A DNA stretch of 64,000 nt, from the NCBI RefSeq assembly GCF_963921235.1, contig NC_086108.1, positions 19,344,001 through 19,408,000 on the forward strand. Direction: 5' to 3'. This stretch comes from Mobula hypostoma. Lineage: Eukaryota. Shown one piece after another: positions 1-64,000 of the stretch. A model generated the notes under the pieces. It saw only the letters and a list, made by a program, of their open reading frames with translations, was not told the origin of the DNA and made no database searches. The number at the start of each line of letters is the position of its first letter. Positions within the stretch are counted from its first letter, which is position 1. The position numbers and the translations under genes are program-made.

Positions 1-146
1 TTTCTCTGACAAGCAATGCAACACTTCCCCCTCTTGCTCCTCCAATTCTATCACACCTCAAGTAATGAAATCCAGGAATATTTAGTTGCCAATCACACCC
101 CTCCTGCAACCATGTTTCACTAAGAGCTATAACATCATATTCAACA
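1..146 (-). mobile_element. CR1 LINE fragment, APE endonuclease N-terminus (runs off the window)
   Basis: Minus strand translates EYDVIALSETWLQEGCDWQLNIPGFHYLRCDRIGGARGGSVALLVRE, a typical CR1 APE (ETW and RGG-V motifs). Confidence 0.85.
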
Positions 147-149
147 GAT

Positions 150-615
150 GTAATTGTCACTTTTGCTCAGTAACTCGTTTTATTGCACATGTTAAATACA
201 GCAAAATAATACACAAAGACATGGCAAAAGTAAAGGCAAACAAATGAGGTAACAGCAAATTTCACTTTTGCCCAGTAACAAGCCTTATTGCATTTAGTTG
301 TAGCTGTCGTCCCTTTCATCGGTAAAGAGACTATGGCCGTAGGAAATGTTTCTGGACAAACGTGCACCAAGTCTTTAGTCTGGCAATTTCCTTTTAAGTT
401 TTTCTAGTTTATAACTGGACAAATGCGCACCAAGTACACCATTTCCTCTTCGCTTGTTTTCTGTGTGTCCTGCGCATGCCCAGTAGGAGGAGATTCGCCC
501 AAATATCTGTTTTAATGTAGACGAAGGTATTTTCAAAAACACCTGGTGTGGACGCCTATTGTTTTTACATGAAACCGGCATTTTCAAAATTATCCGGTCC
601 AGTGTGGACGTAGCC
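150..615. mobile_element. Non-autonomous PIF/Harbinger-like DNA transposon remnant
   Basis: Ends AGTGTGGACGTAGCC (601-615), the reverse complement of GGCTACGTCCACACT, a Harbinger-type TIR. Subterminal repeats are present (TGTGGACG, TTTTCAAAA). The partner TIR was not found. Confidence 0.5.
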
Positions 616-886
616 TTTAATATGTGAGATCATTTAAACAAGTTTGGGATGATGTTCAAAAGACTTCAAATTAATAGTCAATCAATGAGGACGACATTAA
701 TCCTACTTAACGGTCAACTAACTCAGCCCAGAGAACAATTATTCACCTAATCGGATTTTAACAAATCAATCGCTGATTACATAATTGGTAACCAATAGAA
801 ATGGCAAATATACCCACACACAAACGGACTAATCACAGGACACATAAAAGGCTAACAATGTAGATCACCAACATTTCATTTGAGGA

Positions 887-928
887 TGCATTGATGATGT
901 TGCCAAGCTAGGTAACGAAATGTCCGCA
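887..928 (+). ncRNA. Degenerate minimal hammerhead ribozyme of a second Penelope-like family
   Basis: TGCA-TTGATGA-T-GTTGCC-aagcta-GGTAAC-GAAA-TGTC-CGCA. Stem II has 6 bp and GAAA is intact, but C3 is changed to T and stems I and III are damaged. Confidence 0.6.
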
Positions 929-1440
929 AGCTAACAAGCCAGCTCGGCGAGCCATTCGACAATAAAAAATTAATAGTGTATCTGGAAGTAATTTAACAAG
1001 CTACTTAAGACTGAAAGCTGCTCTTCCACTAAAATCTTTTCCTGCAACACGAACGTACTCTTTGTACCTTCTTGGATCTCATGCAGAATTGTTATATTTA
1101 CTTCTAAATACTGGACAATTAGAATAAGTTTTCACTCCATTGCTGAGCTCTGTTGCAGCACAGCCTGCCCAATCAGGTCAAATCCATCATCAACCACTTC
1201 AGGAAACCCACAGGCAATAAGGGAGATCCTGAAGCTGCTGCCTGTCACACTGAGAAATAATTAATATTCATTGTTCTACCATTGTTCTTTCTGCAAAATG
1301 CAGTCCACAGAAATCTCTAAGAATTCCTTTTTAGAAAGTTGATCCTATTTCCTTCTGGACAGGGCTGAAACTGTCAAATGTTTAAATCACAGAGCAAGGG
1401 AAAAGAGCAACACGTGTCTAAAAAATGGCCTGACATATTC

Positions 1441-2376
1441 AAACAACAGGAATTCTGCAGATGCTGGAAATTCAAGCAACACACATCAAAGTTGCTGGTG
1501 AACGCAGCAGGCCAAGCAGCAACTGTAGGAAGAGGTGCAGTCGACGTTTCAGGCCGAGACCCTTCGTCAGGACTAACTGAAGGAAGAGTGAGTAAGGGAT
1601 TTGAAAGTTGGAAAGGGAGGGGGAGATCCAAAATGATAGGAGAAGACAGGAGGGGGAGGGATAGAGCCGAGAGCTGGACAGATGATAGGCAAAAGGGGAT
1701 ACGAGAGGATCATGGGACAGGAGGCCTAGGGAGAAAGACAAGGGGGGGCGGGGACCCAGAGGATGGGCAAGAGGTATATTCAGAGGGACAGAGGGAGAAA
1801 AAAGAGAGTGAGAGAAAGAATCTGTGCATAAAAATAAGTAACAGATGGGGTACGAGGGGGAGGTGGGGCATTAGCGGAAGTTAGAGAAGTCGATGTTCAT
1901 GCCATCAGGTTGGAGGCTACCCAGACGGAATATAAGGTGTTGTTCCTCCAACCTGAGTGTGGCTTCATCTTTACAGTAGAGGTGGCCGTGGATAAACATG
2001 TCAGAATGGGAATGGGATGTGGAATTAAAATGTGTGGCCACTGGGAGATCCTGCTTTCTCTGGCGGACAGAGTGTAGATGTTCAGCAAAGTGGTCTCCCA
2101 GTCTGCGTCGGGTATCGCCAATATATAAAAGGCTACATCGGGAGCACCGGACGCAGTATATCACCCCAGTCGACTCACAGGTGAAGTATTGCCTCACCTG
2201 GAAGGACTGTTTGGGGCCCTGAATGGTGGTAAGGGAGGAAGTGTAAGGGCATGTGTAGCACTTGTTCCGCTTACACGGATAAGTGTCAGGAGGGAGATCA
2301 GTGGGGAGGGATGGGGGGGACAAATGGACAAGGGAGTTGTGTAGGGAGCGATCCCTGCGGAATGCAGAGAGAGGGG
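1441..2376 (-). repeat. Inverted pseudo-LTR of the Penelope element (GIY-YIG coding end, 3' UTR and tail)
   Basis: Reverse complement of about 4430-5320, plus an extra tail of about 30-40 nt. ORF 1871-2401 matches the C-terminus of ORF 4037-4930 with 13 aa differences. Confidence 0.95.
1538..1576 (-). ncRNA. Minimal type I hammerhead ribozyme (intact core)
   Basis: Minus strand reads AGTC-CTGACGA-AGG-gtctcgg-CCT-GAAA-CGTC-GACT. Confidence 0.85.
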
Positions 2377-2569
2377 TGTAGGCCCCGACGCTAGCAGGCA
2401 TGAACTTCAGATTGCGGCCCCTGCCATCGATCTCGGTGGCTCCAACACCTCAGGGCATATTCAAAATCCGGACTCCAGCAACGACCATGGACACCTTCAC
2501 AGCGATTGTGCAACCACCAACTGCGACTCCAGCCTTGAACTCCAGGCCTGGTCTTCAAGTGCTGCTGTT

Positions 2570-4930
2570 GTGACTCCTGTCTCCCCTTCCCCCACCAATA
2601 CTCTGCAATCCCGTCTCCCTCAGATCTCACCATCAGCTCCTGGGCCCTCGGAGGCTCCACCTTCCTCTCACCCCAACCCTCCCCTCTCCACTGACACCCC
2701 CAGCCTCCCCCCTCCCCCCTCTGATCCCAGCTCTCATCCGTGCCGGGTCTTTACCATCCCCTCCGACCTTCAACTGTCGGAGGCAGAACGCTCTGTTCTC
2801 AGTAAGGGCCTCACGTTTGTCCCCCTTCGCCCACACCTCAGCGAGTTCCGTGTTCGCCACGATGCGGAACTTTTCTTCCGCCGTCTCCGAGCCTACTTCT
2901 TCGGCAAGTACGCTTCCACTCCCACCGATGACCCCTTCTCCCGTCTTCAACCCTCCTCTTCTTCATGGACACCCCGCTCTGGTCTTCTACCTGCTCTGGA
3001 TCTCTTTATCGCTAACTGCTGACGGGACATCAACCGTCTCGACTTCACCGCACCTTGTCCCCATTCCAACCTCACTCCTTCGGAACGCTCTGCTCTCCAC
3101 TCCCTCCGCACTAATCCTAACCTTATTATTAAACCTGCCGACAAGGGGGGTGCTGTTGTAGTCTGGCGTACTGACCTCTACCTTGCCGAGGCACAGCGAC
3201 AACTCGCGGATACCTCCTCTTATTTACCCCTCGATCGTGACCCCACTAAGGAGAACCAGGCCATTGTCTCCCACACCATCACCGACTTTATTCGTTCAGG
3301 GGATCTCCCATCCACTGCTACCAACCTTATAGTTCCCACACCCCGCACTTCTCGTTTCTACCTCCTACCCAAGATCCACAAACCTGCCTGTCCTGGCCGA
3401 CCTATTGTCTCAGCTTGCTCCTGCCCCACCGATCTCATTTCTGCATACCTCGACACTGTTTTATCACCCCTTGTTCAATCCCTTCCGACCTATGTTCGTG
3501 ACACTTCTCACGCTCTTAAACTTTTCGATGATTTTAAGTTCCCTGGCCCCCACCGCTTTATTTTCACCATGGATGTCCAGTCCTTATATACTTCCATCCC
3601 CCATCAGGAAGGTCTCAAAGCTCGACTCTTCTTTTTGGATTCCAGACCTAATCAGTTCCCCTCTACCACCACTCTGCTCCCTCTAGCGGAATTAGTCCTT
3701 ACTCTTAATAATTTCTCCTTTGGCTCCTCCCACTTCCTCCAAACTAAAGGTGTAGCTATGGGGACCCGTATGGGTCCTAGCTATGCCTGCCTTTTTGTTG
3801 GGTTTGTGGAACAATCTATATTCCATGCCTATTCTGGTATCTGTCGCCCACTTTTCCTTCACTACATCGACGACTGCATTGGCGCTGCTTCCTGCACGCA
3901 TGCAGAACTCGCATTAACTTTATTAACTTTGCCTCCAACTTTCACCCTGCCCTCAAGTTTACCTGGTCCATTTCCGACACCTCCCTCCCCTTTCTAGATC
4001 TTTCTGTCTCTGTCTCTGGAGACAGCTTATCCACTGATGTCTACTATAAGCCTACTGACTCTCACAGCTATCTGGACTATTCCTCTTCTCACCCTGTCTC
4101 TTGCAAAAACGCCATCCCCTTCTCGCAATTCCTCCGTCTCCGCCGCATCTGCTCTCAGGATGAGGCTTTTCATTCTAGGACGAGGGAGATGTCTTCCTTT
4201 TTTTAAAGAAAGGGGCTTCCCTTCCTCCACTATCAACGCTGCTCTTAAACACATCTCCCCCATTTCACGTACATCTGCTCTCACTCCATCCTCCCGCCAC
4301 CCCACTTGGAATAGGGTTCCCCTGGTCCTCACCTACCACCCCACCAGCCTCCGGGTCCAACATAGTATTCTCCGTAACTTCCGCCACCTCCAACGGGATC
4401 CCACCACTAAGCATATCTTTCCCTCCCCCCCCCCTGCATTCCGCAGGGATCGCTCCCTACACAACTCCCTTGTCCATTCGTCCCCCCCATCCCTCCCCAC
4501 TGATCTCCCTCCTGGCACTTATCCGTGTAAGCGGAACAAGTGCTACACATGCCCTTACACTTCCTCCCTTACCACCATTCAGGGCCCCAAACAGTCCTTC
4601 CAGGTGAGGCAACACTTCACCTGTGAGTCGACTGGGGTGAGATACTGCGTCCGGTGCTCCCGATGTGGCCTTTTATATATTGGCGAGACCCGACGCAGAC
4701 TGGGAGACCGCTTTGCTGAACATCTACGCTCTGTCCGCAAGAGAGAGCAGGATCTCCCAGTGGCCACACATTTTAATTCCACATCCCATTCCCATTCTGA
4801 CATGTCTATCCACGGCCTCCTCTACTGTAAAGATGAAGCCACACTCAGGTTGGAGGAACAACACCTTATATTCCGTCTGGGTAGCCTCCAACCTGATGGC
4901 ATGAACATCGACTTCTCTAACTTACGCTAA
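2570..4930 (+). pseudogene. Penelope RT/GIY-YIG ORF, disrupted
   Basis: One frame from 2570 with an in-frame TGA at 3020-3022 continues through 3569 (MDVQSLYT). Frameshifts occur near 3915 and in the T-run near 4200, and the stop is at 4930. Confidence 0.9.
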
Positions 4931-5215
4931 GGCCCCACCTCCCCCTCGTACCCCATCTGTTACTTATTTTTATGCACACATTCTTTCTCTCACTCTCTTT
5001 TTTCTCCCTCTGTCCCTCTGAATATACCTCTTGCCCATCCTCTGGGTCCCCCCCCCTTGTCTTTCTTCCCGGACCTCCTGTCCCATGATCCTCTCGTATC
5101 CCCTTTTGCCTATCACCTGTCCAGCTCTTGGCTCTAACCCTCCCCCTCCTGTTTTCTCCTATCATTTTGGATCTCCCCCTCCAACTTTCAAATCCCTTAC
5201 TCACTCTTCCTTCGG

Positions 5216-5254
5216 TTAGTCCTGACGAAGGGTCTCGGCCTGAAACGTCGACTG
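5216..5254 (+). ncRNA. Minimal type I hammerhead ribozyme (intact core)
   Basis: Stem I AGTC(5218-21)/GACT(5250-53), core CTGACGA (5222-28), stem II AGG/CCT, GAAA (5242-45), GUC triplet (5247-49) and a palindromic ACGT mini stem III. Confidence 0.85.
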
Positions 5255-6289
5255 CACCTCTTCCTACAGATGCTGCTTGGCCTGCTGCGTTCACCAGCAA
5301 CTTTGATGTGTGTTGCCTGACATATGATGATGGGTGTTAGGACAATTAACATAATTTTCTTAGTTTGTATAATATTCAGTGGCAAACTATGGATAGCTGT
5401 TTCTAACAAGCAATATTAAGGGCAAAGTTCTTTGCCTAGCATTCATCTGGCTAGGTCTACCTGCACCAAGAAAATGTTGAAACAAGCCCATTTCACATCC
5501 AAAATTACAAACCGAAGTATGCACCACCTTCTCTACACAGAATGTAGTAAATAACCATAACAGAAAACGGTCTAGCACTACTAAAACTGACGATGGACTC
5601 ATTCTCTGCCACTAGGAGGAAGCACATCTCTTAGAATAAAGCCCACTGCACTGCCATGCACTGCATATTCTGACATTCAAAATCATGGGTTGACTCTTGC
5701 AGAGAAGCACTGGAGACCTCTGGGTACTGCAACCACTTCTCTAGGCAAATCTGGGATTAATTATGCAATTGGTAGCCACTCTTTGTAGATTACTTCCCCA
5801 AGCACATTTATGTTGGACGATTAGAAGTTCGTTCATGGAGCACAGAGTGGCAGCAGCTCCCCGTGCACACAGTACGAGGAGTCTGCTGCTGAACGCGTCA
5901 CTTTAGACTGGAGAAGGAACAACAAATCCATTCAACGAACAGGAACAGGTGCAAAGGACAAACTATTTGATAATTAACTTTTTTGAGCTGAACTTAGCAA
6001 TTGAAAGCATTGACCCAAAAAGCATTTTTGCTTTGATTTTGAATTGTTCATTTAGATTTAAATGTCTGAGCTAATTGAATTTGTTCACCATTTTTTTAAC
6101 TTTTTAGTTCACTGTCCAGTTTATTTCAGCTATTCCATGTAAACGGATTGTTCATAGAGATTGAGGAAGATGTATTACTGCTCTCCCAGAATGCAGCAAT
6201 GTCACAAAACAAGATGATCCCCAATTGATCTTCCAAGCGCATTAACTACTGTCAGTTTAAGATGCAAAAATAACTTCTGTGTGATCAAT

Positions 6290-6720
6290 GGAGATTCAAG
6301 AGACTGGGATCAGATGCTGGAATCTGGAGCAACCGCTGGAGGAACTCAGTGGGTCGAGCAACATCTGTGGAGTGGTGGTGGGGGTGTGGGAAGAAGAACT
6401 GACAACATTACAGGTCAAAACCTTGCATCAGGACTGTGAGTGAAGAGAGGGACTGGTGAAATCGAGGCCATGTCAGAGAGGATGAGAAACAGAGTTGGGA
6501 AAGAGTGAGAGATGGATAATAGATGGAAGCAGATTTTAAAAAGGATGGGGGCAGGAGGGAGGATGGGAAGATGAAGGGAGAGACAGCTGCTGGAAGTAGA
6601 TAAGAAGAGTAACCAGTGCAGAACTCCGATATGTAAAGGAAGAGATAATGGGAACCACCTAGGCGAGAGAGGGGAAGACAGATAGAACACGAATCAGATG
6701 AGCAAACGGGGTAGAGTTGG
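6290..6720 (-). mobile_element. Old Penelope 3' UTR fragment
   Basis: AGATGCTGGAATCTGGAGCAA...GGAGGAACTCAG...GCATCAGGACTG followed by a purine-rich tract, the same layout as 1441-1870. The hammerhead core is mutated. Confidence 0.65.
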
Positions 6721-7427
6721 TGAGTGAAATAAGTGCATAGATGGAACCGCAAGTCAAGCACACTCCATGAGCCCTGGCTCCCAACTGTTATTTCAAGGCC
6801 GCAGATAACTGCAGCCAAGAGGGCAGCTGAGCAGCATCTTCCAATGTTCTCCAAACTCACCTTCAAGCGGGAAATGCAGAAATATCCCACCCTCCAACAC
6901 TTGCACTCTGCTGATTTCCAGTGCCCACTTGCCCAGTGGTGGGATGAGCAGTGGTCTACATAAGAATACAGGAAAACAGGCACAGGATATGCAGATCCTC
7001 AAACTTTCCTCATGATTCAACAGACCAATGATGATCTGGTTCGGGCCTCCGCTCCTCTTCTGTGCCAGTTCCTTCTCTTCATCGCTCTGTCAAAGAAATC
7101 ATCTACCTCCTCTTTAAATTCTTCCAACAATCTAGCCTCCAAAACCTTCAAGAAGAATTGCAAAGATTCAACACCTCAGAGTAGAAGTTCCCTTGGTTTT
7201 AAATGACCACCCTCACCTATCCATACAGAACAAAGCAGGTGCCAAATAAAAGCAGCAGGAGACACATGCATCCTCTCTCCTCACACAATTTCTGATTGCT
7301 GAAAACTGAAAACCATTCCTGGAAATATCTATTTCTCTCCCTCACCACGTTGAGAGTCTCTGTCTTCATCACCTGAAGAGTGGAATTCCTCACTGCCCTC
7401 TGAACAAGCCGCCTACATCTCTTTACA

Positions 7428-7580
7428 AGCATTAGCACAACGCTATTACAGCTCGGAATGTCGAAGTTCAGAGTTCAGTTCTGGCACCCTCTGTAAGAAG
7501 TTTGTACATGAGCACATAGATTTCCTCCAGGTGCTCCAGTTAATAGGTTCATAGGTCATTGTAAACTGTCCTGTGATCTG
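7428..7580 (+). mobile_element. tRNA-derived SINE (HE1/V-SINE-like), degraded
   Basis: Head GCACAACGCTATTACAGC...GAGTTCAGTTC, core TTTCCTCCAGGTGCTCCAG, then GGTCATTGTAAACTGTCC. Confidence 0.55.
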
Positions 7581-9976
7581 ACACCTCTTTTCAGTCCTAC
7601 TGGTACCAGATGTCTCAACACATCCATTTCGAAAGTCTGGCCACTGTTTTCCATTTGCTCCGTGGTCCACTCTACCTCTGTACTCTTCATGTGTATGTTC
7701 CACCTCAATACCAGTTTTCTTTTCTCAGCTCTCTCCCTCCACCACCGTAAATCATTTTATCAAGAACTACAGACCAACAGCGAGGAGCTTTTTAATCCAG
7801 GCTCAATTACCTTTTCTACTTTGAACAAGCCCTGGTATTCTCTCCTCTTGGAAGCTGTCTTTTAAGTCCCATTTTGATCTAATGCTCTCGTGTACAGTAT
7901 AAGCTGCTCATCATATGATCTTCCTCCTGACAGTAAAATTCTCCAAGGCAATTTCCGGTATTAAAGCATATGGTATAAACAGAGTCATCTTTAACAACTA
8001 AGTACCAGAAGACTGAATTACTCATTTAAAAGAGCAGCTTGGAGATAATGACGTATAACAGTGGAACAAAGACATCGTTCACACCCCTACTAATCAAACA
8101 TCACAGGTGTTGAAAGTAACAAAAATAGCATAATGAAAAACATCCAACATATAAAAAAGACATTTAGTTAGTGTTCAAGTTAAAGCATCTTAGTTGAAAG
8201 ATCAAAATTTCAGCTACATACACCAAATTCTACAAAATTCAGACTTAATCAAAAGCTACCGTTTTATTTTGGGCATAAAATTATTCAGATTTTATTCTAG
8301 GTGCACATGATTAATGAGTGCTTTATGGATTACAATATTATAAATTTGGCAACAGAAGAGATTAAAGCCTTAGCTCAATATTTTTCTCTGTGACATCTGA
8401 TCTCACACATGGATTCTGGCTTTAAGCAGCTTCCTTCAGCTGGAAGTGGAAATTAGTGAACCACTGATTACTTCCCAGCTTCAACACAATAAGTCCTTCT
8501 GTACTCAAGAAGCCAGAGGGAGGTTTTGCTGTGGTAAACTGCAGTATGAACCAGGCATTGAAACACAACACAGATTGGTTCAAATGTCAAGGAATGCTGA
8601 GACTCAAGCCCATGGCCTACAGGCGCGTGTGTAAACCTGAAAGCTTTTGTTTCTAATCCCTGCGCCTTCCCAGATCTACAGGGGTAGGAATGCACAAAGC
8701 ACATGCATTGTGGGTACCGAGGAAGAAGAGGCCAAATAACAGGTTAAACATTAACCCCCTTTATCTTGCTGAGCAGGGTTCAAACCCAGCAAACTTTCTA
8801 GATTTCTTCTACCCATCAGCGATAAGGATGCCAATTGAAAATCTCAACCCAAACTTCAATTACAGTGGGTTCACGGCTTCAAACCAGCAGTGGATGTTGT
8901 GGGACATGGAACATCACAGTTCGATCCAATGTGGCTGCACTCAGCAGATATTGAGTCATATTCTTGTTTCACTGTTCTCAAATCATCTGACAATTCAGCT
9001 GGCTACACACCAGATACCCAAGTGAAGCTCATTTCATTTTTTCAACTCAAACAACACTCAACTTCAATCACAGCATTTAAAACTAAAAGTTCACAAAACA
9101 TTCAAGGCAAGGTAACATCAGCTGTGATATCCTGGAATGTATATAACCAGCTTGCAATGTCTTATTGAAGAGACTGAGATTAACCAGGGTGATACCTCAG
9201 CAAAGCTCCATATTTGAACAGTGTTGGTCAGATAGACTATAAATCCACATGGTAATTTTTACCAAGCATTTTAACACCATAACCATATTAGTTATTGGAA
9301 GTTAGCATGTTATGAGCATTACAAGCACCAGCAATTGAAATGTCATGGTAGAGTATTGCAAGATACCACAACTAATACCCAACACGTGCACTCACTCCAC
9401 CAACATCACAAGTCCATTAACACACGCTTCCCATTTCACTGAACTATTTGGGAACATTCAACAAAAATAACTTCTGCGGGTGCATGACTGCTTTCTTCAG
9501 ACTCCACTCCTTCCACCTCACGTTCACTGTTCCACCTTCCAAGACGAACATTGGACAGAGGTACCTGCACTCGTTGCAGAAAGCAGAGAAGGTCAAGCAG
9601 TACCTGAGAGGTCAGCCTTTGGCCGAAGTGGAAACTCTTCATTTACATTCTCAAGCTGCAGTTACTTTCCAAAATTTCTGTTCCAAGTTTTAAAAGCTGT
9701 TTTTAACAGCTTCCTCCACTTCTACGCTCCCAGCAGTAGAGTTTTCTCATGATTTTTTTTTAAATCAGAGAACATCTGCTCAACAGAATTCAATAGCCTA
9801 CTTCCACAGCTGCTAATATTATAGGCACAGCTGAAGACACGACACAAAAAGGCACAGATGACAATAGTATCGGAGTCATGACTGAAGGAACTTGCTTCTT
9901 GGAATCTTCTGATCAAATATTTTGCTCAGTCCTACCAACCATCAACTTGCTTCTTGTGAATAACAGCAAAAGATTT

Positions 9977-10384
9977 AACCATATAACCATATAACAATTA
10001 CAGCACAGAAACAGGCCATCTCGACTCTTCTAGTCCGTGCCGAACGCTACTCTGACCTAGTCCCACCGACCTGCACTCAGCCCATAACCCTCCGTTCCTT
10101 TCCTGTCCATATATCTATCCAATTTAACTTTAACGACAACATCGAACATGCCTCAACCACTTCTGCTGGAAGCTCGTTCCACACAGCCACCACTCTCTGA
10201 GTAAAGAAGTTCCCCCTCATGTTACACCTAAACTTTTGCCCTTTAACTCTCAACTCATGTCCTCTTGTTTGAATCTCCCCTATTCTCAATGGAAAAAGCC
10301 TATCCACGTCAACTCTATCTATCCCCCTCATAATTTTAAATACTTCTATTAAGTCCCCCCTCAACCTTCTATGCTCCAAAGAAT
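9977..10384 (-). mobile_element. CR1 LINE 3' end
   Basis: SLEHRRLRGDLIEVFKIMRG...RGNFFTQRVVAVWNELP, with a terminal (TATATGGT)n-type tail. Confidence 0.9.
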
Positions 10385-10933
10385 GTTGTTTGCTGTTACC
10401 CTTGGATTCTTTTTTATCTCCTTCACGCTGCACATTGTGCTCTTGGTGTAATCTTTGCAAGACACACACTCCTTAAGGAGAGTAGCAATACTACTGAATT
10501 TCCTCTATTTGTAAACAACTTCTCTTACTGTGGACAGATGAACACCAAGTGTTCAGAAAAAATGCTTTTAGGAATGCTTTTTCCAGCTTCATTCATCTCT
10601 ACAACTCTTCTTCTAAGATTTCCTGAAAGTTGTTTTGATAGAGGCATGGTGTACATAAACAGATCTCATCTCATTGCTTAAACACCTGACTCCAAATAAC
10701 TTTTGTAGAATGCATTACCCCAGGGGTTCACATAATTTTTTGAACCTGGACAGTGATTGTTTAAAAGGTGTACTTAGTAGTGACAAAAAGTACAATTGTT
10801 TCTGTGTTATTAGTTTGAGCAGTTGTGTTGGTCCATTCTTGTGACTTAGATGAAGATCAGACCATATTATGAGTAATTAATGCAAAAAAAAACAGGTTAT
10901 TGTAAAGGTTTCACAAGCTTTTTCTTGCAACTA
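10385..10933 (-). mobile_element. Tc1-like transposon 5' remnant (IR/DR type)
   Basis: TIR TAGTTGCAAGAAAAAGCTTGTGAAACC next to TA, with a similar internal repeat near 10720-10748. ATG at 10647 gives MPLSKQLSGNLRRRVVEMNEAGK, and frameshifted KITPRAQ follows, matching a Tc1 paired-like domain. Confidence 0.8.
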
Positions 10934-12429
10934 TACTTTCACTGAGATACTACAAACTGTAGCCTGACACAAACCTCCCTGACCAAACAATCCTTTCCTG
11001 TCAGGTCTGTAAATTACTGCATGGTCCAGACATACATTATTAGTCAGTGCCTCATGAGGTAACAAATACTCGTTATAATATTTATCTCTTACCAGGTAGT
11101 GACATAACAGAGTGAAGTGTATATTGCAAACTGGCATCAAGCATTTCCATAGACCTCTTATTTAAACAAAAGTAACTACAACACAGCTAGAGCCACAGAA
11201 TGTTCCTGGGTGTCAAGATCTCTGAGGACCTGACCTGGTCCCAACGTATCGATGTAGTTATAAAGGCTCATACATAAGGTTCTTTTTCATCGACTACAGC
11301 TCTGCCTTTAATTCCATCATTCCAAATAAACTGATTCCTAAGCTCCGGAACCTGGGCCTTAGCACTCAGATCTGCAGCTGGATCTTCAACTTCCTCACAG
11401 ACAGGACCCAGACTGTAAAAATAGGGGACAAGCTCTCCTCTACATTCACTCTGAGCACCGGTGCCCCACAAGGCTGTGTACTCAGCTCCCTGCTGTACTC
11501 ACTGTACACCCATGATTGTGTAGCCAAGTTTCCATCAAACTCAATATATAAGTTTGCTCATGACACAACAATTGTAGGCCGAATCTCCGGTAATGATGAG
11601 TTTGAGTACAGAGAGAAAATTAAGAACCTGGTGGCATGGTGCGAAGACAATAACCTATCCCTCAACATCAGCAAGACGAAGGAATTAGTTGTTGACTTCA
11701 GAAGGAGTAGCGGACCGCACGACCCAATTTACATCGGTGGTGCGCAAGTGGAACAGGTCAAAAGCTTTAAATTCCTCAGGGTCAATATCACAAATGACCT
11801 GACTTGGTCCAACCAAGCAGAGTTCACTGCCAAGAAGGCCCACCAGCATCTTTACTTTCTGAGAAAACTAAAGAAATTTGGCCTGTCCCCTCAAACCCTC
11901 ACTAATATTTATAGATGCACCGTAGAAAGCATTCTTCTAGGGTGCATCACAACCTGGTATGGAAGTTGTCCTGTCCAAGACCGAAAGAAGCTGCAGAAGA
12001 TCGTGAACATGGCGCAGCACATCACACAAACCAATCTTCCGTCCGTGGGCTCACTTTACACCGCACGCTGTCGGAGCAGTGCTGCCAGGATAATCAAGGA
12101 CACGACCCACCCAGCTAACAGACTTTTCGTCCCTATTCCCTCCGGGAGAAGGTTCAGGAGCTTGAAGACTCGTACGGCCAGATTTGGGAACAGCTTCTTT
12201 CCAACTGTGATAATACTGCTGAACGGATCCTGACCCGGATCTGGGCCGTACCCTCCAAATATCCGGACCTGCCTCTCGGTTTTTTTGCACTACCCTACTT
12301 CCCATTTTTCTATTTTCTACTTATGATTTATAATTTAAATTTTTAATATTTACTATTTTTAACTATTTTTAATATTTATAATATTTAATATTTGTAATCC
12401 AGGTGGTGTGAAGCGCAGAATCAAATATC

Positions 12430-15392
12430 ACAAGACAAAGGAGCAGAAGTAGGCCATTCGGCCCATCGAGTCTGCTCCGCAGCTCCCCCATGAGCTAAAC
12501 TATTCACCCATCTAGTTCGAATTTCCGGCTTTTTCCCCATATCCCTTGATACCCTGACTAATTAGATACCTGTCAATCTCCTCCTTAAACACCCTCAATG
12601 ATCAGGCCTCCACAGCTGTATGTGGCAACGAATTCCACAAATCCACGACCCTCTGGCTAAAAAAATTTCTCCTCATCTCTGTTTTAACTGGGTACCCTCT
12701 AATTCTAAGACTATGGCCTCTTGTCCTGGACTCACCCACCAAGGGAAACAACCTTTTCATATCTACTCTGCCCAACCCTTTCAACATTTGAAATGTTTCT
12801 ATGAGATCCCCTTTCATTCTTCTATACTCTAATGAATACAATCCAAGAGCTGACAAACGCTCTTCATATGTTAGCCCCTGCTTTCCAGGAATCATCCTCA
12901 TAAATCTTCTCTGAACTCCCTCCAACATCAGTACATCCTTTCTAAGATAGGGGTCCCAAAACTGCACACAGTATTCCAAATGAAGTCTCACTAATGCCCC
13001 ATAGAGCCTCATCAACACCTCCTTACTCTTATACACTATTCCTCATGAAATGAATGCCAACATAGCATTCGCTTTCCTTACCGCCGATCCAACTTGGTGG
13101 TTAACCTTTAGGGTATCCTGCATGAGGACCCCCAAGTCCCTTTGCACTTACAATTTTTGAATTTTCTCCCCATCTAAATAATAATCTGCCTGATTATTTC
13201 TTCTTCCGAAATGTACAACCATACATTTGTCAACATTGTATCTCATCTGCCATTTCTTTGCCCACTCTCCTAAACTAAGTCTCTCTGCAACCTTTCCGTT
13301 TCTTCAACTTTTCCTGCTCCTCCACCTATCTTGCTGTCATCCGCAAACTTAGCCACAAAACCATTTAATCCATAATCCAAATCATCGATATTGTGACGAA
13401 AGAGGGTTACAAAAGTACACATAGACTAAGATGCTAACTGTCCTGTGCTAGCACCAGTGGGATCTGCCACCTGTCTTCAGGAGAGAGAGATAAGTAAGAC
13501 AATGGAGCAGCATTTGGAAATGTTAATGAAGAGACGAGAGAGTTTAACGGAAGGAGACACCGGTCTGAATATTGTCAAGACCGGCTCCTTTTGAACCCTG
13601 AACTGTTTGAAGTGTGATAGACAGGCGATACCCCAGCAAGGAGATAAAAAAGGGGCAGGTTCGCTAAGACAACACACACGACACCACGAGGTAATGAGAC
13701 CCTGGAAGCGGTGTGCCCCCACAAGTCGGTGGGAGTTTTTGGAGGACTGCTAGCGGGACCAGCCATAGACGCACAAGGTGGAAAGGTACGATCGGCAGGA
13801 ACCTGGTGTGTGTGTCCACCCTTGCCTGGGTGCCGGGTTCACCGCAGAGGAACGATCATATCTGAAACGGAGGAGTCACAGTCGGTGACCTCAGAAGACA
13901 TTACAAAGGGCTCGCCCGAAAGCTAACTGCGAGGAATATCAAAGGTCTGTTGAATCCGATTTGAATATCAGTATTCGCTCTCTCTCTCTCTCTCCCAACA
14001 GCACGACGGCGATAACTACGAACTGAACTAAACTGAACTCTGTCACTTGTGATTGAACATTTTACCCCTAGACTGCGACAGAGCTGATGGACCCTATTAT
14101 CCTAGTTCTGTGTATATGTGTGTTTATTCATTGCTAACCTGTTGCATTTATATCCTTACTATTAGAGTACTGTGTTACTTATTTCTTTAATAAAACTTTC
14201 TTAGTTCCAGAAATCCAGACTCCAACTGAGTGGTCCATTTCTGCTGGTTTGGCAACCCAGTTAAGGGGTACGTAACAATATACATCGTAAAAAGAAGTGG
14301 CCCCAACACCAACCCCTGCGGAACACCACTAGTAACCGGCAACCAATCAGAATATGATCCCTTTATTCCCAACCTTTGCTTTCTGCCTATCAGCCAATGC
14401 TCCACCCATTTCAATATCTTTCCTATAATTCCATGGGCTCTCATCTTATTAAGCAGCCTCATATGTGGCACCTTATCGAAGGCCTTTTGAAAATCCAAAT
14501 ACACAACATCCACAGCCTCTCCCTTGTCAATCTTATTCGAGATTACCTCAAAAAATTCCAATAGGTTGGTGAGGCAGGATCTTCCCTTCATGAAACCATG
14601 CTGGCTTCGGCCTATCTTGTCATGCACCTCGAGGTATTTCATAACCTCGTCCTTGAGGATTGACTCCAATATCTTTCCAACTACCGATGTCAGACTAATA
14701 GGTCTGTAATTTTCTTTTTGCTGCCTCCTTCCTTTCTTAAATAGCGGAACTACATTTGCAACCTTCCAGTCCTCCGGAACCATGCCAGAGTCTATTGATT
14801 CCTGGAAGATCATTTCCAATGCTTCCACAATCTCCAAAGCCACCTCCTTCAGAACCCTTGGGTGCACCTCATCCAGACCGGGAGACTTATCTATTCTTAG
14901 TCCATTTAGCTTCCCAAGCACTTTCTCTCTAGTAATCTTGACTGTACCTAATTCTATTCCCTGATACCTCTGGCTATCAGGTATATTGCTCATGTCTTCC
15001 ACTGTGAAGACTGATGCAAAATATTCATTCAATTCCTCTGCCATCTCTTTGTTATCCATTATAATTTCTCCAGCATCATTTTCAATCGGTCCCGTATCTA
15101 CCCTTGTCACTCTTTTACTCTTCATATATTTAAAAAAACTCTTAGTATCCTTTTTTATGTTAATCACCAACTTCCTTTAATAATTCATCTTTTCTTTCCT
15201 AATAACTTTCTTAGTTTCCTTCTGTAAGTTTTTAAAAGTCTTCCAGTCCTCATTTTTCCACTAATTTTTGCTTCCTTGTACGCCGTTTCTTTGCTTTTAT
15301 TTTTGCCTTAACCTCTCTCGTTAGCCACATTTGTGCCATTTTTCCCATTCATGATTTTCTTTTTTCTTGGAATATATTTTTCCTGCATTTTC
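12430..15392 (-). mobile_element. CR1 LINE, 5'-truncated, interrupted by a solo LTR
   Basis: ORFs 14187-15170 (KSPGLD, YRPISLTS, YLDFQKAFDKVPH, SGVPQG) and 12602-13036. The RT reading resumes across the LTR (LFTMYI|DDLDYG...KFADDSK). Confidence 0.95.
13392..14277 (+). mobile_element. Solo LTR, 886 bp (probably Gypsy/Ty3)
   Basis: TGTGACG...CGTAACA termini, 4-bp TSD ATAT (13388-91 and 14278-81), AATAAA near 14189. It cleanly interrupts the CR1 RT. Confidence 0.9.
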
Positions 15393-15941
15393 CTGTGATG
15401 AGTGTACGTTCTAGTACTAATTGTTTGGCGACAACAAAGTATAAAGTATAAAAAAGGCAAGACAGAGCCTATACTTCATTAGGATTTTGAAGAGATTTGG
15501 CATGTGAACAAATACACTCAAAAACTTCTACAGATGTACCATGGAGAGTATTCTGACAGGCTGCATCACTGTCTGGTATGGAGGGGGCTACTCCACAGGA
15601 CTAAAGGAAGCTGCGGAAGGTTTTAAATCTAGTCAGCTCCATCTTGGGTACCAGCCTACAAAGTACCCAGGACATCTTTAGGGAGTGGTGTCTCAGAAAG
15701 GCAGTGTCCATTATTAAGGACCTCTAGCATCCTTTTCTCACTGTTACCATCAGGTAGGAGGTACAGAAGCCTGAAGAGAGACACTCAGTGATTCAGGAAC
15801 AACTTCTTCCCCTCTGCCATCTGATTCCTAAATGGACATTGAATCTTTGGACATTACGTCACTTTTTAAAAAAATATCGTATTTCTGCTTTTGCACTTAT
15901 TTTAATCTATTCAATATACATAATTGATTTACTTCTTTATT

Positions 15942-16815
15942 GGAAACATAGAAAGCTACCAGCATTGTACAGGCCTTTGGGCCCACAAAGCTGTGCCAAA
16001 GATGTCCTTACCTCAGAAATTACCTAGGGTTACCCATAGCCCTCTATTTTTATAAGCTCTATGTACCTATCCAAGAGTCTCTTAAAAGACCCTATCGTAT
16101 CTGCCTCCACCACTGTCGCAGGCAGTCCATTCCATGCACTCACCACTCTCTGCGTAAAAAACTTACCCCTGACATCTCCTCTGTACCTACTTCCAAGCAC
16201 CTTAAAACTTATGCTAGCCATCTCAGCCCTGGGAAAAAGCCTCTGACTATCCACACGATCAATGCCTCTCATCACTTTGGACACCTCTATCAGGTCACCT
16301 CTCATCCTCCTTCACCCCAAGGAGAAAAGGCCGAGTTCACTCAACCTATATTATAAGGCATGCTCCCCAATCCAGGTAACATCCTTGTAAATCTCCTCTG
16401 CACCCTTTCTATGATTTTCACATCCTTCCTGTAGTGAGGTGACCAGAACTGAGCACAGTACTCCAAGTGGCGTCTGACCAGGGTCCTATATAGCTGCAAC
16501 ATTACCTCACGGCTCCTAAACTCAATCCCACGATTGACGAAGGCCAATGCACCATATGCTTTCTTAACCACAGAGTCTACCTGTTTAGAAGCTTTGAGTT
16601 TCCTATGGACTTGGATTCCAAGATCCCTCTGATCCTCCACACTGTCAAGAGTCTTACCATTAATGCTATATTCTGCCATCATATTTGACCTATCAAAATG
16701 AACCACCTCACACTTATCTGGGTTGAACTACATGTGGCATTGTCAGCCCAGTTTTGCATCCTATCAATGTCCCGCAGTAACCTCTGACAGCCCTCCGCAG
16801 TATCCACAACACCAC
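15942..16815 (-). mobile_element. CR1 LINE 3' fragment
   Basis: ORFs 16341-16706 and 16030-16305 (RDLGI, LEYCAQFWSP, RGDLIEV, WNGLP), with a TTCTATGTTTC tail. Confidence 0.9.
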
Positions 16816-16943
16816 ATTGATTATTATAATTACTTTTATTTTACTTGTTATTGTTTCTCTCTGCTAGATTATGTATTGCATCGAACTGCTGAGTTAACAA
16901 ATTTCACGTCACATGCCAGTGATAATAAACCCGATTCTGATTC

Positions 16944-18320
16944 CCAACCTAACAGTTCTTGTCCTAACACTACAGTACCTCCTGCCTGATGGTAACAATT
17001 GAAAGAGAATGTTGGAAGGAAGGGATCATTGACAATGTCAAGGGCACTGCATACACAGCACTCTTGATAAATATCTCTGCCCCCTAAGTCCCCTCCATTA
17101 CTCCCTGTATATCCATGACTGTGTCAACACCCACAGCTCTAACCTAAATAAATTTGCTGACGACAGGCCTAATCTCAAATAATAATCAGGTGGCCTACAG
17201 GGAAGAAGTCATCACCCTGACACAGTGGTGTCAAGAAAACCTCTCCCTCAAAGTCGCAAAAACAAAGAAGCTGTTTGTGGATTACAGGAGAAATGGACAC
17301 AGGCTAACCCCTATTGACATCAATGGATCTGGAGTTGAGAGGGTAAACAGCTTTAAGTTCGTTGGCATCCCCATCACTGAGGATCTCGCTTGGTCTGTAC
17401 GTACCAGCTGTGCGGTGAAAAAGGCACAACAGCGCCTCTTTCACCTCAGATGGTTCAGGAAGTTTGGTATGGGCCCCCAAATCCTCAGAACTTTCTACAG
17501 GGGCACAAAAGAGGGCATCCTGATTGGCTGCATCACTACTTGGTATGGGAACTGTACCTCCCTTAATCACAGGACTCTGCAGAGAGTGGTGCGGACAGCC
17601 AGCGCATCTGTAGTTGTGAACTTCCCATGATTCAGGACATTTACAAAGACAGGTGTGAGAAAAAAGGGCCTATAGGATCATTGGGGACCCAGTCACGCCA
17701 ACCACAATCTATTCCAGCTGCTACCATCCGGAAACTGTACCACAGCATAAAAGCCAGAACCAGCAGGCTCCCGGACAGCTTCTTCCACCAGATCATCAGG
17801 CTGATTAACTCACGCTGATGTGAGAGTATTCTGTTACACTGACTGTTCTATTTATTATAAATTATTATAAATTACTATGACGGAGACATAACAAAGATTT
17901 TTACTCCTCCTGTATGTGAAGGATGTAAGAAATAAAGTCAATTCAGTTCAATGATGGGTGGAAGAGAGACCCAATGATCCTCTCAGCGGTCCTCATAATT
18001 CTTTGTGGTCAGATACCTTGCAATTCCCATTCCAGACGGTGATGCAGCTAGTCAGGACACTCACGATGGTGCTCCTATAAATATTGGTTGAAATGGTTGG
18101 AGCGGGAGCAGCAGGGAACCCTTGCTCACCTCAAACTCCTTAGGAAGTGGAAACACAGCAGTGCTTTCTTGACCAAAGAGGTGGTGTTGAGGGACCAGAT
18201 TACATCATCTGTTAAGTGTTCTTAACTCTCTCCGTGGAGGAGCTGTTTATGTGCAGTGAAAAGTGGATAACCTGCATCTTCCTCAAGTCAACAATGATCT
18301 TCGCTCAAGTTGTTGTCAAG
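16944..18320 (-). mobile_element. Old Rex1-type fragment (16944-17078 and 17950-18320) split by a plus-strand Rex1
   Basis: Minus-strand remnants of LPSGRRY, TIVSVLTSCITVWNG and IVDLRK. Confidence 0.55.
17079..17950 (+). mobile_element. Rex1/Babar LINE 3' fragment
   Basis: ORF 17154-17630 (WCQENLSLKVAKTKKLFVDYRR...KKAQQRLFHLR). The end is AATAAAGTCAATTCAGTTCAA. Confidence 0.85.
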
Positions 18321-18336
18321 TTATAGCTTACAGAAG

Positions 18337-18557
18337 TTTGTTGCTGTTGTTGAGTGCCATCAGGTCAGTGACTCATGGCAACCTTATGAATAGTGTGGTT
18401 GTCCATAGGGTTTTTGTGGCAAGATACAGAAGTAGATTGCCTGGACTTTCCTCCGTGCAGATACCGCTGCTGCCCAGGTTGGAACCCGGAGGATTCGAAC
18501 TCAGGACTATCTGCCTTGAAGTCCAGTGCTGAGGCCACAACACCACCAGCCAGCCCA
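18337..18557 (-). mobile_element. tRNA-headed SINE with an RTE-like 3' tail
   Basis: A-box-like GGTGGTGTTGTGG, B-box GAGTTCGAATC, and a 3' end GAGTCACTGACCTGATGGCACTCAACAACAGCAAC. Confidence 0.7.
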
Positions 18558-19269
18558 ATAGAAGTTAGGGTAATCAAAAGTGCCTGTAGATCTAACCAAA
18601 TCTGAAAACAAGAGATTCTGCAGATGCTGGAAATCTTGAGCAACACATTAGCCATTCACCACCTTATTTTCCAATTAGATTAGACTAGACTCCATCATCC
18701 TCAGCCTATCACCTTCTAGCTTCTCACCTTCCCTGCCTCCCTGTCGCCACCACCCCTCCCCCCTTACCTAGATATTCCGATCAGCTGCCAGCCCCATCTT
18801 TCACCTCTTTACCTTCTGGCTATATCCCCTCTTTTTCTGTCCAGAGAAAAAGTCCCAGCCTGAAACTTCAACTGAGCATTTCCCTATGAAGATCATTGCA
18901 CAGTTTCCCCAGGAAGTTTCCAGAACATCCTCAAAACATTTTTACCATCTTGCTGCAAAGCTCTTGTCATGGCAGCTCACAATGGAAGGACTGTTTCAGG
19001 ACATGCAGGACATGCCATTAATCTGCCTGCCAAATGCAGCAGACTGAATGTAATCAGAATATTGATGTTAATGATATTGGTTTGGGAGAGAACACTTGGA
19101 CTTGCTTATCCTAGTTGTGAACTTTGTTGGATTATCATTAGAGTGTTACATTGCTATAGTTGTCAGTTTAATTTTTCCTGTGCTTGCTGGTATTGTTTAT
19201 ATAACCACGTATCTACATGCAGCTGTTCAGTAATTGTAGTATAGGTGATTATGGTGATTCTGTATTTTT

Positions 19270-20645
19270 AGAAACATAGAAAACATACAGCACAATACAG
19301 GCCCTTCGGCCCACAAAGCTGTGCCGAACATGTCCCTACCTTAGAACTACCTAGGCTTTACCCATAGCATTCTATTTTATTCTAAGCTCCATGTAGCCAT
19401 CCAGGAGTCCCTTAAGACAGTGGTTCCCAACCACCGTCTGTGGACGAGTACCGGGCCGCAAAGCATGTGCTACCGGGCCACGAGGGAACGATATGATTTG
19501 GCAATATGAGTCAGCTACATGTTTCCTCATTCCCTGTCACGCCCACTGTTGAGCTTGAACGCATGTCAGCGCGGGAAGGAAATCAACTCCTCGAGCTTGC
19601 AAATGACAGCGGGCTGAGAAGTATGTTTGACATAACATCTCTGCCAGCATTCTCGATCAAAGTCAAGGCTAAATATACTGAGATAGTCATGAAAACACTG
19701 AAAACGTTGCTTCTATTTCCAACATATCTCTGCAATGAATGCAACGAAAACTAAATTGTGGAATAGACTGGACATAAGGAACCCCCTTCGAGTATCGCTG
19801 TCTCCCATCACCCCTTGATGGCACCGTCTTGTTGCAGGAAAACAAGCCCAGGGCTCCCACTGATTCAGCGATATTGGTGTGTTGCAATGATTTTATATGT
19901 TCATACGGGGAAAATATGTGCTGTGTGTTTAATATCCAAACATTACTTAAAATGTTATGATGTTATTGACTTATAAGTGACTTATATAACCATAAAACAA
20001 TTACAGCACAGAAACAGGCCATCTTGGCCCTTCTAGTCCGTGCCGAATGCTTACTCTCACCTCGTCCCACCGACCTGTACTCAGCCCATAACCCTCCATT
20101 CCTTTCCTGTCCATATACCTATCCAATTTTCCTTTAAATGATAATATCGAACCTGCCTCTACCACTTCTACTGGAAGTTCGTTCAACACTTACTTCAAGC
20201 TCCCGTCCTCCCCTGATAATTGACTTATCACTATTTTCATGTGAGGAAAATATGTGCTGTGTGTTTAATATTAAATTCGTTAGATAAACCCTTTTAGAAA
20301 CGAAATTGAGTGTATTAGCCACTTATCACCTATATTCTGGTCGTGATTAACACCCCACCCCCAAACAGAATCGCCAAAAATGATTTGTAGAAAAAAATTG
20401 GCATGTACACGCATGCGCACACAGGTGCCCACGCAAGGCTTCATGGTCATGGTAGTCTTTCTCGGGGGGAACACAACGTATTTGACTGCTACCCTTGTCC
20501 GTTGCCAACCCTACCCCCCGTGTTGGCCGGTCCGCAAGAATATTGTCAATAATAAACCAGTCGCAGTAAAAGACCTTATCATTTCCACCTCCACCACCGC
20601 CGCTGTAAGCCCATTCCATACACTCACCACTCTCTGCATAAAAAA
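19270..20645 (-). mobile_element. CR1 3' end (19270-19417 and about 20567-20645) split by a hAT element
   Basis: TAGAAACATAGAAAAC tail. The sequence resumes at AAAAGACCTTATC...CACTCTCTGCATAAAAAAC. Confidence 0.75.
19418..20566 (+). mobile_element. Non-autonomous hAT (Charlie/Buster-like) element containing a CR1 tail
   Basis: Left TIR CAGTGGTTCCCAACC. ORF 19506-19754 resembles the hAT C-terminal dimerisation region (QLLELANDSGLRSMF...SLPAF...LKTLLLFPTYLC). The right TIR is missing and a CR1 3' end sits at about 19985-20188. Confidence 0.75.
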
Positions 20646-21029
20646 CAACTAATAAACAGACATATCCAACATGTTCTGGATTCCAAAATCATTAGATCCA
20701 GATCTTGGAGGATTTTGAAGAGAAAATATCAGCACTCACTCTCCCCAGTGCTTTTAAAGTACATACTGCATCCACAAAGCAGTGCAGTTATCACTGCTAT
20801 GTTATATTTGAGAAGCAGAGAGCCTAATCTTAGACTGTTGGTTTTCAAACACATTTCTTCAGATACGAGAAGGCTGACTGAGCACACCTGAGGCAGTGAT
20901 CATGTTTTTTTAAAACTTAACTTTGATTTACTATGATTTCTACCTGCCCCAATAGTCTCTTTCCCTCTATTCTTTGGCAAGAGTCTTGTCATCTTCAGAA
21001 GTTTTCTGATAACTTGGCCATAGTTGGAT

Positions 21030-21830
21030 GCATCAGCAAGGGAGATGAGGCTGAGTACAGGGCCTATGGTAGGAAACTTTGTCACATGGTGTGAGCAGAA
21101 TTATCTGCAGCTTAATGTGAAAAAGACTAAGGAGCTGGTGGTAGACCTGAGGAGAACTAAGGTACCGGTGACCCCAGTTTCCATCCAGGGGGTCAGTGTG
21201 GACATGGTGGAGGATTACAAATACCTGGGGATACAAATTGACAATAAACTGGACTGGTCAAAGAACACTGAGGCTGTCTACAAGAAGGGTCAGAGCTGTC
21301 TCTATTTCCTGAGGAGACTGAGGTCCTTTAACATCTGACGGACGATGCTGAGGATGTTCTACGCGTCTGTGGTGGCCAGTGTGATCATGTTTGCTGTTGT
21401 GTGCTGGGGCAGCAGGCTGAGGGTAGCAGACACCAACGGAATCAACGAACTCATTCGTAAAGCCAGTGATGTTGTGGGGATGGAACTGGACTCTCTCACG
21501 GTGGTGTCTGAAAAGAGGATGCTGTCCAAGTTGCATGCCATCTTGGACAATGTCTCCCATCCATTACATAATGTACTGGTTGGGCACAGGAGTACATTCA
21601 ACCAGAGACTCATTCCACTGAGATGCAACACAGAACGTCATAGGAAGTCATTCCTGCCTGTGGCCATCAAACTTTACAACTCCTCCCTTGGAGGGTCAGA
21701 CACCCTGAGCCAACAGGCTGGTCCTGGACTTATTTCCTGGCATAATTTACATACTACTATTTAATTATTTATGGTGCAACTGTAACAAAAACCAATTTCC
21801 CCCAGGATCAATAAAGTATGACTATGACTA
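21030..21830 (+). mobile_element. Rex1/Babar LINE 3' fragment
   Basis: ORFs 21024-21338 and 21345-21764 ([28 protein letters not shown]), with tail AATAAAGTATGACTATGACTA. Confidence 0.9.
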
Positions 21831-23104
21831 AGATGTTGACCAAGACAACTCCACAGACACATCTGTCCTGAACAAATGTCTCTCCATCTCAGCCCACATG
21901 ACTTTCCACTCAAATTCCTCCCTTCACAATTTGCATCCACCAGGTACCTTCAAACTAGTGTTTCTTGAGCAAATGTCCCCATTGCATCCCGAGTGCCATG
22001 TGCCTGTACAAGCAAACTCGACCTTTCTCTGCAACACCAGCTTGTTCTATCTCAGAACAGCCCGTGGACCTTGGCTCCAACTCATACTCTGCTGTATTTG
22101 GTACTATACGAACAGCTTTCTAATCCCAATGATTGCAAATGTCAACAGTTCTTGGATTCCAATATCCTTTCTCTCCGTGCCCCACCTTCTCGCCACATCT
22201 CTTCCCCCTAGTTACAATACCTGTCGAGGTTTCACCATCCTTTATGATCCCTAACAATAAGTCTTCACCAGAGATCTCCACTTTGTCCCTGTGTCTCCTC
22301 CTTAATTCAGCTGCTGTGAGGGGTTCTCATCATGAGACACAGACTAGAAACATTGACTTTCTGTATCCACAATGCCTCCAGATTTTCCAGCATTTTCTGG
22401 TTTTTACTTATGTTATTTTTCTTTGTTTTTTTAAAGTGCAATTTCAGTTCCTTCCTGCCATCTAATGAAGGAAATACCCATTCAGTTCCGAGCAATATTG
22501 ATGTCATCAATTTCCTTTTTTTTTTAAAAAAAGAGCAGAAATAGATGTATTACTGAAAAAAAATTACATAGACAATTAAAAAGGATATACAGGTTAAGCT
22601 AATTACTTGGAAATGCAGATTAATCATATCACACCAATAATCAGTCTGACTCCTGCTCTCATAAAAGGAAATTTTCTTTTCTAGGGATCTAGGATGACTT
22701 ACTTTACAATTTCCCTGAGAAAAGAGGTATCTGATGAGGCTTATGTGGGTGCCACAGACGGCCATGAGAGCATCCTGGTCTTTGACAGGATGGATGATTG
22801 GGGAATACAAGGGCTGCGAGGTGCTTACACCACTTTTGCTTGGGTCATGTGTTTTGAGAGCATCCTCAAGCACTTCTTTCTGTTCTCTTCATACTATCTT
22901 GGAGTAGGATGCCTATTTAAAGAATCTGGTGCCAGGCCAGGTTTCCAAGTGATGTGGCCTACTGAGGCCTTGATGATGAAAATGGTTGGAATTAAGCCAA
23001 AACACTGACATTAGTTCACTTAACATTCTCTGGTGTGTTGAGGCACCCACTGGAGGTAAGAAGTATACAGCAGGGGGATATAAGCATCATTACTGCTTGA
23101 TTTA

Positions 23105-23530
23105 TAAATACACAAGAGATTCTGCAGATGCTGGAAATTCAGAACAACACTCAGATTGCTGGAGGTCAGGGAGTATCTATGGATACAGATAAACAATAAA
23201 TGTTTCAGGCTGAGACCTGTCCATTCCAGGACTGAAATGGAAGGGAGTAGATGTCAGGGGGAGGGGAAGAAGTACAAGCTGGATGGTGACAGGCGAAACC
23301 AGGGGGAAGGTAGTGGGTGGGGCGGATGAAGCGAGAAGTTGGAGGTGATAGGTGGAAAAGGTAAAAGGCTGAAGGAGGAATCTGTTGGGAGAGAAGCGTG
23401 GACCATGGGATAAAGGGAAGGAAGAGAAGAACCAGAGGGAGGAGATAGGCAGATGAGGAAAAGAGAAGGGTTAAGCAGGGAACTAGAATGGAGAATGGAA
23501 AAAGGGAGAATGGTAGGAGAGAAATATATA
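23105..23530 (-). mobile_element. Penelope 3' UTR fragment
   Basis: ACAAGAGATTCTGCAGATGCTGGAAATTC tail, a dead hammerhead near 23200-23235 and a purine-rich tract. Confidence 0.7.
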
Positions 23531-24999
23531 AATGCTTGATTTATATAGTAGAAATGGCAATTAGAAAATCACCAGGGGGCAGTAAAGCACAGACAATGCT
23601 GCAGTTAACTTTGCCACAATGTTATCAAATTGACATTGGACGTGGAAGATAATTCCACAAGGAAGATTTGATGGCAGGGCAGAGGAAGGGTGGTGTGGAA
23701 TTACAGCAAGCTGAAAAATATTTTGCTCTTGCTATTCTGACACAAACTCAAAATTTCAACACTATAATCATCAGCCCACTCAACATGAAAATTTCCATTC
23801 CAATGCTCAGTTTCCACTGAAAAACATCTTGAAGAGCAACTTGTAAAATGTCAATGGCAGTGAAGCAGAACACGAGATGTACTATCTCAACTGCTGATAG
23901 CAACCCAGCAAATTCCCTTCAACATCCAGAGCTTTTACGTGGAGGGAGGCTTCTCTGACAGTGCAGCTCTCAATTGTTGCAATCAGATAGCTTTGTGGAG
24001 CAGGTTCTGTAGCCAGATAGTTAAGATTAGCACTCAGGACCTGTAGTGCACAAGCACAGTGCATTGCATGAGAACATAACTGCAGTGATCTGTTCTTCCT
24101 ACCGATACAGGCTGATGTTCAAGATCACCAACACCAGCTTAAGTGTAGAGATTTTCCAATAACCTCTCTCAACCAAAACTATCAAAGAAACTAATTAATG
24201 ACAATCTTTTGATGATCTCAGCAAATTACTCTTGATGGAATTTACTAATATGATAACTCTCACCACACTTCATACACCTCAGTGGCCTGAGTTTGCACTT
24301 CTCTAACCTCAAAAAAAACAGTCACAGAAAGCTGCCTTTCTTGTGGTGTGGATTTTCCCTTTGCCGATTTCAAAACACTGTTAGGTGTCATTTCTGGAGA
24401 ATCTCTGGCATCCAACAAAAACAAATTGCATGAATTCTCACAGAACGTTAAGACAGGATTTTTGATGAATATATGAAATATTTTACAGAATAATGAAATA
24501 ACTCACATGATTAAGGAAGGAACTGAAATAGGAAATAGCAAAGGTAATAAACTATTTTAGTGAGATGATTCGAGAGAATTACAGTCTGGGGTTAAAATAC
24601 TCTATCTCCCAATGCTCAAGGGTTGCATCAAATTTCCATCTTCATTAACTGTTTAGAGAAGTTTAAAGCTGCATCATTCTGAATTTTCATGTAAGTGGCG
24701 TGAAATATCAACAAATAAGGTAACATGCTAAAGACAGACTTTGCCAGATATAGGTTAAAAATGAGACCAATTGCCTGGACTTCAGGGCATTCATTTTTGG
24801 GAAATTGTCAAATGCTTCTGTTGCCCGGTGGCAAACAATAACAACTCTCAGATGAAGTTTACAGAATGCCCTCAGCTGTGTCTCCAACAACTGAGCTCAG
24901 ACTCCACTCAAAGGAGATTCCCATGCCTGCTCGTTTAGTCTTTTTCTTAATTACCACTGTTGTCATCAAAAAGTCAACTAGCACCAGTATGTCAATTCA

Positions 25000-27250
25000 G
25001 AACAATTTTGCCCAGTAGCTCAGTGGTACCTGGTTCAAGAGTAGCATAATTTTATTTTCATCCATAATTATCCAAAAAGGTGATGGCAAGCTACTTTCTA
25101 CATTCCTACTATCCTTTCTGGTGAAACTACCGTTGGGGAGGGAATTCAAGAATTTGGGCCAAGTAATGATAAAGGAGCAGTGATACATTTTAAAGTCAAG
25201 ATGATGTATTACATGTATTCCTTTACTAGTGTTCCCAGATGCTTAAAAACCTTGGCCTTGTTGGTGGAGTCACAAGCTTGGGAGATGTCTCTGGGTGAGT
25301 ATCAGTAGTTTTGTAGATGGTTCACACTGCAGCCACCATATGCCATGGTGAAGGGAATAAAGGTTTCAAATTGAATAGAGCACAACTTACTCTTGGCTGG
25401 TGTTGAACAATCTGAGTGCTGCTACAATGCACTTAACCAGGCAAGTGAATAGCACTAAATCGCACACCTGCTAAGCACTTTGGAGAGGTTGGAGATTCAG
25501 GAAGCTAGGTACTCACCACAGAATACCCAAATGCTCACCTACCCTTAGAGTCACAATGACTGGCCAGAGTGAATTATCGATAATTAGTCCTAGGTAGAAG
25601 ATTCAGCAACAGCATTGCCATATACCCACCCAATGGAGATGGTCATTCCCAAGTATTTATGCGGTCGGTGTTACTTGTCGGTTATCAGCCAATATCTGAA
25701 TGGTATCTGGATCTTGCTGAACGCAAGAACGGACAGCTTCATTTGCAGGGAGTCACAAATGGAATTCAATATTGTGACGCAAGGAAGTAATTGATTGAGC
25801 AGCAGAACATGATTGAGCTGAGAACCCTGTGGGAGGAACTTATGCAGTGATGTCTTCGGACTGGGATGAAAAACTTTATGTAATCACAATCAACATCGCT
25901 CATGTAAAGCATGACTCCAGTCTTCCAGTCAATGAAGAGGATTTCTCACACTCAGTTCTCAATGTCAAGGGCACTCACTCATTCAGCTCCATGTTTATGC
26001 CAAGGCTGTGATGAGGTGTTTCTATATTCGCCCATTGTTCTTGCAAAGTCCCACACTCAACAGTAGTGAGCAGACAATTGGAGAACAAGAGACATTTGAT
26101 TCCAACATCACGGGAGGTTCGTGGGCCACTGTAAATTGCCCCAGAAGAAGACAAGTTGCAGAATCAGGAGAAGTTGTTAGGAAAATGCATAAAAATAGGA
26201 TTAGTGTATAACAGTGAGACGATCAGTACAGTGGTGCAAATTTCCATTCTGCATAATTCCATGAAACAATTTCAGAGTCAGCATGAAAACAGAACCTTCA
26301 ATTCACTGTTTAGGTCAACAATCAACCAAACACTGACACTATTTCATCTGAATCCCATTTTTTTCTCCCCACAGCTGAGGACACCAACCTTTGCTTTGCT
26401 GATGCTCAAGAGTAGATTAATTAGACAGACCAGTCGATCTAACCTGTCCTGCTTTTTGTGGAGAGGACACAAACGGAACATCTTCTACATTTTTGGTCAG
26501 TACTAGTGTTATCATTGAATTGCACAGTCGTTAGTTCTTGAGAGGCAGGACTTCGATACTGTAGCCAGGATGTTGTGTGGTCCCACAAACTTCATTGTAT
26601 TTAGTGTTCGCAGGAGGAGAAAGCTGGAATGGATGATATATTTAGCACAGAGGCAAAAGTTTCAGCCCTGTCTTTAGCATTCACGTTGGGCTAGCCATCA
26701 CTGAGGATGTAGCTGTTCTTGGAATCATCACATCTTTTCAGAAGTTAATCACCATCAATCACACTGGATGTGGCAGGACGGCAGAGTTTTGATTGTGCCT
26801 ATGGTTGCAAGATCACTTGATTCTTCCCATGCATTGTATGCTGTCTAGTATAATTATCATCCAACATTGCCAATTTCATTAACTTAGTTAGCTCATTTTT
26901 AACCACACTTAGTGGTGCTCTCTTCTGCAGTTTCTGTATTCCTCATTGAACCAAAGCTGAGATTTTGGCTTGATGGTAACAGCTATTGCAAGCCACAAGA
27001 TTATAAATTGTGGAGGTGGTATACATTTCTGTGTCCTTTGATGGTCTATAGCACTCACAGAGCCTTTGTTTTGATATCTTCCACATAATCCCATTTGACA
27101 CAATTAGTGTGCCACATTATACAGTGGACATCAGCCATTGAAGAAAAGACCTGTTCTCCACAGTTCTGTCAAAGGTAAAATGGGGAGGATGAAATCAGGA
27201 AGGGTTTTTTAAAGACCCAGTTCATTCTCGACCTGATACATAAACAATCT
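25000..27250 (-). mobile_element. Ancient, highly degraded LINE with a SINE remnant near 26030-26270
   Basis: Scattered remnants only (K-LNSLPN at the 3' end and LINE-like composition); no ORF. Confidence 0.35.
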
Positions 27251-28799
27251 CGCAGGTACGTCCTTTAGGATGCAGCCAACTCAGTCAGCGACAATGGACA
27301 TAGATGAACAAAAAGAAAATCCCCCAAATCATCCAAACCCCAACCACTTCCACTGGTCCTTCTCACTCAGGGAAGGTTGTGGATGTCAATCAGAAAAAAA
27401 AAACTTTCTTGTCCAAGTTGGACATGCTGCTAGATCTAGCGTCAATATTCCCACCTGCATGGCACCTCTGGTAGAAGTCTTTGTGTGTCTGCAATGGAGG
27501 GGTGGACGAGTTGAGTCCAACGCTTTGTCTACACATACAATTTAAAGTATTCGGGTTGGGTCATGATTGCTCTGTGGGCCAGTCCTCTCAAAAGTTTCCA
27601 AAGAGGACTTTGCAAAGTTGACACGGTTGAGTGATTTTGTCGTATCTAAATTTAATGCCACAGTTTGGATCATTTTCAAAGTAGCAGTTTGGTACATCTA
27701 CTAGGTCACTTCCAAAGGTACTTAAAAGTCAACCACAAACATTGCAAGTTTGGAGTCACAGACAGGCTAGACTGGGTAAGGAGAATAAACATACAAATGA
27801 TAAGAGTGAATAAAATGTTTTTTTGAAAAGAGAATCCAAAAGTTTTGGGGCCACTGCTACTAATGAAAATTTTTTGTTATTCTTTAAGTCACCAGTGAAG
27901 ACTTCCATCCAATAATCTGCAATGTACTTTGGCCTGAATTCCAAGAGAGCACATCAGTCACAAGTGAAGATTGTACACCATTAAATTCGGTCCACATCTC
28001 TCAAGCTATGTTTATCCAACAAAGAATCCAGCTAAGAATTAAGCTGCAAAGGCAATTTGAAAAAGAAACAATGAAGCACTGTTCTGTGTGGCTTATAATA
28101 TGTTCGGGACATGTGCAATTCAACTGCTGTGAAAAGGGGATTACTTTCTAAAACCCTTACTAGATTATTTCCTACCGCATTTTTCATCATTGTCCTCATT
28201 TTTATTTCTAACTTATAAAGCTGTGTGGCATATATAGAACAGGCATCCATTTAGTTCCTGGTATATTACTTTATCACCTTTTCTACTCTGGCCATTCCAC
28301 ACAATTTGCTTTTAAGCTCCTCTTTTCATGTGTCCAGCTGCTCCAAATCTACATGGATTTCTGAGTTTAAGGGAAAAACAAAAGAAAGTCAATTAAAGAT
28401 AATGGCATCAATTTCACTTTGATGTGGAGGAGAACTTTATGACTTACACAACTTTTATCACCTGCTGCTAAGTACTGAAGTGCAACAAAACTTTATTGCT
28501 ACCAATGATAGCAACGATTAAAAATTCCAAGATTATGGAAGTGCAATCAATGTGGGTTGTAAGGTGCAGCATGTTTACGCTCAGTGGAGTATGAAGGACT
28601 ATCAATCAATGGCAATTGTACAATCTTACAGGAGGAAGGCCAATTACTTGCTAGGAACAGAGTAACTCTTCAACTGAGAAGATAAACATCAACATGGGTA
28701 GGTGGAGCAGCCAAATGTAATGAATGTGGCACTTGTCCACTCACCACTAATTATCTCCATGAATTTACTTCTTCACTTTCCTTCACGTGTTCAGTGAAA

Positions 28800-29040
28800 G
28801 AACACTTTTTAGCCAGAGAGCTGTGAATCTGTGGAATGCTCTGCCACAGACTGCGGTGGAGGCCAAGTCCATGGGTATATTTAAGGCGGAAGTTGATCGT
28901 TTCCTGATCGGTCAGGGCAAAAGATATGGCAAGAAGACAGGTGTATGGGGTTAAGTGGAAACCAGAATCAGCCAGGATGGAATGGTGGGGCAGACCTGAT
29001 GGGCTGAATGGCCTAATTCTGCTCCTGTGTCTCATGGTCT
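28800..29040 (+). mobile_element. CR1 3' end
   Basis: FSQRAVNLWNALPQTAVEAKSMGIFKAEVDRFL followed by the typical GATGGGCTGAATGGCCTAATTCTGCTCCT terminus. Confidence 0.85.
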
Positions 29041-30264
29041 AAAGTAGAAGTCCAAAGACATGCTGAATTGTTATCTTCACTACAGGCTAGCATGTGAGTG
29101 TTAACAGGTTGACCATGGGGAAAATGTACTCAAGCTTGAACTCTTCTCAATCATATCGACATGGTTTTCAGCAATAAACCAGGCCAGATATTTACCACCC
29201 AGTGGTTTTGTCAAGTAAATATGGTTAGTTACTGTGAGTGGTCTTTTTCCAGCAGAAGAAAAGTTTCTGTCAGAAGAAAATGTACCAGAATCATGCCTGC
29301 ACTAGGGCATCCCCCATCAGACTTCGAATAAAATGTACAACTATTTCTTTAGTAGTACAAATATGGCAACTCACCAGCAATATTATTTCTACAGACACAT
29401 GAAATTTAGATACATTTTTTGACAAAATCGCCAGTGTTAGTGTGTTACATGATGAACATGGAGTAAAAATGTGGTTAATAAATAGCTCCTCTTATTATTC
29501 TTTCCACCATCTCAGTTTGATCTTAAAAATCACAAATTTTTACTAATTACAAAAAGCAATTACAGTACTTTTACAAACGTAATTTTTTCTTAAAATGGAA
29601 TACAAAGTTGGACAAGTTACAAAGTCCTATTGTCCCACCAACACTCTATGCTGTCATCCCAGCCACTGCCACTTCATCATTCAATAAAATCACAGCTGAT
29701 TTTATGCAATTCCTGAAGCTCATAGCCTTTGCCAAATATCCATCCATTTCAACAATTAACACAAGTCAGAGCATCTGCAACACCTTCCAAACATCTTAAC
29801 CTTCTGCAGAAATTGCTCGTCTCAGTGCAGTGACCACCTTCCTATCCAGAGACTGGAGTTTAATACTCACAAAAATAAAGAAACTCAGCATCCACCTCAG
29901 AAAATCCTTTCCAGAATTTCATCAGGATTCAGTGAGATCATCTTCCATTCTTTCAATAACACAGTCTTTTAACACAGGAAGCAGTCTAACTGCTTCATCC
30001 CCATTATAATTATCAGCTTCTTTGGGTATAAAGATTAAATCAGCACAATGAGTTCAAGAGCAACATTCCCTCCAATTTCTTTTTCAGCTGCACAGATGAA
30101 CCATTGTTCTGAGCAGGAAATATTTTACACAGCCTGAAACTGCACGGCACTTTATATTAACGTTATACAAATGAAAATTCCAACTGCACAGCAACGAAGG
30201 CGATGTGCAAGGGAACATTTCAGTTACTGCTAGGTCACGCACCAGTGCAGCACAGGAGAGCGAT

Positions 30265-30985
30265 AGCATCAAAAACACAACCAGAAACTGGTGAAAATCG
30301 TTAGCACATCAGATGGTGTCTGTGAAGCAGAGTTAGAAATTCAGGTCAATAGCCAGCCAGAAGATGCTATTCCTTAAGTTTATGTTGGGCTCTGTTGGAA
30401 CAATACAAGAAACAGAACGCAAGTTTGAAGCTCAACATGACATCACTAAAAACATCCTGTATCCCTGCACTCCAAATACTCTAAAGGGACAACTCCCCAA
30501 TTCCGTCTCACTCTTCCATCTACCCTTCACATACAGTCACGGCAGATGCAACACCTACACCTTTCCTTCCAAATTCCAGGTAATTCCCTCCAAGTGAAGC
30601 AGTGATCCTCTCAGGATGCTCCCAATTTTATAAAGTGCTTTTAGAACAACTTAGGATGCAGTAATTCTCCATGTTTAAGCAAATATATCGACTGCATGAG
30701 CACTTTGAGGACCATCACTGATGGTTGACCCCCCCCCCATGTGCCTATCATTAAATCACTTTTATCCTTACCCCTGTACGGGTGTCAACTCCATTCCAAC
30801 AAAATGTAATGTAATCTCATCTTCTGACAAAGTAAATTACAACTCTCAGCACTCAAAAATAAATTACACAAGTTCAGATACACAGTTTTACTTGTCTGAA
30901 TCAGGAAAATCATAAATATGCAAAATTAATTCAATTTTTGTCTCCTGATGCCATCCAATCTCCTGAGAATTTCCAGCATCCTTAG
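30265..30985. mobile_element. Very old Penelope remnant with inverted ends
   Basis: The left end resembles the minus-strand UTR end, the middle has remnants of RCNT...FQVKQ, and the right end is TCTCCTGAGAATTTCCAGCATC. Confidence 0.4.
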
Positions 30986-31214
30986 ATTTCTGATTTCTGA
31001 GATCTGAGATTTCTGAGATTCAGATTTCTGAGATCTGTGCAGTTTTGAGTAGCATATCTTTTCCTTTCTTCTTGTTTTTTGTTTCTCACCTTCTTCTTAC
31101 ATCATTTCCAGACAAGTCAACTGCAATCACCCTTCCTCAGCAAGGACCTCAAGCAAATTCCATTTGCTCTTCCTCGTATTTTTCTTTCACTTAAAATGTG
31201 GTTGATATTTAGTC

Positions 31215-31912
31215 CAAGTTTTTCTTAAATGTTAAAAGTGAGCCCGCATTTACCACTTCATCTGGCAGCTCATTCCACACTCCCACCACTCTCTGTGTGA
31301 AGAAGACCCCCTAATGTTCCCTTTAAACTTTTCCCCTTCATCCTTAACCCATGTCCTGTTTTTTTTCTTCCCCTAGCCTCAGTGGAAAAAGTCTACTTGT
31401 ATTCACTGTATCTATACCCATCATAATTTTATATACCTCTATCAAATCTCCCCTCATTCTTCTACGCTCCAGAGAATAAATTCCTAACCTATTCAACCTT
31501 TCTCTGTAACTCAGTTTCTCAAGTCCCGGCAACATCCTTGCAAACCTTCTCTGCACTCTTTCAACCTTATTAATATCCTTCCTGTAATTTGGTGACCAAA
31601 ACTGTACACAATACTCCAAATTTGGCCTCACCAATGCCTTATACAACCTCACCATAACATTCCAACTCTTATACTCAATACTTTGATTTATAAAGGCCAA
31701 TGTACCAAAAGCTCTCTTTACGACCCTGTCTACCTGTGACGCCACTTTTAGGGAATTTTGCATCTGTATTCCCAGATCCCTCTGTTCTACTGCACTCCTC
31801 AGTGCCCTACCATTTACCTTGTATGTTCTACCTTGGTTTGTCCTTCCAAAGTGCAATAGTTCACACTTATCTGTATTAAACTCCATCTGCCATTTTTCAG
31901 CCCATTTTTCTT
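31215..31912 (-). mobile_element. CR1 LINE fragment
   Basis: ORF 31344-31886 (MEFNTDKCELLHFG...RDLG...LEYCVQFWSP...RGDLIEVYK). Confidence 0.92.
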
Positions 31913-32514
31913 AGAATCTTGTACAATTGGAACATTACCCTTACAAACATCTTTGCAGGGTAAACATAATGCTTTCCCAGTTGCTTGCAGTGTTAGTTTT
32001 CAGCACAAACATCCAAGTATAGCAACAAATATCAGCCTAGCTCTTGCACAGAGGTTTCGCTTGCTTTCTCAGGTAATCTAACAGACTGGCCAATAATACT
32101 CATTTCTAATAAACAGATTTATAGATTCCACTTGTGCCCATCAATTCTTCACATTTGATTTGATTAAATAGCTATTCTTTGATTACGTTTAATTCTTTTC
32201 ATTTTAATGAAATGATTCCCTTATTCATTCAGAACTTAGATCAGAGTTAACTAATCAGATCTTGAATTCAGCCAAATTTGCATCTTGCCTCAAATCAAAC
32301 CCAAGATTAGAGTGTAGTAAGCTGAGTGACAGAAAAAACAACTGGAGTTCACATTTCAGAGGGGTTGGTCACTGTATCCCTCATATTTGGGATACCATTC
32401 ACTAACTTCACTGCTAATCCTTGATCTCAGATCCACTTTCCTGCTCCAGCCACAAATCCATCAATTCCCCAAAATATCCAAAGGCTACTAAATGGTGCAA
32501 TATTATAAAAACAT

Positions 32515-32595
32515 TCAAGATCGTTCCCAACCATTTTTACGCCAGGGAGTCTTACCATTAACCGAAGGGTCCATGGGCCCGGGGTGGAAACCCCT
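32515..32595. mobile_element. Small hAT MITE
   Basis: Imperfect TIRs GTTCCCAACC and GGTGGAAACCCCTG. Confidence 0.5.
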
Positions 32596-33980
32596 GGCTG
32601 ATACGTGTCTTCAAAATGCTGAAAGGCTGAAAGGTACTTATATTCAGAAGGATACGACATTTAGCAAATGCTGAAAATCCAAAGTAACACACACAAAATG
32701 CTGGAAGAACTCAGCAGATCAGGCTACATCTATAGAAATGAATAAACTGTTGACACTTCATATTCAGACAGACTTGGTTGTTCCTATACTAAAATCACTG
32801 AACGTTAATGAAGGCATAACAAGCAAATATAAAGACAAACAATATGAAGATGGCCAGCCATACTTTATCCCTCCTCCCCCCCCCCACCTGACTTCACCTA
32901 TCTTCTAGCTTGTACTCCCTTCCCTTCCCTTCCCTCCCCCCCTTCTTCCACCTTCCCCATCTTCCATGTCCTGACCTAGTCACTTAATTTGACTATATCC
33001 TTCTTGAAGCCTCTGAGTCCTTCAATTAATTAATTTGTGGAAATTATATTGGGGAATTAGGAAATGCCAATCGAAAGACGCATATTAATGGTTTCCAGTT
33101 TTAGATATCTATACAAGTTTTTACAGTTTGTTTCATGTTTCTTGCTAGATTATTCATACATTCCATTATCATTTCCCTTATTGATTTCTTGGGCATCACC
33201 AGCCAAAGTCTGAAATTTCCCAGACTGGCTGCTCTTTTTGGCAACGGTACAAGCTTCTTCCTTTAATCTACTGCTATCTTTAGCTTGCCTTGTTCACTTT
33301 ATCAAACTGCTACTGGACACTGGGTATAGCTTAAAGGTCATAATCAGTGCAATGGGAAATGAAATCACCCATCTATACTCTATCACACGAGGTCGGCTGG
33401 AGCCAGTGCACTCTGCTACTATTTTAAATGTGAAACCTAGCACAACTTGAGTTTACAGAGTGCCTTAAATGAAATCAAAGGTCTGGAGATACTTCACAGC
33501 ACAATTTATGAAATGAGGCCACAAGGAAACTCTGCAACAGTTAGGTGAAGAAGCTTCTTCAAGAGATAAGTACAGTAGTAATGGAAGCAATGGAAAACCT
33601 TTGGGTACTAGCATGTTGCAGCATTATAAACCAAGAATATGCAAAAGGACCAAAGAGAAGAAATGCACAGATACCAAAGTTGTAAGACTGCAAATTACAG
33701 AACAGGTTACAGACCAATGGCTTAAAACCAAGAAACAAAGTTAAAGCCAGTGACAATATCCTAAATAAGCTGTACTTATTAACAAGTGTAGTGAATTGAC
33801 TTTAAAAAAAATAGAATCTAATTGTTCAAGGATCAATATATTCTGTTTGAATAATATATTTCAACTATTTTCCACCATGGTAGAAAATCACAATACACAA
33901 TTTGGCTACCTCCCAAGTAACATGTTATAGCAAGTACTGATTTAACAGTTACGAAAATAATATCATAGAATTGTTTAGGT

Positions 33981-35437
33981 TAGGGGTGGCCAACCTTTTA
34001 CATTCCACGCATCAATTTTTTCACGCACGAGTTCAGGTGCGCCATACAACTCTTGTACCCCCATTCGATTCTTGTAAAAATATGTTAATATAGACATATT
34101 CAGCATTTTTACATGACATATTATTTAATATAAAAACTAGATAAACATTACTTACTTCCGTTTTTTGGCCAACGCTAAAGCAATTTCGTAGGACGCTTCT
34201 GTCATCACCAAGCTTACACAACTTCTTTTAACAAATATATTTTGTCTTCATTTGATTTCCTTTTTCTTAATCACATATTCTTTCCGTAACTCAGACCCAA
34301 GCACTAGCTTCAGTTTTCCTTCTATTTCAGTCTGATGTTGTGTTTTATAGTGTCTATTAAGATTATGTCTTCTATTATGTGAGAAAGTGTTTTCACAAAC
34401 GATGCACAACGGTTTTCCTGACGGATCCGCTATAAATAAGAACTAATTTTCCCACTGCTCATTGAATTCACGCTTACTATCACTTTCTGATTTTCTTTTG
34501 CACTGTGATGGGTAACTGTAAAAACAAGGCTTAATTTTTGACAAAGTACAAAACTGCAGATGTTCACAAAGGACGAACAAAGCATAACTCCGTAGCGCAC
34601 AAGCGTCAATTGTAAACTGACTGGCAAAAACCTGCGACACACTGCTGGTGCAGATGCCTGGTACCTCAGGATCAAACAAGTATCTCTCACGGTGGTGTCT
34701 GAAAAGAGGATGCTGTCTAAGTTGCATGCCATCTTGGTCAATGTCTCCCATCCACTACATAATGTACTGGGTGGGCACAGGAGTACATTCAGCCAGAGAC
34801 TCATTCCACCGAGATGCAGTACAGAGCGTCATAGGAAGTCATAACTGCCTGTGGCCATCAAACTTTACAACTCCTCCCTTGGAGGGTCAGACACCCTGAT
34901 CCAATAGGCTGGTCCTGGACTTATTTCATAACTTACTGGCATAATTTACATATTACTATTTAACTATTTATGGTTCTATTACTATTTATTATTTATGGTG
35001 CAACTGTAACAAAAACCAATTTCCCCCGGGATCAATAAAGTATGATGACTACTACTACTACTATCAAATGTGTATTGAACAGTTATGGAACAACTGCAGA
35101 ACAAAAGCCCTTCTTTCCTAGTTTGACTCATTGAACATCTTTAATTGAAAACAGACTAATGTGAAAGAAGGTAACATTCGCCAAAAGATGTGCACGAAAT
35201 AATAAAATCGCTAAAAATAATTGCTAAGTTTTAGATTTATTCTCAGTAAAACCCATTTCTAGCTCTAAGCTACTTGAATTCCTGTTATAGATTTTTTTTT
35301 CTACAAATAGGTTTTCGGTTAATACTTTTCGCATGAGTAGGCTTACTTTTTTATTATTATCACTGGGGTGCAATGCGCCACTTCTAATCATCCAATGCAC
35401 CACTTTTGGCACATGTGCCATAGGTTGGACATCCCCG
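33981..35437 (-). mobile_element. Internally deleted hAT transposon (SPIN/GTF2IRD2-like BED finger), both TIRs present
   Basis: TIRs TAGGGGTGGCCAACC and GGTTGGACATCCCCG; 8-bp TSD GTTTAGGT/GTTTAGAT. The minus strand gives KRKSESDSKREFNEQWEN*FLF...KPLCIVC...HNLNRHYKTQH...ASYEIALALAKKRK. Confidence 0.85.
34683..35062 (+). mobile_element. Rex1/Babar 3' end inserted in the hAT element
   Basis: Near-identical to 21490-21830, with a (CTA)n tail and ATCAAA on both flanks. Confidence 0.85.
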
Positions 35438-38089
35438 GTTTAGATAATCTTGATACAAAACATCAATCATCCATTCCGACAACACTGCAGCTGGAAGGAT
35501 TTTCCATCATTGAATGCCGCAAACATTCTCTTGAAAAGGTAACAGTAATTCTTCAGATGGCCTCCAGAAATGACTTGCGAGAACAGAATAGGGAATGGAT
35601 AGAAGAATTTCAGCTTTCCTTTCAATAGCCTCTGCATAATTAGTACAACTGACCAGAACACCAGTACACAGTACATAGAACAAATGTTCTACACAGCTTA
35701 TGTATGCTCTCAAGAGTTCCTACTTCCAACAGATTCCAACGTATCCATCAACAATTCCCAATTATTCAGAACATGTAATATAGCAAAAACATGCCAAGAT
35801 TTTCCCACAATCACTGTATTAAAATACTTCTCGTCAGCAAATCTTTAAATAATACTAGTATCAATAATAATAACAATTTAAATAATAATAATACTACTAG
35901 TTTACAGCAAAACAACTTTGCAAGTTCTCAAATGACTGGTATCAGAGCCAGGTTTAAGATCACTGGCATATGACCCAAAATTTGTTATGTGCCAGCAGTA
36001 CACTGCAATACATAATAACTATAAACAATAAATATAAATAAAAATTAAATAATTTTTAAATAAGTAGTGATGACCATTAAACACTTGACATTGCAGTGTA
36101 ACAGAGAAGCAGAGAATGCAGTATGAAATTGGTCAAGGTTGCATCACAGTTGGACCAGTACTTGAGCATCCTATAGCAAACCCCAGTCTAAGTTCTGTGC
36201 TGAGGCTACTGATCACACGAGATTGCACTCTTCTCCAGGACTGCCAAAAACCTGGGATAGTGTCTACAATAACTACTTTACCAAGAGAAAGCCTGCTAAA
36301 GCCTAACATGCAAAAGTGCCAAAGAAAGCCAATAAATGGCAGCCAAAAGACAATGAGGACCATGACAATAGAAGCACTAAATGTCTACGACTACAAAGGA
36401 ACTGGAGATCTAGAAGTCTGAATACTACATCAGACTAACACCAGACAGAGAAGGCAGCGATATAGACTCATCACAACCCAGACTATACAAGGTCACAATA
36501 TGTCAAGAATTCCATTTCAGTGGAACAGGTACAACAGGAGATAGTAAAACGATGCGGAACATGAACATAGTTCATCAATAGTCATCTGGAGAACCACACC
36601 CAATTATGACAGCTCTTACAGATCTGGTGCTTCAAGCGAGTAACTGGAAATAGTTAGACAGTGATTTGGATATTTGATTCTTGTTTTTGCCTTTCATTAA
36701 GTCAGGGATGTAACACAAGCACTAAACGTAATATGTCTGAGGGTCATAATTGAATTAGGGTTTCTGATTCTGTGTTGTGACCAACAGTTCGATAAAATAG
36801 CCAGGAAGATCCATTCTAGTGGAAGCAAGCTATTGTTAAGGATACTGTTTGACATGCAAGCCCTTTTCTTCTATGGATCCTTTGTATTACTAACTATTTT
36901 CCAAATGCTTCGATATTCAAATGAGATCAATTCTGAATGAACTTCACATCGAAGGTAGTAAATTTTGCTTGAGACTGTAGAGCTACATAAACATGATTGG
37001 AATATATTGAGGAACCAAAAGGTTTTGCTCAAGAATAAGTACAAAAAAATTCACTCCAACATTCACTTCTTCCTCCACTCTCCAGAATGCACCCCTCCTC
37101 TCTCCCGCCAGCGCCATGCAATTGAAAATGCATATTTTCTGGACTAGAATATCAATTTCACTCCAGAAATTCAACAGAAAATTTTCCTGTATGAATTGAA
37201 CTTGCAAAGCTGGTTCAATTAATTCTCTTATTAGGAACTGGTATTAACTAAATGGGCCAAATGCCCTTCATGACCCAGAACCATTACCAGGAAAGGACAG
37301 TTGGCCTTTGGAGAAACCAGCAGATAACTAAGGATTATGTCTGCTGTTGATTGGTGTTTGATTAAAATGAGACAGTTCCTGAGGAATCTTGACAGGGTTG
37401 AGATGATGTTTCTTCTTGAGGGAGGATCAAATTAGAGTGGCTTTTAAAAATAGGGGTCATGAATTTTGCATAGAAACAATTTTTTTTTTGCACTAAATAT
37501 TGCAAGTCACTGGAATGCTCTTCACCAAAGGCGGCAAAAGCAGACTGAATAATTTTTTTTTAAGAAGCTTGATGCTTTCTGGGTAATAAGCCACAGGAGC
37601 GCAAGGTTGATGTTATAGACAGATTCATTACAATCTTATCAAATGACTGTCAGGGGACAGACTGACACACTTCTGTTCTTAATCTGTAACGAACCTACAT
37701 TTTTGGGCACTCTGAGAACGATGAAGTTTTAACAGAAATGCACCAAACTGGGAGCATACAAGGCAAGTCTCAATATTTAGTACAAATGGAGGATCTCTAT
37801 CCAAAACATTGACTGTCTATCTGTCTGACCTGCTGTCCCTCCAGCATCTGCTGTGTCATGTCCCTCTCAATACTTTCCTCACCCCACCCCTCACACAATT
37901 AAGACATGCAACTCCAACCATCCAAGCTGTCCTGCCATCCTTCAAATCTTGACTGACGTTGAATGCTCCCAACCTCCCACAAACCAGATGGTAACAGGCC
38001 TCTGAATCAAAGTCCGTGCCCTTGCACACGTCTGTGACCTTCACCCCAGGCTCTAACTACTCATTAATGCTCAACTACCCCACATACGT

Positions 38090-38380
38090 GCTTCAGGGAC
38101 AGTACTGCCAGGCAGCTGCTGCATCCCTCAGCTCCAGTGATCCAAGTTCAACCCGGACTTGAGATGTTGTTTGTAAAGAGTCTGCACCCTCTCCCTGTGA
38201 TCACATGGTGGTGGAACAGGAGCTCTGGTTTCTTGCCACAAGACAAAAACAACAGTTAATTGACAACTGCAAATTGCCGATGAAGTTAGATGGAAATGAC
38301 GGGAACGGGTTTAGCCTAAGTGGATGGTTAGTGCAGACACAGTAGCCTGAAGGCTTATTTCTGCCCTGTATGACTCCATG
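38090..38380 (+). mobile_element. HE1/V-SINE-like tRNA SINE
   Basis: CAGCTCCAGTGATCCAAGTTCAACCC head, CTCTCCCTGTGATC...GCTCTGGTTTC core, and a CR1-like tail (GCCTGAAGGCTTATTTCTGCCCTGTATGACTC). Confidence 0.6.
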
Positions 38381-40431
38381 ATTTCATAGCAGCCCTCCTT
38401 CTGTCACCACAATCACTTTCCACCTACCTGCCTCCGGACTGATAGAATAGCAGCAGCTCATCGTCAAAAAAGAGAAAGAATCTGAGGCAACCCAGAATGA
38501 TAAAATAGGGCACTTTTATCAGCACACACTAACTTCACAGCCAGCCATTCGAAGTGGAATAAACAAAGAAAAGACCTGGTGTCAAGCACGAGACCATGAG
38601 GAATCTGCTTTGGTTGAACCACAGAGGGGGGACAATCTGGAAGGTGATGGAGCAGAGAAATACAATCACATGTCAACTTCCAACTACAGTTAAAGAAACT
38701 CTGAGATCCTTTTAAATTGAACACTCAGTTGTTGTTGTGCATTTGAGAGTACAGCACTGCAACTTGTACAGGATACCATGGAAAAAAGACTGGAAAATGG
38801 CTACTCCCTGAACAAGAGATACAATTTGAGTTCAAGTTCATGCTATACATCCAGTTGCCCCCCAATGCTATAAGGTGTTATGTAGTTCAACCATTTTTTC
38901 CAGTATGAATAAAATGGTTCCAATTTAAGATTAACAGATGCTGTTATCTTCTCCCTTTTGTAAATATATCCATTGTAATTTCCATCCATACATTTAAAGT
39001 TGGGCTCTCCTGTGATAACCATTTCCTGGTAAGGGTCTTTTTACCAGCCACCAGCAGTACATTCATTAAATATTTATCTCTTTTCAACCATTCTTGAGGT
39101 ATATACCCAAAACATATGGTCATACTCTTTGAGGGTATTTCACATTTAAAGATGTCTAGCAGGGCATTATGTATCCCACTCCAATTGTCTTTGATAATGG
39201 GGCATTCCCAGAAAATATGATAGTGGTTTGCATTTTGATTTCCACAATTTCTCCAGCAAGCAGGGGGGTTACTATTATAATGGGATTTCTGAGAGGGTGT
39301 AATAAAATATCTTATCAAGCTTTTCCACCCGAACTCCCTCCATTTCTGTGAACTGGTACACTTCCATTGATACCTCCATGTTATTGTCCAGTCTTCCTCA
39401 GATATTATTATCCCTCCTTCCTTCTCCCATTTTGTTTTAATGTATGAAGTCCAATGTGTTGTAAGATTTGACAAACCCTTATAAACACTTGAAATTATTC
39501 TCCTATGAAATTATTCTCCTACCGTTGTTTGAATTATATGCTTTTCTAAATAGCTCTATCAGACATGTACTTGCCTTGATTACATTTTTAACCATCCTAT
39601 TAACATACAGTCACATCTGTAAATACCGGTAAAAGTCTTGTTTTTCTAGTAAGTGTTTTGAGCATTTCAAAACTGAACAGTGTTCCTTCTTTCATCATAT
39701 TGCAATAGCTGTTATTCCTTTAGCTGTCCAGTCCTTAAATCTAGCATCCAGTTTATTTGGCGTAAAATCCGAGTCATATGCACACCATTTAAGAATTGCA
39801 ATGACTCTCTCTAGCTTATATTCTTTTATAATAGTTTTCCATATTTTAAGAGTCCATTTCACCCACGGGTTGACAATATTATTTACGTAACTTTGTAGGT
39901 TGTTATCAGCCAAAATTGCCTGTATGGGGATGGAAAGCATCCTCTCCTCAATGTTTTTCCATTGAGCATCATATAATGGGTTGCACCAGCATATCACAGC
40001 TCTCAACTGTGCTGAAAAATAATCTCTAAGAAAAGGTAGGCCCCATCCCTTTTCCTCGGCTAATTGCAAAGTTTTGAGACGAACCCTAGGCCTTTTACCT
40101 TGACACATATATCTTGATAGCATCTTGTTCCATTCATTGAATTGATTTTGGTTAATCTCTATTGGTAGGGTCTGAAAGCAATATAGTCGTCTGGGCAGTA
40201 TATTCATTTTAATAGATTCAATCCTTGAACTGAGACCAAGAAAAGGAATTAGGTTCCATCTTGTTATATCTTCCTTAATTTTTTTATATATAGGCTGATA
40301 ATTGCATTCTGATAATTTTGCCCAATCTTTTGGCATAATGATGCCCAAATATTTGATGAACTCTGTTGCCATACCCAAGGATATCTACTTTCAATTTCTC
40401 TTGGTGGGCAATAGTTATATGAAAGTAGTTG

Positions 40432-40468
40432 GGTCCTGACGAAGGGTCTCAGCCTGAAACGTCGACTG
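40432..40468 (+). ncRNA. Minimal hammerhead ribozyme (intact core)
   Basis: GGTC-CTGACGA-AGG-gtctcag-CCT-GAAA-CGTC-GACT. Confidence 0.8.
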
Positions 40469-40530
40469 CGCCTCTTCCTATAGATGCTGCTTGGCCTGCT
40501 GCGTTCACCGCAACTTTGATGTATGTTGCC
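40435..40530 (+). mobile_element. 96-bp Penelope mini-insertion (hammerhead plus 3' end) inside the L1 RT
   Basis: Matches 5221-5317 and has TGGGT on both sides (40430-34, 40531-35). Removing it restores the L1 frame NINKTQLLS. Confidence 0.9.
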
Positions 40531-42424
40531 TGGGTTTTATTTATGTTGATCTTGTATCCTGATAATTGGCCATATTGTTCAAAGGATTGCATCAATTTAG
40601 GTAAAGAGTACGTTGGTTGCCCTAGATAGATCAAAATGTCATCCGCGTAAAAGGCCAATTTATGCTGTCCCTTTAATAGCAATTCCCCTGATATCTTCAT
40701 TTTGTCTGATGTATTGAGCTAATGGTTCCAGATATAATGCGAAGAGTAGCAGTGACCATGCACAACCCTGTCTCGTGCCCCTTTCTAGGGTAAAACTACT
40801 AGATAAGTATCCATTGATTTTAATCCTGGCAGTAGGATTGTTGTATAGTGCCTGCATAGTTTTGATAATTGTGTCATGTAGACCAAATCTATGTAAAACT
40901 CTGTGAAGAAAATTCCAGTTAACCGAATCAAATGCCTTTTCAGCATCCACACTTATCACTATTGCTTCAATTTAATTTTTTTTAATATGATCCAAAATGT
41001 GAAGTGTCCTTTGTATATTGTCTTGTGTTTGGCATTGTTGTATAAAACCTGTCTGATCATTATGATTAGTGTGGGTAGAAACTCTTCTAATCGTTTGACC
41101 ATGATGAAAGTCAATATTCTATAATCCACATTAAGAACAGATATTGGTCTAAATGACCTACATTCCATTTTATCCTTGCCTTCTTTCGGTATAGCTGAGA
41201 TTATCGCCTCCTTCCAGCTGGGTGGCATTTGTGCCTTTCTTAGGGCCCAGTTCAGTGTGGGGAGTAAAACAGGAATTAACTCATTTCTAAATTCTTTATA
41301 CCACTCTGCCGTATATCCATCTGATCCTGGTGACTTGCTTAATTTAAGCCTACTAATTGCAGTTTTTAGTTCAGCTTCAGTTATGTCAGCAGCTATCGTT
41401 CTATTTTGTTCTTTGCTTAAATTGGGTAACTCTAAAGAATTCAGGAAGGTGTCAATTTGGGTTATGCTTCCCCTTGGAATTTTGGAATATAGAGTTTTGT
41501 AGAACATTTCAAAAGCTTCTTGAATTTCACTGAGCTTATTTTTTTAAATCACTTTTGTTCTTGGATCCCTGATTCTATGAATTGTATTTTCTATCTTTTT
41601 TCCCCCCAGTTTCCATGCCAGTATTTTCATAGATTTAGATTCACTTTCATAGTGTCTCTGTTTCTGAAGCATTAAATTTTTTCTAATTTCTTGTGTAGCC
41701 AAAATATTAATTTCATTCCTGATTTTTAAAATTTCCTCTAGTGTATCCTGTGTCAAGCTCAATTTGTGTTTTTTTTCTAGTTTCTTCAGCTTATTTTGTA
41801 CATTAGGGATTTTTAAAAGAATCTAGATCAGGCCATGAATGTGAGGAAAATGGAAGGATTATGGACATTGTGTAGGCAGAAGGGATTAGTTTAGTTGGCC
41901 ATTTGTTACTAATTTAATTGGTTCAGCACAATATTGTGGGCCAAAAGGTCTGTTCCTGTACTGTGCTTTTCTATATTCTAATTTACCGATATGAGATTAT
42001 GTGGAAATCTGTGGTATTTCCATTCAATTTCTTACGAGAAAAACATTGATTCACAGTAAGCCAGAAACATATGACGACTTGATGCATAAATAACCAAAGG
42101 TAATATGGTTAACTCATGAATTTTTAAAGGTACAAAACAACCTGTTTGATATATGCATCTTTTCTCCAACTGCATTTCAAAGAAGAATAAAAAAAATACA
42201 AACTCTCAGGAAAATTAATTACAGAATTTCCATTTTCTGGTCTGTTCAAGTTTATTTTGAGCAATCTCATCTGACAAAAATATTTTTTAAACCATTTCCC
42301 TTCAAGCCACAAATGAACTTCAAAGCAATCAGGTGCATCTCAATGGTAGCCTTCTCACACCCCACTCAGGAGATTATTCGTTCAAGCTTTTACAAAAGCA
42401 TTAAAAAAAAATCTTGAAGTGGGA

Positions 42425-42627
42425 AATCAAAACAGAAAATGCTGAGAATACTCAGCAAGTCAGACAGACCTGTGGAGAGTGAAACAGGATTCTTGAATAA
42501 AAAAGGGCTGCAGCCTGAAATCTGGACTGTTTGTTCATTTCCACAGACACTGCCTGACCTACTGAGTTACTCCAGCATTAAGTTTGTGTTGTTTTGGATT
42601 TCCAGTATCTGCCAAATTTCTTGTGTT
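42425..42627. mobile_element. Old Penelope-derived inverted mini element
   Basis: The left arm ATGCTGAGAATACTCAGCAAGTCAGACAG is complementary to the right arm CTGCCTGACCTACTGAGTTACTCCAGCAT. A tail follows on the right. Confidence 0.6.
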
Positions 42628-43147
42628 AACCAAGTTAATATTTCACGTTGATGACTTTTCATTAGAAGTATGAAAGGGTAGATAGCATGTTTAAGAAGAA
42701 AAGGAGAGATGGATAGAACAAACAAAATGTCCGTGAAGAATGAGAAACTTCATTGCAGAATGTCAGCTGCTTATTAAGGGGCAGCCACACAATCCAGAAA
42801 TAATATGAATAGAGATTAAAGGGAGGAAATGAAGGGAAAAACTAATGCAGAAACTGTGAGATAGAGAGCAGTGTAGTTTTCTGGAAAGGGCAGTGAGATT
42901 GTGCAAGGAGAAAGTGAATGGTGGTAGAGGAATCTTTCTGATACTGCACTTGCATCCAGCCCCTCAAGCTTTACACCGTGGATGATGGCGTACAAATGAT
43001 AACCTTATTTCAGCCATCTAATTTGATTTAATCTCACATTTCTACAGATACTTCCCTCTGCTTTACGTTTGGCATCAAAATCAAACTTCACAAATGAGGA
43101 CCACCATCATGGTAACAGATAGAAATGGGGTCCACCAACCCCATGGC

Positions 43148-43745
43148 TGAATGGTCACAGCTCTGAAACATGAACAAGAGAAAATCTGCAGATGCTGGAA
43201 ATCCAAGCAACACACACAAAAGGCTGGAGAAACACAGCAGGCAGACAGAATCTATGGAAAAGAGTAAACACTTGCCATTCCGGGCCAAGACCCTTCATCA
43301 GGACTGGAGGGGAAAAAAAAAGATGAGAAGTCAGAGCAAGAAGGTGGGGGAGGGTAAAAAGTAATACAAGGCAGTAAATAGGTGATAGGTGAAACCAGGA
43401 GAGAGGGAGGGTGAAGTAAAGAACTGGGAAGTTGATTGGTGAAAGAGATAAGGGGATTGAGAAGGGGGAATCTGATAGGAAGCTATGGAAAAAAGGGAAG
43501 GGGAGAAGCACCAGAGGGAGGAGATGGGCAAGGAAAGTGTGATAATGTGAGGGGGAATGGGAATGGGGAATGGTGAAGGAAAGGGGGGGGGGAGGAGACT
43601 GCTACCGAAATTTGCGAAATCGATGTTCATGCCATCAGATTGGAAGCTACCCAGATGGAAAACAAGGTGTTACCCCTCCAATCTGAGTGTGGCCTCATCA
43701 CATCATTCGAGGAGACCATGGACTGACATGTCAGAATGGGAATGA
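43148..43745 (-). mobile_element. Penelope 3' end (GIY-YIG tip plus UTR)
   Basis: HSDMS...LEG*HLVFHLGSFQSDGMNIDFANF. The hammerhead near 43268-43306 has GAAA changed to GGAA. Confidence 0.85.
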
Positions 43746-45955
43746 GAAGAGACAAAGGACTGAAGAGGGAGAGGAACAGACAAATTAGGAAAGCGTTTAA
43801 GTGGAGTAAGGGGAAATATGAAGCTATCACGCAGGAACTTGGAAGCATAAATTGGGGACAGATGTTCTCAGGGAAACGCAAGGCAGAAATGTGGCAAATG
43901 CTCAGGGGATACTTGTGTGGCGTTCTGCAAAGGTATGTTCCAATGAGACAGGGAAAGGAGGGTAGGGTACAGGAACCGTGGTGTACTAAGGCTGTTGAAA
44001 ATCTAGTCAAGAAGAAAAGCTTACAAAAGGTTCAAAAAACTAGGTAATGATAGAGATCCAGAAGATTATAAGGCTAGCAGGAAGGAACTTAAGAATGAAA
44101 TTAGGAGAGCCAGAAGGGGCCATGAGAAGACCTTGGGGAGCAGGACTAAGGAAAACCCAAAGGCATTCTGCAAGTATGTGAAGAGCAAGAGGATAAGATG
44201 TGAGCGAATAAGACCAATCAAGTGTGACAGTGGAAAAGTGTGTATGGAACCAGAGAAGATAGCAGAGGTACTTAATGAATACTTTGCTTCAGTATTCACT
44301 ATGGAAAAGGATTTTGGCGATTGTAGGGATGACTTACAGCAGATTGAAAAGCTTGAACATGTCCGTAGATATTAAGAAAGAGGATATGCTGGAGCTTTTG
44401 GAAAGCATCAAGTTGGATAAGTCTCCGGGACTGGACGAGATGTATCCCAGGCTACTATGGGAGGTGAGGGAGGAGATTGCTGAGCCTCTGGCAATGATCT
44501 TTGCATCATCAATGGGGACAGGAGAGTTTCCGGAGGATTGGAGGGTTGCAGATGTTGTTCCCTTATTTAAGAAAGGAAGTAGAGATAGCCCAGGAAATTA
44601 TAGACCAGTGAGTCAAACTTCAGTGGTTGGTAAGTTGACGGGAAAGACCCTGAGAGGCAGGATTTATGAACAATTGGAGAGGCATAATATGATTAAGAAA
44701 AGTCAGCATAGCTTTGTCAAAGGCAGGTCCTCAATTTTCTGAGGATGTGACTAAACACGTTGATGAAGGTAGAGCAGTAGATGTAGTGTATATGGATTTC
44801 AGCAAGGCATTTGACAAGGTACCCCATGCAAGGCTTATTGAGAAAGTAAGGAGGCATGAGATCCAAGAGGACATTGCTTTGTAGATCCAGAATTGGTTTG
44901 CCCACAGAAAGCAAAGGGCGGTTGTAGATGGGTCATATTCTGCATGGAGGTCGGTCACCAGTGATGTGCCTCAGGGATCAGTTCTGGGATCCCTTCTCTT
45001 CATGAAGTTTATAAGTGACCTGGATGAGGAAGTGGAGGGATGGGTTAGTAAATTGGCTGATGACAAATGTTAGGGGTGTTGTGGATAGCATGGAGGGCTG
45101 TCAGAGGTTACAGCTAGACATCGATAGGATGCAAAACTAGGCTGAGAAGTGGCAGATGGAGCTCAACCCAGACAAGTGTGAGGTGGTCCAGTTTGGGAGG
45201 TCAAATATGATGGCAGAATATAGTATTAATGGTAAGACACTTGGCAGTGTGGAAGACCAGAGGGATCTTGAGGTTAGAGTCCATAGGACACACAAAGTTG
45301 CTGTGCAGGTTGACTCTGTGGTTAAGAAGGCATACGGTGCATTGGCCTTCATCAATCGTGGGACTGAGTTCAAGAGCCGCGAGGTAATGTTACAGCTATA
45401 TAGGACCCTGGTCAGACCCCACTTGGAGTACTGTGCTCAGTTCTGGCCACCTCACTACAGGAAGGATGTGGAAACTATGGGAAGGGTGCAGAGGAGATTT
45501 ACAAGGATGTTGCCTAGATTGGGGAGCATGCCTTATGAGAATAAGTTGAGTGAACTCAGCCATTTTTTCTTGGAGTGACGGAGGATGAGAGGTGACCTGA
45601 CAGGTGTATAAGATGATGAGAGGCACTGATCGTGTGGATAATCAGAAGTTTTTTCCCAGGGATGAAATGGCTAACACAAGAGGGCACAGTTTTAAGGTGC
45701 TTGGAAGTAGGTACAGAGGAGATGTCGGGCTAAGTTTTTTTTTTAAAAAAAAGAGTGGTGAGTGCGTGGAATGGGCTGCCAGCAACGGTGGTGGAGGCGG
45801 ATATGATAGGGTCGTTTAAGAGACTCTTGGAGAGGTACATGGAGCTTAGAAAAATAGAAGGCTATGGGTAAGCCGAGATAATTTCTAAAGTACATGTCGG
45901 CACAGCATTGTGGGCCAAAGAGCCTGTATTGTGCTGTAGGTTTTCTATGTTTCTA
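43746..45955 (+). mobile_element. CR1 LINE, 5'-truncated and decayed
   Basis: ORFs 44275-44742 and 45156-45578, YMDFSKAFDKVPH, and tail TTTTCTATGTTTCTA. Confidence 0.92.
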
Positions 45956-46482
45956 GACATTTAGATAGGCACATGAATGTGAGGAAGATGAAAATTGTGC
46001 AGTTATTAGGGATTAGTTTTTGTTTTCTTTATTTTTCAGCTGGTTCGGCACAACATTGTGGGTTGAAGGGCCTACTCCTGTGCTGTACTTATCCTTGTAC
46101 TATAAATTAAAGCAAGTTGAGCTTGAGGGAGTTATTTTTCACCCGGAGAGAGGGGAGTACCTGCAATGCACTGCCAGTGCGATTGCTGTAAACAGAATCA
46201 CTGATGGAATTAGAAAGTGCTCAGATTAACACTTAAATTGATGGCTACAAGCTGGATCTTGAAGATGGGATCAATACTTCAGGTACCCACTCGTCAGCTT
46301 AGATCTGGTGAGCCGATTGGCCTGTTTCCAGGCTGTGGTATGTTATGACTCTACGACTGTGAGCACCCTCTAAATTTGAAAATAAACTACAAGTACTGAA
46401 AACATGGACTAAAAACTGAAAATGCTGGACACACTCAGATCAAGCAGCATCGACAGGAAGAGAAATGGCTAGTGTTTCAGAT

Positions 46483-46895
46483 CAACACACACAAAATGCT
46501 GGAGGAACTCAGCAGGCCAAGCAGCCTCTATGGAAAAGAGCAAGCAGTCAACATCTCCAGCCAAGACCCTTCATCAGCACTGGAGAAAAAAGTTGAGAAG
46601 TTAGAGCAAGGTGGTGGAGGGGATGGGAGGAAGAAACACAAAAAACAAATGGTGATAGGTGGAACTGGGAGAGGGGAAGGGGTGACGCTAAGAGCTTGGA
46701 AGTTGAGTGGTAAGTGAGGGAGGTGGTGTAGAAGGTGGGGGGGGGCATTACAAGAAGTTTATAGAAATCGATGTTCATGCCATCAGGTTGGAGGCCCAAA
46801 ATATTGACAGTACTCTTTTGCTTAGATGCTGGCTGGACTACTGAGTTCCTCTAGCATTTTGTGCATGTTGCTTGGATTTCCAGCATCCTGCAAAT
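46483..46895. mobile_element. Penelope-derived mini element with inverted ends
   Basis: The minus arm 46483-46795 reaches LQPDGMNIDF. The plus arm starts inside hammerhead stem II (GGCCCAAAA) and ends with the tail GGATTTCCAGCATC. Confidence 0.75.
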
Positions 46896-48174
46896 TTATA
46901 ATTTACCCCTCAAGCTTATGATATCCAAAAGGATTTTTCTTTCAAAATGCATCTTTTGAGCAACCAGGTTACTTTAGTAGTCGCACAACTCGTTTATTGT
47001 GCCTGAATCAGAGGTTCAAGTCAAACACCTCCATTCTCAGTTTCTTGGAAATTCTCTGCATCATTTGAGAAAAGGAGGTCAATTCACAAGTGAAGCTGAT
47101 GAAAAGAACCATGCAGTGAAGAAATTTTCTCATTCAAGCACAGGAATATTCATGTTGCAGTGGAATCTGAATGTCATACTTTCACTGAAAAGTTAATACA
47201 TTTCATTTCACAACTCTGTATGACAGTTTAATGTCAAAAGAATGAAAAACATGCAGGAACCCCCACTCCAAATCTAACCTAAATCCTACATCTGTTGGTA
47301 AAAATCATGCATCTTTCAGCACTCTCAGTGCAAGGCAGCAGCGATACAATGCCTATCCGATGACGAAGCCAATCTCACTGGCACCAATAAACTGTACTGT
47401 TGGATCACCATAGCCATCAGACAGAAGTCTCACAAGACCATTTCTCTCATACACATGGATCTTTTGGCTTCATCTACAAGATCAAAAAAGATTCCTTATA
47501 ATGGCAAAACCACAAAATCTAGAATGCAAAGACTATTTTGAGGATATTTTGATGATTCAAAGAAAGTGATGAGAAAGGTTGCACAAATTGTACAATGGTT
47601 TAATAGTCGAACAGGAACAGACCTAATGAAATCATAGGAAACTCAACAAACCTAAACAAGCACTTAACACTTTGAAAATAGCATAAAACTGTCAATCATG
47701 AGAACAGACTATGGTCAAATTTAAAAGAGACTTTGATTTGGACCTTGCACAAGTTGAATGGTATGTTCTTTAAAGCTCTGCTATACAAACAGGAGTGGGG
47801 GTGGGGGGGGGAGGCACAGAAGCCAGAAAGGAAGGCAAGGATATGAGAGCAAGAGCACACATCTGCTGGGAAAGAATGCACATTTGGCAGAGTAATCCTC
47901 CAGAGGAAATCACTGTCAGGTCTAAATCAGAATCAAATGTGAATGATAATCTTTAATTTCCTTGCAGATTTTACTACTGATTTAACAGGGTTTTTTCAGA
48001 TACAATATTAAAGGTCATACATGCCTCTGAACATGGAGTGCAGAACAAGTATGCCAAATGAATAACTCAAAATATTAAACGGCACAGGCAGCTTCTTCAG
48101 TATCAGAAATAGGATGTAAAACATGGGTGAATAAACTGCAAAATTTGATATTGTTGTTACCTGTCTGAGAGGAC

Positions 48175-49320
48175 CGATAAAAAGCATCCTGAACTTGGGT
48201 AAAAGAAGTTTTACCTCTGTATCAAGTTGAACCGCTGCTTGTTGATTAGAACTGAGGGTATGATTGTGTTGAATGCTGAGCAGTAATCAATAAACAGCAG
48301 GCTGACATACGTATTGCTATTGTCCAAGTTATCCAAGTCCGACTGGAGCGACAATGAAACTGCAGCCACTGTCCTATTGTGGAGATGAGCAAATTGCACT
48401 AGGTCCAGGTCTTGCTCAGGCAGGAGTTCGTTCTAGCCAAGACCAACCTCTGAAAGCTCTTCATCACAATAAATGTGAGTGTAACTGGGTGATGGTCATT
48501 AAAGCAGCTCACCCTGCTCTTCTTGGGCACTGGTATGATGGTCGCCCTTTTGAAGCAGTTGGGAACCTCCAACTGCAGCATGGAGAGATTGAAGACATCC
48601 TGCCCTACCAAGTACACCATCAGGACCTGATTCCTTTCAAGGGTTTACCCTCTTGAAAGATATTCTGATGTCGGCCTCCAAAACCGAGATCACAGGGTCA
48701 CTGGAGGCTACATGGAGTTTTATTCTCCCTTTCAAAGTGTGTATCAAAGGCATTGAGCTCTTCTGGAAGTGAAGCATCACTACCATTCATGATGTTAGTG
48801 CTTCTCTTTATTTGTAATGGCCTGCAAACCCCTACCAGAGCTGACCTTCGGTAGGTCACAGGTGGACTGGTATAGTTTTTGATTACCAGTCTTGAGTGCC
48901 ACAGGTCAAGCCCTCAACAGACTACGAATCTCCTGGTTCATTCACAGCTTTTGATTTGGGTATGCCCCGTATGTTCTCGAAGGCATAAGTTCATCCACAC
49001 AGGTTCTGATGAAGTTGGTGATGATATCATCCTGGAATATAGTCCAGTCCACTGATTCAAAGCGTCCTGAAAGTGCTCCTGTAGCTCCTTGACCATACCT
49101 TCTTGGTTCTCTACACTGGTGCTTCAGTCTTTAGTGTCGGCCTATACGCTGGGGCTAGAAGTTTACCAGGTGATAGGACTTAATTGTGCCCATCCCTTGC
49201 CCACACTTTGTAGGCATTCTTGATGGTGGCATAACAGTGGTCAAGTGTGTTGGCTCCTCTGGTTCCACATGTGATATGTCGGTGGTAGCTGTTCAGAGAC
49301 CTCTTCACCCAGGTGACATC
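48175..49320 (-). mobile_element. Rex1/Babar LINE fragment, decayed
   Basis: VFNLSMLQLEVPNCFKRATIIPVPKK and LLFIDYCSAFNTIIP. Confidence 0.8.
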
Positions 49321-50842
49321 TTGTCAAATGCAGCTGCTGCAGTTAATACTCATTCTGTTTTCCATTTCATTTTGATAAAGAATGAGTAAAGACAATGAGC
49401 AACAAGACAGAACAGAGAAGAATTTGGTTGCTTCACTCTAAAGTGCTGAGGCCAGCTATGTTGCTCGCCAGCAGTAATTAGACAAATGAAATTCTAATGA
49501 CCAGCATGACATGTACAGCACAAAGACCAAGAGATAATCGACATGTGCAATGTCCAAACTTGACTACGAAAGCTCTCTGCAATCGCGGGCGATGTACTAT
49601 GATTATGGACAACACAATGCAAGTAAATGAATACCATGGCTAAGGCAACTTGCCTCTGAAGAGAGCTGATGAGTTAGCAGTCACGTACTGTGGAAAATAT
49701 GAGGTAATCTTAAGCAACTTCTGACTCAAGCTCACAACAAGGAAAAGAAAAAAGTCTGTATATAAAGGCAGTGATAAATATATAAAAGAAAAACTACTGA
49801 ATGAGAAGGCAATAGATGCAAATTAAGTCACAAAACATTATTTTTGGAGTTTTAAGTACTTCATTGTTGCTCCTTTCTGGGCGTTGTGGCACACTCAGCG
49901 GCAACCTTGCCACTTCTTAACATTGTCTTTTTTTTAAATATGGCTGAGATGCTAGCTTGACACTCAACCCATCATAGATGGAAAGCTTGTGGCACAAATC
50001 AGTAAAAGGGGAAATGATTTTGTAGCTATTACAGAGATATGGTTGCAGGGTAGACAGAATTGGGAATTAAATATCCAAGGATATCAGGTAATTTGGAAGG
50101 ATAGGCAGGAAGGTAAGGGAGGTTGAGTAGTGCTCTTAACTAAAGATGAGATCAGGGCGATAGTGAGAGACGATACAAGATCTAAGGAGCAGAATGTTGA
50201 ATCCATCTGGGTAGAGATTAGGAACAGTAAAGGGGAAAAAAAATATCACTGGTGGGAGTTGTCTATCAGCCACCGAATAATAACATTACAGTGGCACAGG
50301 CAATAAACAGAAAAATATCTGAGACATGTAAGAATGGAACAGCAGTTATCATGGGGGACTTCAACTTGCACATAGATTGGGTGAATCAAGTTAGTCGAGG
50401 CAGTCTTGAGGAGGACTTCATAGAATGCATCCGTGCTGGCTTTCTTGATCATGTTACTGAACCTACAAGGGAACGTGCTATCTTAGATCTGGTCCTGTGC
50501 AATGAGACAGGTAAAATTAGAGATCTTGCAGTTAGGGATCATCTTGGAAAGAGTGATCACAGTATGACTGAATTTCTCATACAAGTGGAGGGTGCAATAG
50601 TTCAATCTAAAACCAGTGTATTATGCCTAAACAATACACACTACAATGGAATGAGGAAGGATTTGGCTCGTGTAGACGGGGAACACAGGCTATATGGTGG
50701 GACTGTTGAGAAACAGTGGGAGACTTTCAAGAGATTTTTCATGGTCCTCAGCAGAAGTTTATTCCAGTTAAAAGCAAGGACAGTAAGGGTGGGAGAGCCA
50801 GTCTTGAACAACTAAGGAAATAAAGGAAGGCATCAAACTAAG

Positions 50843-53114
50843 TGATCATAACATGATTGAGTTCACTGTGAAATTTGAAAAAGAGAAGCTGAAATCTGAT
50901 GTGTCGTTATTTCAGTGGAGTAATGGAAATTACAGTGGAATGAGAGAGGAACTGGCCAAAGTTGACTGGAAAGGGACACTGGCGGGAAAGACGGCAGAGC
51001 AGCAGTGGCTGGAGTTTATGCGAGAAGTGAGGAAGGTGCAAGACAGATATATTCCAAAAAAGAAGAAATTTTCGAATGGAAAAAGGATGCAACCGTGGTT
51101 GACAAGTCAAAGTCAAAGATAAAGCAAAGGAGAGGGCATACAAGGAAGCAAAAATTAGTGGGAAGACAGAGGATTGGGAAGTTTTTAAAACCTTACAAAA
51201 GGAAACTAAGAAGGTCATTAAGAGGGAAAAGATCAACTATGAAAGGAAGCTGGCAAATAATATCAAAGAGGATACTAAAAGCTTTTTCAAGCTATAAAGA
51301 GTAAACGACAGGTGAGAGTAGATATAGGACTGATAGAAAATGATGCTAGAGAAATTGTAATGGGAGATAAGGAGATGGCAGAGGAACTGAATGAGTATTT
51401 TGCATCGGTCTTCACTGAGCAAGACATCAGCAGTATACCGGACACTCAAGGGTGGCGGGGAAGAGAAGCGTGCACAGTCACAATTATAACAGAGAAAGTA
51501 CTCAGGAAGCTGAATAGTCTAAGAATAGATAAGTCTCCTGGACCAGATGGAATGCACACGCATGTTCTGAAGGAAGTAGCTGTGGAGATTGCGGAGGCAT
51601 TCGTGATGATCTTTCAAAAGTCGATAGATTCTGGAATGGTTCCATAGGACTGGAAGATTGCAAATGTCACTCCGCTATTTAAGAAGGGGGCAAGGAAGCA
51701 AAAAGGAAATTATAGACCTGCTGGCTTGACATTGGTGGTTGGGAAGTTGTTGGAGTCGATTGTCAAGGATGAGGTTACAGAGTACCTGGAGGTATATGAC
51801 AAGATAGGCAGAACTCAGCATGGATTTCTTAAAGGAAAATCCTATTACAAACCTATTACAATTTTTTGAGGAAATTACCAGTAGGCTAGACAAGGGAGAT
51901 GCAGTGGATGTTGTATATTTGGATTTTCAGAAGGCCTTTGACAAGGTGCCACACATGAGGCTACTTAACAAGATAAGAGCCCATGGAATTACGGGAAAGT
52001 TACATACATGAATAGAGCATTGGCTGATTGGCAGGAAACAGAGAGTGGGAATAAAGGGATCCTATTCTGGTTGGCTGCCGGTTACCAGTGGTGTTCCACA
52101 GAGGTCCGTGTTGGGGCCGCTTCTTTTTACATTGTACATCAACGATTTGGATTATGGAATAGATGGCTTTGTAGCTAAGTTTGCTGATGATACGAAGATA
52201 AGTGGAGGGGCCAGCAGTGCTGAGGAAATGGACAGTCTGCAGAGAGACTTGGATAGATTGGAAGAATGGGCAAAGAAGTGGCAAATGAAATACAATGTTG
52301 GAAAGTGTATGGTTATGCACTTTGGCAGAAGAAATAAAAGGGCAGACTATTATTTAAATGGAGAAAGAATTCAAAGTTCTGAGATGCAACGGGACTTGGG
52401 AGTCCTCGTACAGGATACCCTTAAGGTTAACCTCCAGGTTGAGTTGGTAGTGAAGAAGGCAAATGCAATGTTGGCATTCATTTCTAGAGGAATAGAGTAT
52501 AGGAGCAGGGATGTGATGTTGAGGCTCTATAAGGCGCTGGTGAGACCTCACTTGGAGTACTGTAGGCAGTTTTGGTCTCCTTATATAAGAAAGGATGTGC
52601 TGACGTTGGAGAAGGTACAGAGAAGATTCACTAGAATGATTCCGGGAATGAGAGGGTTAACATATGAAGAACATTTGTTTGCTCTTGGACTGTATTCCTT
52701 GGCGTTTAGAAGAATGAGGGGAGACCTCATAGAAACATTTCGAATGTTGAAAGGCATGGACAGAGTGGATGTGGCAAAGTTGTTTCCCATGATGGGGGAG
52801 TCTAGTACGAGAAGGCATGACTTAAGGATTGAAGGGTGCCCATTCAGAACAGAAATGCGAAAAAATTTTTTTAGTCAGAGGGTGGTGAATCTATGGAATT
52901 TGTTGCCACGGGCAGCAGTGGAGGCCGAGTCATTGGGTGTATTTAAAGCAGAGATTGATAGGTATCTGAGTAGCCAGGGCATCAAAAGTTATGGTGAGAA
53001 GGCGGGGAAGTGGGACTAAATGGGAGAATGGATCAGCTCATGATAAAATGGCAGAGCAGACTCGATGGGCCGAATGGCCGACTTCTGCCCCTTTGTCTTA
53101 TGGTCTTATGGTCT
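50843..53114 (+). mobile_element. Younger CR1 LINE, 5'-truncated
   Basis: ORF 52045-53019 (324 aa: SGVPQ, YINDLD, KFADDTK), tail (TCTTATGG)n, and CTAA on both flanks. Confidence 0.95.
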
Positions 53115-54904
53115 AAAAGCTCATGCATACAAAGTCGCCAAGAGTAGTGGGAGACAAAGATTGGGAAAACTTTATAAAAGCAACAAAGACCACTAAGCAT
53201 GCAATAAAGAAAGGGAAGCCAGATTATGAAAATAAACTAGCACAAAATATAAAAATGGATAGTAAAAGTTTTTATAATTTTATAAAGCGGAAAAGGGTGG
53301 CCAAAGAGAACGTAGGTCCCTTGGAGGAAGAAGGTGGAATTGATATTGGGTAATGAGGAAATGGTTGAGGCTTTGAATGATGATTTTGTGTCAGTCTTCA
53401 CGGCGGAGGCCACATCTAGCATGTCAAACAGAGATTATATGGATGCAATGGGAAGTGAGGACCTCGATACAACAGCTATCACTAAAGAGGTAGTGCTGAG
53501 TAAACTTGTGGGCCTGAAGATAGTCAAGTCTCCTGGTCCTGATGGAATGCATCCCAGGGTACTGAAAGAAATGGCAAAAGTTATAGTTGAGGCTTTGGTG
53601 ATCATTTACCAAAATTCTCTCAACCCTTGGCAGGTCTCAGCTGATCGGAAGACAGGAAGTGTCACGCCACTGTTCAAAAAAGAATGTAGGCAAAAGCAGG
53701 TAACTATAGGCCAATTAATTTAACATCTGTAGTTGGGAAAATGCTTGAAGCTATCATTAAAGAAATAGCGAGGCTCCTGGAAAGAAATGGATCCATCGGG
53801 CAGACACAGCATAGATTCAACAAAGGCAGGTCCTGTTTGACAAACTTACTGGAGTTCTTTGAGGATATAACGAGCGCAGTGGATAGAGGGGAACAGATGG
53901 ACTTAATTTACTTGAATTTCCAGAAGGCATTCGATAAAGTGTCACATAAAAGACTTACACAGTATCTGTAAGCTAAGGATGCATAGATTTGGGGATGATA
54001 TATTAGGATGGATAGAGAATTGTTTAGTTAATAGAAAGCGAAGAGTTGGGATACATGGGTGCTACTCTAATTGGCATTCAGTATGCCACAGGGGTCAGTG
54101 CTGGGCCCACAACTGTTCACGGCATACATTATTGATCTGGAAGAAGGGACCGAATGTAGTGCATCCAAGTTTGTTGATGACACTAAATAAAGTGGAAAGG
54201 TAAATTGTGCAGAAGATACAGAGAGTTTGCAGAGAGATATAGATAGGTTAAGTGAGTGGGCAAGGGTCCGGCAGATAGCGTACTGTACAATATTGGTAAA
54301 TGCGAGCTCTTCCACTTTGGAAGGAAAAATGAAAGAGCAGATGATTATTTATAGCAAAAAATAGCAGCATGCTGCTGTGCAAAAGGACTTGGGAGTGTTT
54401 GTTTATGAATCACAAAAGGTTGGTTTGCAGGTGCAGCAAGCTATCATGAAGGTAAATGGAATGTTGGCCTTCATTCCTAGAGGGATTGAATTTAAGAGCA
54501 GGGAGGTTATGCTGCAACTGTACAGTGTACTGGTGAGGCCACACCTGCGTGCAGTTCTGGTCTCCTTACTTGAGGAAGGATGTACTAGCTTTGGCGACAA
54601 TGCAGAGGAAGTCCTCCAGGTTGATTTCATAGATAAGGGGGTTAGACTATGAGGAGAGATCGAGTTGCCTAGGACTGTACTCGCTGGAATTCAGAAGAAT
54701 GAGGAGATCTGATAGAAACATATTAAAAGGATAGATAAGATACAGGTAGGAAAGTTGTTTCCACTGGTACGTGAGACTAGAACTAGGGGACATAGCCTCA
54801 AGATTAGGACAGAGATGAGGAGGAACTGCTTTTCCCAAAGAGTGGTTATCCTGTGGAATTTTCTGCCTAATGAAGCAGTGGAGGCTACCTCAGTAAAAAT
54901 TTAA

Positions 54905-55140
54905 TAATATTTTTCTTTTTTTTTCTTTTACAAAAAAGGTTTATACAGTGCAAAACAAACATATCAAATGTACAGTTCATAACAGTTAAGGAAAAGCACC
55001 CATAGTAGAATCGTATAAAGTTAGTTACCACCCCACCCTCCCACTACCCAACTCCAAGCCAACCTTACGATATATAGAAAAGTTAATCAGAACTTTTATC
55101 ACCACAGAGCTGTATTTATAAAAAGGAGGTATATTGCCGA
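54905..55140 (-). mobile_element. Poly(A)-tailed retroposon 3' end (L1-like UTR) inserted in CR1
   Basis: T-rich tract at 54910-54930, G-rich UTR on the minus strand, and a CAGTAAA(A/T)AT duplication on the flanks. Confidence 0.55.
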
Positions 55141-55562
55141 CTACAGTAAATATATTTAAGACAAGGTTGGATAGATTTTTGCATAGTAAGGGAATTGAAG
55201 GTTGTAGGGAAACGCAGGTTGGTGGAGATGAGTCCATGGCCAGATCAGCCATAAACATAGAATGGCGCAGTGGGCTTGATGGGGCAGATGGCCTACTGCT
55301 GCTCTCATTTCTTACGCAAGGAATTGGCCACATTCAAACCCGTGACCACTCACCTTGAGTCTAGTGCAGACACCACTGCACCACTGGCCGGCTAGTTTTA
55401 AGTATATAACTCAAACCTAATGTCTTTGGGAAGATGGTGGTGAACTAGCTTTTTGAACTATTGCAGTGTTTCTGGTGAAACTACTCTAATAGATATGTGA
55501 AGGCACTCCAAGATGTTTGGCTTCGTGTCAATGGAACAATTCTGCAGATGGTGAAAACCTTG

Positions 55563-55664
55563 TGCAGCACACATAAAATGCTAGAAGAATTCAGCAAGTT
55601 AGGTAGCAACTATGGAGGGAAATAAACAGCTGATGTTTCAGGTCAAGAGCCTTCTTCAGGACTG
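55563..55664 (-). mobile_element. Short Penelope 3' end with hammerhead core (55627-55664)
   Basis: Minus strand reads CAGTC-CTGAAGA-AGG-ctcttga-CCT-GAAA-CATC-AGCTG. The core is intact and stem I is weakened. Confidence 0.65.
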
Positions 55665-56600
55665 CTCTCTCTTTTACCTGTTCCAACGAAGAAGTGTTTC
55701 AGTTCACTCCACATATCCTTCTAGGTAATAGCAGATAATTTAGATGGATCTCCAAAAATAAAAGGACACATTAGAACGCCTCAGAAATTCACCTCACCTC
55801 CTCTTCTCAGGCAAATGTCTCAAAAGAATCTCAAGTGCAAACAGTAGACTGTTGACAGATGGGCGGATTTGTAAATACTTAATCTCAAGCTCACAGCAAG
55901 CAAAGCGGCAATCTGTTTTCAACATATGAATCAAGGGAATTGGAGGTCCCTCACCAAAAACCAGAAGCACGGCGATTAAACAGATAATGATAACACATTA
56001 AAATACAGTTTTGAATTGCACCTTTGGAAAGAATGTTATTTTATTTGACTAGCACTCCAATTCTCTTTGTATCAACTCCAGGAGAATACAAGGATTAGAC
56101 CTCCACCATTCAAGTTAGCTTGCACTTTGAATATGGGTGAATGCATGTTCTTGTACTTGTTCCATTATTGTCACTCACCAACCTACTGCATCCTACTACA
56201 GCACATTATGAATAAAATTTACCTACAAAGCTGATATTTTGTCCCTTCTCAGTTCAGGGAGTGCCACCAGGCAGCAGAAAACATTACATTTTAAAAAGAA
56301 AACTGAAAGCCATGTTAGAAAGCCCTTGCGCAAATATAATGATCCAATTACTTTGGCAAGTCCCAATCCAAACAAACTAATAACAAAATTTATGAAATAT
56401 TAATTGTTCATGAACTGATAATGTTTTGATCCCATTCCAGTATTCGCTTGGCAAATCCCAGAGATCTATTATGTATATTCTTCAACCTAATTATGTCAGT
56501 CATATTTTCTTGCTATTCTGTGATTGCATTTTTGACTGCTTGTGGGTGAAGAGCAAGAGGATCAGGTAGTGCCTCAGCAAAATTAGCTACAATCAAGCTG

Positions 56601-56706
56601 AGCAACACACATAAAATGCTGGAGGAAGTCAGCAGGGCAGGCAGCATCTATGGGAAAGAGTATAGTCGATGTTTTGGGCCGAAACCCCTCAACAAGATTG
56701 TTTGTT
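56601..56706 (-). mobile_element. 106-bp Penelope mini-insertion
   Basis: 13-bp TSD TACAATCAAGCTG at 56588-56600 and 56707-56719. It contains a degenerate hammerhead and the family 3' end. Confidence 0.85.
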
Positions 56707-58139
56707 TACAATCAAGCTGCCAGACTTTCATTATGAGGTCTTACATTAGGTGTCTATGATGACAAAATACCCAAGGTAGTTTACCATCATCAAGACTTAG
56801 GTCAAGCACAATGGCTTTGGAAAGAGTGAGGAAGTCCAAAAGCCAATCAAGATATTGCAAGCTTGTGATTTTGTCACAAGCCTCTTCACAAATATATTCC
56901 TCACTACCACCTGTTCTGAATTTGAAGTACAAACTGTGGAAAATGGATTGACCACATGTTAATTCATTTACTCGGTCTAAAGTACAAGCAATACATAGTT
57001 ACCTACTCTGAAAATGCTATATTGAAATGGTAGCTTTAGTGGAAGAGTTTATGCTGCTGTAAATGCTTGAAAGAAAATGTATCTTAAGGTAGTATATGGT
57101 GACATATACATACTGCCATAATTAATTCGCTTTGACTTTTTAAAGATCTATTCAACAGGCCAAAGAGAAGGAATTGAGTTGTAACACACCTTAATTATTT
57201 AATGCAAAAAGCTGCACAAATTTGTCTGTTTTAAGAATGGAAACCCAATCTTCACACAGAGTATTAAATAGCACATGGCACCAAAAGTGTCCATGTAATC
57301 TCCACCATCAACTAGGTAGTCCAGAATAGCAGTTCAAAGTCAGGGTTGCTTCTGAGTGCAACACTGGTATCTTCAGCATGGGTCCTATGCCTGGAAAGCT
57401 GATTGCCCACCCAATCATTGCTGCTCCAGCCTCAAAGGAGCATGACCTTGACTGACTCTCTGACATTGTTTGCTAGTAGAGAAATTCAGCAGCTGTACAC
57501 TATAGACATCTGTCAATTTAAGACAGAGATGGGGTGTTTAAACTCATTCCATACTCTTCCAGCTGTTAAGACAATAGAGATTTTCATTCCAAACAAATGG
57601 AGTTTAAATCCAAATCAGAAAGAAGATAAAGTTCCAACATATTAAGCTCTCTCTCATCTCCCTTTATTCAAGACTAAGTCATTTTTTCCAATTAATAGAG
57701 TCACAAATGTCTGTACTTCTTTACAAATCAGCACTTGCAATTCAAATGTCAGGGGTTTTAGCATTGGTGATGCGGATTTCAAATGTGTTTCTTAAATTAT
57801 TTCAGTGAAGAATTCCATGAACTGTTTCTTTGTTAATGGTGCCAACCATGTGGGAATTTGGAGAGGTTGAATCAACTTCACCACAAAAAAATGTAAAAGA
57901 CCAGAGGGAAAACAGTTTGTCGTGCTTGAGAAAGCCACACTGACCCAAAACCCCACCCACTCTTCTCAAACATTTTTTAAAACAGTGAACTGTACTTAAT
58001 ACGAAACAGACCACTTGTTGTTTATTGTTCTACTCAGTGGAGGATACTGACAACTAGTTAACGATGCACAAAAATAAACTGTCAAATCTTACCTACAATC
58101 ATTGCATTGAAATTACAAGAATTTGTACTTATGTTTCAC

Positions 58140-58353
58140 AAACATGAGAAAATCTGCAAATGCTAGAAATCCAAAGGAACATACACAAAGTGCTGGATGG
58201 ATTCAGCAGGCCAGGCAGCATCTATGGAAAAGAGTAAACAGTCTTTCAGGTCAAGAGCCTTCACCAAGTCTCGGCCCGAAACCCGTTGACTGTTTACTCT
58301 TTTCCACAGATGCTGCCTGGCCTGCTGAGTTCCTCCAGCACTTTGTGTGGGTT
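58140..58353. mobile_element. Palindromic Penelope-derived mini element
   Basis: The arms 58183-58242 and about 58287-58348 are reverse complements, and the junction lies within the hammerhead. Confidence 0.8.
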
Positions 58354-58639
58354 GTACTTATGTTTGTTTGCTTCTCATCCACAAGCATCTTCATCATGCT
58401 CACTGAACCTTCAATATTCATATCTACCTTCATTTGTACTACTTAGGGGTAGAAGCTGGCTTGAATATTCCCCTGATTATAAAATGAACAACATCTCCCT
58501 CAGGTAGTCTATCAGAGTCAAGGGTGACAAGATCTTTGGTCCTTATGGGGACAATGTGGACATGGAAGGGGCTCCAAGACTGCCTACAGGTGAGGCAAGA
58601 GGTAATCTACAGAGTACTACTCCTACCATTTGCAGTAGA

Positions 58640-58950
58640 AGTTTATAAAATCATGAGGGGCATAGACAGCGGCTAGCATCACAGGATAGGAATCTAAAGT
58701 TAGACAGCATAGGTTTAAGGTGAGAGGGGAAAAGATTTAAAAGGGGACCTAAGAGGGCATCTTTCTCACCCCCTTCCAAAGATCTGGAAGTGGTAAAGAT
58801 GGGTACAGTAACAATGTTTAACAGGCATTTCAAAATATACATAGGCAGGAACAATTTAGAATATGGACCAAATGCAGGCAAATGAGTTCAAGAAGCTAAT
58901 TGGTCAACATGGATGAGACAGGCCGAAAGGCCTTTTCTTCCCCCCCCCCC
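58640..58950 (+). mobile_element. CR1 3' end, degraded
   Basis: VEVYKIMRGID...HRFKVRGKRFK remnant and GGCCGAAAGGCC terminus. Confidence 0.65.
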
Positions 58951-59756
58951 CCCCGTGCAGTATAACTATGACATGAGAATTTCTTGTTCTTGACTGTTAT
59001 ATTTAAAGCAGTCAGGGCCAAATCCAACATTCAGTCTGTTTTGACATATCATGGGCCAGTATTCCTTTACATGTGTAGAAATGTATATTTTTCCAAAGAA
59101 AGTTTAAGAATAATTTTCATGGAGCCAAGGAACACTTTCTCCTCTGTCCACCTGAAATCTTAGACACAAGCTATATAGCCTGCCAATCAAGGGCCTCTGA
59201 TTGTAAATACAATTTTATGCCGAGGATGATGGTTTGGGAGAGGACACTGATATTGGTTCAGTGTCTCACCAGTGGATTTCAAAGATTTTGCAGAGATAGC
59301 ACTGGTCATTTCTCTCTAGTACTTGATATGCCTGCCTTAAATTCCTGTCTCAGGAGCACACCGGATCGGTAGAGTCTGGAGGCCAGGAGCAATGTGGCAG
59401 TTTGACATCTGATTGCAAGGAAAGTAGCAAGCAAATTAGACAACTGTTGTTACTTTATCTAATGTCATTAAAAACATTTAACATTTCTGACAGATTAGTT
59501 TTTTTTGATTCTGCAGTAGATTATGAGATGGAGATGTTTGTCCTGTCCCAGGATATCAATAATACTGACACAGTACTCCTGCTCCCATTCGCAAAATGGG
59601 TCCGATTAGGATCGTACAATAAGGACATTAAGGATGAGGTATCTTCCATACCGGGTGGGCGGAGGGGGGAAAGAGAGACATCAGCCCTCACCATCCAGGT
59701 TTGCACATGAAAATACCACCTTGCCAGGTAGCAACAAAGGACAGGAAACGGGTTTG

Positions 59757-60262
59757 TTTCAAGCAACACACATAAAAGTTGCTGGTGAACGCAGCAGGCC
59801 AGGCAGCATCTCTAGGAAGAGGTACAGTCGACGTTTCAGGCCGAGACCCTTCGCCAGGACTAACTGAAGGAAGAGCTAGTAAGAGATTTGAAAGTGGTGG
59901 GGGGGGGGGAGATCCGAAATGATAGGAGAAGACAGGAAGGGGAGGGATGGAGCCAAGAGCTGGACAGTTGATTGGCAAAAGGGATATGAGAGGATCATAG
60001 GACAGGAGGCCGAGGGAGAAAGAAAAGGGGGAGACAGAGAAACCCCAGAGGATGGGCAGGGGTATAGTGAGAGGGACAGAGGGAGAAAAAGGAGAGAGAA
60101 AATCTCTTACTAGTTCTTTCAGTTAGTCCTGATGAAGGGTCTCGGCCCGAAACATCGACTACACCTCTTCCTACAGATGCTGCCTGGCCTGCTGCGTTCA
60201 CCAGCAACTTTCATGTGTGTTGCTTGAAATTCCAGCATCTGCAGATTTCCTCGTGTTTGCAT
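59757..60262. mobile_element. About 500-bp non-coding Penelope derivative with inverted ends and two hammerheads
   Basis: Minus arm 59757-60100 and plus arm 60101-60260 with tail. AAACGGGTTT is duplicated at 59746-55 and 60269-78. Confidence 0.88.
60124..60161 (+). ncRNA. Minimal hammerhead ribozyme (intact core, AUC triplet)
   Basis: TAGTC-CTGATGA-a-GGG-tctcgg-CCC-GAAA-CATC-GACTA. Confidence 0.75.
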
Positions 60263-60279
60263 TTTTAAAAACGGGTTTT

Positions 60280-60500
60280 TGTGGACGATCATTGTCTTTC
60301 CATGATCACGACTGTATCTGGCAAATTTTTCTACAGAAGTGGTTTGCCATTGCCTTATGCTGGGCAGTGTCTTTTCAAGACGGGTGATGTGAGCCATTTT
60401 CAATGCTCTTCAGAGATTGTCTGCCTGGCGCCAGTCGCATAACCAGGACTTGCAATGTGCACCAGCCACTCATACGACCATCCCATGGTTTTGCATGAGC
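60280..60500 (-). mobile_element. SINE or RTE-related 3' fragment
   Basis: The minus strand carries GGCAATGGCAAACCACTTC, the RTE/Bov-type 3' hallmark. Confidence 0.55.
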
Positions 60501-60967
60501 CCTACTGGAGCCCTCTTTTGGAGTAAGTGTATCTCCACCTGACCACCATAGTTTACTGAATCATTAAAGATAAACATCCAGAAAAAGTGAAGAGAGCAAA
60601 ACCATATAGTGCCAAATAATATTTAGTCCAAACTGTTGAAAGGTGGCACACTGGGCAGAATTCTCTTCCGTCTTTGGTGACCAGAAGGTCCCACTTTACT
60701 ATCTGTTTACAGCTTTATATAACTACAGCATACTGAAACTTACAATGATAACAATGGCTTTGACTGAAATTATCAAACAAAAGGATTATAAAGAAAACAA
60801 ACTGATTTCTACAATAATTTCTACAATTGATTTGTTTTTGAGGCCTGATTGCATGGGTACCCATTAAAATTTAAGGAAATAGCAGCATGCAATAATGGGA
60901 AAGGCTTTAAGACCAAAGAAATATTGTGTCTAGAAAGTCCAAGGCCAAATGAAAGATGACCACTTAC

Positions 60968-61019
60968 CTTGTCACTAAGAAAGCTGGATCAGTTACAACT
61001 TCTGGTCCAATTCGTATAT
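60968..61019 (-). CDS. Candidate 52-nt internal exon of an unidentified host gene
   Basis: CAG acceptor (weak pyrimidine tract) and strong donor AAG|GTAAGTG. The open frame gives (x)IRIGPEVVTDPAFLVT(R/S); the other two frames contain stops. The sequence is not recognisably repetitive. Confidence 0.55.
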
Positions 61020-61075
61020 CTGATATGGCGAGTTATGGAAGCTTCATATTTGCATTTCAAAACTGTACAATAGTT

Positions 61076-61317
61076 GGTGTGTATTTAATATTCCAGTAAT
61101 ATTACAATTATATTCTTAGATTAAGCATTGTTTATTTAAATAATTTATTACAGGTTATATGCAAAAATAAGTGAACTGCATACATCATGACCACACCACA
61201 TGGTATGTGCACGCCTCACTGAGTAAAACATGAAGTTAGACTCACATTCTAGACTCTCGTTTCCCCCCACCCCCAAAGTAGTTTTTAAATTTTGTTTTAG
61301 AGTTACAAAACAGAACA
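61076..61317 (+). mobile_element. Probable short solo LTR
   Basis: TG...CA-bounded AT-rich unit (TGGTGTGTATTTAATATT...GTTACAAAACAGAACA) with AGTAAA. No clear TSD. Confidence 0.4.
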
Positions 61318-62974
61318 ACAAACTATCATGTTGTCCTGACTTAGCTTGTGCAGCTTCGCATCTGGTACAGTTTTATTTAATTATTCCTCTGGTTCACGAC
61401 TTCAGTATTTGTTTACTGAAAGGAAAACAATAACAATCCCTGAAACAGATCAAAATTCTAAAACATGATACAAAAGAAACAACTTTGATTTGACTAGGTA
61501 ACAAATTATTATTTCGCAACTTAACCATACTATTCCACACATCTGAGCTAAATGATAAAGCACAGGAGCATCTCAAGACTGATTTTTTTACCCCTGAAAA
61601 AGGAGATGCATTGTGTGATTGATTGGTCCCACAAGTAACTTAGCAAATTAGGATTACAATTGCATCTCCAGTTCAAAGAATCTTATCTTCTATTTTGAAC
61701 TGTACCCATTACTTATTAACTTCTCAGACAGTCTCTTGGGGTTGAGGATGCCTTTCTTCCATTCCCGCTTGGAGAGTGGAAGATGCCTCTGCACAAGAGT
61801 TCATCGTATACATGTGGACCACCACACAGTTCTGATAGTGAGATATTGCTCCATGGGCAACATCCATAACCAGGCTCTGGGTACAGACTTTACATGACCC
61901 ACGTACTTAGTCACACATAATTGTATGGTTACGCACAGATAGACAGTGACACCCATCCACAATGACCCAGCATTGAAAAAGTTTAATCACAATGGATAAA
62001 ACAGCATGTACCCAACAGTATTTATGTCTGGTAAATGGAATCTGAATTGTACTTTTTCTACTCACTTCTGTTACAAATAGGAGCAAAGACATGACTTCGG
62101 ACCACAATTTTCAGTTTGGTGATAAAATGATAGATATTGCAAGTTGTTCATTAGAAAACACACAATTTCCTTTCAGACAGTCCTTTAGCTTAACAATGAA
62201 TTAGATTCACTGCTGTATTCTGAGTTCTCAGATGGTAATAAGACTAATGTCAGAACTACATCACAATGGGGTAGGTCACATTGTAGGCAGTGCACTCCTT
62301 GTGCAGGGCAGCAGTGGCCTCACAATACACAGTCTTATGGTTCTTCAAGCCATGACAAAACCCTATCTTCAGTCAAGGGAGAGAAACTCCTGGGAGCCAC
62401 CAGCAATGTCACATTCTCAGGATGGCTTCACCTCCTCTGACTATTTACTGTGTCCCATACCCATTCCAGAAGAAAATCCAGACTGCATCAAGAATTCAAC
62501 AGCATTTTTGATTAAAAGTAACCCTCATTTTGACAAAGTTGTAAGATCGAAGACTGTTAATACTAACCAACAGTATTTAGTTAGTAGTATGCCAATTGCT
62601 TTGTTTTTACTGATTAAAAGCAAGCAGTATAAAGTCCTGTAGCAACAAAACTAGTCTTGGTTCAGTGAGAGGACGAGGAGTCAGTTTAACACTGTAACAG
62701 TACTGAATTGCTGAGAAACATTCTGGAGAAATTGTTGGTAATTGAACCCTTCAGACTCATCGCTCATCTCTTTACTTCAGCATTCCCACAGAAGTCAAAA
62801 ACATGCCTACTGCTGGATTTAAATGTAGCATCATTCAAGCTTTTGGCATCAGCCTCCTCTTTAGCCTCTGAAATTCAGAAGCAGCAATTCAGATTATCCT
62901 CGTTTTAAAGTCAAGTTATCTGCACACCAACATCTGCCTAAACACTGTGGCAGAGTTGTGAAAGAGGACATTTA

Positions 62975-63281
62975 TATAGGCATCTGTTAGTCTCGTGAGA
63001 CCATGGATTTGCGCCTTGGAAGGTTTCCAGGGCGCAGGCCTGGGCAAGGTTGTATGGAAGACCAGCAGTTACCCACGCTGCAAGTCTCCCCTCTCCACGC
63101 CACCGATGTTGTCCAAGGGAAGGGCATTAGGACCCATACAACTTGGCACCAGTGTCATTGCAGAGCAATGTGTGGTTAAGTGCCTTGCTCAAGGACCCAA
63201 CACGATACCTCAGCCAAGGCTCAAACTAGCGACCTTCAGATCACTAGATGAATGCCTTAACCACTTGGCCACACGCCAACA
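62975..63281 (-). mobile_element. tRNA-derived SINE
   Basis: A-box GTGGCCAAGTGG, B-box-like TAGTTTGAGCC, and a central TCCTTGAGCAAGGCACTTAACC motif. Confidence 0.75.
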
Positions 63282-63699
63282 CTAAGAGGAGATTACAGTC
63301 TGGTTAGGGGTAGAATCAACCACTGAAGCTGGCAGAGCATCACATCCCACCCAATGGCAGTGACTCTTGCCTGCTATCATATACTAAAAAAAAAGCAATA
63401 ATACAAGTCTTTTAGAAGTTGGAAGAATATCTGCTAAATAGCAGTTCCAAAATTCTTAATATAATAATAATCCTGTGTATGCAACAGTGAGACACATTTC
63501 ACAAGAACAAAAAGAAAATTAAACTCAGGCAATTCCATGAAAGGAGAAAATAAAACATTCCAAGAAACAAATACAGGAGTGGCTTGAATTCTCCGCAATA
63601 ATCTCCACAATCAAAAACACATTATGGAAAAAGACACTTCGTCAAAATGTTGAAGGACAAAATGTGTTCGAATTGATGCAAAATTACAGAGAATCAGGA

Positions 63700-64000
63700 T
63701 CCGGTGGATTTCAGTTAACTAGGGCAACCAATTATTTGGGACAACTTAAAAGGACAAAAACTAAATAAAGAAAACAGCTGGCATTCCCTCGTTTATTTGG
63801 GATACTATGCCCCTTAATAGGGACAGGAGGCTGCAGCCTAACAGTTTCTAACTTGTGTCAATAATGTGACCTTGCGTAGCCATTAGACACTACACTGTGC
63901 TCAGAGTGAACTTTTTAAATACCATTAGTTGCATGTGTTTCTGTTCAAAAAAGTGATTTTTGCCACTGATAGTTAGCGAGAAATAAACTGGAAGACAATT
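63700..64000. mobile_element. Tigger/pogo-like non-autonomous element (runs off the window)
   Basis: CGGTGGATTTCAGTTAA start and repeated TATTTGGGA subterminal motifs. Confidence 0.4.

Follow-up and report, generated by a model that had tools for sequence, protein, structure and literature searches.

Two hammerhead ribozyme motifs lie on opposite strands near the two ends of a Penelope-like element (PLE) in Mobula hypostoma, and we asked whether this arrangement serves a function or is what the insertion of such an element leaves behind. Analysis of the whole 64,000-nucleotide (nt) stretch of DNA that contains the element (the window) led us, with a probability of roughly 0.88, to the following reading: the locus is a single, fairly young and decaying insertion of an abundant Neptune-type EN+ PLE in its usual inverted layout, and the ribozymes have no local role. 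The features are collected in Table 1.

Table 1. Features of the PLE insertion, in window coordinates
Feature	Positions	Strand	Evidence or remark
Left target site duplication (TSD), 11 bp	1428..1438	.	exact match to 5315-5325
PLE tail, ~39-nt 3′ extension, left arm only (long 3′ end)	1439..1477	-	arm alignment
Inverted 5′-truncated copy of the 3′-terminal 0.9 kb of the element, with part of the endonuclease, the 3′ UTR and the hammerhead	1478..2376	-	
Minimal type I hammerhead, left copy	1538..1576	-	predicted cut 3′ of C at 1543
Head-to-head junction of two 5′-truncated copies	2372..2385	.	family contig depth falls there
Remnant of single RT-GIY-YIG ORF, 5′-truncated	2377..4930	+	74% identity to Chiloscyllium protein
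Right arm, the main copy's 3′ end (short, tail-free)	4425..5314	+	
CX4CXXC Zn-finger-like linker and GIY-YIG endonuclease with CCHH residues	4526..4930	+	
Minimal type I hammerhead, right copy	5216..5254	+	predicted cut 3′ of C5249
Right TSD, 11 bp	5315..5325	.	exact match to 1428-1438

The original prediction had described an inverted repeat of about 0.9 kb and an 11-bp TSD, and both were borne out. Pairwise alignment of the arms, 1478-2376(-) and 4425-5314(+), gave 890 aligned columns with 28 substitutions and 9 gap columns (3.1% divergence), and the exact 11-mer found at both ends has no further occurrence in the window. A shared 11-mer arose by chance in 48 of 200,000 random 30 × 30-nt junction pairs; of the first 6 nt of the right TSD, 5 agree with how the element itself would continue. 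The ~39-nt tail at the left end had been overlooked earlier, and its borders coincide with positions at which listed family contigs terminate (1440/1441 and 1477). The copy at 1439-5314 has the inverted arm, tail and TSD, is devoid of a direct upstream pLTR and shows no long palindrome at the centre of its head-to-head junction. Terminal inverted repeats of a DNA transposon and a DIRS element were both rejected as origins, the arms being copies of a coding 3′ end and no transposase or recombinase match having been found, and an assembly artefact was dismissed on the 28 sites that differ between the arms and the unique TSD.

The main copy retains an open reading frame (ORF) remnant that is damaged by an in-frame stop (3020-3022), frame breaks near 3910 and 4200 and a 2-codon deletion near 2886. 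Its translation contains ADKGG, with the DKG motif of PLE-type reverse transcriptases (RTs), and the catalytic YIDD (encoded at 3863-3874); it matched RVT_1 (E 4e-6) and GIY-YIG (E 0.002), both under the Pfam cut-off (27.1 versus 29.6 for RVT_1), and the left arm gave a GIY-YIG match in 1874-2449(-) (E 0.003). The CCHH residues comprise a CxxC between the two GIY-YIG boxes followed by two downstream histidines, and the linker cysteines (C177-x4-C182-x2-C185) fit the CX2-5CXXC pattern between RT and endonuclease (EN). A protein search returned 2240 relatives at E<=1e-20, the top identity being that of the Chiloscyllium protein, and among 120 relatives fetched the combined linker pattern was present in 78 of the 88 that bear YIGxT. 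An N-terminal profile built from 22 full-length relatives matched only at its positions 166-205 of 206, and 140 codons stand ahead of LSKGL here versus a median of 191.5.

The RT motifs, GIY-YIG domain, inverted arm, tail and TSD uphold the original assignment to Penelope. Judged by its sequence, the copy is a defective member of the EN+ PLEs and not a non-member, its single ORF being no longer intact, and the Zn-finger-like linker, a trait common to Neptune and Nematis, suggests that it is Neptune-type. It resembles the Neptune EN+ PLEs described by Craig et al. 2021 (PMC8557442) in the single RT-GIY-YIG ORF, the CX2-5CXXC linker and CCHH residues, the inverted truncated upstream copy, the one-end tail and the hammerhead in the terminal repeat; unlike the elements described there, it has no direct upstream pLTR and its ORF is dead. 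Non-LTR retrozymes consist of head-to-tail non-coding tandem units with a type I hammerhead in each (bioRxiv 10.64898/2026.07.22.740005) and were rejected as an identity, the units here being inverted and flanking an RT-EN remnant.

The published PLE layout includes an inverted 5′-truncated upstream copy and a 30-40-bp tail at one end, according to the account in PMC8557442. At this locus the signs of insertion are a cut staggered by 11 nt, head-to-head 5′-truncated copies with their 3′ ends outward, and one long and one short end. We infer a two-primer route, in which both nicked target ends would prime reverse transcription of uncleaved RNA, using the two 3′ start sites of the family, before a head-to-head joining of the resulting partial cDNAs. 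In Anolis Poseidon PAc (Frangieh et al. 2024, PMC11167929) the tail corresponds to the gap between two RT starts, extension takes place on both DNA strands, insertions arise from uncleaved RNA and hammerhead cleavage is dispensable in vitro. Our locus shares with PAc a tail between two 3′ ends and a hammerhead just upstream, but PAc belongs to the Poseidon clade and in its tandem pLTR the hammerhead and the start of the ORF overlap, whereas here a 3′ UTR contains the hammerhead and no tandem ORF follows. For Adineta vaga Pen2/Pen2a (Arkhipova et al. 2013, PMC3846280), which are described as having inverted pLTRs, a 9-10-bp TSD and a 31-bp tail on one arm, self-priming on an antisense template was put forward instead; these elements are like ours in their inverted terminal arms, defective ORF and head-to-head arrangement, and differ, as described, in clade and host, in that our 0.9-kb arm includes an endonuclease coding part, and in that our junction has no long palindrome.

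Because the hammerhead is located 60-100 nt inward from the 3′ end, every copy of more than about 100 nt includes it, and two hammerheads on opposite strands follow as a by-product of the duplication of this end at insertion. At least three further head-to-head copies are present in the window, two of them with TSDs (59757-60260, 10 bp; 58138-58354, 14 bp); TSD searches were negative at the head-to-head copies at 46469-46897, the pair at 18607-18919 and the single copies at 40433 and 43170. In all three TSD-bounded pairs, a long end is matched with a short one and the junction is off-centre. Estimates for the family as a whole are drawn from 18 copies in this one window and from 80 short metagenome loci; of the related loci, 29 extend into the C-terminal region, and an inverted upstream copy was found in 9 of these and a direct one in 5. 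One relative (locus L029) carries hammerheads at 1087(-) and 3582(+), with a 6-mer as the only TSD candidate. A DNA pattern for the fish family gave 0 matches in the metagenome contigs. The family has a very high copy number. An origin of the arms in two separate insertion events, or in later recombination or gene conversion, would agree with their unlike 3′ ends and 3.1% divergence, and we hold it to be very improbable: a single TSD surrounds the whole unit with none at the junction, 15 of the 16 coding differences between the arms are non-synonymous, unlike what two active masters would leave, and the long/short asymmetry recurs in the other two TSD-bounded pairs.

Both hammerhead motifs contain all core letters of the definition in PMC3088659 (C3 U4 G5 A6 N7 G8 A9, G12 A13 A14, A15.1-U16.1, H17), and their 39-nt cores are identical from the C3-A9 box to C17 (5249 and 1543). 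The right copy comprises stem I (5217-5221/5250-5254), core (5222-5228), stem II (5230-5241) and the palindromic ACGU (5245-5248). A third intact core, overlooked earlier, lies at 40436(+). The identity and positions of the two cores stand as originally predicted, but the word 'intact' holds with a reservation: with U at position 11.1, stem II is closed by G.U (or by A-U without a bulge), not by G10.1-C11.1. The latter pair is a conserved, though not absolute, hammerhead feature. The G.U is common to both focal copies and 40436, and C11.1 was found at 60129 and in 17 of 17 motifs from the 80 related loci, 20 of 20 shuffles of which gave 0 matches with the motif scanner. Metazoan PLE hammerheads as described by Cervera and de la Pena 2014 (PMC4209133) likewise have a short stem I, a bulged A after A9 and a palindromic 15.2-16.2, and opposite-strand pairs are reported there; the motifs here differ in the G.U in place of G10.1-C11.1 and in the spacing of the pair, 3.7 kb versus 100-700 bp. 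A search with hammerhead models, proposed as a check of the original prediction, did not recover the motifs: Rfam gave zero matches at the gathering score in the whole window and zero hammerhead models on 5150-5330 at E up to 10, where two weak unrelated matches were dismissed as chance.

Folding was assessed with a nearest-neighbour model without tertiary contacts, in both stem II registers. Stems I and II both formed in 89% of sampled 39-mer folds and in at most 2-4% of those in longer contexts, the core of the monomer 39-mer was mispaired in 97% of samples and free in at most 0.2%, and the double-hammerhead fold reached about -12 kcal/mol versus -30.7 kcal/mol for the best two-strand fold. 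A lone monomer is predicted by this model to fold inactive. The Schistosoma minimal hammerhead is described as inactive as a monomer and weak as a dimer (PMC4209133), and the background of the original prediction, a minimal hammerhead that cleaves as a dimer in PLEs, agrees with the literature. Neither ribozyme would have a role at this locus, because no sense repeat lies upstream to provide the promoter of the element, dimer cleavage lacks a cis partner, and read-through RNA would trap the sole sense core in a duplex.

The identity of the two cores is unremarkable and expected by chance, since its probability is 0.29 at a uniform arm rate and 0.17 when CpGs are taken into account, and of the 861 windows of 39 columns in the arm alignment, 223 are likewise identical. 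CpG transitions make up 7 of the 28 arm differences, wobble-preserving transitions number 10 versus 9 on the two strands, with no pairing selection for either, and both arms decay neutrally. The window holds 18 copies of the 3′ end, 13 of which span the core; all 11 invariant letters are retained in 5, and together with the ACGU palindrome in 3 of the 18. Across the 16 other copies, non-CpG cells differ at 15/126 in the core versus 196/1089 outside it (Fisher p 0.11). Divergent family contigs begin and end their alignments, among the ends listed, at 1538 and 1574, the motif borders, and deep relatives retain the core with covarying stems, the scanner itself selecting for the core. Single-copy contigs of two related organisms, H and I, match the left flank as far as 1438 and from there on apparently depart from the element, with flank divergences of 5.8% and 4.8% versus 1.6% per arm; from these alignment stops the insertion appears to be absent from both. 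A device selected in the host, with two ribozymes and paired arms preserved so that the duplex turns cleavage off, could explain why both cores are unchanged, four CpGs included. We judge it extremely improbable in view of the chance probabilities above, the lack of pairing bias in the arms, a young insertion apparently missing in two relatives, the non-canonical closing pair of stem II and the mispaired monomer core.

A different use of the palindrome, which we consider doubtful, is that head-to-head insertions are left behind by an integration complex of two RNAs that pair through the stem III palindromes of the hammerheads. A dimeric RT-EN would hold the RNA pair, and each nicked target end would prime one RNA, one starting at the long site and the other at the short site. 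The main function of the hammerhead would then be to signal dimerization, and this would account for the G.U subfamily spreading yet keeping its palindrome.

A transcript through both arms is predicted to form a duplex of ~871 bp (about -1850 kcal/mol) with perfect runs of 105, 97, 70, 60 and 55 bp, in which the core is bound by its antisense copy at -81 kcal/mol versus -11 for the monomer fold. The idea that read-through RNA would fold into long double-stranded RNA (dsRNA) holds in that this duplex is predicted to out-compete the monomer fold, but nothing marks the layout as designed or selected; as for the further claim that the duplex would silence cleavage, minimal hammerheads on their own are inactive by prediction and according to the literature, which leaves little cleavage to silence. 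Feeding of Dicer is already in print for Penelope in transgenic Drosophila, where rearranged copies described in PMC3681739 also carry long inverted repeats able to yield dsRNA; there the siRNAs are demonstrated by small-RNA data, and for our locus and host they are hypothetical.

Host or cryptic read-through of the same insertion may make the locus an incidental endo-siRNA hairpin or ADAR substrate that contributes to silencing of the family, which we regard as possible though on balance unlikely. The long perfect runs of the duplex fit this proposal, as do the Drosophila siRNAs that match inverted regions of rearranged Penelope copies according to PMC3681739. No run recorded as RNA was among the listed matches of a sequencing-run search; eight runs guessed as RNA contained 28-36% of the query words, which carries no weight in either direction. 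Contigs from 4 of 24 runs were aligned to 600-2700 (one arm only), and contig results refer to the entries listed (40/292 variants, 15/793 joints, 24/3543 loose ends). The family was abundant in two RNA-guessed runs, and a single low-depth contig (1124-1450) from an RNA-guessed run of organism B joined the left flank to 12 nt of the element, short of the 31 nt of our bridging rule; some read-through of the locus is possible given this contig. Against the proposal, the RNA status of the runs is a guess, the contigs carry neither strand nor ends, and none of those listed crosses the unique 2376/2377 junction; run X2 has zero cover over 1026-1380, which carries no weight. The A>G plus T>C excess expected of ADAR editing was inconsistent between run pairs (X2 versus X19, p 0.006; X3 versus X20, p 0.79), in a comparison of different organisms and multi-copy sequence, and was rejected as an editing signal. 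A Pfam scan of 175 of the 177 ORFs of >=75 amino acids outside the element, which omitted two ORFs overlapping the left arm, found no host gene, although short exons would escape it; its matches were RT, endonuclease, LINE matches of ALKBH8_N type and one weak LDLRAD1_C below the cut-off. Moreover, the proposal is equally true of every head-to-head copy and not particular to this locus or its ribozymes.

The arrangement is the usual product of PLE insertion, with nothing marking it as designed or selected, since the layout is published, recurs in the window and in relatives, and has arms without pairing selection. The inverted PLE layout has been in print since at least 2013 and opposite-strand hammerhead pairs since 2014. 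What the locus provides is a clean, datable example, with TSD, tail and a probable empty site, from a cartilaginous-fish element family of very high abundance, where questions about PLEs become countable: the origin of inverted insertions, the tail at a single end and the purpose of a weak hammerhead.

Alignment of the two ends of the focal Penelope-like element (PLE) bore out the inverted repeat of about 0.9 kb and the 11-bp target-site duplication (TSD) of the original prediction: the arm alignment is 890 columns long and contains 28 substitutions and 9 gap columns, and the TSD is an exact 11-mer on both sides, a single pair absent elsewhere in the window, whereas an 11-mer was shared by chance in 48 of 200,000 random junction pairs. 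The 3′ end of the left arm carries a tail of approximately 39 nt (1439-1477) beyond that of the right arm, giving one long and one short end. Compared with a related protein, the ORF remnant has lost 2 codons and is interrupted by one stop and two frame breaks; it is 5′ truncated (a profile of the N terminus from 22 full-length relatives matched over its last 40 positions only) and contains a CX4CXXC linker motif that marks a putative Neptune or Nematis type. Published accounts give the inverted head-to-head layout as the usual one (Craig et al., PMC8557442; Arkhipova et al. 2013, PMC3846280); the latter describes PLE copies whose pLTRs are inverted and which have TSDs of 9-10 bp and a 31-bp tail, with head-to-head the commonest orientation. 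The left flank includes moderately repeated sequence at 680-950, whose depth in DNA runs exceeds single copy by as much as 100-fold.

Searching the window for the focal family revealed 18 3′-end copies (from 20 matches at E<=1e-3), including three further head-to-head pairs and a possible older one. The junction of the small pair lies inside the hammerhead, indicating that possession of two whole cores is set solely by the truncation point. At 40436(+) there is a third complete core, within a solo copy that sits where a degraded LINE RT on the minus strand ends. The stretch 46400-46470 seems to be another, older 3′-end remnant split by the adjoining insertion. Among the LINE regions, 12429-15394(-) and 51030-53102(+) are 78% alike, and a weak, below-cut-off LDLRAD1_C match within a repeat region (31687-31911(+), E 2e-5) is probably due to chance.

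Coordinates of the focal element, further copies of its family and LINE fragments
Feature	Position	Description	TSD
Focal element	1439-5314	arms 1478-2376(-) and 4425-5314(+)	11 bp (1428-1438, 5315-5325)
Head-to-head copy	59746-60278 (arms 59757-60260)	343-nt minus arm, short end; 161-nt plus arm, tailed	10 bp
Small head-to-head copy	58123-58365 (arms 58138-58354)	one tailed and one short end	14 bp
Probable older head-to-head copy	46469-46897		none found in search
Possible older head-to-head copy	18607-18919		none recovered in search
Solo copy, ~100 nt	40433-40536(+)	begins at stem I of complete hammerhead	
Decayed LINE fragments	11226-12230, 14190-15176, 17148-17627, 21024-21335, 40452-41543, 50231-54721	RVT_1, Exo_endo_phos_2 and ALKBH8_N-type matches	

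The observed TSD, ends and decay most likely reflect a single insertion primed from both cut ends. The target would be cut once with an 11-nt stagger, each end would prime cDNA at one of the two 3′ start sites used by the family, and joining of the truncated products would follow. In the work of Frangieh et al. (2024; PMC11167929), a PLE from Anolis was shown to nick both target strands and to extend both, two start sites bound its tail, and hammerhead cleavage is dispensable in vitro; our literature search listed no later PLE mechanism paper, and a query on 'twin priming' in Penelope returned, judged by titles and abstract openings, nothing about PLE insertion. The alternative to two-end priming put forward in print (PMC3846280) is self-priming on an antisense template. 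Because each of the three TSD-bounded pairs has one long and one short end, the hammerhead palindrome might also pair two RNAs for two-sided priming, which we consider unlikely. At the focal short end, the six leading target bases (5315-5320) equal the element's own continuation at 5/6 positions, and 3 bases are shared at the 58352 end; primer microhomology, unlike the Anolis in vitro result, is possible, though the cases are too few for a judgement.

The hammerheads had been described as having identical intact cores. The 39-nt segments are indeed identical and every invariant core letter is present, but stem II is closed by G.U after a bulged A, or by A-U without a bulge, and the suggested covariance-model check left the motifs undetected by Rfam. 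G10.1-C11.1, graded highly conserved by Cervera and de la Pena (2014; PMC4209133), occurs in 17/17 motifs of relatives; activity can survive even a U-U mismatch there (PMC3088659). As the U is found in the young 40436 copy as well as in both arms, it was probably already present at 11.1 in the template. In the 59757-60260 pair, each hammerhead has one decay change (A6 in one, the stem III CpG in the other), and C11.1 is kept in the plus copy. In the best predicted monomer fold the core is base-paired to the cleavage-site strand (97% of samples), and it is free in 0.2%; hammerhead stems are mostly unformed in predicted folds of longer contexts, and a double hammerhead scores ~-12 kcal/mol where the best two-strand fold reaches -30.7 kcal/mol, in models without tertiary contacts or protein help. 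The 2014 paper reports opposite-strand dual minimal hammerheads spaced 100-700 bp apart, a monomer that does not cleave and dimers that cleave at low level. Since both focal copies retain the sequence flanking the cut site on either side, both were evidently copied from uncleaved RNA. Judged by titles and abstract openings, a literature search on hammerheads and Penelope or Neptune elements in sharks and rays found no paper on this family; the 2014 supplements may list cartilaginous-fish motifs.

A survey of 80 distant loci from metagenome contigs yielded 17 minimal hammerheads in 14/80, each with a palindromic stem III, and 0 in 20 shuffles. Among loci chosen for a match reaching the C-terminal region, the upstream copy is inverted in 9/29 and direct in 5/29, and one (L029) has anatomy like the focal element, with hammerheads at 1087(-) and 3582(+). 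L029 and L015 each carry two hammerheads in inverted arms; L003 and L067 each carry two in direct pLTRs, ~3 and 7 kb apart. In these four the core is fixed while stems covary freely, and stem III palindromes vary (CG, AT, GC, AATT, AGCT and CGCG inserts).

Coding differences between the focal arms are non-synonymous in 15/16 cases (p 0.06 versus 75%, 2e-7 versus 30%), matching neutral change after a single insertion, as expected; G.U-preserving transitions number 10 versus 9 for the two possible transcripts, identical cores have a chance probability of 0.17-0.29, and the focal copy shows no sign of selection. Of 13 window copies covering the core, 5 retain all 11 invariant letters, 3 of them with the palindrome; differing positions make up 11.9% of the core versus 18.0% of its neighbours (p 0.11), and alignments of hundreds of divergent contigs start or stop at motif borders 1538 and 1574. 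This somewhat lower divergence and these breaks would fit selection acting on active master lineages rather than on inserted copies. In organisms H and I, single-copy contigs align to the left flank up to precisely 1438 and then run on for 448 and 554 letters that do not resemble the element, for which an empty site is the simplest reading; left-flank divergence is 5.8% and 4.8%, respectively, and drift per arm ~1.6%. One contig from organism B (2.8% diverged) crosses the element boundary by 12 nt, hinting weakly at presence of the insertion in B.

The proposal that read-through would yield one ribozyme plus its antisense copy within long dsRNA is sound in its physical part: whichever strand were transcribed, the RNA would hold a single sense core with the antisense copy transcribed first, and the computed arm duplex spans 871 bp (~-1850 kcal/mol; perfect runs <=105 bp). 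No host gene to drive read-through was found among 175 ORFs scanned. As for the suggested feeding of Dicer or ADAR, Penelope inverted repeats have already been reported to give siRNAs in Drosophila (PMC3681739). The change spectrum gave no usable editing signal; the contigs carry neither strand nor ends, and no run is recorded as RNA. The focal insertion is an ordinary defective PLE of an already known kind.

What the first reader, a model, noticed from the sequence alone, without database searches (positions are those of the whole stretch)
40430..40535. About 100-nt retroposed units consisting of little more than a hammerhead
Seen: 40435-40530 (TGGGT duplication, clean insertion in an L1 ORF) and 56601-56706 (13-bp TSD) are independent insertions, and 55563-55664 is similar. 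Each spans from hammerhead stem I to the family 3' end. At 40432 the target itself supplies part of stem I. Their 5' ends lie upstream of the cleavage site, so self-cleavage does not explain them. Inference: either RT terminates on leaving the folded ribozyme, or a tiny non-autonomous retrozyme-like RNA is mobilised by the Penelope RT.
Basis: partly seen in the sequence, partly recalled or inferred. Interest (0 to 1): 0.75.

Follow-up and report, generated by a model that had tools for sequence, protein, structure and literature searches.

The report
Penelope stubs stop at hammerhead edge
These 100-base inserts are cut-short copies of a common Penelope-type jumping gene, not a separate tiny element, but thousands of them begin at the outer edge of its small ribozyme rather than at its cut site, which likely marks where part of the copied RNA begins.

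Summary
The units are real: 40435-40530 sits in an L1 reading frame with a 5-bp duplication and 56601-56706 has a 13-bp one; 55563-55664 has none. They are 3' ends of a Penelope-like element (RT + GIY-YIG; long copy at 2380-5316). Genome-wide, 5' ends do pile up at hammerhead stem I: about 19-22% of the young copies that reach it end within 5 bases, about 3-4 times the neighbouring bins and about 10 times the cleavage site. A separate retrozyme-like mini is not supported: minis are interspersed with long copies in a tree, only 22 head-to-tail joints exist, and 18 of 30 such ends belong to head-to-head pairs. Best reading (0.5, inferred): cDNA primed at an internal site runs off a subpopulation of uncleaved RNAs whose 5' end lies there; paired arms stop together. 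Against it: copies read in from the ORF side stop there only half as often, and no RNA 5' ends could be seen. A protein- or RNA-bound barrier remains the main rival (0.3). I found the pile-up in no paper searched, but this scan noted it before in this genome and others (unreviewed notes).

The parts
40435..40530 (+). Solo 5'-truncated Penelope-like copy (young subfamily), family positions -96 (or -98 with the shared GT) to -1
   Evidence: 94-95% identical to the 3' end of the long copy at 5221-5316
40433..40468 (+). Minimal type I hammerhead motif: stem I 40433-40435/40464-40466, core CUGACGA 40436-40442, stem II 40444-40455, GAAA 40456-40459, predicted cut 40463/40464; no helix III
   Evidence: sequence; architecture as in PMC4209133; no Rfam hit at gathering score; predicted minimum-energy fold is a non-catalytic rod; cleavage not tested
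40430..40434 (+). Left copy of the 5-bp target duplication; its last 2 bases are microhomology with stem I
40531..40535 (+). Right copy of the 5-bp target duplication
40536..40718 (-). Host L1-type RT coding stretch next to the insertion; frame continues over the empty site
56601..56706 (-). Solo truncated copy of an older subfamily, starting at stem I, degenerate core
56588..56600 (+). 13-bp target duplication, left copy (right copy 56707-56719)
55563..55664 (-). Old truncated copy starting at stem I; no TSD found; degenerate tail follows at about 55530-55562
2380..5316 (+). Long, decayed copy of the parent element: RT (3023-3904), CX4CxxC linker, GIY-YIG (4502-4927), pyrimidine-rich 3' UTR, hammerhead 5217-5254
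   Evidence: RVT_1 E=4.4e-06; GIY-YIG E=4.3e-04; both Pfam scores below the curated cut-offs
1437..2376 (-). Inverted, tail-bearing arm of the same insertion (head-to-head with 2380-5316; 13-bp TSD)
59758..60262 (.). Second head-to-head pair of the young family (arms of about 327 and 127 bases, one tailed, 12-bp TSD)
58175..58354 (.). Short head-to-head pair of an older subfamily with its junction in the hammerhead

Best explanation
The 100-base units are 5'-truncated insertions of an endonuclease-bearing Penelope-like retroelement whose 5' ends pile up at the outer edge of hammerhead stem I, likely because the element's reverse transcriptase runs off the 5' end of an uncleaved template RNA that begins there. 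Shown: family membership, target duplications, the pile-up at -96..-100 in solo copies and in head-to-head pairs and in young and old subfamilies, depletion at the cut site, one tailed and one untailed arm in every pair, and correlated arm lengths. Inferred: the protein nicks both target strands about 13-16 bases apart and primes cDNA at two internal sites (-1 and about +35); a fraction of templates has its 5' end at about -99/-100 (a transcription start at an initiator-like YYANWYY with A at -99, or 5'-to-3' trimming back to the folded or protein-bound ribozyme); cDNA of about 100 or 135 bases runs off there and is joined to the target, or to the other cDNA, through a few bases of microhomology. 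Longer copies would come from other templates (upstream-started, tandem read-through or circularised RNA) or from template jumps.
For: Peak with a sharp upstream wall: by-eye tally of the 100 listed rows (-96:12, -97:18, -98:29, -99:22, -100:19) and (-101:21, -102:22, -103:28, -104:11, -105:18), scaled to the bin totals, gives about 3,400 ends at -100 and about 1,100 at -101, with a trailing shoulder downstream. The stop is fixed in place, not in distance from the start: 16 of 30 stem-I copies carry the tail, 14 do not. Same solo share at the peak and beside it (12 of 30 in each), so it does not depend on the joining partner. Arms of pairs stop together: rho 0.71 in 22 unselected pairs, p=2e-4; when one arm ends at stem I the other exceeds 110 bases in 2 of 16 pairs, against 22 of 44 unselected arms (binomial p about 0.002, my arithmetic). 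One insertion (L016, 8-bp TSD read by eye) stops at stem I twice, [-97..+168][-98..-1]. 62 of 62 pairs have exactly one tailed arm and 57 of 62 have an 11-18-bp TSD, matching two internal RT start sites and extension of both strands in vitro; in that work uncleaved RNA was the main substrate and 5' shortening of the RNA shortened the product (PMC11167929). Older subfamilies: 34 of 86 classifiable copies end near stem I, 3 of the remaining 52 in the next ~30 bases (crude pyrimidine-content test).
Against: Copies read in from the ORF side, which should nearly all run off if every template began at -99, stop there less often: 20 matches against a denominator of 435 (4.6%; the two patterns differ slightly and 3 of the 20 are one array) versus 7,090 of 82,227 (8.6%), p=0.002. 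So only a subpopulation of templates can end there, which is an added assumption. About 70% of sampled copies pass the site. No RNA 5' end was observed: only assembled contigs of runs guessed to be RNA were available. No clear cap-derived G: among 22 listed -99 ends, 5 have G at -100 (by eye). The initiator-like 7-mer is weak evidence, since AGTC is also required by stem I. In Drosophila virilis Penelope the start site lies 46 bases before a 75-base intron (PMC2377424) whose end maps to helix I (PMC4209133), so there helix I is a splice acceptor, not the start. Coupled arm lengths also fit a dimer that falls off as a whole at a barrier.
Confidence: 0.5

Rival explanations
1. A barrier on a longer template stops the enzyme at stem I: the element's protein bound to the ribozyme, a second RNA paired there in a double hammerhead, or splicing factors on the acceptor-like tract (branch-like TACTCAC/TACTAAC, pyrimidine tract, YAG) that abuts stem I. 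This is the first reader's 'RT terminates' idea in a form that does not need the already-melted hairpin.
For: About 70-80% of cDNAs pass, and ORF-side copies still show some stops, as a leaky barrier would give. All subfamilies have a pyrimidine tract plus YAG directly before stem I. The anole ribozyme cleaves only with its protein present (PMC11167929). Min-HHRs are proposed to act as dimers (PMC4209133).
Against: Ends lie at the far edge of the helix, not at its entry. A constant per-pass barrier predicts equal stop rates, but ORF-side copies stop half as often. An independent leaky barrier predicts that partner arms often run long; 2 of 16 do. No peak at the branch-point bin.
Confidence: 0.3
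2. The peak is a joining bias: cDNAs end anywhere, but self-complementarity of stem I (AGTC/GACT) and nearby palindromes favours fold-back or annealing there (compare the self-priming model for inverted PLE junctions).
For: A few junctions are exact stem-I fold-backs (L019, L187; 2 of the 100 rows by eye). Microhomology is common at the junctions. Self-priming has been proposed for head-to-head PLE structures (PMC3846280).
Against: Solo copies joined to unrelated target DNA show the same enrichment (12 of 30 solo in both bins). The perfect palindrome at the cut site is depleted. The predicted cDNA fold does not form the stem-I hairpin. Simple fold-back does not give a tail on exactly one arm (62 of 62) unless the endonuclease trims it afterwards.
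Confidence: 0.1
3. A separate, tiny non-autonomous retrozyme-like RNA (about 100 nt, possibly circular) is mobilised by the Penelope RT.
For: Thousands of TSD-flanked solo units exist (8 of 12 solo loci with a TSD of 7 bp or more, scaled). Non-LTR retrozymes related to PLE pLTRs are described in vertebrates (bioRxiv 10.64898/2026.07.22.740005). A few short tandem arrays with joints at stem I exist (233- and 310-base units).
Against: No separate clade or diagnostic site; 22 head-to-tail joints against about 16,000-18,000 stem-I ends (joints of tailed units were not searched); 5' ends are ragged over -96..-100 and both 3' ends (-1, +35) occur; a single minimal hammerhead near the 5' end cannot cut out a 100-base unit (established ribozyme geometry); 60% of such ends are arms of pairs.
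Confidence: 0.05

Closest known systems
Endonuclease-bearing Penelope-like elements, Neptune type (PMC8557442; PMC3846280)
   Same: RT plus C-terminal GIY-YIG, CX4CxxC linker, heavy 5' truncation, partial tandems (L041, unit 3,512 bases), inverted 5'-truncated arm, 35-base tail at one end only, TSDs.
   Different: The passages read describe 5' truncation as frequent but report no preferred end point; here 19-22% of copies reaching stem I end within five bases, and the tail is on exactly one arm in 62 of 62 pairs.
Minimal type I hammerheads of PLE pLTRs, mostly found as dispersed single motifs (Cervera and de la Pena 2014, PMC4209133)
   Same: Short helix I, bulged base before helix II, palindromic ACGU instead of helix III; most genomic motifs are solitary or in close inverted pairs and were read as truncated PLEs.
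   Different: That paper proposes self-cleavage and circles; the copies here almost never start at the cut site and instead start about 30 bases upstream of it.
Poseidon element of Anolis carolinensis in vitro (Frangieh et al. 2024, PMC11167929)
   Same: Two internal RT start sites that bound the tail, both target strands cut and extended, hammerhead cleavage dispensable, uncleaved RNA as template.
   Different: Different clade; no genomic 5'-end profile is given in the main text read (three supplement files held as text had no hits for my terms; figures not seen).
Non-LTR retrozymes of animals (PMC7761336; bioRxiv 10.64898/2026.07.22.740005)
   Same: Short, non-coding, hammerhead-bearing, related to PLE pLTRs.
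   Different: Retrozymes are tandem repeats that yield circles cut at the ribozyme; these units are solo or head-to-head, form no lineage of their own and keep the ribozyme uncut inside.
Minus-strand strong-stop DNA of LTR retroelements (recalled, not from a call)
   Same: Works like it under the best reading: short cDNA primed near the RNA 5' end that runs off.
   Different: Primed by nicked target DNA, not tRNA, and integrated directly; the analogy is inferred.

Membership tests
EN+ Penelope-like element (Neptune type) | RT domain followed by C-terminal GIY-YIG endonuclease in the parent element | tested here: met
   RVT_1 E=4.4e-06 and GIY-YIG E=4.3e-04 in one decayed ORF; both under the curated cut-offs
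EN+ Penelope-like element (Neptune type) | CX2-5CxxC linker between RT and EN | tested here: met
   CKRNKCYTC in the translation; definition from PMC8557442
EN+ Penelope-like element (Neptune type) | Placement in the Neptune clade by RT phylogeny | not tested
   no named PLE proteins were fetched; clade label rests on the linker motif alone
EN+ Penelope-like element (Neptune type) | pLTR with minimal hammerhead, partial tandem or inverted arm, 30-40-base tail, TSD | tested here: met
Minimal type I hammerhead ribozyme | CUGANGA / GAAA / UH core with helices I and II | tested here: met
   40433-40468; not met for 56601-56706, whose core is degenerate; no Rfam hit
Minimal type I hammerhead ribozyme | Self-cleavage (as dimer or with protein) | not testable with these tools
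   needs in-vitro assay; predicted lowest-energy fold is a non-catalytic rod
Non-LTR retrozyme | Head-to-tail tandem units each with a hammerhead | tested here: not met
   22 joints genome-wide for tail-less ~100-base units; tailed units not searched; a few 233-310-base arrays seen
Non-LTR retrozyme | Own lineage, distinct from the autonomous element | tested here: not met
   limited resolution (96 columns)
Non-LTR retrozyme | Accumulating circular RNA | not testable with these tools
   only contigs of runs guessed to be RNA

The most novel reading that the evidence does not exclude
Penelope-like elements use two kinds of template: a linear, uncleaved RNA whose 5' end is set at hammerhead stem I gives strong-stop-like 100/135-base cDNAs, made in pairs by a dimer from both target nicks, while full passes come from ribozyme-cut and circularised (or upstream-started) RNA that has no such end. 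The genome then holds a fossil map of the RNA 5' end and of the ribozyme's role, which would be to define the template and not to trim the insert.
Probability: 0.25. Interest if true: 0.75.

Novelty: new variant of a known kind. Interest (0 to 1): 0.45.

Why it matters
What the hammerhead does in Penelope-like elements, and which RNA is their template, are stated open questions (PMC8557442, PMC7761336, PMC11167929). A base-resolved 5'-end hotspot, a depleted cut site, strict one-tail-per-pair asymmetry and a lower stop rate in ORF-side copies give concrete predictions for 5' RACE and in-vitro TPRT. The units themselves are ordinary truncated copies and need no new family; for annotation, an estimated several thousand solo 100-base stubs could be mistaken for a SINE.

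Tried and rejected
Rfam at gathering score: 0 matches in the window. Histogram from one reference over all subfamilies was set aside because older subfamilies stop aligning at stem I for lack of upstream similarity; young-family-anchored patterns replaced it. Cleavage-defined 5' ends: rejected. Fixed distance from the RT start: rejected. Spliced template with an element-derived first exon: none of 30 stem-I loci has same-strand element sequence spliced on upstream (L189 lies inside another copy, L192 follows an ORF-start piece), and no GT..AG joint into -97 or -101 appeared among the 15 joints shown of 263. Lariat stop at the branch point: no peak. Sequencing runs: no RNA holder listed on record; only contigs, which show no starts, so nothing follows for expression. 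Two fetches of 20 stretches returned nothing because those contigs are short; loci for bins other than -100..-96 and -105..-101 could not be cut out, so solo/pair shares are known for those two bins only. Bins -85..-71, -65..-34 and beyond -115 were not counted genome-wide. Literature searches found no paper reporting a pile-up of PLE 5' ends at stem I; the library lacks most subscription papers, supplements of the bioRxiv preprint are closed and figures were not seen. Look-up of earlier findings by sequence gave nothing.
Full report
What is there. The window lies in a 3.48-Gb genome. The stretch at 40435-40530 matches about 17 other places in the window, among them the 3' end of a long decayed element at 2380-5316 that encodes an RT and a GIY-YIG endonuclease (both Pfam scores under the curated cut-off) with a CX4CxxC linker, the mark of Neptune-type Penelope-like elements (PLEs) in PMC8557442 (passages). 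I number from the family 3' end (-1). The minimal hammerhead has its stem I 5' strand at -100..-96, core at -95..-89 and predicted cut at -68/-67; many copies carry a 35-base tail beyond -1. One exact 33-mer of the 3' end occurs 33,777 times in the genome.

The three cited units. 40435-40530 has a 5-bp duplication and interrupts an L1-type frame that is continuous over the empty site; the two target bases that 'supply' stem I are microhomology. 56601-56706 has the 13-bp TSD but a degenerate core and belongs to an older subfamily. 55563-55664 starts at stem I, has no TSD that I could find and runs on into a decayed tail (all).

Is there a peak? I counted 5' ends genome-wide in the young family with patterns made of three bases that must differ from the family, four free bases, an exact 8-mer, a fixed gap and a 17-base anchor. 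Raw counts: 382 (-70..-66), 1,654 (-90..-86), 2,640 (-95..-91), 7,090 (-100..-96), 1,509 (-105..-101), 976 (-110..-106), 1,235 (-115..-111). Corrected for the chance of passing each filter the stem-I bin holds about 17,900 ends by base composition, or about 15,900 with pass rates measured on real junctions (my weighting), i.e. 19-22% of the 82,227 copies that reach -96; this is 3-4 times its neighbours and about 10 times the cleavage bin. Copies with indels between 8-mer and anchor are missed in every bin, and some rows in the -90, -110 and -115 bins are indel or subfamily variants, which inflates those controls. A separate sample (1.2 Mb of evenly spaced stretches from six large contigs, the window, and 30 loci chosen by the 3' 33-mer alone) gives 9 of 61 (15%) and a stop rate of 2.6% per base at 96-100 against about 0.1% beyond 150 (94 copies). 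In older subfamilies 34 of 86 classifiable copies end near stem I (108 of 254 HMM hits passed the age, score and 3'-end filters, and 22 of these start inside the ribozyme).

Is it a separate element? No evidence. In a tree of 92 copies over 96 columns, the 19 solo minis need 17 label changes (shuffled mean 17.2; 283 of 500 shuffles as low); resolution is low, but all five common subfamily haplotypes hold stem-I copies (p=0.23). The best single-site difference (p=0.002 of 96 sites) is not seen in the listings (5 versus 7 of 100, by eye). Head-to-tail joints of tail-less units number 22. Of 30 stem-I loci, 18 are arms of head-to-head pairs and 12 solo, 8 of these with a TSD of 7-15 bp. Retrozymes are defined by tandem units and circles (PMC7761336, passages; bioRxiv 10.64898/2026.07.22.740005, parts 1-3 of 5 read).

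How the insertions are built. This fits a protein that cuts and extends both target strands and starts at two internal sites, as shown in vitro for the anole element, where uncleaved RNA was the main template (PMC11167929, parts 1-2 of 4 read). Arm lengths are correlated (rho 0.71, n=22), and partners of stem-I arms exceed 110 bases in 2 of 16 pairs against 22 of 44 unselected arms. One insertion stops at stem I twice (L016). The stop is tied to position, since tailed and untailed copies share it (16 and 14 of 30), and it has a steep upstream edge between -100 and -101 (by-eye tallies).

Mechanism. The simplest cause of a place-fixed, partner-independent, shared stop with a hard upstream edge is the end of the template. 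I therefore favour run-off from RNAs whose 5' end lies at -99/-100, from a start site (YYANWYY with A at -99 in all subfamilies, weak evidence) or from trimming to the folded ribozyme. One test went against the plain form of this idea: only about 435 pLTRs continue into the ORF, and these stop at stem I half as often (20 matches; p=0.002) where the plain model predicts nearly always. The model survives only if long passes use other templates, such as the circles proposed in PMC4209133 (parts 1-2 of 4 read) or upstream-started RNA; the same result also argues against a constant stop at every pass. A barrier made by bound protein, a second RNA or splicing factors stays open: an acceptor-like tract abuts stem I and in D. 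virilis an intron ends at helix I, 121 bases after the start site (PMC2377424, passages; PMC4209133). I saw no spliced copy and no branch-point peak. Self-priming, proposed for inverted PLE junctions (PMC3846280, passages), explains a few junctions but not the solo copies. No RNA 5' end could be observed.

Novelty. The element, its hammerhead, dispersed solitary motifs, inverted arms and tails are all in print. The pile-up at stem I, the depletion at the cut site and the ORF-side deficit were in none of the papers my eight searches returned. Eight unreviewed notes of this scan, two from this genome, report the same pile-up with the same reading; I had written that hypothesis down before seeing them, and they are not independent support. 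One of them led me to check the linker and change my clade label from Poseidon to Neptune type. The strong-stop analogy and the initiator consensus are recalled, not from a call.

Verdict. Real feature, ordinary element, informative truncation profile. Interest 0.45; new variant of a known kind.

Noticed in passing
L040:8802, L090:8881, L111:1686, L119:2199, L175:2294, L037:1846, L082:785, window 56601-56706: An older subfamily has CUG(C/U)YGA in place of CUGANGA (conserved A6 changed) in many copies, so it may have spread with an impaired ribozyme; several of its copies still end at stem I (about 11 copies).
   Followed up: partly
G000:C12:195329315-195329942 and G000:C2:157816721-157817513: Short head-to-tail arrays (units of 233 and 310 bases, three matches each) whose joints link the start of the ORF to stem I; these fit the retrozyme definition better than the 100-base units.
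   Followed up: no
L016:1231-1596 (minus-strand numbering), L192:1327-1603, L216:1504-2017: Insertions with an internal jump to +168, +174 or +209 in the ORF start, close to the minimal 3' extent reported for the anole template.
   Followed up: partly
L041:1356-5214: Full-length partial tandem copy (unit 3,512 bases, pLTR from -347); only about 435 ORF-proximal pLTRs were counted against 82,227 3' ends.
   Followed up: partly
window 5196-5220 and all subfamilies: Branch-point-like heptamer, pyrimidine tract and YAG directly before stem I, like a 3' splice site; no spliced copy seen.
   Followed up: partly
window 12429-16813, 44416-45955, 51030-54885: Large, mutually related, partly inverted repeat fragments of another family (63-85% identical); not examined.
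   Followed up: no
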